A DNA stretch of 64,000 nucleotides, from NCBI GenBank assembly GCA_030390025.1, contig JASTWF010000244.1, forward strand, positions 310,001 to 374,000. The letters run 5' to 3'. The DNA comes from Squalus acanthias. Taxonomy: Eukaryota. The first letter of the stretch is position 1. Each line of letters opens with the position of its first letter. A program made the position numbers and the translations under genes. Below the pieces are notes generated by a model. That model did no database searches, was not told the origin of the DNA, and saw only the letters and a program-made list of their open reading frames with translations. This document shows, piece by piece, positions 1 to 64,000 of the stretch.

Positions 1-544
1 CCAAGAAGAGAGGCCAATAAAATAACAACGACCATAGCAGCAGCCAGAGACCATCCAGCCGTCCTCCTGTCTTTGTGAAGTAGACTTGGAGTTGAAGGGA
101 TAATGGAGATGGGGCCATGGAAGAGGGAAGCAAGTAAAATATTCAAGAATGCAGATATAACAAGGAAATCTGATTTTCAAATTGGGAACTATGAAAGTGT
201 GAGATTACAGTGCTATACCGTAACATGTTAAAAGTTATATTGTTGGTATAATTTATTCACATGTGCAAAAAATGTTTCCCATATCAGAGATATTTATTAA
301 ATTTGAAACAATTATGAAAATAGCACCCTTTGGGAACAGACAAAAGGAGAGCCGCAGGAGATAAGTAGGACAGTCAGTATGAATTCAACTATTTAGCACA
401 CAGTCACTCCATGCCACAAAACGTTTAATAACCTCACCAGGTCAGGTAAGTTACAAGAAGCCAGCCAAGAATGCACTCTACTAAGCTTGCCTACCACTTT
501 ATAACCACTTCCACTAACTGTATTAAAGTGCTTGAATAGCTTAC

Positions 545-942
545 CATAGAAACATAGCAACAGGAGTAGGCCATTTAGCCCCTTGAACCTCTTCCGCCAT
601 TCAATGTGATTATGGTTGATCTGTGACCAAACTCCATATACCCGCCTTTGCCCCATATCCCTTAATACCTTTGGTTAGCAAAAATCTATTAATCTCAGAT
701 TTAAAATGAACAACTGATCGAGCATCAACTGCCATTTGCAGAAGAGAGTTCCAAACTTCTACCACCCTTTGTGTGGAGAAGTGTTTCCTAACTTCACTCC
801 TGAAAGGCCTTCTCTAATTTTTAGATTCCCCAATCAGCGGAAATAGTTTCTCTTTATCTACCCTATCCGTTCCCCTTAATATTTTGAAAACGTCAATCAA
901 ATCACCCCTTAATCTTCTAAATTCCAGGGAATACAGCCCTAC
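545..942 (-). mobile_element. CR1-type LINE 3' fragment
   Basis: Typical CR1 3' end (catagaaacatag..ggagtaggccatt..) with degenerate RT C-terminal sequence. Confidence 0.7.
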
Positions 943-959
943 CATCAATATCCATGAGA

Positions 960-1410
960 AAGAAAAGAAAGAGCTTGCATTTATATAATGCCATTCACAT
1001 CCTCAGCATATCTCAAAGCATTTCAGTCAATGAATTACTTTTCAAGTGCAGTCTCTGTTCTTTAGTAGGCAAATGTGGTAGCCAATTGTGTATTACAAGG
1101 TACCGGAAACATTAAATGAGATACATGACCAGTTCATAGGTTTTGCTTGTGTTGGTTGAGGGCCAATGTGACCAAGACACTGAGAGAACAGCTTTCTTTC
1201 TTTCTGAATAATGCTATGGGATCTTTTACATCTGATGGGACCTCGGTTAGCATCTTAACTGAAAGACAGCATCTCTGACAATGCGTCACTCCCTGGGTAC
1301 TGCATTAAAGTGCCAGCCTGGATTATGTATTCAAGCTCTTGAATGGATCTTGAACCCACAATCTTCAGACTTTGAGGCGAGTGTGCTACCACTGATCCAA
1401 GCTGACATTT
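960..1410 (-). mobile_element. SINE with L2-like 3' tail
   Basis: Tail cttgcatttatata..; head tgaaccca....tcagact..gaggcgagtgtgctaccactga. Related copies at about 8180-8575 (+) and 63360-63800 (-). Confidence 0.6.
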
Positions 1411-1419
1411 GAAGCAGTG

Positions 1420-3450
1420 CAGTGCCTTTTATACTGCCTGCCTTGCAGCTGTCAGCATACCCATTATTGTCTGCATTTTGATCCGTGGGGTTTACTGCAT
1501 ATCATAAGAGCAAGAGGGCATTCTCACTTTTTGCATGATTTCTTCAAGCAGACAAGCCTTATAATCAGGAGAAAACAGCAAAGTTGGTCGGCCCCCCAAA
1601 CCTGAAACTTACCACTTCAATGAGGAGGAAGCCATGCAGATTCTGAGTGAAGTACTTTGGGTGATAGAGACAGCAAGGTAGAAGGGTATTTGCCAACAGT
1701 CATGACATTCTACTCTTCCTATTGCACCTTGCATTAATCTTCAGTGAAGCATATCATGACAGCCCTATTACTCTTTCTACTGAAATTGATACGAGCTCCA
1801 TTCCTGAGATTCTATTCTAAGCTGTCTTTCTCTTTTCTTTATCTAGGTGTTTCTGAATATGGTGAGCCAGACTCCAGTGCATCCAGCCCTGCCAGCACTG
1901 CAGAGTACAAACTAACACTCATTCTCTCCCTCCCAAACACCAGGCCAGAGACATCCATTACAGACTGAGTGTAAGGGGAGTGCATTGGGTAATGCACAGA
2001 TCACAAGTGAGCTGGAGGAGCCAACGTGGAATGTGAGGCGGAAGAAGTTACTGACTGAAGGATCAGGATACATTGCCCCTTGGCTCAAAAGCCAAGTGAT
2101 CATGATCTCAGGAGTCTTGCTTTTAAAAGGATGCTTGCAGGGTATTAAACGTATGTGCAGACGCCAAAGACAGTGTCAGAAACTGTGCAGCAGATGGTGG
2201 GTAAACTGGAGGAGTCCACTGTGTGCATTGCAGTCCACTTTGGAACATTTGAAGAGGGGACCACATGACAGAGGCCATGAGAGCAGTCAGAAATTCTTTC
2301 ATGGTTGCTCAGACTGCTGCCATAGAGGTCTGAGGCGTCAGATTGGGAAGGGATATCTCATGGATCTTTATTAATCTCACTATTACCGATAGAGCTGCTT
2401 TCCTGCAGACCAGTGACCATGCAGAGCCACAGCCCAGTGCTGGCAGCATGGCAGGAATGCATTCAGATGATGGTCTCTATGGGCAGCAGCACGTGCATGC
2501 CCTCCTGCCAGCCCCTCAGATGCCTGCACATGAGAGAAAGGAAGCAGGGCCAAATTTCTCAGGCACAGCAGAAGAGGTGCAGCCTACAGCAGGTCCATCT
2601 CAGAACTTTCCTGCCTTGAGGAAACAGCCACTGCAGGCCCTGAGGTTTATGCTGACACAGCATCCAGCCACCTCACACCAGCTTACCACTCAGATGGCAC
2701 CTAGGAAAAGGTGCATGCACACACACTATACAGGGTTTCATTAAAACTATGGTTGCATTAAAGTTGTGTGTGCACACATTGTCCACAGCAATATTTGAAA
2801 ATGGATTTGTTCAGATGGCATGAATGAAAACTGTGTGAGTTGATGCGCATGGGAAAGGGTGTGGGGGAAAAAAATGTGCACAAGATTGGTTGTGCAATGA
2901 CCAGATGTGGTAATCAAGAGAACACCTAGGGGGCAAAATTCGGTTGCTTTGCGCCTCCCGTTAGCGCCCTAAGGGGAGGAAGGCCTGCAGTATCACAGCA
3001 TGTCGCACGCGATATTCATTGGTAGCGCCCCAAGAGGGAGGGGGAGTGCTTCCAGTAGCGCCCCGCCTCCCTCTTGGGGCGCTATCAGTGAATTTCAGGC
3101 GCGGGGAAGTTAGCGCCCCAAAGGGACCGAATTTCCCCCCCTGCTATTGACCCAATATAGCACAAATATGTGCTGCAGCTAGGAAAAGGTTATGCTCTAC
3201 TTTATCTACAGGCCTCTGCTGCTGCTCCTTCTCTTCCTTGGGCAAATGCAGATAGGGTCACCTCTTCCTCTATCGTCAGGTGTGGGGTACTGGTGGGTAC
3301 ATTTCATGGGTTTCCAGTGCAGCCTCACCAACCTGGATTCCCTACTCTCCTCTTCTAGGAAGCAGAATGTAGAGGGGAATCCCCAATTAGAAACCTACGT
3401 TGTGTCTTGCCTGAAGATGGCGACAATCGGCAAATGGCAGAGAGTAAAAC
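1420..3450 (+). mobile_element. Highly degenerate PIF/Harbinger remnant
   Basis: Exon-like, low-complexity protein remnants resembling the Myb-protein C-terminus of the 20.6-24.2 kb element. Confidence 0.35.
2929..3140. mobile_element. Harbinger-type MITE
   Basis: TIRs gggggcaaaattcggt / accgaatttcccccc; internal tagcgcccc palindromes. Confidence 0.7.
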
Positions 3451-3877
3451 ATTAGGAACAGCAAAAAAATCCAAAATCACTGAAGAAATAAGGATTTTTC
3501 AAAGCTTTAATTATATCTGTATTTGGCTCTTTAAATGCATGTTTATCTTTTCCCCAGCATCTAGCAACCCTAGACAGTCATTGTATACTGAGTGCAAATA
3601 AGGTAGTAATGATGGAGAATAGGATCCATGATGTCATCACAGCCTCATTTTAACAGCCCATTTAGGGTGGGTGATTCTGCCAACAGCCAGAAATAAAGTC
3701 AGAATATTGAGCGAGCACAGAAGTGGGCTGGCAGCTGGCATACAGCACCCCACACCTGCCCACCTAAATAGGAATATCTGGGTTATTCTGCAAATAATCT
3801 GAAATGCCACACTGACAGCACAATGGATTACAACCAAACATGCACAAAACAGGACCCTCTCAAAATGAACACTTTAC

Positions 3878-3931
3878 CTTCATGTTTTGTCATGTTGATA
3901 TAAGGCGCATCATCTTCATTTTCAGCACAAT
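3878..3931 (-). CDS. Exon 11, short acidic Tyr-motif exon (DCAENEDDAPYINMTKHE)
   Basis: Strong polypyrimidine acceptor (tttgtttttctgttcag), G|GTAAAG donor, 54 nt, phase 1-1, in frame with exon 10. Confidence 0.75.
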
Positions 3932-6900
3932 CTGAACAGAAAAACAAATTAGTTAAATTTGACATAAGTCAAATTAAATAGGCACTTCCAATGTTAAGAG
4001 CATTAATTAACTCATCTAATAGTATTTAAAATAACTGAAGTCACCCAAAATTAACTATTCTCAGCATTAATAAAAAAAAAATTGTTTATTCAATATAAAA
4101 TCTCAATGTGAAATAAACATTCAAATTACTGTTTTGTTGAAATCAAAGCAATCAATATTGCAGTTATAACAATTTTAATGAAATGGTTTGCTTTAAATCC
4201 GACTCCAATAAAACAGCATTCACCTTTAAGGAGTAATTTGAAATCTTTCTCTTGAATTTCCTTTGTTGCTATGTGAAGCACCTCACATCTGATGAAACTA
4301 TCATGATCATTTTCAGTTGCAATAAATTGTGTGCTTACAACTGACGAGAAGAGATCATCGTCTGCAATCACAGGAGGGCTGTTAAACACATCCGAACAAA
4401 GTATCCCATTTTTAAACCACTTTACTTGGACTTCAGCAGGAGCATAGCTTGTCAATGTGATACTGAGTTTTGTAAGCTCATTAACGCCAGGCAGTTCGGG
4501 ATCAGCTTTAATAACGGACAAGGCAGGAGACAAAGCTGAAAAAACAAATAAAAAAGTACATAAGTGTTTAGCCATTGAAGCAAACTGATTAAGTTTTAAT
4601 GTGAACAAAATAAAAAGAAAAGAAAGGGTGCTTGTATAGTTTGTAATATACACAAATTATTTAAGGGAAAATTAATTAAGATCTCATGAACCTGTTCTGC
4701 AAAACTACTGTCATCAGAATTATTAGAATATTTTCTGTAGATATACAGCTCACATATTTACATAAAAGATTCTTTTAAGAACTTAAAGTGAAGATGGCGG
4801 CAGGGCGTTTTGGTGTCCCACTTCACGGCAGCATGTAGTGAAAGACAGCTTTACCCATGGGTGCCAAAGGGACTCCCGAGCAGCAAAGGTCACCGGACCA
4901 ATGCCTCAGACAGGAAGTAGTGCCTCACAAAAGTAAAAAGACCAAAACAAAACTCAATTGAAAATCACCATAATTTTAGTTATTTGATCCAAATCCTGCT
5001 AGAAGTAACTATACTAAAAGTTTGGGGATGAAATTTGATAACACTGAAAAAAGGCTGCAGACACCGCGATGCGAGATATGCCCACGCCCATTCAAGAAGC
5101 ACAGGCAGCACGTTAACTTGGTGCTGCCTGCTATCACCATGATAGCAGCGCACAGCCTAGCGTGGAATGCGCTGCTGACAGGCTGTGCGCTCAGCAGGGG
5201 GCTGAAGTTTGCATCGCTGGAGCGAGACTAGCTTTACTTAAGTTCTGACGAAGGATCACAGACCTGAAACGTTTACTCTGTTTCTCTCTCCACGGATGCT
5301 GCCTGACCTGCTGAGTATTTCCAGCATTTTCTGTTGTTATTTCAGATTTCCAGCATCCGCAATATTTTGCTATTGTATTTTTACTTAAAGCTAGCCTGCT
5401 CCTCTTCAAAGCAGTCTGCAGCTCTTAAAGCTGAGCTGCCTTCTTCAGATAAATAACGCTAAAAGTGCTTCAGCACTCATACAAATCATAGAAACACAGA
5501 CCACGATTTTCCCTACCTCGGCGGGCAAGGTCAGTGGCAGGTCGCGGCCTCACTGCTGGTTCCATCATGGCCTCCGACATGACTTTCCCCTGATTGGGCT
5601 TGTTAATCCCAAACATTTAAATATAAAAGTGGAATTTTTCAAACTGTGGGGGGAGGGGAGAAGGATCAGGGTGAAACATACCTGGAAGTGTTAAATATGC
5701 CTTTTTTACAATTGGAGTCTTTAAATTATCATGCTCCACATGGAAGGAAAAATCCTGATCAAAATCTAGTGCAGTTGGTGTTACTTGCAAGCGGGAAGAC
5801 AACCGATAACATCCATTTTCCTCCCTCTCAGGTCCGTTAGTTGTGATCCCTTTGACTATCGTTTTTTCTTTTTGCATCCAAAATGCACGGATATTTTGTG
5901 GCCGAAAGTTACTGATATCGCAGATGAGAGCAAGATTTGTACCATACCCAGTTTCTGGTGGGTCAATCTTGATGTCTTCAACAGATGGAATTCCTGTTTA
6001 AATTGCATGAAACCACAGTTGATTACAATACTGAATAACCTTCATGGTTAAGGATCAAAAAGGGAGGTTACAAAGAACTGTCTTTTTTTCCCCAAATGAT
6101 GGATATTTAAGATGACAGCAGCCATCAAATCTATCATTGTGCAACTTAGGCTTTGAGGGGAATATTAACCCCAAAACACAGGTGGGTTGGGGTCGGGTGG
6201 AAGGTTAAAGCATTAAAAACCTGAATCCCGACCCCAATCTGCCTCCAACCCACCCACTTCCAGTTTTAACAGAGGGAGGACGGCGGGAGGGAGGGGGGGG
6301 GGTTGGCGGTGGCGGGCAGCCAACCCGCACCCAGGAGGCAGGTTGGCACTTTATATAATGAGGCTAGCAGTCTCAGATTAAACCTGCTATGCTTGTTTAA
6401 TTGTGGCTGGCCGGGGTTCCCGGGCCTTGGGATTCCCAGCAGCTGCAGCGAGGAGAGGACAGCCTTGGGGAGTAATTCTTGTGGGTCGGGAGGAGCAGGA
6501 GTGCATCCTCCTGGCCCCCAAGCTCCCCCACCATCACCTCCCCCCCACCCCACCCCCCCACCTATACAACCCCTGGGTCAGAGATTGGACTTTCCTCCCA
6601 CCCCCTGGGGACGGGGATCGGACACTCCCCCCTCACCTGGGGTCGGAGCTTGCACCTACCTGTGGTTGCAGCCTCTTCGCCAGCGTTTCTCGTCTGACTG
6701 GAATCCAGCCTGTCAATCAGGCTGACTTCCAGGTGGGGAACCTGTCCGTGACGCCAAATGCACGCTGTGGAGTTAAAACCTTAAGTTCCAGGTTTACCAG
6801 CGCTTTACTGCCCACTCCCCCGGGTCCAAACTTAAAAATTCTGGCCTTTGTTTCAAAGATGGTGATGACATTTTTTACACTCTTTACCTTACAAACCATT

Positions 6901-9900
6901 TATGCTGCTGATTTGATAATCACAACTATGTTGGGATACCACCAACTTAGGGCCAATGGAGCCACTGAGAGGAACTCTGGAGTCACAGGCAAACAAGGAA
7001 TGTAAGTGGGGTGGCACAGTTACTGAAGGTATTGTGGATCACCAAAAGAGGTAGTTAAAGCCTGGGCTTCCAATGGCAAAGCTATCATCATCTTCAACAT
7101 AAACACAAAGACTGAATGTTTGAAGGACTTATGGCCACAATGCAGCGTTAATAAAATAATGTTTTATCCTCAACAATCACCAATATGCTATCAGTTTAGG
7201 CCTGTGGTGTTTGTCCTACCTGACTACCAGCCTCTATTAATAAAAACAATGTTAATTTAATGAATTTGAAACACTTAAATCTGTCCATTTACAAAACAAT
7301 CTTTTCAACATTCCATAATTGGTACTATGAAGTTGCACTTCTTGTTGAAACAATATTTACCTTTTATTTTCAAAAAATGACTGGATGAGACAGGCTTGTT
7401 TGAAGTTTCTGAGTGAAGGATTTGCATTTTGAACTCTTGTCCATGGTCCTTATCAGTTGGAATGAATGTCCTTTTGGAGAATCGAGAGTACAAACCAGTT
7501 TCTTCATCAAATTCAATTTCTTCTGTTTCAATTCCATCATGAGTTTTCTGAAACGCTTTGAACCAGAATATTTGATGATCTTCTGGAAAGAAGCCCTTTG
7601 CTTTGCAGGACAGTGTTACAGGTTTTCCCACCTCTGGGTAAAGTGGATCGGCTTTAATTTCTGTTACCTTTGGCATCGACACTACTCGTACAAAAGAAAC
7701 AGTGTTAGAGATTGTGTAACTGAGAGAAGACCACAATTAAAAAAAAAATGTCCAGTATGCCTTGATAAATTTTAAACATTGATTTCTTGAATAACTATCC
7801 TTTTTCTCTGTCCCTCTTTCTTCCCTCACACTGTGGTACAGGCCATGGCTGCAGTCAATGCTCCAGTATCTCTTGGAAGTGGCCAAGAGACTGAACGGAG
7901 TACTGGGAGGCTATTCAAGGCTGATCCTGCATTCACCGAATAAGCACCCACACACTTTGCAACAGGGGTCATTTGACAGTGACATTTCACTTCGCTAGTC
8001 CATGGGGGCGGAGGCAGATAGTACCACTCCACCTAGCGGAGATCAGCAAACTCAGGGATCAGACTTGCAACCTTACAGTTCTCTATGGCTCAGGCCCGAA
8101 TCGGGTGGTGCATTTTCCCAATGAGCTAATAGGGAGCTGCAAACAATCCTTTCCAACTCTATTCAGCTTGGTTCAGCAGTACTGCTCTTGCCACTGAAGG
8201 TGGTCTGGGTTCTCGAGGCATTCCAGGACTTGAGGAAATAATTTACGCCGACAGGTCAGTACAATACTGAAAGAGCACTGCAGTACTGAAAGGGGCCCTG
8301 TCTACCTCTTCAGGTGAACATTAAAGATCTCATTGCACTTATCCAAAGAGCAAGGACTTCTCCTGATGTCCTGGCCAACATTTCGCCCTCAAAACAAAAT
8401 CACCAAAAAAACAGATTAACTGGTCACTCATCACATTGCTGTTTGTGGGACACTGCTCTGCACAAATTGCCTACAAAACAACAAAGATTACACTTCAAAA
8501 CTAATTCATGAGCAATCAAGTATTTATGGACTTAAATAGGATAGGAAAGGCACTATATAAATGCAAGGTTTTTCTTTCGTATTATTGTTCTCAGTTATTC
8601 TGGGCTTTTATTTTATTTATTGCTCTTCCAGATCAAAAAGTACCCCAAATGGAATATTTTTCACAGACTGCAAAAAGATCAACTCAGATTTTCTCAGTTT
8701 GCGAAAATATCGAAAAAACAACCAAGGTAATTTTATTTTTGGGTGAGAGCAAGATTTCCATTTAATTTATTTTGGTTTCTTTATTCCCCTTGTCTCCAAT
8801 CGGATCACTCCAGGTCATGGGCCTTCACGAACAGACCTTTGCCAATGCTGAAACTGCCCAGTAGAATTGTTAGTCACCAACTTAAATCTGTATATTAGTT
8901 TCAGATTATTATTTCCCAATTAACAAATCAGAACAACTAAACACATTAGTCGATTATGCCCCAGATTTTGCTCTCAAAATAACAATGAGTCTAACGGCGC
9001 TCACTGTTATTTATGCTCAAATTGTACAGCAACTTCAGGTGAGGGGTAGATGCGTGGTTAAACTCAAAAATCCAAAAGTTGCTGTCTGAGTTGCCTTTAG
9101 CTTCACAAAAAGGGCATCTCGCCGTTTGCCTCACCATTGAAATGCACTGAATGGCGTGGAGTTGCTGTATTTGCGCAGTAGATCCGAACTAAACCCGCCA
9201 CAGAAAGTTAGGGCTGATCTGAAGTGACGCAAAGACCCCGTCTTGGAGCCATTTAAGGTCCGTGCATATTTAATTAAGCATGGATTCAGACAAAGGGAGC
9301 GTTTTAAGCTGATAACAAAATACTGCGGATGCTGGAAATCCAAAACAACAACAGAAAACGCTGGAAAAACTCAGCAGGCCAGGCAGCATCCGTGGAGAGA
9401 GAAACAGAGTTAACATTTCAGGTCGAAGACCCTTTTTCAGAACTGGAAAAAAGCAGGAAAGGAAATAGATTTAAAGCAAGTATAATGCTGGGAAAAGGGG
9501 GAGGGGATATAAGAACAAAAGGGGATAGAAAGCAGGAGAGATTAAGAGACATTAAGAGATAATCAAGGCAAGAGGAGGTGGTAATGTGACAGGTAGAGTC
9601 TAGATGAGGTGTGAAATGTGCTGGCAGAATGAAGAACAGCTGCCAGCTTCTGGGCGGGAAAAAAAAGGCCAAACAAAAGGGTGGATGAAAAAATAAAATA
9701 AAAAAAAGTGATAGGAGCCAAGGTTATGATCTGAAATTGTTGAACTCTATGTTGAGTCCAGAGGGCTGTAGGGTGCCTAAACGAAAGATGAGGTGCTGTT
9801 GCTCGAGCTTACGCTGAGCTTCTGTGGAACAATGCAAGAGGCCGAGGACGGTGAGGTCAGAATGGGAGTGGAGCGGAGAATTAAAGTGACAGGCCACCGG

Positions 9901-12900
9901 CTTTTTAAGCTGTCTGAGATTCTTTTAATAATGTGTTAATTATGGCCAATCAACCTCACTGGCACTGAAAAATAACTATTACAAGTGTGGAGTCTCATTC
10001 CTTCAGGTATTAATTGTTGGATATTTTAAAAATGTAAAATTTTAAATGTAATTTCTTTTAAAATCTTTTATTTTGTCTCTTTTTCTCTCTTAATCCAAAC
10101 TTTCTTTCCCTCTCTTTCTGTACCTGATTGACATTGAATTCACCCACTCTAATTTACATTTCCTGCTCAGACCTTGCACTGTTAATTTCACTATCATTCA
10201 ATCTGATTGGTTAAGGAGATACACATTTGCTTTCCCTGTTCACTCAGGTCCCAAATGCCTGGGCTGGAATCTTTACCTTGGAGTCGGGTTGTGTGCGTGC
10301 GGGCCGCGTAGCCCAAAGATGTGAACAGCACGTTCTGCACTGCGCATTTTACTGGATAGCTCCAATTAAAACAGTCATGTGCGTTTCCTGGCCCAATTAA
10401 ATGGAGCGGGTCTGATGACATCATTGATCACTCGTTTCCAGCGCGGATATTTAAAGCAGCCTTGCACGCATCACATTTGAAGATTGATGTAGGAGTGCAT
10501 AACGTGATTTCCAGAGGTTTCAATAATGTGATAAAACTGTGGGTCATGGAAACGAGGCAGAGGGCCGCGCCGAGATTCAACGATGCCTCTCTGGAAGTTC
10601 TGGTGCAGGCAGTAAGAGCACGCAGGGAGGTCCTCTTCCCTGGCGATCGACGCAAACGACCAACCAAAGACACAAAAAGGACATGGCTGGAGATTGCAGA
10701 GGAGGTCAGTAGCAGGGATGTGGTCAGGAGGATGTGGCTCCAGTACCGGAAAAGATTCAAGGATCTCATGAGGTCAGGAAAGGTGAGTGCAATGCGGTCA
10801 CTTCATGAACTCGCACAATGGCCACTGAGCTTCCGCCTGCCCTTCACAGGTGAGGTTCCTGTGAATTCCGTGCTCAAGAAGTTAAAGCTAAAAGCTGCTG
10901 TTAAAAAGCCTCTTAAGCGTCTCTCAACAAGCATTTAAGCACTTCAATGAGGTCACCCGCCTCAGCCGAGCAGGTCCGTGGCACGCTGGGAAACGTCCCG
11001 ACTTAAATGCGGAAGTTGGCGGGTTGCCGACACGCTGGAAATTTCGGCGATTTTTACTGCTGACCCGCCACTAACCCACACGCTTGGGACTGGGAAAATT
11101 CAGGCCCTGGTTTCCCTCGCTGTGATATCAGCTCGCACTTCCAGCAACTTGCCACGCTAAAATTTTAAAACCTAAATCATACCAGGGCAAATCTAACTAA
11201 CAGCAGATGCCGTTAGATGCCCTGCCACAGCAAGTTATGGCCCTACATGTTTTTATAAGAAATGTTCAGAAAAAAATAGTAATAGTCATACTCTGGTCAG
11301 AACTTGTTTACTTACCCAGTTTACCGAGTAGCCAGTCAGCTTCCACTGGCTCTGTTAGGCTCTCATGTTCTACTTGACAAGTGTATTTCTTCTCAACATC
11401 AGCTCTGGTAGGTACAATCTTCACACTACTTGTCAAGTAATAGAGTCCATCCTTTCCCAGAGTTGCTGCACTAACTTCACATTCTTCTGTCATTTTCTCA
11501 CCATTTTTGAGCCATGTAACTGTGATTTCACTGGGGTAAAAAGAATGTATTCGACAGTTTAAAGTCACAGCCTCTTCTGCAACTAGTTTTTCTGCTTCAT
11601 ACTTTATCGGGTCCAGTTTTGGAGTGGCTGGAAAAAAACACACACAAAAAGAAAATTACCGCAGGCTTTAACACAAGCAGATTAGAGATATTGTGGACTA
11701 GATTCTCTGCCTATCCACAGCCAATAACCAGAACATTTAATCCATTGTGTTCTGAAAATTCTGAAATAAGACCCAAGGATAAAATAAAAAGTTACACAAC
11801 AAGCTCATTTAAATCAGTGACTCCAGGGCAATCAGCTAATATGTTTCCCTGTTAAATATTTGAGTTCTGAATATTCTTGGATGCATTCTGAATACTTCCC
11901 TTGTAAAAGTATCACTGTCTTCAAGGAGTTATTAAAGAAATACAGCGCTCAGGACATGTCACTCTTCACAGGATTTGCCAAATAAAATTAGCAATTTTGT
12001 TGCATTACAAAAAACAAGGAAACAGTATCTGGAAACAAAATGTTATCCATTGTTCTATACAAGGTATTGTCAAAAATATTACATACCTCTAATCTTTAGA
12101 ATTATTTCTTTCTGTTGGTCACTGCCAGTGCACTCATGCTGTACCTTACAGATGAACTTCGTGTCCTGGTCTTGCAGTATATCTGGCACAATAACTAGTA
12201 CACTGGTGATGCTGTATGTTTTGTCATCATACTCCATCTCACTTATGTAATGGTGATACTTGGACTTCTTCCCTTTGTCACTAGGATAGATTGTTCTGTT
12301 GTCCTTATCCAGCTGAACGATTTCTTTCAATTTATTATTCTTTCCAACTTGTTGCCATGTGATACTTAATGGTCTTGGTTTAAATCCATTGATTGGACAA
12401 GCCAAGGTCACAAACTCATTATGATTGGTGTGAGGTGGCACCACAATGTTTGAAATCTTTGGTGGCACTTTGGGGAGAAAAAAACAAAATAATCACTTAT
12501 TTAAACTGAAAGAATTTTTACTAGTTAATAAGAGCAAGAAAATATTATTCTGCTGTCTGAATTTTCTATGATTTAGAGTCTACAGATGGCAGAACTGCAT
12601 TACCACTATTAACCACATGAATGTCACTTCATACGCACAAATACACGCACAAATACACAAGTTAACAAAAAAGAATAGAATCACATAGCATAAACATTAA
12701 TGATTAAGTGCAAATGTTCATGATTTACCTCCTTTAACATCCAGTGTTACAGTTTTCATAACAGGTGACGCAAGAGTTTTATGTTGAACTTCAATAGTTA
12801 ATTCAGCCCCATCATCGCTGTATAAATCAGGATACGTTTTGATATCGCACTTTAAATTGGAAGTTCCGTCACTGTTAGTTTCATATTCCGGTTCCAAGGA

Positions 12901-15900
12901 CTTCAAGAATGCATCTTGTTCACACCCATTCATAAGAACCTGCACTTCATCTAGTTTTCCGTTGTGCTTTGTTTTCTCTTGGTTCTTTGCGATCTGGTCC
13001 ATACTATTCCAGCAAAAAATTTTCTTTTTGTTTTCATCCCTCTTCCTCTTTAAGAATAAAGCAAGTATAATGCCCTGTGGTCTAAATCCGGTAATTTGGC
13101 AACGGATGACGGCTACCTCAAAATGGCGAATGTCGAGAGGAATGTTGAATTCAGTAATTTTTGGAGTAGCTAATCAAAACAAAAGTCAATAAAACTTGAC
13201 AATCGAAATGTTCTCATTTGTTTACTCTGCTTTATTTTCTTGCTAGGATTACAGGTAGAAATGTATATACACAAGACATGATAATGGCCTGTATTTTCCG
13301 ATCCCTACGGCTGTGTACGAGCTGTGTACACACCCGTAGGGGCCTCGCAAGGGCCGGTTTCAGGCATGTGAAGTGCATGTGCTGAAAACCGGCACTTCCG
13401 ATCTGTCAAGAATTCTCTTGACAGATCATCCGCCTGCCCTGGAGAAGGGCCTCTGTGGGTGGAGAGTTCCGCTTTCTGAAGAACCCTCCGCCCGCTGAAA
13501 ACCTTTAAAAATCTTACGCCTGGTAAAAGCAGGCGTAAGTTCTGCTTTTACCAGCAAGAGAGTTTAAAAAAGTAAAAAAATAAAAAAAAATTCCACTCAT
13601 TTATAACTTTAAAATACTTTTAAAAAAGGTAAGTTTACTTTTAGCCCAGTAAAAAATTTAATTTTTTTTTCCAAAAGTTAAATTTTTGTTTAAAATATTT
13701 AATTTAATGTAATGTAATTAACTAATTTTAAAAACATGATTTTTTTAAAAATTAATGTTTTAGTGTGTATTTTGAGTGATCCCAATTCATACATTTGACA
13801 GGTCTAAGCTGAAAGACCTGTCAAAAATATGAAGGGGGATTCCCTTCTTCCATTGGTTCCCCATGGCCCACGTGATCCGAGGGACGCTTCCAAACCGCCT
13901 GCGCCCCTGGGATACCTGGGCCTCTGCGCATGCACACCAGGAGAGGCCCAGGAGCGGAAATGTCCAGACCTCCGGAGCCCTCAGGTAAGGGTGTAGATTT
14001 TTTCCAGATCGGAGGCATTCGCACGCAGGAAGCCTCTGATCGGAAAATACGGGCCATGGTGTATGTATACACAGGGCAGGAGTTTCCTTAAGGTTGTGCT
14101 GTTTTTTTGAAGCACAATTCATCCGAAAATTTCCAAGCCAGTGCAAATTACGTCCAATGCAAAGCGAGTTTAAAAAACATTGTACAAGAAGCCAGCCCCG
14201 CCCACAAAACTGGCCACGCCCCCAGAGTGAATTCATCACCATTGCAAGTTTCCCTAATTGCTCCCATTTGCAGGCCTTCAAGGAGGCTCTTAAAATTAAG
14301 CTTTTTTTTTAGGAGCAAAGGCACAAATAGGCATGTTTTCAAAGCTTCTGAATATAATTTATTTTTAATTTGCTAAGAAACTGTCTACTGTACACCAATA
14401 TAACTAGCAAATGGTCCTGTATAGTTTTAAAAGTAATTTTCAGTTATTCAAAATTGGGTTACTCACAGGTGGTGGCCTAGACACTGATTAAAAATGCTTA
14501 TTTTTTGTGATAAAGCCATTTTCAGCTGTATTAAGCAAACTGCACCAAGTTACCACACTTAAATACATCAAGGAATATTTTTTAAAGCAAATTTAAAAAA
14601 GAAATTACATTCCAAAATGCTGCCCGATTGCGCTGGTTCATGGCAGGTTTTACGTTTGGTGAAATGCAAATGAGTTTGATCAGAAACAGGGGAAAAAATA
14701 CACTTCTCAAAACGAGTGGAATTTTAGGTACAATTGCACCTAGATTGCCAATTGCGCCCAAAGCGGAAACTCCAGGCCAGGTTCTCTATCTAACACCATT
14801 ATGTGAGAAGTCGCACAACACCAGGTTATAGTCCAACAGTTTTATTTGAAATCACAAGCTTTCAGAGCGCTGCTCCTTCGTCTGATTTCAAATAAAACTG
14901 TTGGACTATAACCTAGTGTTGTGCGACTTCTCACATTTGCCCACCCCAGTCCAACACCGGCATATCCACATCATAACACCATTATGGGAGCACAATCACC
15001 ACAAGGACTGTTGTTGTTCAAGAAGGCCCACCACCACCTAATTTGGGGAAAACATGCAATAAGCAGCCAAAGAATTACAAGAACACAAATACACACATAG
15101 TTATTGTACAATAAAAGGGTTTCACCAGTCAACACATTACCTTTTTTTAATTTTCTGTAAGCATAAAATCCAGCTAAAAACAATAGTGCACAGAACAGCA
15201 ATGTACCAATTATGCTTCCAGCAACCGCACCTGCTGCAGAAGATTTCACAGGCTCTGAAATTTGAAACATAAATACATTAAGCATTTAGACAAAAAACAT
15301 GCAACAAGAAATAAACTGCTTCACTTGCACAGAGTTTGTTATGGTGCTCCTCCATTTCTGTAAATTAGAAATGAAGATACTTAAACGCAGTAAAGTATTT
15401 AAAGAATTTGAAACTATGTGCAGTTAATGTCCCCTCTAAGTAATGGCCTAGAAATTTCATGCAGTGAATTGCACTCCTTTTGCACCAATGAAAAATAAGT
15501 TGCTGCTGCCGGTGGCCTGGAGAGGTATTTACACCACAATTTCATGGGTCAGCTCATTTGCATGTGCATTAGAAAAGTGCAAAACAGGAGTAATATGCTG
15601 TGTTGCATGGAAATTAGAGTAGAGTCTTTAAAAAGCCAGTTCTGGCTGAAGATTGCAGCAGCAGGCAAGTAACGAACAGTGCTCGACTTAGTGAGTTGAC
15701 TGTATGTCACCTGACTGTTTTTGGGACACTTTACAAGAATGTTTAACACAGGAGAACCCAGCAGAGGCAGCCAAAGGCAGAAGGAGGGTATGAGACCAAG
15801 GCAGAGAAGGTGCCACAGTTTCGCTGAGTCCAACCTGCAAACCCTCCTCAATTAAATAAAGCACAGGAGACAGAATGATTTGTGTCCATGGCAGGAAACA

Positions 15901-18900
15901 TATCAATGAAGGCACTCATGGCATGTGGAGGGAGGCAGCACTGGCCAGTGCCACAAAAAGTTGAATGACCTGACTTGAGCAAGCAGGGCAACACACCAGC
16001 CACTTCCCCTTTCTTCCTTAGGCACCCTGGACACCAGTATACTTTTAACCCTCTAAAAATAAAAGCTGTACAAATAACCTTTCACTATGCACCCTGATTA
16101 AGAACAGCAGTAACTGGCGATCATTAATTACATGCACAATCTTAAAACCTTTCCTGCACTTTAACATGGTCTTTCAAGTCACTTGGCGCACACTCAACTG
16201 CAAGCCATCGCCTAATTTATTCAATCTGCTTGCAGGAGAAAATGTCACACAATGCCAGTGAGAGACAGGCAGCAGGAGAGGGGAGCTTCAACCTGGAAAA
16301 CCTCACACCCTACGAGATTATAGCCATGCAGCACATGGAGTTGCTTGGTGCTCTTCCTGTGGGAGCCAGCAAGATTGACAGCAAAAGGTTGGTACTTGAA
16401 TAATAACAACAACAACTTGTTTTTATATAGCGCCTTTAATGTAGTAAAACATCCCAAGGCGCTTCACAGCAGCGTTATAAGACAAACTTTGACACTGAGC
16501 CACATAAGGAGAAATTAGGGCAGCCGAGAGGTAGGTTTTAAGGAGCATCTTAAAGGAGGAAAGAGAGGTAGAGAGGCGGGGAGATTTAGGCAGGGAATTC
16601 CAGAGCTTAGGGCCTTGGCAGCTGAAGGCATGGCCACTAATGGTGGAGCGATTAAAATCGAGGATACTCAAGAGAGCAGAATTAGAGGAGCGTAGATATC
16701 TCGGGGGATTGTGGGGCTGAAGGAGATTACAGAGATAGGGAAGGGCAAGACCATGGAGGGATTTGAAAACAAGGATGAGAATTTGAAAATTGAGGCATTG
16801 TTTATCTGGGAGCCAATGTAGGTCAGCTAGAACAGGGGTGAAGGGTGAACGGGACTTGGTGCATGTTAGGACATGAGCAGCAGAGTTTTGGATGACCTCA
16901 AGTTTACGTAGGGTAGAACGTGGGAGGCCAGCGAGGAGTGCATTTGAATAGTTAAGTCTAGAGGTAACAAAGGCATGGATGAGGGTTTCAGCAGCAGATG
17001 AGCTGAGGTGGGGCGGAGTCGTGCGATGTTACGGAGGTGGAAATAGGCGGTCTTAGTTATGGCATGGATATGTGGTCGGTCAGAAGCTCATTTCAGGGTC
17101 AAATATGAATAGTGACTGAATACGGACACAGTCACCATGGTATCCATATGAAGCACCATACAGCCACAAGCTTCCAGTCCTACTCTATTTCCTTAATCCC
17201 AAAGGACACGATCACCCACACTTAGCTTGCTCCCTATATTCCTGCAGATTCATCACAGCAATGGCGGGCACAGGTCAAGGACAAGGAAGAGAAGGAAGAG
17301 GATGGTGATGACGAACAAAGACTCAACTACTTCCTGTGAACTCTGATGATGAGGATGAAAATGACGAGGATGATGAATTTGGATAAAAGTCCATCTATGA
17401 ATCGCTGCAGAGACCTCCTGCCCCACTTTCCGCTGCCACAACCTCCTCAAACCCATTTCCTGTGTCACTTGCTTTTTCACTTTCATGCACCAGCTCAGAT
17501 ACATTTAACGGGAGTGGGTGGGAGGGGGCAGGGAGACAGGAATTAGATAGTGTTAATGAGGAAGCTGGATGAATGGAAAATGGATGAGGAATTGCCAACT
17601 CCCCAGCAGAGGATCGAGAAGGCTGCCCATGAATTCGATGACATGGGATCCAGAGGACATGGATGCTAAACTGAAAATAAAGTTGTTCAAGGAACATTGT
17701 ACCTATGTGTCGGCTCCAAGGTCAGTCTCCAAGGATGTGCAGCAACTGACAGTGTTACTTGAGCCTACAGCTCTCATTTGTGGCAACATCAGGGAAGTAT
17801 TTTTCTTTGTTGCAGTTTCACTGCAATCTGCAACAGACCCCCATCTAAGAAATGGCCAGGGACCAGTCAGTGTCTCCACCTCCACAGAAGCACAGACTAC
17901 AGCTCTGGTAGCAATAGTGAAGATAATAGATAGCACCCGGCAAACCAACTTCCTGAGCATGGGGCGGGGGGAGAGGAGGTGGGGGGTTGGGGACAGATCC
18001 AGGGCTTAGTGGAATGGTAATGCCTGGAGTTGACCTGCATGATCTTGCTGTCTCTCAGAACAGCTGCACATACCAGGCCAACAGAACACAGAAGGTGACA
18101 CCAGGCTACCCAGGAACAAGCTCCATAGATGTAGCCAGCATCAGACCCCTGTCAGGAGCAACCTGACAATGATTGGAGGACCACTTTTTTATAGAACATG
18201 AGCAGCTAACTATCTCTTGTGATACTGATCCTCATGTTACACCTGGGAGAAGCACCAGAATAAGAGAAAAATAGGCATATTTAGACACCCAAGAAGCATA
18301 ATGTTAGGAAAGAGCAGACTGGCTTGTGTTCACTTTGGACTTTGTTGCATTAAAATATAATGTGCACTTACGTCGTGCTTTGTTCTTCATAGAGGTTATA
18401 GTTAGACAGGAAGGAGTGCTCTTATTTCGTGTGACTTATGGAATCAGGTGATGATTACTGGGAGTAATATCTGGTGGGATCCACCCTCCTCAAATGCTGC
18501 CTTACTCTCCTTTGTTTCATCCTACTCCGTGATAATGGCATACAAGCACATCCCATAGGAAAAGCCGTATCAGCTCCTGAAAAGACCTCGCTCTGGGTGA
18601 GGGGTGGGGTTTTAAATGTCCCGGTGGTCTCACACGGTCAGAAGCAGCGAGAAGCAAGTTCAGGTCTGCGTCGGCAGAATGGCAAAAAAAAGACAAATAG
18701 CTGCAAAAATCATGACTGAAACTGTCCACACCTTCACACTCACAAACTCCTCACTTCTGCCTGTCTCAGCTTATCCTGGAAACAACTATTCCTTATAATT
18801 CTCATTCTAACTTATCCCAAATGCACGGAGTGTAAAAGCAGGAAACTCGGAGATGCAGCTTTACTGACCCTCATTTTAATATATATATAAATTACCTCAC

Positions 18901-21900
18901 TCGGCGAGCAAATCAGGGGAAGGGCTACCCTGATTATACACTGAAATTCCGCTGAAAATCGTGTAATTTCTCAGCAAATATGCTTATAATTAATGTTACA
19001 TGTTTTATAATCTGCAGCAGTTCACCTAAAATAAATCCTGATCAGTTCAGTTCTACCTGACAGCGATTTTGATAATGCATTTATATGGATCTTCTCATGT
19101 AAACGATCATTCACAAGGGGCCAAGATCGGCAGTAGGCATGAAAAGCAAAAATTGGGGAAAGGGTAAGGGAGAGGACATGGTCGGAAAGATTTTCTTAAA
19201 TTAGGCCTTCAAAGATATGGAAGGAACTAGCAAGGCAGACTGATTTTGGGAAGAAAATTCAAGTTATTTTGACTGAATAAACACTCCCATGGTGGAGCAG
19301 AGGAAGCAGGGCACAAGCAACAGTTCAAAATCAGAGGAGGGGAGGATTCAGGCAAGGGTGTTTGCCCACAGAAGTTTGCTTAGATCGAGTTGAGTCGGTC
19401 TGTGAAGGGATTAGTTATTAGTTCCATGGGGTTAAGTGCGTGATAGGAGTACAAAGTTCATGCAAGTTATTTTTACTTTAGTTCCACTGCATAAACTAAG
19501 AAGCTAGTCTCATCTGAAGAGAAGCCCAGTCAACAATGTAACTGATTTCACTGTAGCTTTTATTAAATCACTTCATAGCTTCCTTTTCTTAAAGGTTTAT
19601 AGTTTCTGAGCAGTATTTCCGCCATGTTATCAGCTCTGATTTCAACTTTCAACAATAAAACAGTGAATGTCATTGGGGTAACTCTCAGTAGTTTTCCCGT
19701 GGCAAATTGAACTCCCTTTTAATAAGAATTGTCTTTTTAATTGCTTAAATAGTGTGGAATCGAGTTCTAGTGATCGATTTGGACAGATCTCCAGTTACAA
19801 TAAGAGAATAATCACAAAATCTACAGGTGACCATCCCATGATGCCCCAGCTGTCAATTCAAATTCCAACACTTTAAGCAGAGTGCTGCACAGATATTAAT
19901 AGTGCCTACATGTTGAATTATTGAATGCTGAGCAACACAGAGCAATCACACGTTAAATTGTAACTAAACTTTTAAAGCTTTGCTGTCCTACAAGCATCCA
20001 GAAGGGGACTAGGTTCATAATAGCTCCTTTATACTTGCTGCATTAAACCAAATGCTTCACTTGTTTTCTCTTGAATTGTAACAGCAGTTTAACCTGCAGG
20101 TCAGTAAGCTGCCAAAACCCGAATGAACTGCTCACGTTCTAAAATATTGCTGGTATATTGAAGGGAAGCAGAGTTCAGAAGACTACCGATCAGCTGTTTA
20201 AAATATGTTACTGTTCGGGAGACTACGGACCTAATGGCATGTATAAATGGAGCGAGTATGACTCTTATCCCTTTTTGAGTGGTATATCAGGCTTTGAAAA
20301 AGTTAATTTACAAATTAGAGCGAGTGGCTGCTCAACTGTTCAGCAACATTGCTCATTGGCAGATGAATAACACTTTGCTCAAAGCAATGTTTTTTAATTT
20401 GAAAGCTGGCCCACAGGCAGACTTTGGATTGCCACCGTCTTCCCCATGATAGATATCTTCTGATCTGGATTTCCAGCACAAGCATCAATACAGCCAATGG
20501 GCATAAAGAGAAGATTTAATGTAAACAGAAAAATATAAAAGGATAATCTGCAAATGCTAGAAATCCAAACTGAAATAAAAACAGGATTTTTAAGATTTTC
20601 TCTTAAAGGGGAGGTGCAGTTTGACGAGAGCAGGTGTTGGAAGTCATTGCACAAGGAAGTTTCACCTGGGAAACACACAGGAATGGCACAACATGCCAGA
20701 GAAGGGGCTCCGACACAGCGCTGGAGGCCTTAGTGCAGGAGGCAGACAGAAAGAGAGAGATCCTGCATCCGCAGGGGGCCAGGAGTCCACCCAGACAGAC
20801 ACTGCGAAGGCAGTGGGAACAGATAGCAGTGGAGGTAAATGCCAGCAGTGTTGCCACAAGGACCTGGATGCAGCGCCAAAACAAGTTCCATGGCCTCACA
20901 CGAGTGGTCAAGGTCAGTGAATCTTCAAATGCCGTCTCCCACCAAGTACACTACTAGCCTCACACACTGCTCAATGCACCACACCCCTATCGCTCACCTA
21001 CCAACAATCTCTATCACTCATGACTCAAACCTCACATTCATAGCTCCACTCCACCCTCACACACTTACCACTGCTGCAAGCCTCACACCCATATCACACA
21101 GCTTGCACACACTGCCAGCAAATCATCCATGACAGCCACACCAACCAAACACATTGCACCACACTCACTGACACACTTCCCTCTCTCTTACAGGAGAAGG
21201 TGTCGCACAACCGCAGGCAGCAGCAGCTAACCGGAGGGGGACAGGTGCACCTGCATATCCTAACCTCGATGGAGGAGGCGGTGCTTGGCATTATTGGAGC
21301 GGCCGTGACTGAGCCCGTGGCCAGCGGCGGGGCTGAAACCATTGAAGGTGATGGTACGCTCATACCTAATCCTCCTTCTCACATTCCACTTCCCCTTCAT
21401 CCCACACTCTCTTCTGATTTATAAGCTGCACACGGTGTAAGCGTGCAGATCTTGCTTCTCGCCCCCATCACCACAACCCTACCCTTGTGCCTTTCTCCTT
21501 TCAGACACCCAAGAACACCAACCTGGGCAGACAGTGGTGGAAGAGGAAGAAAACACTGATGAATAAGAAACACTGTCACTCGATCTAACACCCGCAGACA
21601 CCAGCTCAGATACTGGCAATGCGCGTACTTTAGAAGGTAGCATAGAGACGGGATCCGGACATAGTGAGTCACCGGGCACAAGTCGGCTGCAGCCAGGGCA
21701 TGGGGAATGGTACTTCAGGTGCCAGTTCCCCGGAGGGCGAGGTCGCACACGAGTTCTGCTGCACAAGACTCAGATGAGGACCTCGATGGGACGGCCTACA
21801 GAAGACGACTGATAGATATGCACAATGAAATGCTTGGTGCATTGGTAGGCCTGCCAGAAAGCCTGAATGCAATGTCAAGGAGCATGGAGGAGTCTAGCAC

Positions 21901-24900
21901 CAATATTGGACATGGCTTTGCGCAGAGCTTGGAGCCCATCCATTCCAGCGTGGAAGGGGTGGACAGATCCATTAGCGCACTTGTGGACCCAACCATGATG
22001 CAGCGTCTGATGGCCGATGTCTCAGCTTCCATTGCAGCACAAGCAGAAGCCACCCTACGTCTGAGTGCTGCAGTGGAAGCTCAAACTGAAGTCATGCAAG
22101 CTCAGCTTGTTGCCATGCAAGCAGACTGCTGCCATCAAGGCTGCAGTTACTAGTGTTGAAAGGGACTTGCAGGGTGTCACAGCAGTCCAGCAATCTGTCA
22201 TCCATCAGATGACTAGGATTGCTGAGGTGCCGCCCCAGCAGAGTGTCATTGGCTCCATGGAGCATGAACCTGCCGTTCTCTCTCAGGATGACAGTATTCA
22301 TCCTTCCACCACTGCCACTCCGTCAATGCCCTTGCTGTTGTCTGTCAGCCAGCCAGCCCAGACTGCTGCCACCCATGCCGAGGTGGTGCAGTCCAAAGCC
22401 GGGCCTTCTAGGCCGAGAGCTGCTCAAGGTCGTCCTGCAAGGCCATCTGCAGTCTTCCCCCACTGAAAGTCAGCAGCCTTCCACTAGCCATGCTGCAGCC
22501 ACTGGGGTAGCACTGCATAGCAGCACTAGGATAAGCAAAGGCACACACAAGACAGGCACTAAGGGAATGCACAAGGGTGATTAGTTGACTTTGTTATGTA
22601 ATATTGGATGGATTGATGTATAAAGTTGGTTTGGAATGTTTGTTTTGTGGTGGCTTTTATTTTTTTTAGCATTGTGGCCAAGACGATGCTGTGATGGCCC
22701 ACAACAGAGGGAAGGTAAGGTGTGGGACTGTGGGTGAATGGGGAATTGGGGTTACGTTCACTGGCACTGCAGTCGGATCAGTTGATCACGGGTAGACCAA
22801 TCAGAAAGGGGCTGTCTTGGTTGCCTCCTCCCTTCCTCAGCTCTTCGCTGTAGACCTGGTGGCAAAACCTGTGCCCTGATGGTGGCGAGGTTGAGCAGCA
22901 TGCAGCAAACCACAACTAATCTTGAGACACGCTCTGGCGAGTACAGCAGGACTCCTCCAGAGCGGTCCAGGCAGCGGAAGCGTTGTTTAAGTACCCCAAT
23001 GGTCTGCTTGATCACATTTCGTGTGGCAGCATGGCTTTCGATATATGCATGCTGCCCATGTGTGCTTGGGTTGCGCACCGGAGTCATGAGCCAGGTGGTC
23101 AGCGGATAGCCCTGGTCGCCCAGTAGTCACCCTCTGGTTTGTCGTGGTGGCTCAACTGCGGATGGTACAGCGGACTGCCGCAGAATGAAGGCATCACAGC
23201 TGCTGCCAGGATACCGAGCATTGACCTGCATGATGCGCTGAGTATGGTCGCACCCCAGCTGGACATCGAGGAAGTGGAATCCCTTCCAGTTGCGGTACAT
23301 CTCAGAGTTCACATCCGGTGCCCGCAAAGCAACGTTTGTGCAGTCAATGGCATCCTGCATCATGGGGAAGGCTGCTATCCTGGCGAAGCCGCATGCTCGC
23401 TCCGCCTGCTTTTCTCTGGCAAGAGAGAATGAAATATATTCACTTCTCTTTCCATACAGAGCCTCAGTGACCTCCCTTATGCAACAGTGAATGGCAAACT
23501 GTGAGATGTTGGAAATGTTGCCTGCTCCAGCCTGGAAGGAGCCCGATGCATAAAAATTGATAGCAAGGCTTACCTTCACAGCCACTGGCAAAGCGGTTGC
23601 AGGTCTGCCTGCAACAAGTGATATATTTCAGTGAGTGCCTCCTTAGTGAAGCGGAGACATCGTATGCACAGTTCCTTGCTGAGGTTGAGGTAGAATTGCT
23701 TCCTGAAGATCCTGGGTGGATATGGCCTCCTGCTGAGAGCCTTTCTCCCCCTCCTCCCTCTTCGAGCAGCTTGTCCTCCTCTGTGTCACTTCTACGCATT
23801 CTCCCGATCATGCTGCAGGACAAGGGGGGTACAAACTACAGCACCCATGTTTGGGAGCAAATGGTCTGAGCAGAAGCCTTGAAGTAAGCTGCCACACCAC
23901 TCCCTTGAGACTTCAGCAACTTCAAATAAGACACCAAACCAAGAAACACTTCTACAAACTCACCAAGAGCCAATAGGAATCAATCAGCAACCAACCTGAA
24001 AGCATTTGATGATCCCTTTAAATAGCGCTGGTGGGGGTTCCTTCCTGCTGCTGAATGCACGTTCAGCTGATTGACGTCACAATCTGGGGACTCTGCATAC
24101 TTCCGGCGCACGCTTCCTGCACCGACGCAAATGCCTTCACCAAAATGGCGTCCTGCACCAGAAGTGTGCATGGCGCGGCACCATTTTCGAAACAAAATAG
24201 CACCCGTAGCAGCGAAAAAGCAGGCGCTATGGAGCCGAATTTCTAGGCCATTATGTCTGGTTAATTTGAATAATCATTGTGGTATACAATGACAGAGTTA
24301 ATTAGTAATCTTATAGTAAAGGATCTGCTGTGGAAGAGGGATCGTAATGTGATAGAATTTCATATTAAGTTTGAGAGTGATGTAGTTAAGTCTGAACCAA
24401 GGTCTTAAATTTAAACAAAGCCAATTACGAAGGTATGAGGGCAGGCTGGCTGAGGTAGATTTGGAAATTAGAATAAAAGATATGACGGTAGATAAGCAAT
24501 TGCAAACATTTAAAGAAATAATTCATAATTATCAACAAATAGACATTTCCTTGAGGAATAAAAACTCCATTGGAAAAGTGGTACAGCCATGGCAAATTAG
24601 AGAAGTTAAGGATAGTATTAGATTAGAAAGCAGAAAGATTTGCATTTATATAGCGCCTTTCATGACCACCGAACGTCTCAAAGCGCTTTGCAGCTAATGA
24701 AGTACTTTTGAAGTGGAGTCACTGTTGTAATGTAGTAAAAGAAGAAGCTTATAATGTTATCAAATAGAGTAGTGAGCCTGAGGATTGAGAGGGTTTTTAA
24801 AAATGACAAAGAAATTGATCAAGAGGGAGAAAATAGAATATATGAGAGTAAACTAGCAAGAAATATAAAAACAGATTGTAAGAGCTTTTACAAGTATGTA

Positions 24901-27900
24901 AAAAGTAAGAGATTAGTGAAAGTAAACATGAGTCCCTTAGAGGCAGAGACAAAACAAATTTCATGGGGAATAAGGAAATGACAGAGACGTTAAACAAATA
25001 TTTTGTGTCTATCTTTACAGTAAAGGACACAAAGAACATAACAGAAATTGTGGGGAACCAAAGGTCTAATGAGAGTGAGGAACTCAAATTAATATTGGTA
25101 AAGAAAAAGTACTGGAAAAATTAATGGGACTAAAAGCTGACAAATCTCGTGGACTTAATGGCCTACACCCTTTTTAAAAGAGGTGGCTGCAAAGTTAGTG
25201 GATGCATTGGTTTTGATCTTCCAGAATTCCCTAGATTCTAGAATGGTCCCCGTGGATTGGAAGGTAGCAAATGTAACACTGCTGTTCAAGAAAGGAGGGA
25301 GAGAAAACAGGGAACTATAGGCCAGTTAGCCTGACATCAGTAATAGGGAAAAAGCTAGAATCTCTCATTAACAATGTGGTAACAGATCACTCGGAAAATC
25401 ACAATACAATTAGACACAGTTTTATGAAAGGGAAATTGTGTTTGACAAAATCGAGTTTTTTGAGGGTACCACCATTTAGAAAGTACCCTGTTCTATGCTT
25501 TTTAGCTCCAAAGTGGATGACCTCACATTTGCCTACATTGAAATCCATTTGCCACAGTTTTGCCCATTCAATTAATCTATCTATGTTCTTAATGTCTTTT
25601 CATTGTGGAGAATTAAAGGATGAATTCTTGATTTAAATTAGATGAAAACCTCAGTAGAAATTCAATGTTAAACAATGGGCACAAGTCATTTTAAACAATT
25701 GTAAAATTTAACAAAAGCGCACTGAAAAATATTCCCATCTTACGCAAGGAAGAGGACATACCTTTCACTGTGAGCACAGTTTCCAGTGAACGACTACCAG
25801 GAAGTGATCGGTGCTTCATGACACACCTGTACTTATTATCATCATCATCCACTGTTGGTTCAATTCTCATTCTACTGGAAACATTAAAGGTTCCATCACT
25901 GTTGGAAATTGGGGCACCAGTGCAGATATCTGTTATTATTGTCACAGTTTTGTCCTTTGATATCTTCTCCCAGATGAGCTGATGCTCCGATGGATAAAAT
26001 CCTGTAACGTCACATCTCACAGACCCCTCTGAACCAGTCAAAATGGTAATGTGTTGTGTGGACAAATGGACCACTGGTTGAGCTGTGTTGAAGATAAATG
26101 TAACAATTGGTCAGACAGGCTGAAGGCACATTACCATAAACATCTAAAGCCAGATCAAATTTTTGTTGTGTAAACGTATGCTAAGCACACCACTTTCCTT
26201 CCTTCAGGTATTTCTCTCATATAATAATCTACTCGGTTTCTTCAAGGATGTGGATAATTCTATCTGGAGTGAATTAAGTAACTACTCCAATACCTCAAAT
26301 TCAGATTGAAGCATTCCAAATTCCTCCACCACCAACAAGCATTTTTATAGCATGTTTAATGTACAAAAATGTTTCAAGGTGCGTCACAAATGATGGGGAG
26401 GGAATAGAAGAGGTGACTAAAAGCATGGTGGAATACATATGTTTAGAGAAGGTGTTTGAAAGCAGAGAGAACACTCTGCTACCAGCAGTGGAATGGAGAG
26501 GGCAGGGAATGCACAGGAAGCCATTGAGGAACAAAATACTTGGGGTGGGGCACAAGAGTGGAGATGAGGAGAAAGGGGGGGACGAGGAGAAAGGGGGGCG
26601 ACGAGGAAAAAGGGGGGGACGAGGAGAAAGGGGGGGGCGAGGAGAAAGGGGGGCGACGAGGAAAAAGGGGGGGACGAGGAGAAAGGGGGGGGCGAGGAGA
26701 AAGGGGGGGCGAGGAGAAAGGGGGGGCGAGGAGAAAGGGGGGGGGACGAGGAGACAGGGGGAAATGAGGGGGAGGAGGCAAAGAGGGGGGGTGGAATAGG
26801 AAGAGGAGGTAGAGGTGAAGGAAAACAACAATGTATTTATATAACCTTCAATGTAGATAAACCTCCAAAAGGCACTTCAGAGAGGCATAATCCGTTTCAA
26901 AAAATGGTAAGGCAAAGGAGATATTTGGAGGGGTGGCCAAAAGCTTGGTCAAAGACATTGGTTTTAAGGAGGATCTTAAAGAATGAGAAGGAAGTGGAAA
27001 GATGGAAGGTGCTTAGGAAAAAAAATTGCCACAACATAGGGCAAGGTAGCTGAAGGAATGGTGGGATGGAGCAGTGCAGGATACTTAAGAGGCTATGGTC
27101 AGATTAACGGAGTGTTCGGGGCAGGGTTTGTAGGCATGGAGGAGGTTACAGAGATATGAAAGGGTAAGGCTACAAAGGAGTTAAACAATTTAAAATTCAT
27201 GAACAATACTTCAGCACTATTTATACATAACATTTTAAAAATATTTATTGTATTGAGATTTTCTAAACCCTGGACAAATCGGCCAGGAAATATTCTCATG
27301 CCATTGAATTTGGTTAGAATTGCTGCAGAAATTGGCCTTGACAGACCATAGAATTCTAAGGGCTATGGAAATAATACACTCTCAAAGGGTTTAGAGTGAT
27401 GGTATTAAAAGTCCTCAAATTTCCAGTAGTACATCTACCATATTAATATAACATTTTTGTGCAATTTTTAAATTATGTTTTATAATGATACTCTGTTGGG
27501 ATTGTGTGCATAATTTGTATTTTTTCACTGCTTATATAGCCCATCATAATTTCAATGTTGGGAGTATTCTCATTCGTTGGGTGTGTTTGTGACCGACTAA
27601 AACTCTTCTACTCTTCCCCAACACTGTACCTCACCTTTCTCCTCAGAGAAGTACCCCGACTGCACCATTGTAAGTTTCCAATTTCCCACACAGCCTTCCT
27701 GCTGGTCTCAGGAGTGAGATTGCCAATTCTGTGCCAAAATTAAGAGTGCTCAAACTCATTTCACACATACTGCTAGCAGACAGAGCGGAATCTCATTCCA
27801 TCAGTCTGGGCTGCATTCAAACCCAGACTTCACTGGTGAAAAGATAAGTGTGCTAACCCAATGAATCACCTATTCTACCTTGAGCATGTTTATTCTACAC

Positions 27901-30900
27901 CTTTATGCTTAAATGTACTGTACCTTAGTGTTTCCCCAACCCAACAACTTAATGCAGAGATCAACAACAGTTAACATTCTGGAGACTTACCTGACACCTG
28001 CATTTCTGAACTCTTTGATACCTTATCAGGAGTGACAAATACAGTACAAGTGTATTCTCCTTCTTCATTAAACTGTACATTTGGAAGATGAAGTGAAGCA
28101 TCTCCTTTCTGTAATTCGGTTTCAGACATTTTTGCTCCAGATCTTTTTGATGAATGTTTTCCTCCATTAAAGACATAGATCTCTTCATTTTTGGGCCCAA
28201 ACAACCACTGAACACCTACATTTGTTAAGTCGAGTGTTGGTGTTCTATAGCCTGTAACTTTACATTCCAGGGAAACATCTTCATTCACTAAGACATTCTT
28301 TGGTCTTGCAAATATGTTCACATCCAAGGCTTCTAAATATCAATAGAACAATTAAACATTAATATCTACATTCAAGTATCACAACTAGAAATAAAACAGA
28401 TTCAAAATATACTGCTTGATGTGGCACAGTAGCACTGCCATGGAATGGTTGGATGCAAGGCACATCCATGATTCCCTGACGTGGTGCACTATCAATCTCT
28501 CATCCCTTTGATTGGGGTTGAGCAAATGACAGATGCTTCCTCACAGGGAATTAGGGAGCATCACATTAGGTAATTCAAATGCATGCCCTAGCAACTGATT
28601 ATGAAGCAGAAAAGGTGGAAACTTCAAAGCAAGTTGTATGACTGTCCTCCCAGGTGGGTATGATGCTTAGAATGGGAATACTACAAAAAGAGAGAAAAAT
28701 AAATATTAGGATGATATATTTCTATTGACACACACACACACACACACGTCTCCAAATCTGTTGACTTTCTCTCTCAAAAGGTGACAATTGGTGCTGTTGT
28801 GGGGTTCAACAGTCACAGTAGCCCTCCAATATAGTCAGTGGTAGTCCTCAAATACCTTGTCCAAGTGGTTATTCTTCACATGTTAACGCAAACATTGTTA
28901 GAAAACTATTCAGCCATGAAGGTCTGCAGCTGATCTCTATCCTGTATTCCTGTCAACACACATGCACATTGCAGAAGTTTGTCGATGACAATCAGAAGTG
29001 GGTCACTGGGCTATACATGAAGTTTCTGTTTGTCAGATATGGAGGGAAACATTTACTCTGGCAGGGCTTTTGCTGACCTCCGCGGGCGACATCGGTGGCA
29101 AGTCCCGACCCCGCTGCTGGCTCCAGCCCGCTGTCCAAACTGACTTTTCATTGATGGGGCTTGTTAAGCCCGCCCAGCGCGTTTGCCGGTCCAATTAAAG
29201 GAAGCTGGTCTGATGACGTCATTTGACGACGCATCATCAGCCGGTTTCCTTAAAGGGACCATGGCCAACCTTATTTTGACATTTGTGCTGTCGGTGTTCT
29301 ACAGCATTGAGGTGCTGCAAACACTGACAAGCACTGTACAGAGGTGCAGGGCTGCACTCAGGTTCTCCCATGACTCCCTCCATATGCTTATGGAGGGAGT
29401 TACAGCACACAGGGAGCTCCCCTTCTCTTCCCATGGGCGGAAGAGAACTCCCCAGGAGACCAACACAGCCTGGTTGCACATTGCACAGGAGGTCACAAGC
29501 AGGGATGTTGTCAGGAGGACCTGGGTGCAGTGGCACAAACCTTTTAATGATCTCAGTAGATCACAAAACGTTAGTAAAACACCACACCCCCTTCATCCTG
29601 CTGTGCCTCTCATCACATCCCCTACCTTCCCCCTGCACATCCTTACTCTCACCAACTTACCTTGCACCTCCACCCATCCCTCTTTCTCTGTCTACATTAT
29701 CACAACCCCATCTCACTAGCCACCCTCACACTCACCCTCATCTGAGTGCAATCATACCAACTAACAACACACAAGGGTAGCCACTTGTGTGTTTTATCCA
29801 ATGTTCATGTAAAGTTTCTGTTAATGTGCTGTCAAACATTGAAATCTTTATTTTCAACACTTTGCGTTCTTGGACAGATTTGTGAGCACCTTTAGAAGTG
29901 GCTTAGTGAGCTGCAGTGAATGGTGAGACATAACGGTACCCACTGCAATGATGGTGAGTGTGAAAGGAATGGCTTGGGTATTGTAGGGATGCTTTATGGT
30001 GTTGGTGTGGGGTGGTGCCAACCTGGCGCATCATGTGGCAGCCAGGGTGTACAGCGTCAAGTGAAATAAATCTGGCCATGGTGAGGCCGTCCCTGGCCTC
30101 CCGGGCAGCAATGTGCTCGGGTGCTGATGCCCTCTGTCCTGTGCAGCATCAGGTGATTGCGGAGAAGGTTGGTGTTGTTGTTGCTGCAGGTGTGCCTGGT
30201 GCTGCTCGTGTTGGGGCTGGTCGTGGTCGGATTCTGAGGACCAAAATGAGACAGTATAAAGGGCACCCATGTTGATGGAATAGATGGCAGGTGAAGTAGA
30301 GATGACGGTGAAGTAGAGATGACAGAAGCATTCTGTCAACGGTGAAAGAGTTCTTCCAATGAGGTGAGAGTGGAAAGCCTGAAGAATATGTGCTGGAAAT
30401 TGACTGAGAAACAGCTTGTGGCTGAGGCAAGTGATGATCTGTCAGGTGGGAGCTTTTACTGTGCATTTGAAGCTGTCAAATAATCAGCTGGAGCAATGGC
30501 CACTGAACTCCCGCCTCAGGTTGACAGCCGTGGTCCCCGACCAGCGTGGTTCCCATAGCCATGAAGTTACAGTGAAAAGGTAAGTTAAAAAAGCCTGTTA
30601 ATGATCTGTTAATGACATTATAATGAGTTTAATTAGGACCCCCGCCGCTGCCTGTCGGGGCTGCTCAGCGCTGAAAGACCCGACATTGGGAAAGGCACGT
30701 GGCGGTGGGTTGACAGCGGGGTCCTGACCCGGTCAAAAAAAATCCACTTTTCCACCCGACCCACTACCGATCCCACCCGCTGAACCTCCCGTAAAATTCC
30801 GGCCTCTGTAAGGGCACATTCCATTTACCCAAGTTCAGAAAACTTAGAAGCAGGTTTGCAAATGCCACACTTTAGCGCCCCCCTCCCCCACCAAGTGTAT

Positions 30901-33900
30901 TCAAACTACTGCTGGAGTGTAATTTGCTGAAGCCACCCAGCTTACCAGTACATAATTCCTGTAAGCTTCCCACTGTTTGCCCAACTAGGACCATCCCACT
31001 CATTAGGTTATTGGCTTGCACAGTTACTTGGAGCTGGCCTGATAGAATCCAAGACCCCAGTGACAGGTCTCATTAATAACATATTCTGGCTCACCAATCA
31101 ATAGTGCCGGCAGACTTGCCTGGCTTAGGTATCAGACTATTGATACAGCCACCAAAAAGGTAAATTTTAAATAAAATACTTACCTCAATGTGGAGCTGGG
31201 AGAAGCAGGATTGCTCCTCTCAGCTCCTCAGCAGTCCTGACGACTGTTTTTTTAAATTAGTTTGTGGGATGTGAGCGTCGTTGGCAAGGCCAGCATTTAT
31301 TGCCCATCCCTAATTGCCCTTGAGAAGGTGGTGGTGAGCCGCCTCTTGAACCGCTGCAGTTCGTGTGGTGAAGGTACTCCCACAGTGCTGTTAGGGAGGG
31401 AGTTCCAGGATTTTGACCCAGCGACGATGAAGGATCGGCTATATACTTCTAAGTCAGGATGGTGTGTGACTTGGAGGGAAATTTGGAGGTGGTGGTGTTC
31501 CCATGCGCCTGCTGCCCTTATCCTTCTAGGTGGAAGAGGTTGCGGGTTTGGGAGGTGCTGCCGAAGAAGCCTTGGTGAGTTGCTGCAGTGCATCTTGTAG
31601 ATGGTACACACTGCAGCCACGGTATGCCGATGGTGGAGGGAGTGAATGTTTAAGGTGGTGGATGGGGTGCCAATCAAGCAGGTTGCTTTGTCCTGGATGG
31701 TGTCGAGCTTCTTGAGTGTTGTTGGAGCTGCACTCATCCAGGCAAGTGGAGAGTATTCCATCACACTCCTTACTTGTGCCTTGTAGATGGTGGAAAGGCT
31801 TTGGGGAATCAGGAGGTGAGACATTCATCACAGAATACCTAGCCTCTGACCTGCCCTTGTTGCCACAGTATTTATGTGGCTGGTCCAGTTAAGTTTCTGG
31901 ACAATGGTGACCCCCCAGGATGTTGATGGTGGGGGATTCGGCGATGATAATGCTGTTGAATGTCAAGGGGAGGTGGTTAGACTCTCGCTTGTTGGAGATA
32001 GTCATTGCCTGGCACTTCTGTGGCACGAATGTTACCTGCCATTTATCAGCCCAAGCCTGAATGTCGTCCAGGGCATGGACGGCTTCATTACCTGAGGAGT
32101 TGTGAATGGCGCTGAACACTGTGCAGTCATCAGCGAACATCCCCATTTCTGACCTTATGTTTGAGGGGAGGTCATTGATGAAGCAGCTGAAGATGTTTGG
32201 GCCTAGGACACTGCCCTGAGGAACTCCTGCAACGATGTCCTGGGGCTGTGATGATTGACCTTCAACCACCACAATCATGTTCCTTTGTGCTAGGTATGAC
32301 TCCAGCCAGTGGAGCATTTTCCCCCCTGATTCCCATTGACTTCAGTTTTACTAGGGCTCCTTGATGCCACACTTGGTCAAATGCTGCCTTGATGTCAAAG
32401 GCAGTCACTCTTACCTCACCTCTGGAATTCAGCTCCTTTGTCCATGTTTGGACCAAGGCTGTAATGAGGTCGGGGCCGAGTGGTCTTGGCGGAACCCAGA
32501 CTGGGCATCAGTGAGCAGGTTATTGGTGAGTAAGTGCCGCTTGATAGCACTGTCGATGACACCTTCCATCACTTTGCTGATGATTGAGATTAGACTGATG
32601 GGGCGGTAATTGGCCGGGTTGGATTTGTCCTGCTTTTTGTGGACAGGACATACCTGGGCAGTTTTCCACATTGTCGGATAGATGCCAGTGTTGCAGCTGT
32701 ATTGGAACAGCGCGGCTAGTTCTGGAGCACAAGTGTTCAGCATGATAGCCGGGATGTTGTTGGGGCCCATAGCCTTTTCTGTATCCAATGCGCTCAGCTG
32801 TTACTTGATATCACGTGGAGTGAATCGAATTGGCTGAAGACTGGCTTCTGTGGTGGTGGCGACCTCAGGAGCAGGATTCCTCCTGTCAGCTCCTCAGCAG
32901 TCCTGACGACCGATGCAGCAGCCCGCAACTTACAGCTGCATTGCTGGTGACTTGCCTGGGGCCTACTTTACATGAGGCTGGAGGCCCAATTTCTCGGGAC
33001 TACCTGTTCTGGCACAACTTAGATTGATAAAACTAATTATATTGCCTTCATCATATTTGCATTTCAGATCAGCTTTCTCATCACAGATTGTGGGTCCAAC
33101 TGGAACCTTCCTGGTCTGTATGGAAAGTCATCTTTTCTAATAGCTTGTCTCCAAGATCACTAATACACTGCAAAACAAGACCCCTTTTCAACATGCAGCC
33201 TATAACCATATGCCTTGCCATTTTCACACAGGTACTGGAATATAAACCGTAAAAAACAAGTTGTACTTAGCCTGACTCTCTCTTCTCTGTGGTTTATATC
33301 ACAAGTATGTGTGGGGCAATATTTCCAACAATGTTGTAACAGTAGTCGAGTCTGGATGTGACAAAGGCAGGCATGAGGATTTCAGCAGCAGATGGACAGA
33401 GGTCGAGTAGGGCGATGTTACAGAGGCAGTCCTTGTGATGGAGCGATATGGAGCAGGAGGCTTAGCACAGAATCAAATGAGTTGTCAAGGTTGCAAACAC
33501 TTTGGTTCAACCCAAGACAGTGGCTGGGAAAGGGGATGGAATCGGAGGCGAGGGTACGGAGTTTGTGGCGATGTCCAAAGACAATGGGGCAGAAATTCGG
33601 GTCCCCACGGGTGAGTATGTGCTGTGTACTCACCCGTAGGGCCACCGGAAGTGCCGATTTCGCACATGTACTGCGCATGCACGGGAAACCGGAACTTCCG
33701 GTCTCGTGAAGGAAGGGGTTCGAGGGTCAACCGCGTGCGCGGGAGAGGCAGCGCGCACGCAGCAAACTTCGGCTTTTTTTTTATACAGGTTTCCCCGTGA
33801 GGGTAAGTCCCTGGCAGCTACGCGGGGAAAAAGCAGGCGCAAGGCCTGCTTTTAACAAGGTAAGTGGTGAATTAAGTAAAATTAAAACATTTTTTCCACA

Positions 33901-36900
33901 GGTTTATTATTTTTAAATACTTTAAAGAAAGCTAAGTTTATTTTTAGCCCCGTTAAAAACTGTAATTAATTTTTTCAAAAATTTAAATTATTGTTTAAAA
34001 TAGTTATTTTATGTAATTTATGTTTTTTATGTTATTTTGAAAATGTGATGATTTAAAAAAAAATTATTTGAAGTTTTAGTTAGGTTTTGGGGCCGATCTC
34101 TATTCATAGATTTGACAGGTCTTCCTGTCAAATCTATGAATGGAGATTCCCTGCTCCGATTGGCTCCCCATGGCCCATGTGATCCCAGGGGATGCTTCGA
34201 ACTAACTGCGCCCCTGGGATACGCGAGCACTGCACACCGGCAGCTGGAGGAGGCCCAGGATCGGAATTCCACGCGGGCCCAGAGCACAACGGCAGGCGCG
34301 CTATGTAAGTGCACCCGCTATGCTTGCACCCGCGGGAAGCCTCCGACCCGAATTTCTTGCCCAATGGCTTTGGTGTTCCCGATGTACAATTGGAGGAAAT
34401 TGTGACTCATCTAGGACTAGACGTCAGACAAAGTCTGACAACACAGAGGCAGTGGAGGGGTCAATACAGGAGGTGGAGAGTTAGAGCTGGGTGTTTTCAG
34501 TATATATGTGGAACCTGACCCGTGTCTTCAGATGATGTCACCAAGGGGCAGCATGTAGATAAGTCGGAGGAAGGAGCTAAGTATAGATCTTTAGGAGACT
34601 CCAGAGGTAACGGTGCAGGGGAAGGAAAAGAAGCAATTGCTGGAGATGTTCTGGAGACATTTGGATTGGTCAAGAGAGGATAAAAAGAGAGAAACCTAAA
34701 CCCCAACCTTTCTTTATGTATTACATCTATCTAATCACAGTCTGTTCTAACATTCCATACAACAACATTACGCAAGGCCCTCTAATTCTACATATATATT
34801 CTTTATCCAAGTCCAATATTAATATAAACTGTAAAATAATTCCTTGATTTTAAAGCTGTTTCTAAAATAATTACGACATTTTTCCCAATGAATAGAAGCT
34901 TTTTCATTTAAGAAGGAAATAAGTTTTTGGACTGCACCAGGGAACAAGACATGGAAGGACTCGGTCCAGCTATTTGTGCGTCTTTCTTATTTTACACGAC
35001 AAATGAACAAACAAACTTGCATTTACAGAGCACCTATCACAGCCTCAGGGTGTCCCAAATGCTTCACAGTCAATGAATTACTTTTGAAATGCACTCACTG
35101 TTGTTGCATGGGCAAAAAGGAGTTATCCCTTTTAGTGCAGACCATCGTGGCTTCCTGCTGACCCTGATTGCACCGGTGAACAAGGGATGGGAAGATGAGA
35201 ACAGGCTACAGGGAGCAGCAAATATGACCACCCACAGTTCCATAAAATACTTTACAGGCCAGTGACAAACCAAATAACACCACAGGACAGGTAGAATAGC
35301 ACAAGGGAAATACAAATAAACAAGGAGGTTAAACAACATATAAGCCAACTCTAGAAGTTAGAGGGGCAGTAAATGGCCATAGTCATAATCAGCAGCCAAT
35401 GAATGCTTCTTTTCCACTGGAGCAGCAAATATGGGGATAAAAAAGTGTACATGAGAACCGCTAACTTAATCTCACTGTAGGTGGGACACAGACCAGTGGT
35501 TAAATGGAGCCAGGGTGCTGAGGTATGGTGTCCTGCCATTGAAGAGAGTTTCCCACAATGTGAATTCCTTGAGTTCTGCTGCTCACAAATCCAATTGCTC
35601 TCGCAGATGGGCAGTGGGAAAGCCATTTTTTCTTAATGATCAGCCAGCCCAGACAACATCAAGGGATGTCCCAATTGCTGACTAACACTTCAGCATGAAC
35701 CTCTGTACCAGGAGGACAAAGGGGAGGTCTCAGTTCAGAATGTGGAATATGGAGACACTGATGCAGAGTAAGTGAGCAGCAGACTGACTGAATTGTTGAA
35801 AAGAGCCAAGTCTCTTCTGTGACAAAAATGAAGCATTTTTGGCATTGTTAGATTATCTATTACTGGCTTTATTACTGGCTATAATGTTAGAGTCAGTTAT
35901 TGCATAATGCTTTTTGCAAGCTGGAGGGAATCCACAATACAATCTAGCTAATATTCATATTTCAAGGCAAGATAGAGACATGCACAATTCTGCAATTCAT
36001 TGGTGTGCATGGGATGTTCACATTGTACCTGGACGGGGATTGTCACTGAAAGTATTTGGCACAGATCAATGAATCAAGCCAACCCGTGCAATTCCATCAT
36101 CCTAGGTGTCTGAGGTCGTGGTTTTGATTGACAGCTGTGACTGAGGGGAAGATGTAAGTCAGGTCTATGAGGGGAAGCAGAGCCCACAATTCTTTGTAGT
36201 CTCTGAGTTACAGCTCTGTGGCCAGGAGCTTCCGATTATGAGCTAATGTTTGTCACCCTGTGCTCAGCTCGCCAGTTTGTCTAAAGCCAGGAGGCAGACT
36301 GCTTTATCAGTGACTCTTTGGTAGTGTTTCACCATAAACGGAGTTTCAAAAATAAATTTTACATTGGTGGTAGCCAGGATAAGCATCTTAGTTCTTTTGA
36401 CAATGAGGAGAATAGCAAAGGTTGAAACTAACGTAGGTATACCCTTTTTACCAACTATCAGTTACTTACCTTTTTAACACTGAACAAATTTGTTTGTTGG
36501 TTTATAGACTGAGCCTCGTTCCGATAGACTGTATATAAAACTCACCCAGGAAAGACAAACAGTGGTGGCACGTCATATATTCCAGTAAACCAAATGCAGA
36601 CCTGAAACGTTAACTCTGTTTCTCTCTCCACAGATGCTGCCTGACCTGCTGAGTATTTCCAGCATTTTCTGTTTTTATTTCAAATACAAGGGCAATTGTC
36701 TGAGGCTGAACCAGACTGTTCACAACCTTGGTGTCATATCTGACCCCGAGATGAGCTTCCAACCACATATCCGCGCCATCACTAAGACCGCCTATTTTCA
36801 ACTCGGGAACATCACCCGACTCCGCCCCTGCCTCAGCTCATCTGCTGCTGAAACCCTCATCCATGCCTTTGTTACCTCAATCTACACTTGACTATTCCAA

Positions 36901-39900
36901 CATATTCCTGGCTGGCCTCCCACGTTTTACTCTCCGTAAACTTGGTCATCTAAAACTCTGCTGCCTGCGTCCTTACTCGCACCAAGTCCCATTCACCTAT
37001 CACCCCTGTGTTCGTTCATCTACATAGGCTCCCAGTTAAGCAACACCTTGATTTTAAAATTCTCATTTTCAAATCCCTCCATGGCCTCGCCCCTCTCTAT
37101 CACTGTAACCTCCTCCAGCCCCACACCTCTCCGAGATATCTGCGCTCCTCTAACTCTGGCCTCTTGAGCATCCTCGATTTTAATCGCTCCACCATTGGTG
37201 GCCATGCCTTCAGCTGCTTAAACCTCTCCGCCCCTCTCTACCTCTCTTTCCTCCTTTAGGACGCTCCTTAAAACCTACCTCTTTGACCAAGCTTTTGGTC
37301 ATCTGCCCTAATATCTCCTTATGTGGCTGAGTGTCAAATTGTGTTTTATAACGCTCCTGTGAAGCGCCTTGGGACGATTTTCTATGTTAAAGTTGCTATA
37401 TAAATACAAGTTGTTGTTGTTGTTGTGGCAATCGTTCTCAGTTTAATCCCTGGGACTCACTATATTTGTATAAATAGTGGGCAGATAAACACAAACTCTG
37501 GTTCCTCGGGGAGACACGGTTAGCTTACATAATTGATCAGTGACGCTGAAGCCAAATAGTATATCTAACAGAAAACCCTAAAACATAATATTTTGTATTT
37601 TTATATAATGTTGGTGCAACACTATTGGATATGGTGAATTTCCGTCTTTTGTTTAATGACAGCGAGGGCAGTAGTCTCTTTTCTATGTCAGTACCATGTA
37701 GGTTTTCAGGTTGATTTCTTTGATTTTCATGGGGTTGATTTTTGGAATGCAGAAGGAAGGGTGGCTTGATCAGCAAGTGCCTGTGGTTTTGGTTACTGTA
37801 CGATGCTACTGCTTCGATCAAAGACCAAACTGCAAGTAGGAAGCTTCATCATGTGAAACAGGAATTTCCCCTTGTAATACAGAAACCGATTCAAAAAAGG
37901 AACCTCGGGGAGGAACTGCAGCCAAGACTGGTGCATACTAAAGATCATGGCCCCGAAATTTGGCTCCTTTGCGCCTGCCGTTAGCACCTCCGGGGGATGC
38001 TAACGGAGCGCAAAGGGCTTATCGCCTGGGCGGCGCCTCCCGAGAAATTCGGTGGGGCGCTACTGAAGCGCTAGCTGATAGCGCCGTGCCCCCGCTGGTA
38101 GCGCCCCAGGCCACTGTCAACGCCGGCGCCATCGCTCCCGACACCACCCCGAGAGGAAGTGGAGCGCCTGAGATAGCGCTCTGCTTCCTCGCCGGGGCGG
38201 TAAGCCAAATTTAGCGGCCGAGGCGATAGTTCCGTGTCGGGCGCTAAATCTCCGGCAATAATTTGGTCACCGCTCCCAAATGGGGCCTAACTGAATTTCG
38301 CCCCATAAAGTCCACGATATTAACCCCTTCCCACGACGGGCAGGACAATGTCGGCGGGGGGGGGGGAGGATTAAAAAATGAAATCCACGTAACCTGACCC
38401 CAACATGCCGCTCACATGCCTGCTGACATTTTTACGACGGCGGAATTCGGGACGTCCGAGTGTCCGTCCATGGAGAGGCGGGACGCTTATTAACATATTT
38501 AAATAGGACTCCAACAGTGCAATTGGGAGCCTGATTTGAAATTAACTTGTGCGGGATGGGTTTCCCGGGGGACGGGAAACTCGGCAGTGAAACGGAGGCG
38601 GGAGCTGTCGGCTTCCCAAGGTAAGTGGCTTCTTCAAGAGACTGGGGGGGGGGGGAAGAGAGAGCGAGAGCGAGTTGNNNNNNNNNNNNNNNNNNNNNNN
38701 NNNNNNNNNNNNNNNNNNNNNNNNNNNNNNNNNNNNNNNNNNNNNNNNNNNNNNNNNNNNNNNNNNNNNNNNNNNNNNNNNNNNNNNNNNNNNNNNNNNN
38801 NNNNNNNNNNNNNNNGAGAGACCGACTGGGGAGGGAGAGAGAGACCGACGGGGAGGGAGAGAGAGACCGACTGGGGAGGGAGAGAGAGAGACGAGGGAGA
38901 GAGAGAGAGACTGGGGGGAGAGAGAGAGAGAGAGACTGGGGAGCTACAGAGAGAGACTGGGGAGCGAGAGAGAGAGACTGGGGAGCGAGAGAGAGAAAGA
39001 GAGTCGGGGGGAGAGAGAGAGAGACGAGGGAGAGAGAGAGAGAGACTGGGGGAAAGGAGAGAGAGAGACTGGGGGAGAGAGAGAGAGAGACTGGGTGAGG
39101 GTGAGGTAGAGAGACGGGGGGAGAGAGAGACGAGGGAGAGAGACTGGGGGAGAAGGAGAGAGAGACTGGGGGAGAGAAAGAGAGAGACTGGGTGAGGGTG
39201 AGGTAGAGAGACTGGGGGGTGAGAGAGAGACTGGGTGAGGGTGAGGTAGAGAGACTGGAGGGTGAGAGAGATGGGGGAGAGGGAAACTGGGGGAGAGAGA
39301 GAGAGAGAGAGAGACTGCGGGGGGAGAGAGAGACGAGGGAGAGAGACTGGGGGAGAAGGAGAGAGAGACTGGGGGAAAGAGAGAGAGAGAGAGAGACTGG
39401 GTGAGGGTGAGGTAGAGAGGCTGGGGGGTGAGAGAGAGATTTAGAGGGAGGGGGTCAGAGAGAGACAGAGAGAGACCCAGAGGGAGAGAGGGACAGGGAG
39501 AGAGAGGGGCGAGTATCCAGACGCACGTAGTCCGTTCTCGGGGACTGAGCCGCAGACGCACTTGGGAACAACACTGGTGGAGGCGCAGCACATGTACAAG
39601 GGCCGCTGGAAGGACGCTAAAGCAAACAAGTTTCAGGCCCCCGGGGAAACAAAAATATGAAAAAAAAATTTAATTTAGAAAATTGTTTAAAGCCGGAAAA
39701 ATTACGGGAAAATTATGTTGAATGTCCCGCGGTAAGTTCCAGTTAAATTTTGCCAGGTGATGTCCCCTTTTTGAAAGAGTCTATCAGGATTATTTAAGTC
39801 ATGTTATGAGAGAGGGGAAAAAGTTTGTGCCCTCGTTTGTACCTCAGAGTCTGAGAGAGACGGAGGGAACGGCAGCAGAAAAAGAGGAAACAACTTCACC

Positions 39901-42900
39901 AAAACTGATCCCAACTCATCGCCAAGGCTGGGGATAGATAACCTCACCGCCTTCTTAGGAAGTTTAACCACTTTATTCACTTGCTCATTTGAGTTCCGTT
40001 TATAATTAGGACTTTTTCTTTGTTGTATATTTAATGACAGCGTTGAAGAGGCAAAGAGAAACTTGGAGCAACTTCTTCTGTCAAAGCTGCAACGAGACTT
40101 GAAAGAATTTAAAGACTTTTAATGAACTTTTTTTAAAAAAAGTGTTAAAAACACTTTTTTTCCCCCCTATGTTTCGAATGTGATTTTGGAAGAAACAGAA
40201 ACAAAAATCAATTTTCCCCTCATCTCAGCAAGTTTCAACCAGGTCTTCAAGTCCAAATGCTTTTAAAGAGGGTCTGAAATGCTTAAAACTTTTTTAAATT
40301 GAAATTTCTCAGTATTTTATTTTGAACGATCGACAGAAGTGAGTAGCTTTCCACAAACATGCTGTTGAGGAGGGTGAGGGCATGGGAGGATTTGTAGGAG
40401 TTACAGATTATATTTTTTTTAAAGTCAATAAAAAGTGTGGTAACACAATACAGCTTCCTGTGACTCGAACTTTATTGCATCACTTCCTGTAATTAGTCCA
40501 GGATAAATACCGGACTGATCAGTTGGATCCTGGAGAGGCACAGAGTAAGACCTCTTTTGTATGTAGCACCTTTTTAGTTGATTAAAGCTTACTTTAAGTT
40601 CACCACGCGTAAGGCTCATTCTTACGACAATTTAATCAACTTTGAAAAACTTCGCACTCAAACTTTTTGGACGAACTCGGAACTAAGGATCCAGGGAATC
40701 ACCCATCATGGAAAACATCCTTAAACCATCGCGTCTTGACTTGGACCCAAACACCCCAGCAGCCGGTAAGGTGTGGAAACACTGGTATCGCACGTTTGAC
40801 AATTTTCTCGAATATTGCAAGGCTGATGATGACTCAAAGTTGCGGATACTCATCAACTGTGTCACCCCGAATGTATTTCAGTATGTCGAGGAATGGGGCA
40901 GTTACGAGGAGGCAATTCGGACGCTTAAAAGACTATATACTAAGACACCGAATGAGGTCTATGCCAGACATCTACTAGCTACAGCCCAACAAGGGCCGGA
41001 GGAATCCATTGATAAATTCCTCCAAGAGCTTCGCAGACTTAGTATGGACTGTAACTTTCAGGCGGCCTCAGCTGAGCTGTACCGTGAAGAAATGATCCGT
41101 GATGCTTTCATCTGCGGGCTTGCCTCCCCATTTATACGCCAGCGTCTACTGGAAAGTAAGACACTTGAGCTTCAGAGAGCTTATGACATGGCTTGCTCTC
41201 TAGATCTGGCAAAAAGAAATGCAGACCTTTATACAGTGCCCAGACCTCGGTCTGCTGCCTTAACTACAGTCAGGCAATTTAAGAGGCCACAGGTGAACTC
41301 TATTAGGGAGGACTTTATCCCTGACGATCAATCTGATGACTTCACTGATGAAGAGGATGATGACCCCACTGTGGCAGCCTCTTGGCAATCTAAGAAATGC
41401 TTCTTTTGTGGTGATGAGTTTCACCCTCGGAAATTCTGCCCTGCTCGCAATGCGTTTTGCAGTCATTGCAACAAAAAGGGTCATTTTGCAAAGGTTTGCC
41501 TATCAAGAGCCTCTACGAGGGCTTATCAAGCTAAGTCCTACCGAACTGCCCCGGTAAGGGCCTATCAAGATGTTCCGGCTAAAATCTATCGTGCTTCCTC
41601 TCGGGTTTTCTCTCGAAGAAACACACCTAGAGTTTCAGCCACTCTTTGTGCAACGACACCAATTACAGCTGCTTGTCCTCAGAACCTATTCCATGCAGCT
41701 ACAAAAGCATCAATTAATGGACATACTTTAGATGCCTTAATTGACTCAGGTAGCACTGATAGTTTCATTAGGGAACAGATTGTTGCAGAGTTAAAGCTAC
41801 ATGTTTTCCCATCGGACCAGGCAATTGCGATGGCTCAGTCATCACTTAATACCAGAATTTCTGGCTTTTGTATGGTTGAAATAACACTTAATGGTCACAG
41901 GTATCCCTCCACCCGGCTTTCGGTGCTCAAGGACTTATGTAGTGATCTTATCTTAGGGCTGGATTTTCAAAAGCAGCATAAGAAGCTCACCATTGAGTTC
42001 GGCGGATCCAAACCTGAACTCACTATTTCTAATATACGACCTCGATTACCGTTCTGTGCATTGTCAGCAGCTTCACTGGATGAACCCTCACTGTTTACCA
42101 GTATCCCTCCTCGATGCAAACCGATTATAACAAAGTCACGACGTTTCAGTCAGGAAGACCAGTCTTTTATTGCGGCTGAGATTTCTCGGCTTTTAGCAGA
42201 GGATATCATCGAGCCTTGTTCGTCGCCATGGCGCGCCCAGGTCGTTATTGTTAAGAACCCTCTACAACCTCACAAGAAACGGCTGTGCATTGACTATTCA
42301 CAGACCATCAATCAATATACGGACTTGGACGCATACCCATTGCCACGCATCGATGATATGGTTAATAAACTGGCTGAGTACACGGTGTTCTCAACATATG
42401 ATCTGAAAAGTGCCTATCATCAGGTACCCTTGAAGGTCTCAGACAAGCAGTATACGGCCTTTGAAGCCAATGGACGGCTGTATCAATTTCATCGCCTCCC
42501 CTTTGGGGTCACTAATGGAGTGGCTGTCTTCCAGCGAGCAATGGATGACCTGGTCAAACAGGAAGACTTGAAGGATACGTTTCCTTATCTGGACAATATT
42601 ACTGTCGCAGGTCGCAATCAGCGGGAACATGACGCCAATCTCCAACGATTTTGGGATGCACTCCAGCACCGTAATTTGACATTAAATGCGGCTAAATCCA
42701 TTGAGTCACAACCAACCATCAACATCCTTGGCTATTGTGTGGGCAATGGCATCATTAAACCTGACCCTGAAAGGCTTCGCCCACTCCAAGAACTCCCGCC
42801 ACCTAAGAATCCGGCCTCCTTGCGCCGGGCCCTCGGCCTGTTTGCATACTATGCTAAATGGATTCCTAACTTCTCGGACCGAATCCAACCTCTACTGAAG

Positions 42901-45900
42901 GCCAGCACATTCCCACTAGACACAGCGGCTGTTGCAGCCTTTAACCTCCTGAAAAAACAGTTGGAGAAAGCGGCTCTTCACTCCATCGATGAGAGTCTTC
43001 CTTTTGTTGTTGAGTGTGATGCCTCGGAGGTGGCGATCTCGGCCACTCTGAATCAGGAAGGTCGTCCGGTGGCATTTTTGTCCAGGACTTTTCAAGGGGC
43101 TGAGCTACATTATCCTCCAGTCGAGAAAGAAGCTACAGCCATCATAGAGGCAGTACGGAAGTGGAGTCATCTCCTAGCTCGCCAGCACTTTACCTTAATC
43201 ACGGACCAGCGATCGGTCGCCTTCATGCTCGATAATCGAAAACGGACCAAAATTAAAAATAATAAAATCCAGCTTTGGCGGCTGGAATTGGCCTCTTTTG
43301 GTTACACCATCCACTATCGACCTGGCAAGGAGAATGTGGCTCCGGATACCCTCACACGAGCATTCTGCTCCGCCATGGCACCCTCTACGCTCGTAGACAT
43401 CCATGATGGGTTGTGTCATCCGGGCGTTACTCGCATGCTACACTTTGTGCGGTCCCGAAATCTCCCATTCTCTACCGGGGATGTAAAGAAGATGTGCTCG
43501 GACTGCAGAGTCTGTGCGGAATTGAAACCTCAGTTTTTCCGCCCCTCGGGTGGTATACTCATACATGCGACCCAGCCAATGCAACGGCTTAGCATCGATT
43601 TTAAGGGGCCGTTGCCCTCTTCAACTCGCAACACTTATCTATTGACCATGGTCGATGAGTATTCCCGTTTTCCGTTTGCCTTTCCCTGCCCCAATATGCT
43701 GACGACCACGGTTATCAGCTGCCTTGAGCAGGTATTTGCTTTCTGTGGCATGGCATCCTATGTTCATTCGGATCGGGGCCCTTCTTTTATGTCAGGAGAA
43801 CTCAAGGCCTATCTCTCGGAACGGGGTATTGCTGCCAGCAGAACGACGCCTTATCATCCGGTCGGGAATGGACAAGTCGAGCGTTTTAACGCTATCATCT
43901 GGAATGCGGTACGTCTGGCTTTGTGATCTCGGGGCCTACCCAACCAGCAATGGGAAGCAGTACTTCCAGACGCATTACACTCCACACGGTCCCTCCTTTC
44001 GACCGCCACAAATACGACGCCTCATGAACGGTTCTTCCGATTTCAGCGTCGCTCATCCTATGGGATATCTCTCCCGTCGTGGCTGACTGCACCGGGACCA
44101 GTGCTACTCCGAAGATATGTCCGGGCGTCTAAGAATGACCCCCTGGTAGATGAGGTTGAGCTCACTGACGTCAACCCTACCTACGCCTATATTCGGTATC
44201 CTGACGGTCGGGAATCTACCGTGTCATTGCGGGATCTGGCTCCCTGCCCGCTGAAACATAGAGGGACACCAGGGGATGATATTGTACCAGGCACATCTCT
44301 GGGCTCGCCAGGTGCCTCTCATCACGATCTGGATCTGACGCCGGCTGGTACCTCACTCCAGCGTGCCGACCTGGGGCAGACTATGAGCCCGTCGGGGCTC
44401 GCACGCGCAGCCACGATCCACCCCGTACCGTACGCTCGGAAACGGATCTGCCACAGCCCTGCCCGACACCCGTTCGGGCACCAGTACAGAGTCAGGATCG
44501 TCCTGACCCCTCACAGAGCGGGCTGGATCACTCGGACTCTGGTCCACGGCCCGCGGCGGGTAAACGGGCTAGGGGCCCTCTACCGCTACGAGAACCCAAA
44601 CGGGTGCGGCTCTCCCTCGTCCAGCGGCTACGAAATGGAGGGAGCATCCCGGCCTCCTAATCTTTTGGGGGGGGAGAATGTGGTAACACAATACAGCTTC
44701 CTGTGACTCGAACTTTATTGCATCACTTCCTGTAATTAGTCCAGGATAAATACCGGACTGATCAGTTGGATCCTGGAGAGGCATAGAGTAAGACCTCTTT
44801 TGTATGTAGCACCTTTTTAGTTGATTAAAGCTTACTTTAAGTTCACCACGCGTAAGGCTCATTCTTACGACAAAAAGTATTAAGATGTTTAGGAAGAGAT
44901 CCAAAAAGGGGGAAAAAACACAAACCATTTTATTTTGTCTGTTGTTCTATCGTCCTAACAAGTCCCAGGAATAATATAACTATAGATTTCCTCTTAAACG
45001 TTTAGTGGAGTGTTAATGGAAACACGAGTTATGTAATGATGTATAAAAATTGCAGGAAGCTACTTTAGAAGAAACTACTATTTGTTTATTGAGAAAGGCA
45101 CAGAAAATACTTGGATTAAACTGATAATGTACAATTTCAATTTGGTTTTAATGTTTGAAATTGGAGATTAAAAATTGAGGGTATAATGAAATTTGCTTCC
45201 CACTCTTTAATTGCGAAGTACCTAAAATAATTCAACACTTTTCGTGATAAGAGCAGGGATTAATATTGTGGAGAATGTTTGAGAGAAAAACATTAGAAGC
45301 AAAATTCGTAAATTAACATCTTTACGTCAACATATCAGCTCACCTTGGGCTTTTGGATTGTTTGTCGATGCATAACCGTGTAACTGAGTGACGTTTCTGA
45401 AGTGTTAATGCAATATTATGCAGTTCTTTTATATCCCAGTCATTTCTAATAAGTCATTTACTTTTTAAATAGAGTTTGTACGATGAACTAAAAGCTTTTA
45501 ATTAATTCTACCATAAACAAACTTGCAGAATGGGCATGTAAATGACATGAATTTCAATATAGGTAAGTGTGAGGTGATGCATTTTGGTAGGAGGAATAAG
45601 GAGGCGACCTACTCCTTGGAAAATAAGAGTCTGAATGGAGTAGAGGTGCAAAGGAATCTAGGGGTATAGATTCACAAATCATTAAAAGTAGCAACGCAGG
45701 TTAAAAAAACCATAAAATTGCAAATAAAGCACTGAGGCTCATTTCTACATGAATAGAATTTAAAAGCAGAGAAGTTATGTTAAACTTGTATAGAACCTTG
45801 TCTGATTGTCTCATGATTTGAGACGGTGGGGTGGCAATATAGCATTAAGTGTATATAGATTTTAAGCAGTTGCTGCTGTTGTTGTAAAAGTTGCTGTTTT

Positions 45901-47042
45901 AAAAATTTTCTCACGGACAAAAAGGTCGCAGTCAAAGGAGTTCACAAAAAAAAGAGGGAATATTGCTCAGAGGGTTTTTAAAAAAAATATTCATTCTCAA
46001 GATGCGTCACTGGCAAGGCTGACATTTATTGCCTATTTCTTCTTGCCTTGATACGGTGGTGGTGGGCCTTCTTACTGAACTACTAATGGTAATTTGATAC
46101 GATTAATGGCTTGCACTTCAGAGGGCAGTTAAGAACCAACCACGTTAAGTGTTGTACTGGACTCGCTTCTAGACCACATTGGGACAGGTTTCCTTCCTTA
46201 AAAGGACATTAGTAAAGATTTTTACCACAATCTTCATGGTCACTTTTGCAGATACCAGCTTTTTATTACAATATTTTTTTAAAAAAAACGTTTTTATTAC
46301 TAAAGAATAATCTGAATTTAATGTTTTTTGAAACGGAAACTAAACAATGAAGTTTGTTTCCCACTCTTTAATTGCGAAGTACCTAAAATAATTCAACACT
46401 TTTCGTGATAAGAGCAGGGATTAATATTGTGGAGAATGTTTGAGAGAAAAACATTGGGAGCGAGGGTCATGAGTCTTTGGAACTCTCTTCCTCAGAGGGC
46501 GGTGGAAGCGGAGTCTTTGAATATTTTTAAGGCAGAGGTAGATAGATTCTTGGTAAGCAAGGGGGTGAAAAGTTATCCGGGGGTAGGCGGGAATGTGGAG
46601 TAATCAGATCAGCTATGATCTTATTGAATGGCAGAGCAGGCTCGAAGGGCTGAGTGGCCTGCTCCTAGTTCGGATGTAAATGCGGAATGGGTGGGGCTGG
46701 ACTCATGGTACAAAGTATAATTTTCTAAACTTAATTTTTTCCCCCACACAGAACTAGATATACCGTCAGCCTTTCACTTACAAGAACTGGCAATAAAACA
46801 CACACAAAAGGTTGCTTAAAATATACAATTCCTGAGACTGACTCTGGAAAAGAAACTTCTCGTTTGTTGAGACTCCATTTTGTCAGCCCAAGTTTTTAAA
46901 AGAAACATAATTTACACTGGAGAATTTGGAGGACTAAGCGCTGCGATGTTTCTTTACCTGCGGGACAGACGAGCCACACCGCGAGCAGAGCCCACACCAG
47001 GGTCCCGGGACCCCGCAACCCTCCGCAACCTCGAGCCGTCAT
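3878..47042 (-). CDS. NCR3LG1: Multi-exon B7-H6 (NCR3LG1)-like IgSF gene: SP-IgV-IgC1-TM-6xIgC1-Tyr motif; 3' end not found, probably outside the window
   Basis: Eleven exons with canonical AG/GT boundaries, all phase-1 introns, 2995 coding nt in one open frame. The V and first C1 domains match B7-H6 motifs as I recall them (GDASLxLPxxQxxExGEYxCxVxVTP; GFYP..WEK..TGxxIxNxDGTFNVxS..YxCVxxHxSL). Joining the post-TM exons to the same transcript is an inference. Confidence 0.75.
4224..4535 (-). CDS. Exon 10, post-TM C1-set Ig domain D6 (B-strand Cys replaced by Ile)
   Basis: ALSPALSVIKADP..LSITLTSYAPAEVQVKWFKNG..DDLFSSVVS..IRCEVLH; 312 nt. Confidence 0.88.
5240..5382 (+). mobile_element. Penelope-like terminal repeat fragment
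   Basis: ctgacgaagg..cctgaaacgt..gatgctgcctgacctgctgagtatttccagcattttctg; same family at 9312-9440, 36598-36681 and 57893-57965. Confidence 0.65.
5682..5993 (-). CDS. Exon 9, post-TM C1-set Ig domain D5 (F-strand Cys replaced by Phe)
   Basis: GIPSVEDIKIDPP..LICDISNFRPQNIRAFW..NGCYRLSSRL..DFSFHVEHDNL; 312 nt. Confidence 0.9.
6156..6845. mobile_element. Harbinger-type MITE
   Basis: Imperfect TIRs ggggaatattaa / ttaaaaattctggcc around a GC-rich body. Confidence 0.5.
7361..7681 (-). CDS. Exon 8, post-TM C1-set Ig domain D4 (F-strand Cys replaced by Met)
   Basis: VSMPKVTEIKADP..LSCKAKGFFPEDHQIFWFK..GLYSRFS..EFKMQILH; 321 nt. Confidence 0.9.
9312..9902 (-). mobile_element. Penelope-like retroelement 3' fragment (GIY-YIG C-terminus)
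   Basis: The minus strand encodes PVACHFNSPLHSHSDLTVLGLLHCSTEAQRKLEQQHLIFRLGTLQPSGLNIEFNNFRS*; 10-bp TSD ttttaagctg. Confidence 0.8.
10262..11106 (+). mobile_element. Non-autonomous Harbinger derivative retaining the Myb/SANT-like exon 1
   Basis: TIRs with CTG TSD; METRQRAAPRFNDASLEVLV..WLEIAEEV..RKRFKDL followed by a GT donor. Confidence 0.8.
11316..11627 (-). CDS. Exon 7, post-TM C1-set Ig domain D3
   Basis: ATPKLDPI..LNCRIHSFYPSEITVTWLKNG..DGLYYLTSSV..YTCQVEHESL; 312 nt. Confidence 0.92.
12087..12467 (-). CDS. Exon 6, post-TM C1-set Ig domain D2
   Basis: VPPKISNIVVP..LACPINGFKPRPLSITW..DKTYSITSVL..FICKVQHEC; 381 nt. Confidence 0.9.
12729..13169 (-). CDS. Exon 5, post-TM C1-set Ig domain D1 (long insertion; lacks F-strand Cys and C-strand Trp)
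   Basis: ATPKITEFNIP..IRCQITGFRPQGI..NSDGTSNLKC..ELTIEVQHKTL..; 441 nt open, AG/GT boundaries. Confidence 0.85.
13286..14055. mobile_element. Harbinger-type MITE (same family as 33586-34362)
   Basis: TIRs ggcctgtattttccgatc / gatcggaaaatacgggcc; AT-rich core. Confidence 0.8.
14074..14778. mobile_element. Harbinger-type MITE
   Basis: TIRs ggcaggagtttcc / ggaaactccaggcc; CAG flanks. Confidence 0.65.
14804..14973. mobile_element. Penelope-like terminal fragment with inverted duplication
   Basis: About 53-bp near-perfect inverted repeat; 13-bp TSD taacaccattatg at 14791-14803 and 14974-14986. Confidence 0.7.
15141..15254 (-). CDS. NCR3LG1: Exon 4, transmembrane helix plus basic stop-transfer segment
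   Basis: EPVKSSAAGAVAGSIIGTLLFCALLFLAGFYAYRKLKK; tttcag acceptor, gtaatg donor, 114 nt, phase 1-1. Confidence 0.88.
15445..18960 (+). mobile_element. Old Harbinger-like element interrupted by an L2 LINE
   Basis: TIR-like ggcctagaaattt; decayed Myb-like frame (..QCHKKLNDLT) and acidic exon remnants; right end approximate. Confidence 0.45.
16400..17108 (-). mobile_element. L2-type LINE 3' fragment
   Basis: (aac)n tail; frame ..GHAFSCQGPKLWNSLP..SSFKMLLKTYL. Confidence 0.8.
20682..22584 (+). pseudogene. Harbinger Myb/SANT-like DNA-binding protein (3 exons, frameshifted)
   Basis: SDTALEALVQE..WEQIAVEVNA..RTWMQ..KFHGL | EKVSHNRRQQQLTGGG (21194-21353) | exon 3 from 21505. Confidence 0.8.
22758..23855 (-). 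pseudogene. Harbinger (HARBI1-family) DDE transposase, disrupted
   Basis: AINFYASGSFQ, AIDCTNV, YPGSSCDAFIL, LLGDQGYPLTTWLMTP, KQTIGVLKQRFRCL; stop codon and frameshifts. Confidence 0.88.
24250..25465 (+). mobile_element. CR1 LINE ORF2 internal fragment, degenerate
   Basis: YESKLARNIKTDCKSFYKYVKSKR; VPVDWKVANVTLLFKKG..NYRPVSLTS. Confidence 0.8.
25762..26082 (-). CDS. NCR3LG1: Exon 3, extracellular IgC1 domain
   Basis: AQPVVHL..VRCDVTGFYP..IWEK..SDGTFNVSS..KYRCVMKHRSL; both Cys and the Trp present; NVS sequon; 321 nt. Confidence 0.92.
26560..26820 (+). repeat. Purine-rich minisatellite (about 19-20 nt, GCGAGGAGAAAGGGGGG)
   Basis: Roughly ten imperfect tandem units with G6-G9 runs. Confidence 0.85.
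27991..28332 (-). CDS. NCR3LG1: Exon 2, IgV domain of B7-H6-like protein
   Basis: EALDVNIF..SLECKV..VQWLF..GDASLHLPNVQFNEEGEYTCTVFVTP..; ttag acceptor, gtaagt donor, 342 nt. Confidence 0.92.
29041..30805. mobile_element. Internally deleted Harbinger element
   Basis: Myb-like exon (RFSHDSLHMLMEGV..WLHIAQEV..KPFNDL) on +; short transposase-like remnant on - (30031-30271); TIR-like ends. Confidence 0.7.
31245..32869 (-). mobile_element. CR1/L2-group LINE, 5'-truncated RT
   Basis: NYRPISL, FDIKAAFD, GVPQGSVLGP, FADD motifs; 41-bp TSD at 31204-31244 and 32870-32910. Confidence 0.88.
33310..34690 (-). mobile_element. L2 LINE fragment split by a MITE
   Basis: LINE sequence ccaaagacaat|ggctttggt rejoins across the insertion; GVS*RS..HAAPW..SSED remnant of the RT. 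Confidence 0.65.
33586..34362. mobile_element. Harbinger-type MITE
   Basis: TIRs ggggcagaaattcggg / cccgaatttcttgccc; AAT TSD. Confidence 0.85.
36682..37428 (+). mobile_element. L2 LINE 3' fragment
   Basis: NLGVISDPEMSFQPHI..AETLIHAFVTS; (gtt)n tail. Confidence 0.82.
37949..38303. mobile_element. GC-rich Harbinger-type MITE
   Basis: TIRs ggccccgaaatt / aatttcgccc; CAT TSD. Confidence 0.7.
38636..39510 (+). repeat. (GA)n / GAGACTGGGG compound repeat
   Basis: Direct observation; includes the N gap. Confidence 0.9.
38678..38815. other. Assembly gap (138 N)
   Basis: Run of n. Confidence 0.99.
40436..40629 (+). repeat. Gypsy 5' LTR
   Basis: tgtggtaac...cttacgaca. Confidence 0.95.
40708..44706 (+). 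pseudogene. Gypsy gag-pol single ORF with an in-frame TGA at 43924-43926
   Basis: Two CCHC knuckles, protease LIDSGS, RT (LPFG..YLDN), RNase H (CDAS..EKEA..TD), integrase HHCC and D,D-E. The frame continues past the stop into the integrase C-terminus. Confidence 0.92.
44679..44872 (+). repeat. Gypsy 3' LTR
   Basis: Direct repeat of 40436-40629. Confidence 0.95.
45185..46455 (+). repeat. 110-bp direct repeat pair (45185-45294 and 46346-46455)
   Basis: Near-identical copies with two mismatches near the 5' end. Confidence 0.9.
46958..47042 (-). CDS. NCR3LG1: Exon 1, signal peptide (MTARGCGGLRGPGTLVWALLAVWLVCPA)
   Basis: ATG at 47042, hydrophobic core LVWALLAVWLV, small residue at -1, G|GTAAAG phase-1 donor, locally CpG-rich. 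Joins the V exon in frame. Confidence 0.8.
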
Positions 47043-47108
47043 TTGGAGATATTAGAATCCGAATATACCCACAGCAACCATTTTGTAAAATTAAAAAAGC
47101 GCAACTTT

Positions 47109-47123
47109 ACTTTCAGTTTCGTT
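47109..47123 (-). promoter_or_regulatory. ISRE / IRF element upstream of the ATG
   Basis: The minus strand reads AACGAAACTGAAAGT, matching GAAANNGAAA, about 70 nt upstream of the start codon. Confidence 0.6.
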
Positions 47124-47689
47124 CAAGTTTTGTTGATCACATGGTTCCCCCAGATAAACTGTTGCAACTTTTTAATAAGTTATATTTGTCGCCAAGGTGG
47201 GGTCTGCAGCCGACCCACAACAGCAACCGTAAAATATTCTTGATGGTGAATATATACATTGTTTTATATTCAATTCAACAAAGATGTTTCGGGGACGGAG
47301 GCTGAACCAACGCCCTTATTCCTGTGATGGACTCCTGCCAAATAGGGCTGCACCGACTGACACCACTATTCCTGGCCAGAATGGCAAATTAATTCGTAAT
47401 TCCCCCGTCAATCGCACTGCTGTAAGTCCAGCAGCTCTCAGTCTCGACCTTATCTGTGCCAAAACAAACTTATGGCCAGGGTCAACATCAGCCGCAAAGG
47501 AGCCGCATGACATAACACTGGATTTCCATCTTCTATTTACAATGATGACATTTATCATATTTCTTATCTGTCCATCAAGTGACAGCCAAATCCATTTTTT
47601 TGTGTCTTTCTTTGAGAGAAAGAAGGGTGTGTTTGCCACCATCAGAACTAGAATCCTTGAAAAAGGACAAGACACCTGGATTATAATTG

Positions 47690-48590
47690 GAGAGTTATTC
47701 CGGGCGGATGAGGGACATACGGTGAAAGTGATGCAAAGGCTCTTTAACAAAATGTGATAATAACAGCAAGTATCTGAAGACTGGGAAAGGCGATAATAAT
47801 ACCAAAGTAGGCAAGGAGAGATGCGAGTGAATGCAGCAATTACAGAGGAATCAGCTTACTGAGTATACCCAGAAGAGTATTTACTATAGGCACTGCAGAT
47901 GAGAATGAAAAGATACGTGATGCGGAGATGCCGGAGATACGTAGAAGTGGTACTGCATGAAGAACAAACTGGTTTTAGACCAGGATGAAGTTCAATAGAT
48001 CAACTGTTTGTGATAAGACAGATTTTGGAGAAATTTATGGAACACAACATCCATTGTTACAACTTCATAAATTTTAAGCAGGCCGTTGTCAGTGTATGGC
48101 GATAAGAAATATGGCAGGTCTTGAGGATGTATAGTCAGACTGACAGAAAACATCTATAATAAGTCCCTGAAAGCTGTTAGCGTGGATAGGAAACTAACGG
48201 AATGGTTCAGATCTACAGTCGGGGTGAGATAAGGATGCACACAGTCGCCTGATTTATTTAATCTAGTACTAGAAGCAGTAATGAATCTTGCACTAAATTA
48301 TGATATTGGAGGACTCTCCTTGTCTGGCAAGATTTTAAACAATCTCAGATTTGCTGATGACGTTGATCTTACAGCAACATGTAAAACAGATTTTCAGAGA
48401 CTAACTGTTAAGGTCTATGTGGAGAGTAGAAGATTTTGATTACAGATTAACAAAGATAAGACAAAGGTCATGTAATTAGGGAAGCATCAGGAAGATACAC
48501 ACATTACAGTTGGAAGGGATGCAGTTGAACAGGTGAAAAAGTTTGTATACCTTGGTGGGTTAATGGCAGAGAATGGGAGTTGTGAAGACA
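47690..48590 (+). mobile_element. RTE-clade LINE RT fragment, degenerate
   Basis: EEQTGFRPG, DQLFVIRQILEK, GVR*GC..SPDLFNLVLE, LRFADDV. Confidence 0.75.
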
Positions 48591-48594
48591 ATAA

Positions 48595-49475
48595 GAACAA
48601 CTTGCATTTATATAGCACCTTTAATGTAGTAAAACGTCCCAAGGCGCTTCACAGAAGCATTATCAAACAAAGTTGATACAGAGCCACATACGGCAATATT
48701 GGCCCATAATTTGCGTTCGCCGCTGACCCCGAAGAAAGCTGCCCACAAAGATCTTGCAATCTCCGTGGCGAGAAGTTTGCCTTTATCGATGTGCAATTGA
48801 GATCAGTGTAGCGTAGTGGGATCTGCTGTGATGTCAACAAGCTGTCTAAGCGGTCAATTACAATACAGAATTCTCACAGACAGGGAAGCAGTAAGTGAAG
48901 AAGTGCTTTTATTCTGACTTTTTAAAAATGTTATAGAGAGCAATACAAAGACTGGGGCTCTCACATGGGGAAATGATAAACCGGAAATAAATATGAAAAA
49001 ACTTTTTAAAAGTCTGAAGTTGCGGTCAGTTTCAAAGGGGTAATAACGGTGAACGCTGACAGTTCGCCGTCATTACCCACCACAAATTCCCGGCCGTTAT
49101 GACAGTTCAAAGAGGTAGGTTTTAAAGAGCGTCTTAAAGGAGAAGAGCTAGAGAGGCAGAAAGATTTATGGAAAGAATGCCAGTGCTTAGGGCCTAGGCA
49201 GCTGAAGGCACGGCCGCCAGTGGTGGAGCCCAATCGGGGATGCGCAAGAGGCCAGAATTGGAGGAGCGCAGAGATCTCAGAGGGTTGTAGGGCTGAAGGA
49301 GGTTACAGAGATAGGGAGGACCAAGGCCATGGAGGGATTTGAAAACAAGGATGAGAATGTTAAAATCGAGGCTTGCTGAATCGGGAGCCAATGCAGGTCA
49401 GCGAGCACAGGGGTAATGGGTGAATGGGACTCTGATCAAGTTAGGATACGGACAGCAGAGTTTTGGATGAGCTCC
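48595..49475 (-). mobile_element. L2 LINE 3' fragment split by a MITE (about 48701-49096)
   Basis: L2 tail and GRAFSCLGP frame; MITE TIRs ggcccataatttg / caaattcccggcc. Confidence 0.7.
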
Positions 49476-49933
49476 AGGATGTTGATGGTGGGGGATTCGA
49501 TGATGGTAATGCCGTTGAATATCAAGGGGAGGTACTTAGACTCTCTCAGAGATAATCATTACCTGGCACTTGTGTGGCGTGAATGTTACTTGCCACTTAT
49601 AAGCCCAAGCCTGAATATCGTCCAGGTCTTGCTGCATGCAGGCAAGGACTGCTTCAGTATCTGAGGAGTTGTGAATGAAACTGAACACTGTGCAATCATC
49701 AGCGAACATCCCCACTTCTGACCTTATGTTGGAGGGAAGGTCATTGATGAAGCAGCTGAAGTTGATTGGACCTAGGACACTGCCCTGAGGAACTCCTGCA
49801 GCGATGACCTGGGGCTTAGATGATTGGCCTCCAACAACCGTAACCATCTTCCTTTGTGCTAGGTAGGACACCAGCCAGTGGAGAGTTTTCCCCCTGATTC
49901 CCATTGACTTCAATTTTACTAGGGCTCCTTGAT

Positions 49934-52369
49934 TATGTAGGATTACATAGGATATACGGCACAGAAACAGGCCATTCGACCCAACCAGTCCATGCCGGCG
50001 TTTATGCTCCACTCGAGCCTCCTCCTGTCTTTCCTCATCTAATTTTATCAGCATAACCCTCTATTCCCTTCTCCCTCATATGCTTATCTAACCTCCCCTT
50101 AAATGCATCTATACTATTCGCTTCAGCCACTCCCTGTGGTAGCGAGTTCCACATTCTCACCACTCTCTGGGTAAAGAAGTTTCTTCTGAATTTTTATTTG
50201 ATTTTTTGGTGACTATCTTATATTGATGGCCTCTAGTTTTGTTCTTCCCCACAAGTGGAAACACTCTCTCTGTATCTACTCTATCAAAATATTTCATGAT
50301 TTTAAAGACCTCTATTCGGTCACCCCTCAGCCTTCTCTTTTCAAGAGCAAAGAGACCCAGCCTGTTCATCCTTTCCTGATAGGTACACCCTCGCATTTCT
50401 GGTATCATCCTTGTAAATCTTCTCTGTACCCTCTCCAGTGCCTCTATATCCTTTTTATAATATGGCAACCAGAATTGCACGCAGTACTCCAAGTATGGTC
50501 TAACCAAGGTTCGATGCAAGTTTAGCATAACTTCACTACTTTTCAATTCTATCCCTCTAGAAATAAACCCTAGTGCTTGGTTTGCTTTTTTATGGCCTTG
50601 TTAACCTGTGTCAATACTTTTAGTGATTTGTGCATTTGTACTCCAAGATCCCTTTGCTCCTCTCCCCCAATTAGATTCTTATTTTCCAAGTACAGGAAAC
50701 TCTTTATTAACCGGCACCGACGGGACCGGCGTGGTGCCGGTTAATCCAAAAGTCCGGATAACGGAGAGTTATATCTCCCAATGTACGAGAGCCCCTGTTT
50801 ATCCCTCCCTGTTAATCATCGATCACAAAAAACTACTGCCAGAGTAGAACTGACGAATACCTCCGTGCTGCCAAAGACTGCAACCAGTTCCAGTTCCCAC
50901 TTTCACAGCCACCTCATCCTCCCTCGAACCGATGGAAATCACCCCTGCCACACTCCTCCTCACACACACTGACATGCGCCTGCATTCGGAGCTCCGTCTC
51001 CCCGGGGACCGCCAGCTGACCATCTGTCGTGTCCGCTGCCTACCCGGGCTGTACATTCCCCTCCCAATCTACACGCTCCGATACAAGGCAAATGCCTCGG
51101 GGTTTTTTTTAAAGTTAATTTTAAACGAGAGATGAAGAAAAACCCCGGTTACCTACTCAAGAATTTTGCCGGTTAAGAGAGATTTCCGGATATTTGGGTG
51201 CCGGTTAATAAAGAGTTTACTGTAATATGTGACCTCCCTATTTTTCTTACCAAAATGTAATACCTCACATTTATCTGTGTTGAATTTCATTTGCTAATTA
51301 TATGCCAATTCTGCAAGTTTATTAATGTCTTCTTGTAATTTGTTGCAGTCCTCGAGGCCCTGCTTTTTAATTTAGCTCCTAACTTCTGATATTCCCTCTG
51401 CGGGACCTCCTCTCTCTTCCTACCTAAGTCGTTTGTTCCGACATGGACCATGACAACTGGATTTACCTTCTCCCTTTCCAAATTCCTCTCCAGCTGCCAC
51501 GAGATATCCCTTACCCTGGCATTGGGTAGGCAACACACCCTTCGGGATTCTCGTTCTTGGCTGCAGAGAACGCTATCTCCCCCTAATTATAGAATCCCCT
51601 ATCACTACCACATTTCTATTCTGCTCTTCCCCCACTTTGGACAGCCTTTTGAGGCACGGTGCCTTGGTCTGCATTGTGGCTGTCCGCCCCACAGTCTTTC
51701 TCTTTGTCCTCACAGGTAGCGAGTATATCGTACCTGTTGATCAAGACCAGTGTCTGCGGGACCTCCTTCTCAACCTCTCCTAAGTCCCTGCTACCCGGCG
51801 CCCTAACAGTCACACCCTCCCTTTCCTGAACCTGTGCTTTCCTCTGGGTTGTGACTGTATTCTGGATAAAACTATCCAGAAATTCCTCCCCGTTCCTTAT
51901 GTTTCAGAGTGTCTCCCACTCGCACTCCAGCTCAATGACTCTGAGCCGGAGTGACTGAAGGCAGAGACATTTCTTGCAGCTATGGGAATCCAGGACAGTC
52001 TCGCTGTCCACAAACTCCCACATACTACAGTCCTGACACATAGCCTGCCTATCCATCTCTAGACTTTTTTATTTATTTGCTTTATTAATTTGTTAAAGTT
52101 TTTAATCAAACAATTATTTATAGTTATATTAATTAATTAGTTTATCTAGTTAAATTAATATTTAATAGCATAATAGTTATAGTTCCCCAGCTCTTAGTTT
52201 AAAAAAGAACTGTAATACTCACCAATCAATCAATCACCTACCTGCTGTCCTGTGACGTCACTCCTTTTTTAAAAAATCGTCGCTCAGGTCCGCTGTGTCC
52301 TGAACCTTCTCCGCTTCCGCTCCTGCTCCTTATGTTGCTGCCGCCGCTCCTGCTTGGGTCCACTGTGTG
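49934..52369 (-). mobile_element. CR1 LINE with 5' UTR, ORF1 esterase-like fragment and RT C-terminus; large internal deletion
   Basis: VVMVHVGTNDLGR (SGNH-like ORF1); LVRPYLEYCVQFW..LERVQRRFTRMIP. Confidence 0.8.
50693..51222. mobile_element. Tc1/pogo (Tigger-like) MITE
   Basis: 26-bp TIR cag(g/t)aaactctttattaaccggcacc; TA TSD. Confidence 0.85.
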
Positions 52370-53079
52370 GATGCCACACTCAGTCAAATGCTGCCTTGAT
52401 GTCAAGGGCAGTCACTCTCAACTCACCTCTGGAATTCAGCTCTTTTGGCCATGTTTGGACCAAGGCTGTAATGAGGTCTGGAGCCGAGTGGTCCTGGCGG
52501 AACCCAAACTGAGCATCAGTGAGCAGGTTATTGGTGAGTAAGCGCTGCTTGATAACACTGTCTATGACCCCTTCCATCACTTTACTGATGATTGAGAGTA
52601 GGCTGATGGGGTGGTAATTGGCCGGATTGGATTTGTCCTGCTTTTTGTGGACAGGACATACCTGGGTAATTTTCCACTTTGTCGGGTAGATGTCAGTATT
52701 GTAGCTTTAATGGAACAGCTTGGCTAGAGGCACGGCTAGTTCTGGAGCACAAGTCTTCAGCACGATAGCCGGGATGTTGTTGGGGCCCATAGCCTTTGCT
52801 GTGTCCAGTATGATCAGCCATTTCTTGATATCACGTGGAGTGAATCGAATTGGCTGAAGACTGGCTTCTGTGATGGTGGGGACCTTAGGAGAAGAATGTT
52901 ATAATGTTCTAACATTATAACTCACATATTTTTATACGGTTGCAAGCTTGTCGTCTTGACTGCTTAAGCTAGCTTCAGCAAGACTAGACTGCAGTTCCCC
53001 AGGAGCTCCAATGTATTGTATCATTTACAGGTTTAATTATGTAGAACAAATGTGTGTACCATATGGCATCATATTCTGT

Positions 53080-53700
53080 GGGCTGGATTTTGATACTGGG
53101 GCGGGTTGGGGTCGTGTCATCCACTTTTCGTGTTATCCACCCGACTGCAATTGGATGTGGGAGATTGATGCGATTTTCACTTAATTGGGCAATTGAGTTC
53201 CAGCATGTGGGAACCCATGACCCAATTAGTGTTTTCAGTCTGAAAGTCGCCTCTGATGTCATCTTTGCTGTTGCATTGTGGGTCTGCAAAGATTGCCTGG
53301 CCTTTGCTGTGAGAGGACCTGGAGGCAAAATGAGCAGCAGCAGCCCTAAGTCTGCTCCCAGATACTTTTGCACCACCACTCCCAGCTATGTCTCCCATCC
53401 ACCAACACTCCCAGATATGTCTCCCATTCACCAACACTGCCAGCCAGCCAGCGAGCGAGCGATAGTCAGCTATCCAAATGTGCTCCCGCCAGGTTTCACA
53501 TTCATGGTTCAGAACAGGCGTGCTTCACGTAGAACAAGGGTTAAAATCACAAAGGCCTTTCAAAATGGCATTATAGAGGCAATTTAGTGCTTGTTAAGGG
53601 CCTTAACAGCCTATCCCGCCTGCCCGCCCGCCAGTTTTCATAATTTTAACCCCCCACACGCCTCCAAACCCACCTCCACGGGTTAATGAAAATCCAGCCC
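53080..53700. mobile_element. Harbinger-type MITE
   Basis: TIRs gggctggatttt / aaaatccagccc; TGT TSD. Confidence 0.8.
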
Positions 53701-53776
53701 TGTGTGTCTACTGCTGATACAACTGCTAACATTTGTTGTGCATGCCTTTGATGTCTTAGGTTGTTTATTTCACTAT

Positions 53777-54458
53777 TGAAGTGGAGTATTTGAAATAAAC
53801 ACTCAACACCAGGTCTGCGCTCGAAGATTCAAGCAGTCTTTATTCACACTGGTGGGGGGACAACCTGCTATCTGTCTAGCCAGGCTTCTCTCCGATGATA
53901 CAAAGTTTTAAGCAGTCTTTTATACAAAATTTAGGTACATAATTAGCCTCGTGCACGATCCATCTTAACAATTTGATTGGGTTTCGCCCCGTCTGCACAT
54001 TCACTGATTGGTTGCCTGTGCCGCGTTACATTAAGGTACCGCCTTTATTACCGGAAAAGTATATGTCCGTTATCACCGCAAGCTGTTGTTGCAAATATGA
54101 CCTTTGTTTATGCCAGGTGGGGTCTCACCAATATTGTACTTCTGACTCATTGTCCTGCTTTCCTGCCCCTCTAGGACTTTTTCCTTCCGACTCATTGTTC
54201 TACTTTCCTGCCAGAGCAGAACTTACATCCTCTCGGCCTCTTATGGTTCAACGTCCGGCTATTTGCAATTGTCTCCAAGTCACACAGCTTGCAGTCGTCA
54301 ATCATTCTAACTCGACTGCAAAATCAACGTCATTCTTGGGTTATCTCAACTGCCAGTTCAGCAACTTAGAAAAAGCTTACTATTGCAAAGGCCTATTAGC
54401 TCATTCGATTCCCATTCTTAACCCTTTAATTATAGTAGAGCTCGAAAGCCCCACTTCA
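53777..54458 (-). repeat. ERV 3' LTR (682 bp)
   Basis: Inverted ends tgaagtgg..ccacttca; PPT aaaaagggggac just upstream on the minus strand; TATAAAA at 53918-53924 and AATAAA at 53839-53844 on the minus strand. Confidence 0.85.
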
Positions 54459-54691
54459 GTCCCCCTTTTTGGAACTTGCACAATAGTTCAAGTAAACCAC
54501 CCAACCCACACGCTTCCTTTTCCCATTACATCTTGAGTGATCAGCTCAATTTGGTCATAGGAGGTGTGTGGCTTCAGGTGTGTCAAATTGTGAGAATTAT
54601 TGTTATTCATCCTTCCCCTGCCATTAATTAAAAGCCTACCACTACAAGAGCCCATTAATCTATTTGTCTCCCTATGCTTATTCTTAGTAAC

Positions 54692-56603
54692 TCAGATCAT
54701 TCCAGAGCGCATTAATTTTTCCTGTTCCTTCACTAAAGCTTTTGCCTTTCTCTTCCTCTGTACTCTTTTACATCCCGCACATGCCATTAAGAGTAACATT
54801 ATTACCAATACAAGTTGCACAATTACCAATACATGTGAGATTATACGAATCCATGGATGTATATCAACATTCAGTCCCCAATCCCATACACGTTCCCACC
54901 ATTGAGTGTCTTTCAGGGTTTCTTTGATGTCCTTTGAATGCTGTATGGAATCTTTCAAGATCTCATGATAATGTCGTATGCTCTTCTCAGTGTCCTTTTT
55001 CAATTGAGTCAAGTGTTCTTTGAGACGTGGAATGTCTTGCCAACTCGGTATCTCATATTGTTTCATTTCATCATCCCAGCTCGGGTTGTTTAAGGTGATG
55101 TTCTCGGCGTGTTCCTCTCGTTGTGGGAATAGGTATCGATTGCCTAGCTTGACCACAGTTTTAGGCGTAAAACAGAAGTTAGGTTGTGGGATCGCACATT
55201 CAGTACCACCATGATCGTACTTATTTTCGTTAGTAGATATACAGTACCCCCCATTATCCCGGGCTGCCACCTCAGTTCCTCTATGACTGAGGGAACTAAT
55301 CTCCAACGTGCAGTTAACTGTCTGAGTGAACCTACACATCGTGCATTGCCCTCCCTCCATGGGGTGTGCGCACACTACCACATCCAAATATTGAGTGCAA
55401 CCTTCGATTTGCACCCCTTGGAATGTGTCACTTTGTTTTACCGCATAAGGGGCGTATCGTGGAATTTTACCCGGGATTGACCTTGTACTTCACCTATGTT
55501 CTGTACTGCCCACAGAGGTTCGGCCTCCGAGACCTCTGTTTGTGGAATAGCTAAAATCATACCTATCAGTTTCAGTTTTTTAGTAATGCAATTACTTGGA
55601 GATAGGAACACTTGTGTTGTTTTCCGCACATCGCAGAGGGCAATACCGTCGCGTGTCCATTATGACAACTGATCATTACTTATCCCATCGGGTATCTTAC
55701 CCTGTTTAATCTGGTTTATATTATGTTGGATATTCCCTAGTAACCATGTGCCGTACATTGCACATACGAGTTCTTTGTGTTTCTTGGGTTAGATCATTCA
55801 GTCGTGCACTTATTTTATTAATGGTTTGGGCATGAGGCTCTCGGATCTCCTCGACCTGCAGCATCTATCTAGCGATTTCTTCCCCTGTTCCTGATAACCG
55901 GGAAGTCAGATCGTTACCCTTCTTCAGAAGGGTCCTTAAGCGTTGAGCTAAGTCTTGGACTTCTTGGTCTATACTGCTTATGTCAAAGGTGTTAACAGTT
56001 GCCACCCCCGCCGCATACCCTGCTCCTGCCATTTCTAGGACCTCCCTCTTTTTCCTATTTAATCGCCCTTGTGGTCCTATTAATTGTTTCTTTAATAAAT
56101 TCTCCCATAATCCCGTCGTGTGTTTATCACATTGCTCGGGTAAGGCTATCCTGCTGATATTAAGGGCAATTTTAATCGTTTGGTGGAACACTCCAAAATA
56201 TCCCACCTTTCTGGTTTGTTTCACAACCAGACCTCCTCGGGCTCCCTCTCATATTTCGGGACATGGCAGAGGGGGCAGCGGGGTTGGCTTTTGTCCCCTT
56301 CTTACTTCATACCTTCCATTTGATTTACAATATCTACCGGTGTTCTCGTCCGCGCCCCGGCATTGTCGAGGCATTCAATGGACACTGCATCTATTCGTCG
56401 CATCCTACTTATGATGCCTCTATTTTAGAAGGAACATTGAACACAACCGCTCTTCATACCAGATTACTCCCTACAGTATCCTTGATGGATTTACAATATA
56501 CTTACTATATTTCTTATCTCTTCTTATGGATGGTTAATGAGGTAATGCCTCCTGTATTCCAGGCCTGACCTTGTAAAGTCATTACAACCACTATAGAATC
56601 CAT
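54692..56603 (-). pseudogene. Retroviral-type envelope, F-protein-like (lokiretrovirus-like), disrupted
   Basis: Furin site RKKR (56045-56056), Gly/Ala fusion peptide, heptad region, Cys-rich middle, second heptad, Trp-rich MPER, TM and basic tail; several stops and frameshifts. Confidence 0.78.
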
Positions 56604-58153
56604 CTTTAATATGTGAATATATAATTTCTATTAACAAAGGCATACTATGACTATTCTACCTGGTGCACCTATATTTACAAGGTGCTTGAAGGAGATGGTA
56701 CCAGAGGTGTAGAGGGAGAGACCAAGATGATAAAGGCCACACCACCACCTGGACTCAATGTCCTGCCAAATGCAATTGTTCAGTGGCATGTTTTTACAAC
56801 AGATGGAAGAGAATATACAATATGGCAAAGCCTCTGAATAATTGATCAGCTGCGAGAAGGGACCATTGATAGATACAACACTGGTTTGCAAGGCTATTTG
56901 CCTGATCATTAATACTGAATCATTAGAAAATAAGAGGAAGATTCTATGTTAAAATAATCCATCTGCAATCTGGGCTCCACACTGAAACCATTGAGAATTT
57001 TCAGTTGGAGCTGAATGAGAATCTGGAATTTTTACACCAGACACCCAGTGGGGTACAAGCATGATTACAGTCCGCCTTTGTATCAGGTTCCTGTGCACGG
57101 AGGATGCCTTCGTGCTGCACTGAGCATTACTGATGCACCCTGGGAAATTGGGTACACTGCACAATCCAAATTCAGCTGATAAGAGTCACAGCTCCGGACA
57201 AGAATATCAAGTCCAAGTGCAGTCGTTTGTGAGGTTAAGACAGTCAAGTAAAACTTCTGTGAAAATATTAAAATATATAAAAGACAATTCAATAGATAAA
57301 TGTAATTGTTATTGTGAAATATATTTTACAAATGTTTTTTATATAATCCCTTAGAAATGTTAAAACTGCAAATTTTAGTTACTAAGAAAGCATGGCAGAT
57401 GAAAACCTTTCAGATGAGAGATTGAAGCCGGTTTAGGCTTCAAATAGTGTTATTAGGTTTGTTTAAAGTGCTGTTAACAAATAAAGTGCATGCAGAAGAG
57501 TACTATTCTTACACAATGGCTGTATAAAATTGGCAGGCCTATTTTATACCACACCTATTTAGATGAGCATTTAGATAGGCACTTGAAACACCATAGCATA
57601 CAAGGCTACGAACCAAGTGCTGGAAAATGGGATTAGAATAGATAGGGCTTGATGGCCGGCGCAGACACGATGGGCCGAAGGGCTTCTTTCTGTGCTGTAT
57701 AACTCTATGACCTATCTTTTTCACTCCAGTACTCATTCTTGGCACAGTTTCTAAAAAAACTTTGTTTCCTTTTTCTGGTTCAAACTTCCTCTCAGTTCCC
57801 AGAGAGTCTTAAATATCCTGTTTTATCTTTGATTTTCCTGGTGTTCACATTGAATTCAATATGGGCAGAAAATGCTGAATTTTCTTACACTGATAAAAAA
57901 ACAGAAATTGCTGGAAACACTCAGCAGGTCAGGCAGAATATATGAAGAGAATGGACAAGTCAACATTTTGTTTCTGCGCAGTTTATCAAAACTGTCTTAA
58001 ACTATCTTGATTATTTAATTGTCTTTTTGATAATCTCCAGTTCCAAGTGGATGACTCAATGATGTAGATAATGGATTTGTTCTAACCTCCGAAACAATGT
58101 CCTCCTGGCTCAGTTAATACATCAAACCAGCACCAATGTCAAGAAGAAATAAC

Positions 58154-58841
58154 GGGGGAAAAATTTGGTATCGACCATTTTGGGGCGCTAACACCGCAAA
58201 TTCAGTTTTAGCGCCCCAAGAGGGGTTGGAGTGCTAATTCAAGCGCTCCACTTCCTTCTTACAGCGCTAACCCCGAATATCGGGGCGGTGCAATCTGCAG
58301 CGCTACGCACTGGGCCACGTAGCCCTGCCGCATGGAAGGGCTCCTCCCCTCATTAAAGGGGAGGGCCCAAGCCTACAACTCTGTGGGGCCCTACCTGGAC
58401 CACCGGGGAGCGGGGTGCCGTGCCAGTAGCCGGCACACAAGAGGAGTGCCGGGCTGCCAGATCGCGGCACGGACCCTGCGTTCAAAGACACAACAGGCCG
58501 TGACGAGCAAGTTGAACGATCGTTTTTCCCCGCCCGCCACCTCCCCTTTACTTAGCGCCCCGCGAGCCTCCTGCCGCTCCGTTCCTGCCCCCTGAATCGG
58601 TCGCTGTCATTACCCGGTGCAGATTGCAGGCGGGCCGAAAATGGGGTGCTGCGCACGGTGATGACGTCGTTATCGCCTGCGCAGCGGCGTGGAGCACTGC
58701 CAGTTACCGCCGCTGCTAAATTCCTGCTGAATTTAGCGGGGGTCGTTAGCGGCGCCGCACCCAGGCAAAAAGTCGTTTGCGGCACATTAGTACCCCTCAG
58801 AGGCGCTAACAGGAGGTGCTAAGGTACCCAATTTCTAGCCC
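58154..58841. mobile_element. GC-rich Harbinger-type MITE
   Basis: TIRs gggggaaaaatttggta / tacccaatttctagccc. Confidence 0.7.
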
Positions 58842-58919
58842 AAAATCTCCAGGTGACCAGATAAACTGGCGCTGGTTGGCCTTCTTAAGGATGAACCTGT
58901 TTTGTGATTTATACAGTCT

Positions 58920-59815
58920 GGGGGAAAAATTAGGTCGCGCCCCATTTGGGGCGCAAATATCATCTGGACGCAAATATTAGCGCCTGGCGCTAATTATCGG
59001 CACTGACTGGAAACTTCACTTTTACCGCCCCGGGAGGTGAGTGGAGCGCTAAATCAGGCGCTGCACACCTGTCTTAAGGCGCAAAGGCCAAGGAGTGAGG
59101 CGCTAACTCAGAGCGCTGGCGAAGCTCATGTAATGTCAGTCAGCAATGGAACACACACACAATGGCACGGGCCAGTTCTTAAAGGGGTTGGTTAATCTTG
59201 CTTTCCATCCACATCCTGTTCATTGCAGCCTTGAATCTCGGCCTGGAGAGACTTGCACATCAAATGTGCTGGAAAGAACAATGGAGAGTACCAGGCAAAG
59301 AGCTCAGAGTGCAGCTCCCACAGTCTCTGCTAAATCGATACAAGGAATGGCAAATCAAAATGAACCTGCAAAGTGCTGCTCAGTACCCAAAACTCCTTCA
59401 CACAATGTTGAATCTCTCCAGAAGTCTCTCCCTCTCTCTCTCAGAATGCGTAGTTCAAAAATGCCACCAACAATAAAAGACAGGAAGAGGCCCCCTTTAA
59501 ATAGCGCCCCCCCCCCCAGCCCCACAGCGATTGATAGCGTTCCAGTCTTCTGGTCGTTGGATGCGCCAGGCGGTAAGGCAGGGGGCGCCACTCAATTTCC
59601 GCTCCGGGGCGCCACAAGGGCGTTGCACCATGGAATGACGTCACAATCTGCGCGCGCAGGTGGTCGCAGCGGTAAAGTTTAGCGCCGCCGCACAATCTCT
59701 AGTTAAGTTCCCGAGCGGCGCAAACATCGCTGCGCCCGGGCGTTAGCGGCTTTGCGCCCCATTAGCGCCCTCTTAAGGCGCTAACGGGAGGCGCAACAAA
59801 CTGAATTTTTACCCC
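58920..59815. mobile_element. GC-rich Harbinger-type MITE
   Basis: TIRs gggggaaaaattag / ctgaatttttacccc; many agcgc(c/t) palindromes. Confidence 0.7.
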
Positions 59816-61630
59816 AATGTATTTTACATATACATAGCTGTTCAACTCCTCTCTAGCTCAGAGGAAAGAGTGCTAGCACTGAGCAAAGGCTGACACTTTA
59901 AATAATAAAGTGAATTAAAATAAATTATAGAAAATGACCACTCGGATCAGCAGCCAATGCAGATCAGTCCTCGGCTTCAACAGCAACAGAAGAAATGTAG
60001 TATGGCGAGAAAACAGCTAAACTGACATGGCCAGCAGTTCATTTGGTGCATTTGGGGTTTGTCTGACATCAGAAGTTCAACATGATCTTTTAGTAGAAGA
60101 TTATCTTCATGTGGTAGCAGTCCAACATCACGTGCCTTACACTTGAGTGTCTGCTATTGACTTGGATTCTCTGTGCAAAGAAAACAAAATACTATAACAT
60201 TCAAGTATTGTTATAGAATAATTTAATTTTAGCATCAATGAATGTCATACCCTTCAGTGATCAAGGGAGCAGTTGATTACTAGTAATTTTTATAGCCAAT
60301 TATCTTGGTGCAGAAAGTCTGGGCATGAAGACTGCCATGGCTACCATTAGAACTTGTTAACAAATTCCATGTAGGTTTATCACGGCAGTACATGTTTTAC
60401 ACTGTAGACCAAGAAAACAATTTGAGAAAATATTGGGGGTGGATCGACTTAATTTAAAAGGAGAGTCTAAAGGGAATACCTACTGTTCAAAGTCTATATA
60501 ATTATTACATTAAAAAAATGTCTTGCCCCTTATAGAAAACTGCCATTTCCACTTTTTTCCTCCAGAGTAGTTGTGGTGATGTCACTGATAGGAAGCAGCT
60601 TCCTTGGTCCTGCAGCAACTCCATTCCTCTTAACATTCACTTCCTGTACTTTCATACATTCTTTACCAGAAAGAAAAATGTCTTTCCGCTTCAAAATTTC
60701 CAGTGATCTGAGTCAGATTGTTATCACAATTAGTGGGCAATATGTCTCCCCTTCAGGCAGCCTGACATTCAGTTTTAACCTTTATTGATGTAAGTATTTG
60801 ACTCCCTTTAAGGAGGTTTCTTGCTTGGGTTTATAGATAAATGGGATTCATGCAGAACCAGTTCTCATTCAAAACAATTCACCAGAAAATCTTATTCAAG
60901 TGAAATATTAGAGTGGGAGCAAAGAATCAAAAAAGGAATATGGCCCTGAAATTGCACTGGCCTCCCAGCACGCTCCCACGGTTCCTCCATCGGAAGTGCA
61001 ATCGACAGTTCTCTCCCTCCTCTCACTGTCGCTCCTTGCCACCCTCACTGTTTCCCTTTTCTTCTCCTCTTCTCTCTCTGCCCTCACTGTTGCCGCTCAC
61101 CCTTTCCCCTTTCATCTCCCCTTCCCATCACCCGCTTTTGCATTAATCTCCCCTTCCCCTTACTTTAAACCTCATCTCCCGCATCATTTCTCCTTCCCCT
61201 CCCCTCCCTTCCCCTCAGTATTGCACCTCATGTCCCCTACGGTTTCTTCCTTCACTGTTGCCACTCACCTCCTATTTCAATTCCAGGAGTTTCAGTCTGG
61301 AGTGTTATTCAAGTGGATTTAGTCAACAGAGAGTCTAACAGAAGGAATGTTCAGGGTGGGGGAAACAAAATTTGCATTTCCTGCTTCAGAAGTCACAGCA
61401 AAATGCATTTTTTCTCCAGGATGCCCACCTCTGCTAATGTGGAGTTTTGGGCTTTATTTGCTTTTAAATTTACATTTAATTATATAAAAAATTCAAATTT
61501 GAATTAGGAAAGAAAGTGTCTGCCTTTGTCTATCTGTCCCTTTCTTTCTGGCTGTCTCAGAGGTGTTAGCAATTAAAATCTGTCTCACAAGGGTAAGTAA
61601 TTAACAATTACTTTTTCCAACTGTCAACAA

Positions 61631-63352
61631 TGTAAGGGATTCTGACCCTGCGTGTCTCGCAGCCTGTGCGATTTCACGCGGCTCTGTGCAGCCTGTATGT
61701 CAGTGCGGGTCTAGGCCTTGTTGCCTGTTCTGGTCTCCAGCCAGTCTGGGAACACTAGACACACCTGTGAGTGGTTCGAATCACTCGCCCTTACGGTTCT
61801 AGACACTGGACTTAGATGCGAGAGCAGTAATGGAGATGAAACTCATGTAGACTCGGTTGAATGGTACGAAATGGAAAATCTTTATTGCATGATACTTAAG
61901 ATTATGAAATACATGTCATAAGCACAGATTAATGACAGTACAATCTTACAAGCAGTTATATAGTCGATCTTAGGGAAACGAGGAACGAACGGCACACCGT
62001 AAATAGGGGCACACATTACAAATATCCTTAATCCTTAAACCCTCCCCTATCAATATCTATCCTAACTAGATTCGTAGGATTTCGAGACTCATGCTCACCA
62101 CTCGTGATAACTCGGAGAAATTCCGAATAGCTGATCGGATGTTTTTCACCGCAGCACCCACGTGTCGGTCAGGAGATCTCCTGGTCCCACTTGTTTACTT
62201 GCTTCTGCTCCGGCTAGCAGGCTGGACCGTCTGTTGTGATGAAGACCTGTGTTGGTTGGTTTAACAGGTACTTTTCCGAGCACAGTTCAGTCAATATCAT
62301 CGATGTGATATGTTCTTTGCAAGTTCGAAGAAGTCTTCCTGGCAAGGAAAACTTGGCTGTTCGACCTACAGGCGCGGTCGGGATTTACTGACCGTGGCGA
62401 TGAATATGGTCTTCCTCTCTTCTCATCTCATCTCATCTCATCTCATCTCATCTCGGGCCTTTGGTTCCGCTGCCAGTTACCAACATAGGTCTTCGTTACG
62501 CGACACGAGGTAGATCCGAACAGATCAGAAAGTTCAACAGTCCTTTTCAAAGAGTCAACAGGCAAGCAGGAGCCCGACTACGAGTACACAGGAGCAGCCA
62601 CGATGATAAGAGTCGATCGGATAAGAGCACAGGATAAGAGCACAGGAGCAGCCACGATGATAAGAGTCGATCGGATAAGAGCACAGGATAAGAGCACAGG
62701 AGCAGCCACGATGATAAGAGAAAGATGGACGGTTTGGAGCCTGCAATTATAGTGCAAAATCTTCCGTTTCCCGCCCAACTTTAATGTCCATTCTTTTGTT
62801 TAAGGTCTGGCGCTCAAATGTCTTGTATGGGTGATCTCCGTTCTTAATGGGTTTCGGGGCTACTCCTAAATGTCTGAGTACCTGTTAATATTTCTCCCAT
62901 TGTTAAATCGGTCGGTGTTCTCCCTGGAGGGGTTGTGGGGCTTCCAAGTGTTTTGTATAACTACCTGCTAACGGCTCTCTCATCGTAGAGTCGTTGGGAT
63001 TTTACATATTAATGTCTTTTGGATGGGCCCTTGATTACTCGGTACAATAGCTTTCATTTGTACCTGGGAGACCGATTTCAGTATTTATGTGTATACTGCA
63101 AACCCATAATGTCTCGTGTATTATCTTCACTGTGCTGAATCTTAATCGATCTTGCACAAATGTTTATTGGAACGCCATCTTGTCTGCCTGTTGAAAAGTC
63201 TAGAATGTTCTGTCACGAGGTGCGGCGGCCATTTTACAGGCTGCTTGTGTCCACTTTAAACCTGGCAGCATTCTGCTGAAATAAAAGCTGTTTGAACGAA
63301 ACTCTGTGTTTTCTCCTTATTAATAAAATCGCGATATATTGCGAATTCTACA
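61631..63352 (-). mobile_element. Long solo LTR (1722 bp)
   Basis: TGTA...TACA ends; 4-bp TSD ACAA; minus-strand TATATAA near 61956 and AATAAA near 61881; internal tandem repeats; CpG retained. Confidence 0.75.
62587..62720 (+). repeat. 54-bp tandem repeat x2.5 inside the solo LTR, GATAAG-rich
   Basis: Units start at 62587, 62641 and 62695. Confidence 0.9.
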
Positions 63353-63359
63353 ACAAGGT

Positions 63360-63800
63360 ACAGGTGCAATAAGTAAGAACTTACAATTATATAGTGCCTT
63401 TTATAAGCTCAGGACATCCAAAACAACTTCACAGCCAATTACGTACTTTTGATATTTAGCCACTGTTGCACTGTAGCGAAACAAGGCAGCTAATTCGTGT
63501 ATAGCAAGATTCCACAAAAAGCAATGAGATAAGTGACAACAATATTTTTTAATGATGTTTGATGGAGAATAAATCTGGAAACTCCCCTGATCATCTTCAA
63601 ATTGTGTCATGGGATCTTTTATGTCCACCGAATAAGGTAGACAGGACGCTGGTTTAATGTCTCATTCAAAAGACTGGACCTCTGACAAAGTGCCATAATA
63701 GATTATGTTCTCAAGTGGTGGACTGCGACTTGAGCCCATGACCTTCTGACTTGGAGGCAAGAGAGCTACCACTGAACCAAGTCTGGCACCTGACATTCAG
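63360..63800 (-). mobile_element. SINE with L2-like tail
   Basis: Homologous to 960-1410. Confidence 0.6.
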
Positions 63801-64000
63801 CTGGTGTTTCTTTTTTAATTGAGCTTGTCGGGTTTCAGTCCCGCCTCCATCGACTTGTGGCCAACCCACGCTATTTTCCCTTGATTGACCTTGTTAAGCC
63901 TGATTCTGCCATTTTCCCGGCAGTCCCGCCTCCAAACCCACCTCCCCTGGGCTGGCAAAATCGCCCCCCTGTATTCAGTTGAACTTGCTTTGTTTCCTCA

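Follow-up and report, generated by a model that had tools for sequence, protein, structure and literature searches.

A B7-H6-like protein of Squalus acanthias with seven immunoglobulin-type domains after its only transmembrane segment, most likely in the cytosol

Gene structure and splice joints

The minus strand of the 64,000-nucleotide stretch of Squalus acanthias DNA analysed here (the window) carries a gene for a B7-H6-like type I protein, in which a V-set and a C1-set domain precede the only transmembrane segment (TM) and seven further Ig-type domains, most likely cytosolic, follow it. The gene consists of 12 phase-1 exons in the order signal peptide-V-C1-TM-D1 to D6-linker-D7. The exons have AG/GT ends, lengths that preserve phase 1 and no internal stop:

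46958..47042, minus strand: candidate signal-peptide exon, 28 codons plus phase-1 donor (ATG, hydrophobic core, CAG/GTAAAG donor)
27991..28332, minus strand: V-set domain exon, B7-H6-like, with the NKp30-contact motif T-P-x-K (Pfam V-set, 45.5 bits)
25762..26082, minus strand: predicted extracellular C1-set exon, both core cysteines, one N-glycan sequon at aa 209 (Pfam C1-set, 36 bits)
15141..15254, minus strand: TM exon, the sole TM by sequence, last residues YRKLKK
12729..13169, minus strand: D1, Ig-fold domain with a long insert, F-strand cysteine lost (AlphaFold2 beta-sandwich)
12087..12467, minus strand: D2, C1-set, both cysteines present (Pfam C1-set, 39.5 bits)
11316..11627, minus strand: D3, C1-set, both cysteines present (Pfam C1-set, 73.7 bits)
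7361..7681, minus strand: D4, C1-like, F-strand cysteine lost (Pfam C1-set, 35 bits)
5682..5993, minus strand: D5, C1-like, F-strand cysteine lost (Pfam C1-set, 42.7 bits)
4224..4535, minus strand: D6, C1-like, B-strand cysteine lost (Pfam C1-set, 30.4 bits)
3878..3931, minus strand: acidic linker exon with YINM (joint from D6)
G000:C1615:309690 downwards, minus strand: D7, final coding exon, outside the window (open frame ending in a stop codon)

All exons reported in the initial annotation (TM, D1 to D6 and the tyrosine-motif exon) were recovered on the minus strand; their ends are AG/GT and their frames open. Its six tail Ig exons are real, but their number rises to seven with D7, which begins outside the window, 310 bases to the left of it, gives a weak Pfam C1-set match (18 bits, below the cut-off of 21) and is the closing domain of full-length relatives. 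Similarly, its minimum of 998 aa holds as the length up to the tyrosine-motif exon, whereas the entire frame amounts to 1,099 aa; and the tail, put at about 700 aa of Ig repeats, is long indeed, with about 815 aa C-terminal to TM. The candidate signal-peptide exon has a 93% identical copy at the corresponding place in a paralog, and one contig holds 79 unplaced letters ahead of V.

The sequencing runs were taken as RNA by guess, none being recorded as such, and the joints reported here are therefore those of transcript-like contigs. Joints at GT-AG sites were seen in 4/4 runs for V-C1, C1-TM, D1-D2, D3-D4, D5-D6 and D6-linker, and in 3/4 for D4-D5. The TM-D1 joint, 15141 to 13169, was present in at least two of five runs among the matches listed, from two studies, with short sides of only 27 and 23 letters that fall below the tool's 31-letter bar; a single 598-nt contig, with 1 difference, runs from V through C1 and TM into D1, of which it holds 27 nt. 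The D2-D3 joint was not found among the matches listed, and the signal-peptide and D7 joints are predicted. A back-joint from D3 to the start of D1 occurred in 4/4 runs; circular RNA is not needed to explain it, because a paralog carries tandem D1-D2-D3 units.

These joints bear on the reading that B7-H6 here has a short tail and stops at the TM exon, with D1 to D7 being a separate gene or a fusion made by gene models. Contigs of low depth (9 vs 57 in X1) do continue past the TM exon into the intron that follows, three AATAAA motifs lie in the TM-D1 intron, and a close copy in the cluster on contig C10 has a 1-base deletion in D1. However, the TM-D1 joint was found in two studies, and proteins from at least 12 genera in the databases show the same fusion, as do two distant paralogs in this genome, both of which have a TM exon of their own separating C1 from D1. 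Moreover, in agreement with the initial annotation, no second signal-peptide or TM exon was found in the array: no signal-peptide exon lies between TM and D1, and a hydrophobic frame at window 71-1 was rejected as a second TM, since it runs into a stop and has a contig depth of 0-5.6 (bin 1-524) vs 81-282 in the exon contigs. We regard the separate-gene reading as largely refuted and highly improbable.

A B7-H6-type ectodomain

For the V exon, the top PDB match was human B7-H6 (E 3e-13), and a profile of the relatives scored 202.7 bits against B7-H6 and 167.4 bits against CD276. The predicted model of a ray relative superimposed on B7-H6 with a TM-score of 0.91 (2.2 A, 223 columns). When the NKp30-contact residues of the B7-H6 V domain (Table II, PMC3135353) were compared, 6/11 proved identical (T59, G62, G83, T127, P128 and K130), among them all three polar contacts, and S60, M61, F82, V125 and L129 differed. 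T127, P128 and K130 are also present in 32, 36 and 28 of 41 relatives, respectively. The genomic setting points the same way: KCNJ11, the neighbour of the human B7-H6 gene, is found 22 kb beyond the final paralog of the cluster on C10, and that cluster contains a copy 86-98% identical to the window's gene; the window's own contig, C1615, is not linked to KCNJ11. The human gene itself is placed at 11p15.1 (PMC2715080). Judged by V and C1 similarity, NKp30-contact residues and the KCNJ11-side cluster, the ectodomain is that of B7-H6, and the one TM and type I layout are as expected for the B7-H6/NCR3LG1 ortholog group. This agrees with the NKp30-type ligand ectodomain proposed by the initial annotation, and the outer V and C1 would likely bind NKp30-type receptors.

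Tail domains: fold, cysteines and conservation

The six tail domains in the window had been classed as C1-set. Five of them, D2 to D6, pass the Pfam cut-off, but D1 had no Ig match in the Pfam scan; its AlphaFold2 model is nevertheless a beta-sandwich of Ig type, into which a long insert is built (pLDDT 86, pTM 0.78). The cysteine pair of strands B and F is present in D2 and D3 and absent from D1, D4, D5, D6 and D7, and because five of the seven tail domains thus lack a core cysteine, the class name has to be softened to C1-like or C1-derived. Among 45 hand-picked relatives, both core cysteines were present in V (39/40) and C1 (43/43) and, as in these outer domains, in D2 (38/44) and D3 (40/44); the counts were 1/33 for D1, 1/30 for D4, 7/28 for D5, 2/23 for D6 and 7/15 for D7.

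Mean identity was 0.28-0.34 for the tail domains, comparable to V and C1 (0.33-0.35). In a tree, the domain classes formed supported clades across taxa, a clustering that is partly circular as class labels were given by best match to this gene's own domains. D1 joined D2 (support 99/95), and the outer C1 joined a domain of this genome that we presume to be tapasin-like (90/85). All tail domains formed one group in a quick tree (94 SH-aLRT); in a careful tree, a single tail-domain origin needed 2 changes, and one group was found in 76% of 200 bootstrap trees. The ray relative's model showed nine beta-sandwich domains (pLDDT 84.5) and a disordered linker, and its pTM of 0.40 indicates that the domains have no fixed arrangement. 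Fc-like pairing of the tail domains was considered as well: polar residues predominate at the outward positions of the ABED face (share of hydrophobic residues 0.16-0.32, with 0.18 in the outer C1), but Ig constant domains taken as a control were often polar too, making this a weak test.

The tyrosine-motif exon is present as annotated, but its motif is not kept. YINM, presumably a Grb2/PI3K site, was rejected as a conserved one: it is gone from the C10 close copy, and YxNM occurs in 0/45 relatives. The tail of the window's gene showed no enzyme domain, Pfam found no Gag family in two full-length relatives, and the B30.2/SPRY domain that would point to a butyrophilin was absent from the Pfam scans of the exons and of the same two relatives.

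Membrane topology

Of 150 representatives listed, 74 carry a V-like domain; in 67 of these a hydrophobic segment is followed by Ig domains, and a second such segment was found in none. TM is missing from the other seven, one being a named isoform (Bombina X2). Across the relatives, which are kin so that counts over them are not independent, net charge was -0.4 before TM and +1.6 after it (higher after in 32/41 proteins), and the ratio of observed to expected sequons was 1.57 before and 1.08 after (excess larger before in 28/41). With one TM, positive-inside charge, sequons enriched only before TM and loss of the cysteine pair, the seven tail Ig domains most likely sit in the cytosol, a placement well supported by these signatures; the outer-domain-like retention of the pair in D2 and D3 counts against it. 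The cytosolic tail that the initial annotation had deduced thus agrees with charge, sequons and cysteine loss alike, and its reading of one B7-H6-like protein of type I, in which a long series of Ig domains comes after the sole TM, is upheld by the splice joints and by the same order in relatives.

With phase 1 at both of its ends, the TM exon could be skipped in frame. The D domains might therefore matter chiefly in a secreted V-C1-D1 to D7 form, a soluble multivalent NKp30 ligand or decoy, with cytosolic placement as a by-product. Besides the exon phase, the seven V-bearing representatives that lack TM and the cysteine pairs of D2 and D3 fit such a form. Against it stand the TM in 67/74, the C1-TM joint in 4/4 runs, with no TM-skipping C1-D1 joint among the matches listed, and the unpaired cysteines of D1, D4 and D6 and chance-level tail sequons, which are unlike secreted Ig domains. 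We consider a mainly secreted role quite improbable.

Relatives and age of the layout

The V-C1-TM-D1 to Dn order, which the initial annotation had proposed to look for in other taxa, was found domain by domain in database proteins of Narcine (XP_069754451.1), Callorhinchus (XP_007885690.2), Latimeria (XP_014340773.1), Bombina (XP_053576613.1) and Pantherophis (XP_034272854.1), and the layout is common to sharks, rays, chimaeras, lungfish, amphibians and a snake. Because the same order extends from chimaera to snake, the layout is likely old and ancestral rather than shark-specific. The topology called unusual does place an Ig array after TM, but it is widespread rather than confined to this genome. 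At NCBI, the Bombina, Rhinophrynus and Pantherophis proteins carry the name NCR3LG1, and most others are labelled "uncharacterized protein". An exact look-up of two exon peptides gave no match, and a literature search, with several key B7-H6 evolution papers outside its reach, returned no description of a cytosolic-Ig-tail topology; the proteins are already in databases, and specialists may have described it.

Tail domain number among the relatives ranges from 2 to more than 8, and frog proteins reach 2,158 aa. In this genome the B7-H6-like genes form a multigene cluster, and paralog tails have expanded by tandem D1-D2-D3 units (C1615:38.6-77.5 kb), by five D4-like exons (C10:45.436-45.446 Mb) and by four D1-like exons (C10:45.498-45.513 Mb).

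Comparison with known systems places the protein apart. Human B7-H6 (NCR3LG1), an NKp30 ligand, shares the V and C1 ectodomain, the type I orientation and the single TM. PMC2715080 describes it as a 454-aa protein whose GAG-homologous tail bears ITIM, SH2 and SH3 motifs. No such tail is present here; in its place stand seven Ig domains only, over about 815 aa and without a conserved tyrosine motif, and the genome holds a multigene cluster. Shark UrIg2, given in PMC12227049 as VJ plus nine C1 domains and TM with a tandem C1 array from exon duplication, likewise has a long array of that origin, but there it lies before TM, outside the cell, and the V domain is antigen-receptor-like. NCR3LG1 clusters with TAPBP/TAPBPL in PMC13262535. 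SIRP and tapasin/TAPBPR, which combine V and C1 domains too, appear among the PDB matches. These proteins are short-tailed, with every Ig domain on the lumenal or extracellular side; here, by contrast, 7/8 C1-like domains follow TM, unlike the arrangement of SIRP and UrIg, where all C1 domains precede it. Tandem cytosolic Ig folds, often without the disulfide, are found in titin, obscurin and APEG-1, but those are I-set rather than C1-like and do not serve as the tail of a surface ligand of the immune system.

Proposed role of the tail

We see about even chances that this one-pass protein of the B7-H6 lineage uses its cytosolic seven-Ig tail as a docking scaffold that controls ligand display, a role guessed from anatomy. 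The outer V and C1 would engage NKp30-type receptors, and the seven domains would form a multivalent scaffold, like beads on a string, setting which fraction of the ligand is retained inside, clustered or displayed on the surface. Since the tail has neither an enzyme domain nor a conserved tyrosine motif, it would act by protein-protein contact through its Ig surfaces. Separate domain classes could have distinct host partners, which would suit the keeping of each class's identity throughout jawed vertebrate history, and paralogs could adjust valency through tail exon duplication.

The same tandem folds could alternatively make a passive, titin-like mechanical tether or spacer, anchoring the ligand at the cortex with no regulated partners involved. 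The loose domain arrangement of the ray model and the differing lengths of paralogs are in keeping with this, and the titin I-band was among the top whole-model Foldseek matches, albeit at a low TM-score of 0.20 and 13% identity. The domains are C1-like rather than I-set, however, and distinct classes in fixed order across taxa exceed what a spacer needs, making a tether improbable.

Selection in recent copies fits less well with a scaffold that has a conserved host partner, and better with conflict. Among the copies in this genome, pN/pS was 0.30 for C1 and 0.08 for TM as against 0.97 for V and 1.2-3.0 for D5 to D7, and the tail domains as a whole (0.47-3.0) showed little purifying selection, on small counts; the D4 to D7 values come from 2-3 copies, some probably broken genes, and no significance is attached to them. 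With the same topology, the tail may be a bait or sensor: pathogen proteins would bind or cleave its Ig folds and thereby release or cluster the NKp30 ligand at the cell surface; the Gag-like human tail would then be a later bait swap. Independent expansion of tail exons in paralogs, the size of the frog proteins and the GAG homology of the human tail (PMC2715080) favour this reading, but long-term conservation of the tail equals that of the ectodomain. We hold both the bait or sensor function and the later swap to be doubtful. To our knowledge, the tail has no known pathogen partner.

Implications

C1-type Ig domains typify the secreted and surface components of adaptive immunity, and a conserved intracellular array of them is unexpected. 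The human Gag-like tail looks derived, the older form of B7-H6 having had about 800 residues of Ig domains. The part of the B7-H6 tail in stress-induced display or reverse signalling, and the stability of the C1 fold without its disulfide, become testable. More speculatively, and in our view unlikely, the ancestral jawed-vertebrate B7-H6 might have been a two-sided alarm, with an NKp30 ligand outside and a cytosolic C1-derived chain that baits or senses pathogens. If this were true, the chain would make up a first class of C1-type domains with a cytosolic function, and in mammals a Gag-like tail of retroviral origin would have taken its place.

A B7-H6 homolog with a seven-domain Ig tail

Six-frame translation and splice-site reading verified each exon that the initial annotation had claimed, all on the minus strand. 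Its six tail exons stood; its totals (at least 998 aa, about 700 aa of tail) had to be revised upon adding a further domain, D7. Twelve phase-1 exons (SP, V, C1, TM, D1-D6, an acidic linker carrying YINM, and D7) now join into a single open frame that encodes 1,099 aa, ~815 of them after the transmembrane (TM) segment. The two outermost exons are as follows.

Window 47042-46958, minus strand: candidate signal-peptide (SP) exon, by sequence reading
G000:C1615:309690 downwards (same contig, just outside the window), minus strand: D7, last exon, by frame reading

Pfam assigned domain 1 to the V-set and domain 2 and D2-D6 to the C1-set; D7 scored under the cut-off and D1 was without any Ig match. 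AlphaFold2 predicted D1 as a beta-sandwich with a helical/disordered insert (pLDDT 86, pTM 0.78).

The gene is real and a member of the B7-H6 lineage. For the V exon, human B7-H6 (NCR3LG1, an NKp30 ligand) was the best solved-structure relative (E 3e-13), and it also topped a profile of 33 related sequences at 202.7 bits, followed by CD276 at 167.4. The structure model of a ray relative of the same architecture superposes on B7-H6 at a TM-score of 0.91. Measured against the eleven NKp30 contacts given in Table II of PMC3135353, six are identical in this gene, including T127, P128 and K130, which among 41 relatives are kept in 32, 36 and 28, respectively. Compared with three near copies, V differences (window 28330-27992) cluster in the C'C'' and FG regions, which contact NKp30 in the human structure. 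On C10, another contig of this genome, four V-C1 genes form a cluster whose end lies 22 kb from a KCNJ11 gene, KCNJ11 being the neighbor of NCR3LG1 in the human genome; C1615 is either a second haplotype of this cluster or a separate locus. Whereas human B7-H6 comprises 454 aa with a GAG-homologous tail (PMC2715080), the shark gene encodes 1,099 aa with seven tail Ig domains.

Transcript evidence for the joined gene

Thirteen runs cover part of the stretch, ten of them presumed RNA from a guessed type. Joints from V to the linker exon were examined in five runs, all as contigs, from two studies. The V-C1, C1-TM, D1-D2, D3-D4, D5-D6 and D6-linker GT-AG joints were each found in 4/4 runs and D4-D5 in 3/4; D2-D3 was not among the joints listed (154 further rows). 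The TM-to-D1 junction, which the initial annotation had named as a check, was seen in two of the five runs, one per study, with short sides of 27 and 23 letters, under the 31-letter bar. A single 598-nt contig holds V, C1, TM and 27 letters of D1, with one difference from the window. Such short sides would be expected if a second route into D1 makes contigs break there, and such a route is suggested by a joint that leads back from the D3 end to the D1 start (4/4 runs) and by tandem D1-D2-D3 units in a genomic paralog. Low-depth contigs in which the TM exon runs on into intron sequence count against TM-D1 joining. That D1-D7 form a separate gene is nevertheless highly improbable; two distant paralogs show the V-C1-TM-D1..D6 order, each having its own TM exon after C1 and before D1.

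C1615:188-211 kb: distant paralog, 35-49% identity
C10:45.65-45.67 Mb: distant paralog, 27-46% identity

D4-D6 contigs extend ~1,490 letters beyond the linker exon, enough to hold D7 plus a 3' untranslated region.

Predicted topology of the tail

Because a signal peptide, a B7-H6-type ectodomain and one TM segment precede it, the tail is very probably cytosolic. We examined 45 relatives picked for having this architecture; these are kin, so P values should not be read literally. With domains gapped at either cysteine position excluded, both core cysteines are kept in V (39/40) and C1 (43/43), but less often in the tail domains D1 (1/33), D4 (1/30), D5 (7/28), D6 (2/23) and D7 (7/15). The pair is retained in D2 (38/44) and D3 (40/44), which fits less neatly with a cytosolic location. 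The observed/expected ratio of N-glycan sequons, with shuffled sequences as the expectation, is 1.57 ahead of the TM segment and 1.08 behind it (41/45 proteins, TM at the usual place), and net charge is -0.4 before and +1.6 after (41/45). Cysteine, sequon and charge tests all agree with a cytosolic tail, in line with the type I protein with a cytosolic Ig array predicted initially.

Spread and age of the architecture

With D2 as query, 1.84 billion representatives gave 248 matches, 150 of them listed. A V-like domain occurs in 74 of the 150, and a simple hydropathy scan, rather than a trained predictor, found a hydrophobic segment with Ig domains after it in 67 of these and no such segment in seven. 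Among these listed matches, none of the 67 had a second hydrophobic segment with Ig domains. That a secreted, TM-skipped form is what counts appears quite improbable. Twenty of the 150 are named, from two rays, chimaera, coelacanth, lungfish, bichirs, frogs, newt, caecilian and corn snake; no mammal, bird or teleost is among these 20, the other 130 being without a name. Frog-type relatives (P0027 from Dendropsophus, P0070 from Xenopus, P0040, P0042 and P0049) combine two or three outer domains with a greatly extended tail, the proteins reaching as much as 2,158 aa.

A tree was built from 122 domains: those of 12 named proteins and of this gene, plus 23 further C1 domains from the genome. Save for a few long or relabelled rows, D1+D2, D3, D4, D5, D6 and D7 each came out as a well-separated, supported cross-taxon group. 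As these groups span taxa, we infer that the array was in place before cartilaginous and bony fishes diverged; the seven-domain tail is probably ancestral. On a common origin of all tail domains, two trees gave no single answer.

Copies, paralogs and transposons

The genome also carries near copies, some incomplete; from few copies, pN/pS was lowest for TM (0.08) and C1 (0.30), with V at 0.97 and the tail domains at 0.47-3.0. In the nearest copy, one base is missing from a short A run of D1 (G000:C10:45593813-45594246), reflecting either a gene with a truncated tail or an error in the assembly. Exon matches identified further tails on C10.

G000:C10:45419845-45512762: two further V-C1 genes; one tail has five D4-like exons, the other four D1-like exons

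At C10:45394010 there is also an isolated D3-like exon. The paralog at G000:C1615:13247-77525 has a doubled C1 exon and a D1-D2-D3 run (4 D1, 6 D2, 6 D3), some split by insertions; no D4-D7 were found after it.

The SP-V intron holds a 4.4-kb Ty3/Gypsy-type retrotransposon (window 40436-44873, plus strand). Its protease-RT-RNase H-integrase frame, 1,079 aa long, is interrupted by one stop near 43926. Two 99% identical copies (C1615:22087-26527 and 51322-55764) suggest recent movement within the cluster. In the C1-TM intron (window 23835-21100) lies what remains of a Harbinger-type DNA transposon; its DDE_Tnp_4 matches fall in frames that are broken. The end of a 265-aa frame (window 54692-55489, minus strand), a hydrophobic helix plus a short basic tail, is reminiscent of the last part of an envelope-type gene from a mobile element.

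Proposed function of the tail

A cytosolic Ig tail was not described in titles and abstract starts on B7-H6/NCR3LG1 in shark, fish or Xenopus, or on cytoplasmic Ig, a set covering key B7-H6 evolution literature in part, nor in passages of PMC10751288, PMC11599192, PMC12227049, PMC6514059, PMC13262535 and PMC12272517. The Tyr-motif exon, initially singled out as a feature, lost its standing, as the motif lacks conservation in relatives; no conserved Tyr motif and no enzyme domain was found in the tail. In the ray relative's model, the tail domains are predicted to fold singly, without a fixed arrangement (pTM 0.40). Over long times, tail conservation is similar to that of the ectodomain. A passive tether seems rather improbable, and a pathogen bait or sensor is unlikely. 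We favor a tail acting as a multivalent docking scaffold, a reading from sequence and models whose chances we judge evenly balanced: on the outside, the V domain would bind receptors of the NKp30 family, and the tail would govern how the ligand is held, clustered or displayed.

Follow-up and report, generated by a model that had tools for sequence, protein, structure and literature searches.

A B7-H6 (NCR3LG1)-family gene on the minus strand of the 64,000-nucleotide stretch of Squalus acanthias DNA analysed here (the window) encodes a single membrane anchor followed by seven Ig domains (D1–D7), probably all of C1 type; these are likely to be cytosolic, with a predicted fold that needs no disulphide, and to form an extended scaffold; we put the probability of this reading at about three in four. 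Antibodies, T-cell receptors and MHC molecules have C1-set domains as their constant domains, and the textbook view of such domains is that they are extracellular and held by a disulphide. The cytosolic position is likely mainly on the ground of the topology read from the sequence, with the cysteine pattern as corroboration.

Organization of the gene and predicted fold of its product

The gene has 12 exons, all introns being in phase 1, and an intact 3300-nt frame for 1099 residues (Table 1). The splice model is based on splice signals, the reading frame and colinearity with the sawshark database protein P0001, with which the shark protein shares 61–82% identity per Ig domain. The domain order is signal peptide, V, C1, one transmembrane (TM) segment and D1–D7. 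Hydropathy peaks at 1.85 in the signal peptide (residues 15–33) and never exceeds 1.23 past residue 300, leaving one hydrophobic segment besides the signal peptide. Positions 13169 and 4224, between which the preliminary description had placed the domains, coincide exactly with the acceptor of D1 and the donor of D6. The D4 exon has an alternative in-frame acceptor at 7684. The tyrosine motif of the linker exon was considered as a general signalling element and rejected, as it is present in only 3 of the 20 homologues listed.

Table 1. Exons of the gene and the features that they encode (positions in the window unless stated otherwise)
Feature	Position	Strand	Evidence or remarks
Exon 1: start codon and predicted signal peptide	46958..47042	-	tblastn with sawshark P0001; GT donor, phase 1
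V-set Ig exon, both canonical Cys	27991..28332	-	Pfam V-set E 9.6e-12
Extracellular C1-set exon, both canonical Cys	25762..26082	-	Pfam C1-set E 8.8e-09
Sole TM exon, then basic cluster	15141..15254	-	114 nt, phase 1 both ends; hydropathy 2.38
D1, post-TM Ig domain with long insertion; B Cys present, F Cys to Ile, C-strand Trp to Phe	12729..13169	-	no Pfam match
D2, post-TM C1-set, both Cys present	12087..12467	-	Pfam C1-set E 7.2e-10
D3, post-TM C1-set, both Cys present	11316..11627	-	Pfam C1-set E 1.6e-20
D4, post-TM C1-set, F Cys to Met	7361..7681	-	Pfam C1-set E 1.9e-08
D5, post-TM C1-set, F Cys to Phe	5682..5993	-	Pfam C1-set E 7.4e-11
D6, post-TM C1-set, B Cys to Ile	4224..4535	-	Pfam C1-set E 5.1e-07
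Acidic linker exon, tyrosine motif Y-x-N-M, leading to D7 and stop codon	3878..3931	-	splice sites
D7 and stop codon; F Cys to Leu	G000:C1615:309690-309386 (310-614 bases before the window's first base)	-	67% identical to last domain of P0001

The protein is a type I membrane protein with a V and C Ig ectodomain, as is B7-H6. Among the solved B7 proteins compared, the best PDB sequence match of the sawshark orthologue P0001 is B7-H6 (E 7.2e-31, against 2.7e-15 for B7-H3, CD276), and comparison of its fold with the B7-H6 chain gives a TM-score of 0.87; two frog homologues carry the NCBI name NCR3LG1. The gene belongs to a tandem cluster. The window's contig is unplaced and aligns, colinear and inverted, at ~94–98% to C10:45.46–45.62 Mb. 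The order on C10 is nucleobindin exons (NUCB1 or NUCB2, 45.33–45.35 Mb), the cluster (45.42–45.67), KCNJ11 (45.693; 621 bits against 560 for KCNJ8) and, beyond it, SUR-type exons (ABCC8 or ABCC9, 45.77–45.79 Mb). This agrees with the human gene order, in which B7-H6 lies between NUCB2 and KCNJ11–ABCC8.

AlphaFold modelling, which the preliminary description had proposed as a check for D1–D6, gives for P0001 nine beta-sandwich domains with a mean pLDDT of 84.4, the post-TM domains being predicted to fold. D2–D6 match PF07654 (C1-set) at 30–74 bits, where the curated cut-off is 21. D1 is recognized from its predicted structure (pLDDT 88.7), in which the Ig fold is clear: its top Foldseek rows are MHC II beta and beta2-microglobulin, and structural comparison (VIA) places the human B7-H6 C domain at the top (Z 11.1, rmsd 1.8, 98 aligned), with V and C2 rows tying within 1 Z. 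In the domain tree D1 groups with D2 (support 0.87). Whole-protein Foldseek returned generic multi-Ig rows, B7-H6 excepted, and an Atlas search only generic C1-set clusters.

Canonical cysteines before and after the membrane anchor

The codons confirm the earlier claim that both extracellular domains retain the cysteine pair (V, 28264 and 28048; C1, 26014 and 25825). They also bear out every substitution that it listed, namely loss of the F-strand cysteine in D1 (Ile codon 12795–12793), D4 (Met, 7427–7425) and D5 (Phe, 5745–5743) and of the B-strand cysteine in D6 (Ile, 4461–4459). The replacements are bulky and hydrophobic as described, and hydrophobic across homologues too; F/Y-x-P and V/I-x-H are found in D1–D6, and the C-strand Trp in D2–D6. 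The list had, however, omitted the intact pairs of D2 (12399, 12150) and D3 (11556, 11379) and the pair-less D7. The pair is thus incomplete in five of the seven post-TM domains, the F-strand cysteine being absent from D1, D4, D5 and D7 and the B-strand cysteine from D6, so that the classical B plus F pattern is present in V, C1, D2 and D3 only. Loss in 0/2 domains before the anchor and 5/7 after it, within one gene, gives numbers too small for testing.

Across 98 homologues, the pair is complete in 190/197 pre-TM domains, 190/392 post-TM domains and 59/59 domains of extracellular control arrays. The contrast between pre- and post-TM domains is far beyond chance by statistics that ignore kinship, the proteins being related and hence not independent. 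Per protein, retention is higher before the anchor in 83, lower in 3 and equal in 9. The claim that losses occur only after the anchor stands as a concentration there, but not strictly, as 7 of the 197 pre-TM domains also lack one cysteine. Spare cysteines (0.49 per 100 residues pre-TM, 0.35 in the controls, 1.89 post-TM) are four times commoner in post-TM domains, of which 219/411 have an odd cysteine count. Net charge is more positive after the TM segment in 76 of the 98 homologues and less so in 10.

Glycosylation sequons (observed/shuffled) number 316/168 before the anchor, 71/35 in the controls and 273/240 after it, the pooled post-TM excess being small though not nil (z 2.3). The extracellular C1 domain has a conserved N-glycosylation sequon, in a column common to 18 rows of a 32-row alignment. 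In alignment A1 the sequon ratios of D2 (1.48) and D5 (1.66) are both above that of the extracellular C1 (1.30).

The pattern differs from domain to domain. The pairs of D2 (B 73/73, F 71/73) and D3 (B 77/78, F 76/78) are near-invariant from sharks to reptiles, as strict as those of the ectodomain. Orphan cysteines are retained in D4 (B 53/56) and D6 (F 56/56), the F cysteine being absent from every D4 row of alignment A1. At the F position of D5 there is Phe in sharks, bichir, lungfish and coelacanth, and Cys in amphibians. Further conserved cysteines lie in the A strand of D7 (41/41), the E strand of D1 (88/102) and the A strand of D4 (39/56). Every post-TM pair is complete in 11/96 homologues, and a reptile/frog subfamily adds 7/7 further three-domain proteins that retain all of them. 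Together with the near-invariant pairs of D2 and D3, this subfamily indicates that loss is permitted, not required. The proposal that the losses support folding in a reducing compartment therefore holds in part: they are concentrated after the anchor, common to homologues and accompanied by predicted folds, but these same intact pairs weigh against it. A compensating B–E disulphide in D1 finds no support in co-occurrence (29 of 88 carriers of the E-strand cysteine lack the B cysteine, p 0.13), and the D1-like repeats of paralogues have the E cysteine, yet Trp at the B site.

Age of the losses and selection

Position for position, these losses recur in sawshark, ray, chimaera, bichir, sturgeon, coelacanth, lungfish, newt and frogs, with 0–1 state changes on the tree for each of D1F, D4F, D5F and D6B. 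On this alignment, a check that the preliminary description had called for, the losses are few, ancient and inherited, common to cartilaginous fish through amphibians, and are not new or lineage-specific decay. The four losses are real, but as support each counts as one inherited ancient event and not as an independent event in the shark. With the cysteine columns masked, each of D1–D7 forms its own cross-species clade (support 0.87–1.0), three divergent D4 rows falling outside; the deeper branching is too weak to name a donor of the array.

The further proposal of structural selection is upheld over the long term and not among recent copies. Against two old paralogues the dN/dS of the pair-less domains is 0.47 and 0.25 (ectodomain, 0.39 and 0.41), dS being near saturation, which argues for long-term purifying selection. 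Against two near-identical copies it is 1.09 and 1.91, on only 11 and 4 synonymous changes. One near-identical copy has a frameshift in D1, and neighbouring copies contain broken and repeated D1–D3 cassettes. These cassettes and the ratios near 1 would suit decaying duplicates whose cysteine losses are damage under relaxed selection. This explanation is scarcely tenable, being already contradicted by the identical losses from sawshark to frogs, by their few state changes, and by an open frame and an identity of D1–D5 to distant species comparable to that of the ectodomain.

Probable cytosolic tail, alternatives and relation to human B7-H6

In the cytosol no disulphide would form, and because of this a canonical cysteine may act as an ordinary buried core residue, exchangeable for Ile, Val, Met, Phe or Leu while its partner remains, with spare cysteines tolerated; in D2 and D3 both cysteines would then persist in the core in reduced form. 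The tail scaffold could couple ligand engagement outside to partners within the cell. This role is the weakest step; its basis is that each of the seven domain types is conserved separately, together with a signalling role proposed for the human tail, which is unrelated, and it falls a little short of an even chance.

An extracellular or luminal position of D1–D7, the domains being merely disulphide-poor, would agree with the sequon excess in D2 and D5, and extracellular Ig domains without a disulphide do exist (the N-terminal domains of CD2 and CEACAM). It is nevertheless very unlikely: with one TM segment only, the B7-H6-like V–C1 unit, with its invariant disulphide cysteines and conserved sequons, would then be cytosolic, contrary to the positive-inside rule. 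Four database models that lack the TM segment and join C1 straight to D1 or D2 weigh against a cytosolic chain. They are P0020 (Bombina NCR3LG1 isoform X2), P0006, P0047 and P0138, and since the TM exon is 114 nt long and in phase 1 at both ends, in-frame skipping is possible. The tail might thus be cytosolic in the membrane form while a secreted isoform matters and D2 and D3, with their near-invariant pairs, form real disulphides there. We consider this improbable: the clear cases are only 4 (and 1 doubtful) among 151 proteins examined, all of them database models, and a secreted form would bear many unpaired cysteines. Orphan cysteines are moreover conserved as well as paired ones, so that pairing is unnecessary to explain retention.

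The Ig domains of titin belong to the I-set. They too are tandem cytosolic domains in which, according to PMC5766482, the B- and F-strand cysteines are partly retained (in 43% and 42% of domains, respectively) and buried disulphides withstand reductant; unlike the shark tail domains, which are of the C1-set found in the constant regions of MHC, antibody and SIRP molecules, they are not receptor-attached. By analogy, the surviving pairs could be redox switches, as could the additional conserved cysteines of D7, D1 and D4, with disulphides that form or isomerise under oxidative stress or force and control the display or signalling of this stress ligand. This, too, seems unlikely, the E-strand cysteine of D1 being uncoupled from the B cysteine. 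The arrays of IgD/IgW-type heavy chains, SIRP and MHC share the fold family, phase-1 single-domain exons and the F/Y-x-P and V-x-H motifs with the array described here; however, they precede the TM segment and have the pair in all 59 domains scored (72/72 fully aligned in a re-search), whereas the shark-type array follows it and half of its domains lack the pair.

A cytosolic tail of tandem C1-set domains in an old vertebrate family would provide natural examples of the fold working without its disulphide, and matched domains with and without the pair could serve research on folding and the design of intrabodies. No account of the architecture turned up in the literature searched, although the papers on cold-blooded B7H6/NKp30 by Flajnik (2012), Ohta and Flajnik (2015) and Kinlein (2021) may contain one.

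Human B7-H6, the NKp30 ligand, shares the signal peptide, V and C ectodomain and one TM segment with the shark protein. According to PMC2715080, the human protein has 454 residues and a Gag-homologous tail with predicted ITIM, SH2 and SH3 motifs; the shark protein has instead ~810 residues of C1-type Ig domains. This revises the history of the NK-cell ligand, whose tail seems to have been swapped among an Ig array, a low-complexity tail and Gag. It is an evenly balanced possibility that the ancestral jawed-vertebrate B7-H6 had a cytosolic C1-set rod with a scaffolding role in signalling, which persisted from sharks to reptiles and gave way to a Gag-derived tail on the line to humans, the position-specific cysteine losses being a record of a disulphide-dependent fold adapting to the cytosol. 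If so, the cytosol would house a class of fold whose other known examples come from secreted and cell-surface proteins of the immune system. With homologues in Xenopus and Anolis, what the old tail does can be put to experiment.

Structure and family of the gene

The six exons D1-D6 all belong to a single minus-strand gene. A search with D1 as query returned one longer protein, P0001, a 1102-residue model from the sawshark Pristiophorus japonicus (61% identity), which gave an exon series in the same order when compared with the window and its flanks. The gene predicted with AG/GT boundaries has 12 exons, every intron being in phase 1, and a reading frame of 3300 nt with a single terminal stop, encoding 1099 residues. 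The domain order is signal peptide, V, C1, transmembrane segment (TM), D1-D6, an acidic linker of 18 residues and a seventh post-TM domain, D7, which lies 310-614 bases ahead of the window start. Hydropathy reaches 1.85 in the signal and 2.38 in the single TM, with a maximum of at most 1.23 past residue 300. Sequons occur once each in C1, D2 and the linker, a number that is uninformative.

Among PDB sequences, P0001 matches human B7-H6 best (E 7e-31; B7-H3, 2.7e-15), and the ectodomain of its predicted model superposes on human B7-H6 with a TM-score of 0.87. The unplaced window contig is colinear with 45.46-45.62 Mb of chromosome sequence C10, inverted and at ~94-98% identity; the matching stretch sits within a tandem cluster that has nucleobindin exons at one end and KCNJ11 and a sulfonylurea receptor at the other. 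This is the same order as in human, NUCB2-NCR3LG1-KCNJ11-ABCC8. PMC2715080 places the human B7-H6 gene at 11p15.1 and describes its tail as Gag-homologous.

A homologue search of 1.84 billion representatives returned 176 proteins at E<=1e-30. The V-C1-TM-Ig array is seen in named members from ray, chimaera, bichir, sturgeon, coelacanth, lungfish, newt, many frogs, lizards and one turtle. Five proteins (P0069, P0070, P0077, P0079 and P0120; chimaera and bamboo shark are the organisms named) have the same ectodomain and long tails in which no Ig domains were detected, suggesting that the tail is exchangeable. A second group from frog and bichir, possibly related to B7-H6 (P0051, P0060, P0086, P0089, P0091, P0122), has a V-C1(-C1)-TM arrangement followed by up to about a dozen C1-type domains that alternate between pair kept and pair lost.

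Cysteine pairs on the two sides of the membrane

The preliminary description held that the canonical disulphide is lost only in post-TM domains. Both cysteines are indeed present in V and C1, and the substitutions it named are all found in the sequence: Ile in D1, Met in D4 and Phe in D5 at the F-strand site, and Ile in D6 at the B-strand site. D7, with Leu at its F site, is added here. D2 and D3, whose retention of both cysteines had been given no stress, require a qualifier: the contrast is a real and statistically solid supporting feature of this B7-H6-family variant, with two of the seven post-TM domains keeping the pair. The sawshark orthologue P0001 has an identical pattern.

The contrast was examined in 151 proteins (P0001 and the 150 matches listed). 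Ninety-eight have a single TM preceded and followed by Ig domains and were used for the contrast; 7 with a C-terminal TM, two of them named as a fish ighd and a shark 'titin-like' model, served as extracellular controls; and 46 were left out as having no TM, several TMs or one side without a domain. After domains gapped at the B or F site were dropped (2/199 pre-TM, 19/411 post-TM), the pair was kept, among the matches listed, in 190/197 pre-TM, 190/392 post-TM and 59/59 control domains. When the controls were searched again with a profile of their own, there were 72 complete matches, all 72 with both cysteines, and 10 partial ones. Loss was greater post-TM in 83 proteins, greater pre-TM in 3 and equal in 9; since the sequences are related, Fisher p-values suggest more events than there were. 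The replacing residues are mostly Val, Ile, Leu, Phe, Met and Trp.

Other features point the same way. Sequons occur at 1.9 (pre-TM), 2.1 (controls) and 1.14 (post-TM) times the shuffled expectation, spare cysteines number 0.49, 0.35 and 1.89 per 100 residues, respectively, and 76 of the 98 homologues follow the positive-inside rule at the TM. Counting against a cytosolic tail, D2 and D5 have higher sequon ratios (1.48 and 1.66) in the 32-row alignment than extracellular C1 (1.30), although the most-shared post-TM sequon column has at most 4 rows and the best ectodomain column 18. Also counting against it are four database models without a TM exon (P0020, P0006, P0047 and P0138, one being a Bombina NCR3LG1 isoform X2), which would be secreted if made. 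A cytosolic and disulphide-independent tail is well supported, if indirectly, with a probability of roughly 0.85.

Two things speak against a simple rule that cytosol means loss: the retention of both cysteines in D2 and D3 (71-77 of 73-78 homologues), and proteins with every post-TM pair intact (11/96, and all of seven further three-domain proteins from reptiles and frogs). The retained cysteines might have a redox role: according to PMC5766482, some cytosolic Ig domains of titin form true disulphides. The same paper reports CysB in 43% and CysF in 42% of these domains, a precedent for partial retention. In broken pairs the orphan partner is as tightly kept (D4 B Cys 53/56, D5 B Cys 54/56, D6 F Cys 56/56), so conservation of post-TM canonical cysteines needs no bond. 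The F Cys is still present in 36 D5 rows, mostly from frogs.

Age of the losses, fold and selection

In a tree of 189 domains from 23 proteins, built with both cysteine sites masked, every domain type from D1 to D7 groups into its own cross-species clade (support 0.87-1.0), three divergent D4 rows being placed outside the D4 clade. On the family tree (30 of 32 aligned rows) the F sites of D1, D4 and D5 and the B site of D6 show 1, 0, 1 and 1 state changes, indicating old, inherited losses, one per domain type; the D7 F site shows 4 and the D1 B site 9. The D5 F site is Phe in fishes and Cys in amphibians, which implies a loss or a regain at this site. Lineage-specific decay, the outcome the preliminary description had set against its reading, is very unlikely, the losses being old and shared across species.

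AlphaFold, run on P0001 with the 32-row alignment, predicts nine beta-sandwich domains (mean pLDDT 84.4), a result that cannot gauge disulphide dependence; only the termini, the TM approach, a D1 insertion and the linker score poorly, and at a pTM of 0.40 no domain arrangement is readable. The window D1 alone is likewise predicted as an Ig fold (pLDDT 88.7), with C1-type domains among its structural matches, tied within 1 Z with V and C2 types. In line with the proposed structural selection, comparison with two old paralogues gives dN/dS values, with dS near saturation, of 0.47 and 0.25 (pair-less domains), 0.36 and 0.27 (D2-D3), and 0.39 and 0.41 (ectodomain). Against two near-identical copies, few changes give 1.09 and 1.91 (pair-less domains) and 1.41 and 0.63 (ectodomain); these copies themselves carry a frameshift or rearranged cassettes. 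When distant species are compared, D1-D5 and the ectodomain have similar identity, and D6-D7 a lower one.

Judging from the family, the V domain most likely binds an NKp30-type receptor. The tail is most likely a chain of seven different Ig modules, kept reduced in the cytosol. That this chain serves as a scaffold for partners is our best guess, and a tentative one. According to PMC7654602, signalling through the human B7-H6 tail is a proposal whose mechanism has yet to be shown. The B7-H6 family (some members named NCR3LG1 in databases) and disulphide-free cytosolic Ig domains are already known. No account of a B7 ligand with intracellular C1-set arrays was found in the literature searched, where coverage of cold-blooded B7H6 work is incomplete and a prior description is possible; the available portions of PMC11599192, PMC10751288, PMC6514059, PMC12272517, PMC13262535 and PMC3964593 make no mention of one.

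Tandem copies and mobile elements

Features of the window and of related copies in the genome studied (G000; C10, chromosome sequence; C1615, window contig)
Feature	Sequence	Coordinates	Strand
Six exons, D1-D6	window	4224..13169	-
LTR-retroelement gag-pol frame, 1079 residues; protease, reverse transcriptase, RNase H and integrase matches	window, intron 1	40687-44706	+
Open frames, 265 and 127 residues	window	54692-56414	-
Myb/SANT and DDE_Tnp_4 (Harbinger-type) transposon frames, LINE-type reverse transcriptase fragment	window, introns	10360-10938; 23127-23627; 31889-32800	+; -; -
D1 exon split across two frames	G000:C10	45593807-45594258	
Near copy with repeated D1-D2-D3 exon cassettes, some truncated	G000:C1615	36672-142099	
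Paralogue tail, repeats of one domain type	G000:C10	45435791-45445845	
Paralogue tail, repeats of one domain type	G000:C10	45498085-45512831	
Paralogue tail, repeats of one domain type	G000:C1615	459030-470704	

Of the copies on the chromosome, the one with the split D1 exon comes closest to the window gene; the split may mark a pseudogene or an assembly error. The repeated cassettes of the near copy show that the tail is actively expanding. In the one-type paralogue tails the repeat is either D4-like, or D1-like and lacking both canonical cysteines, the B site being Trp. The two shorter open frames have no match in Pfam and by eye resemble fragments of an envelope-type protein with a membrane anchor.
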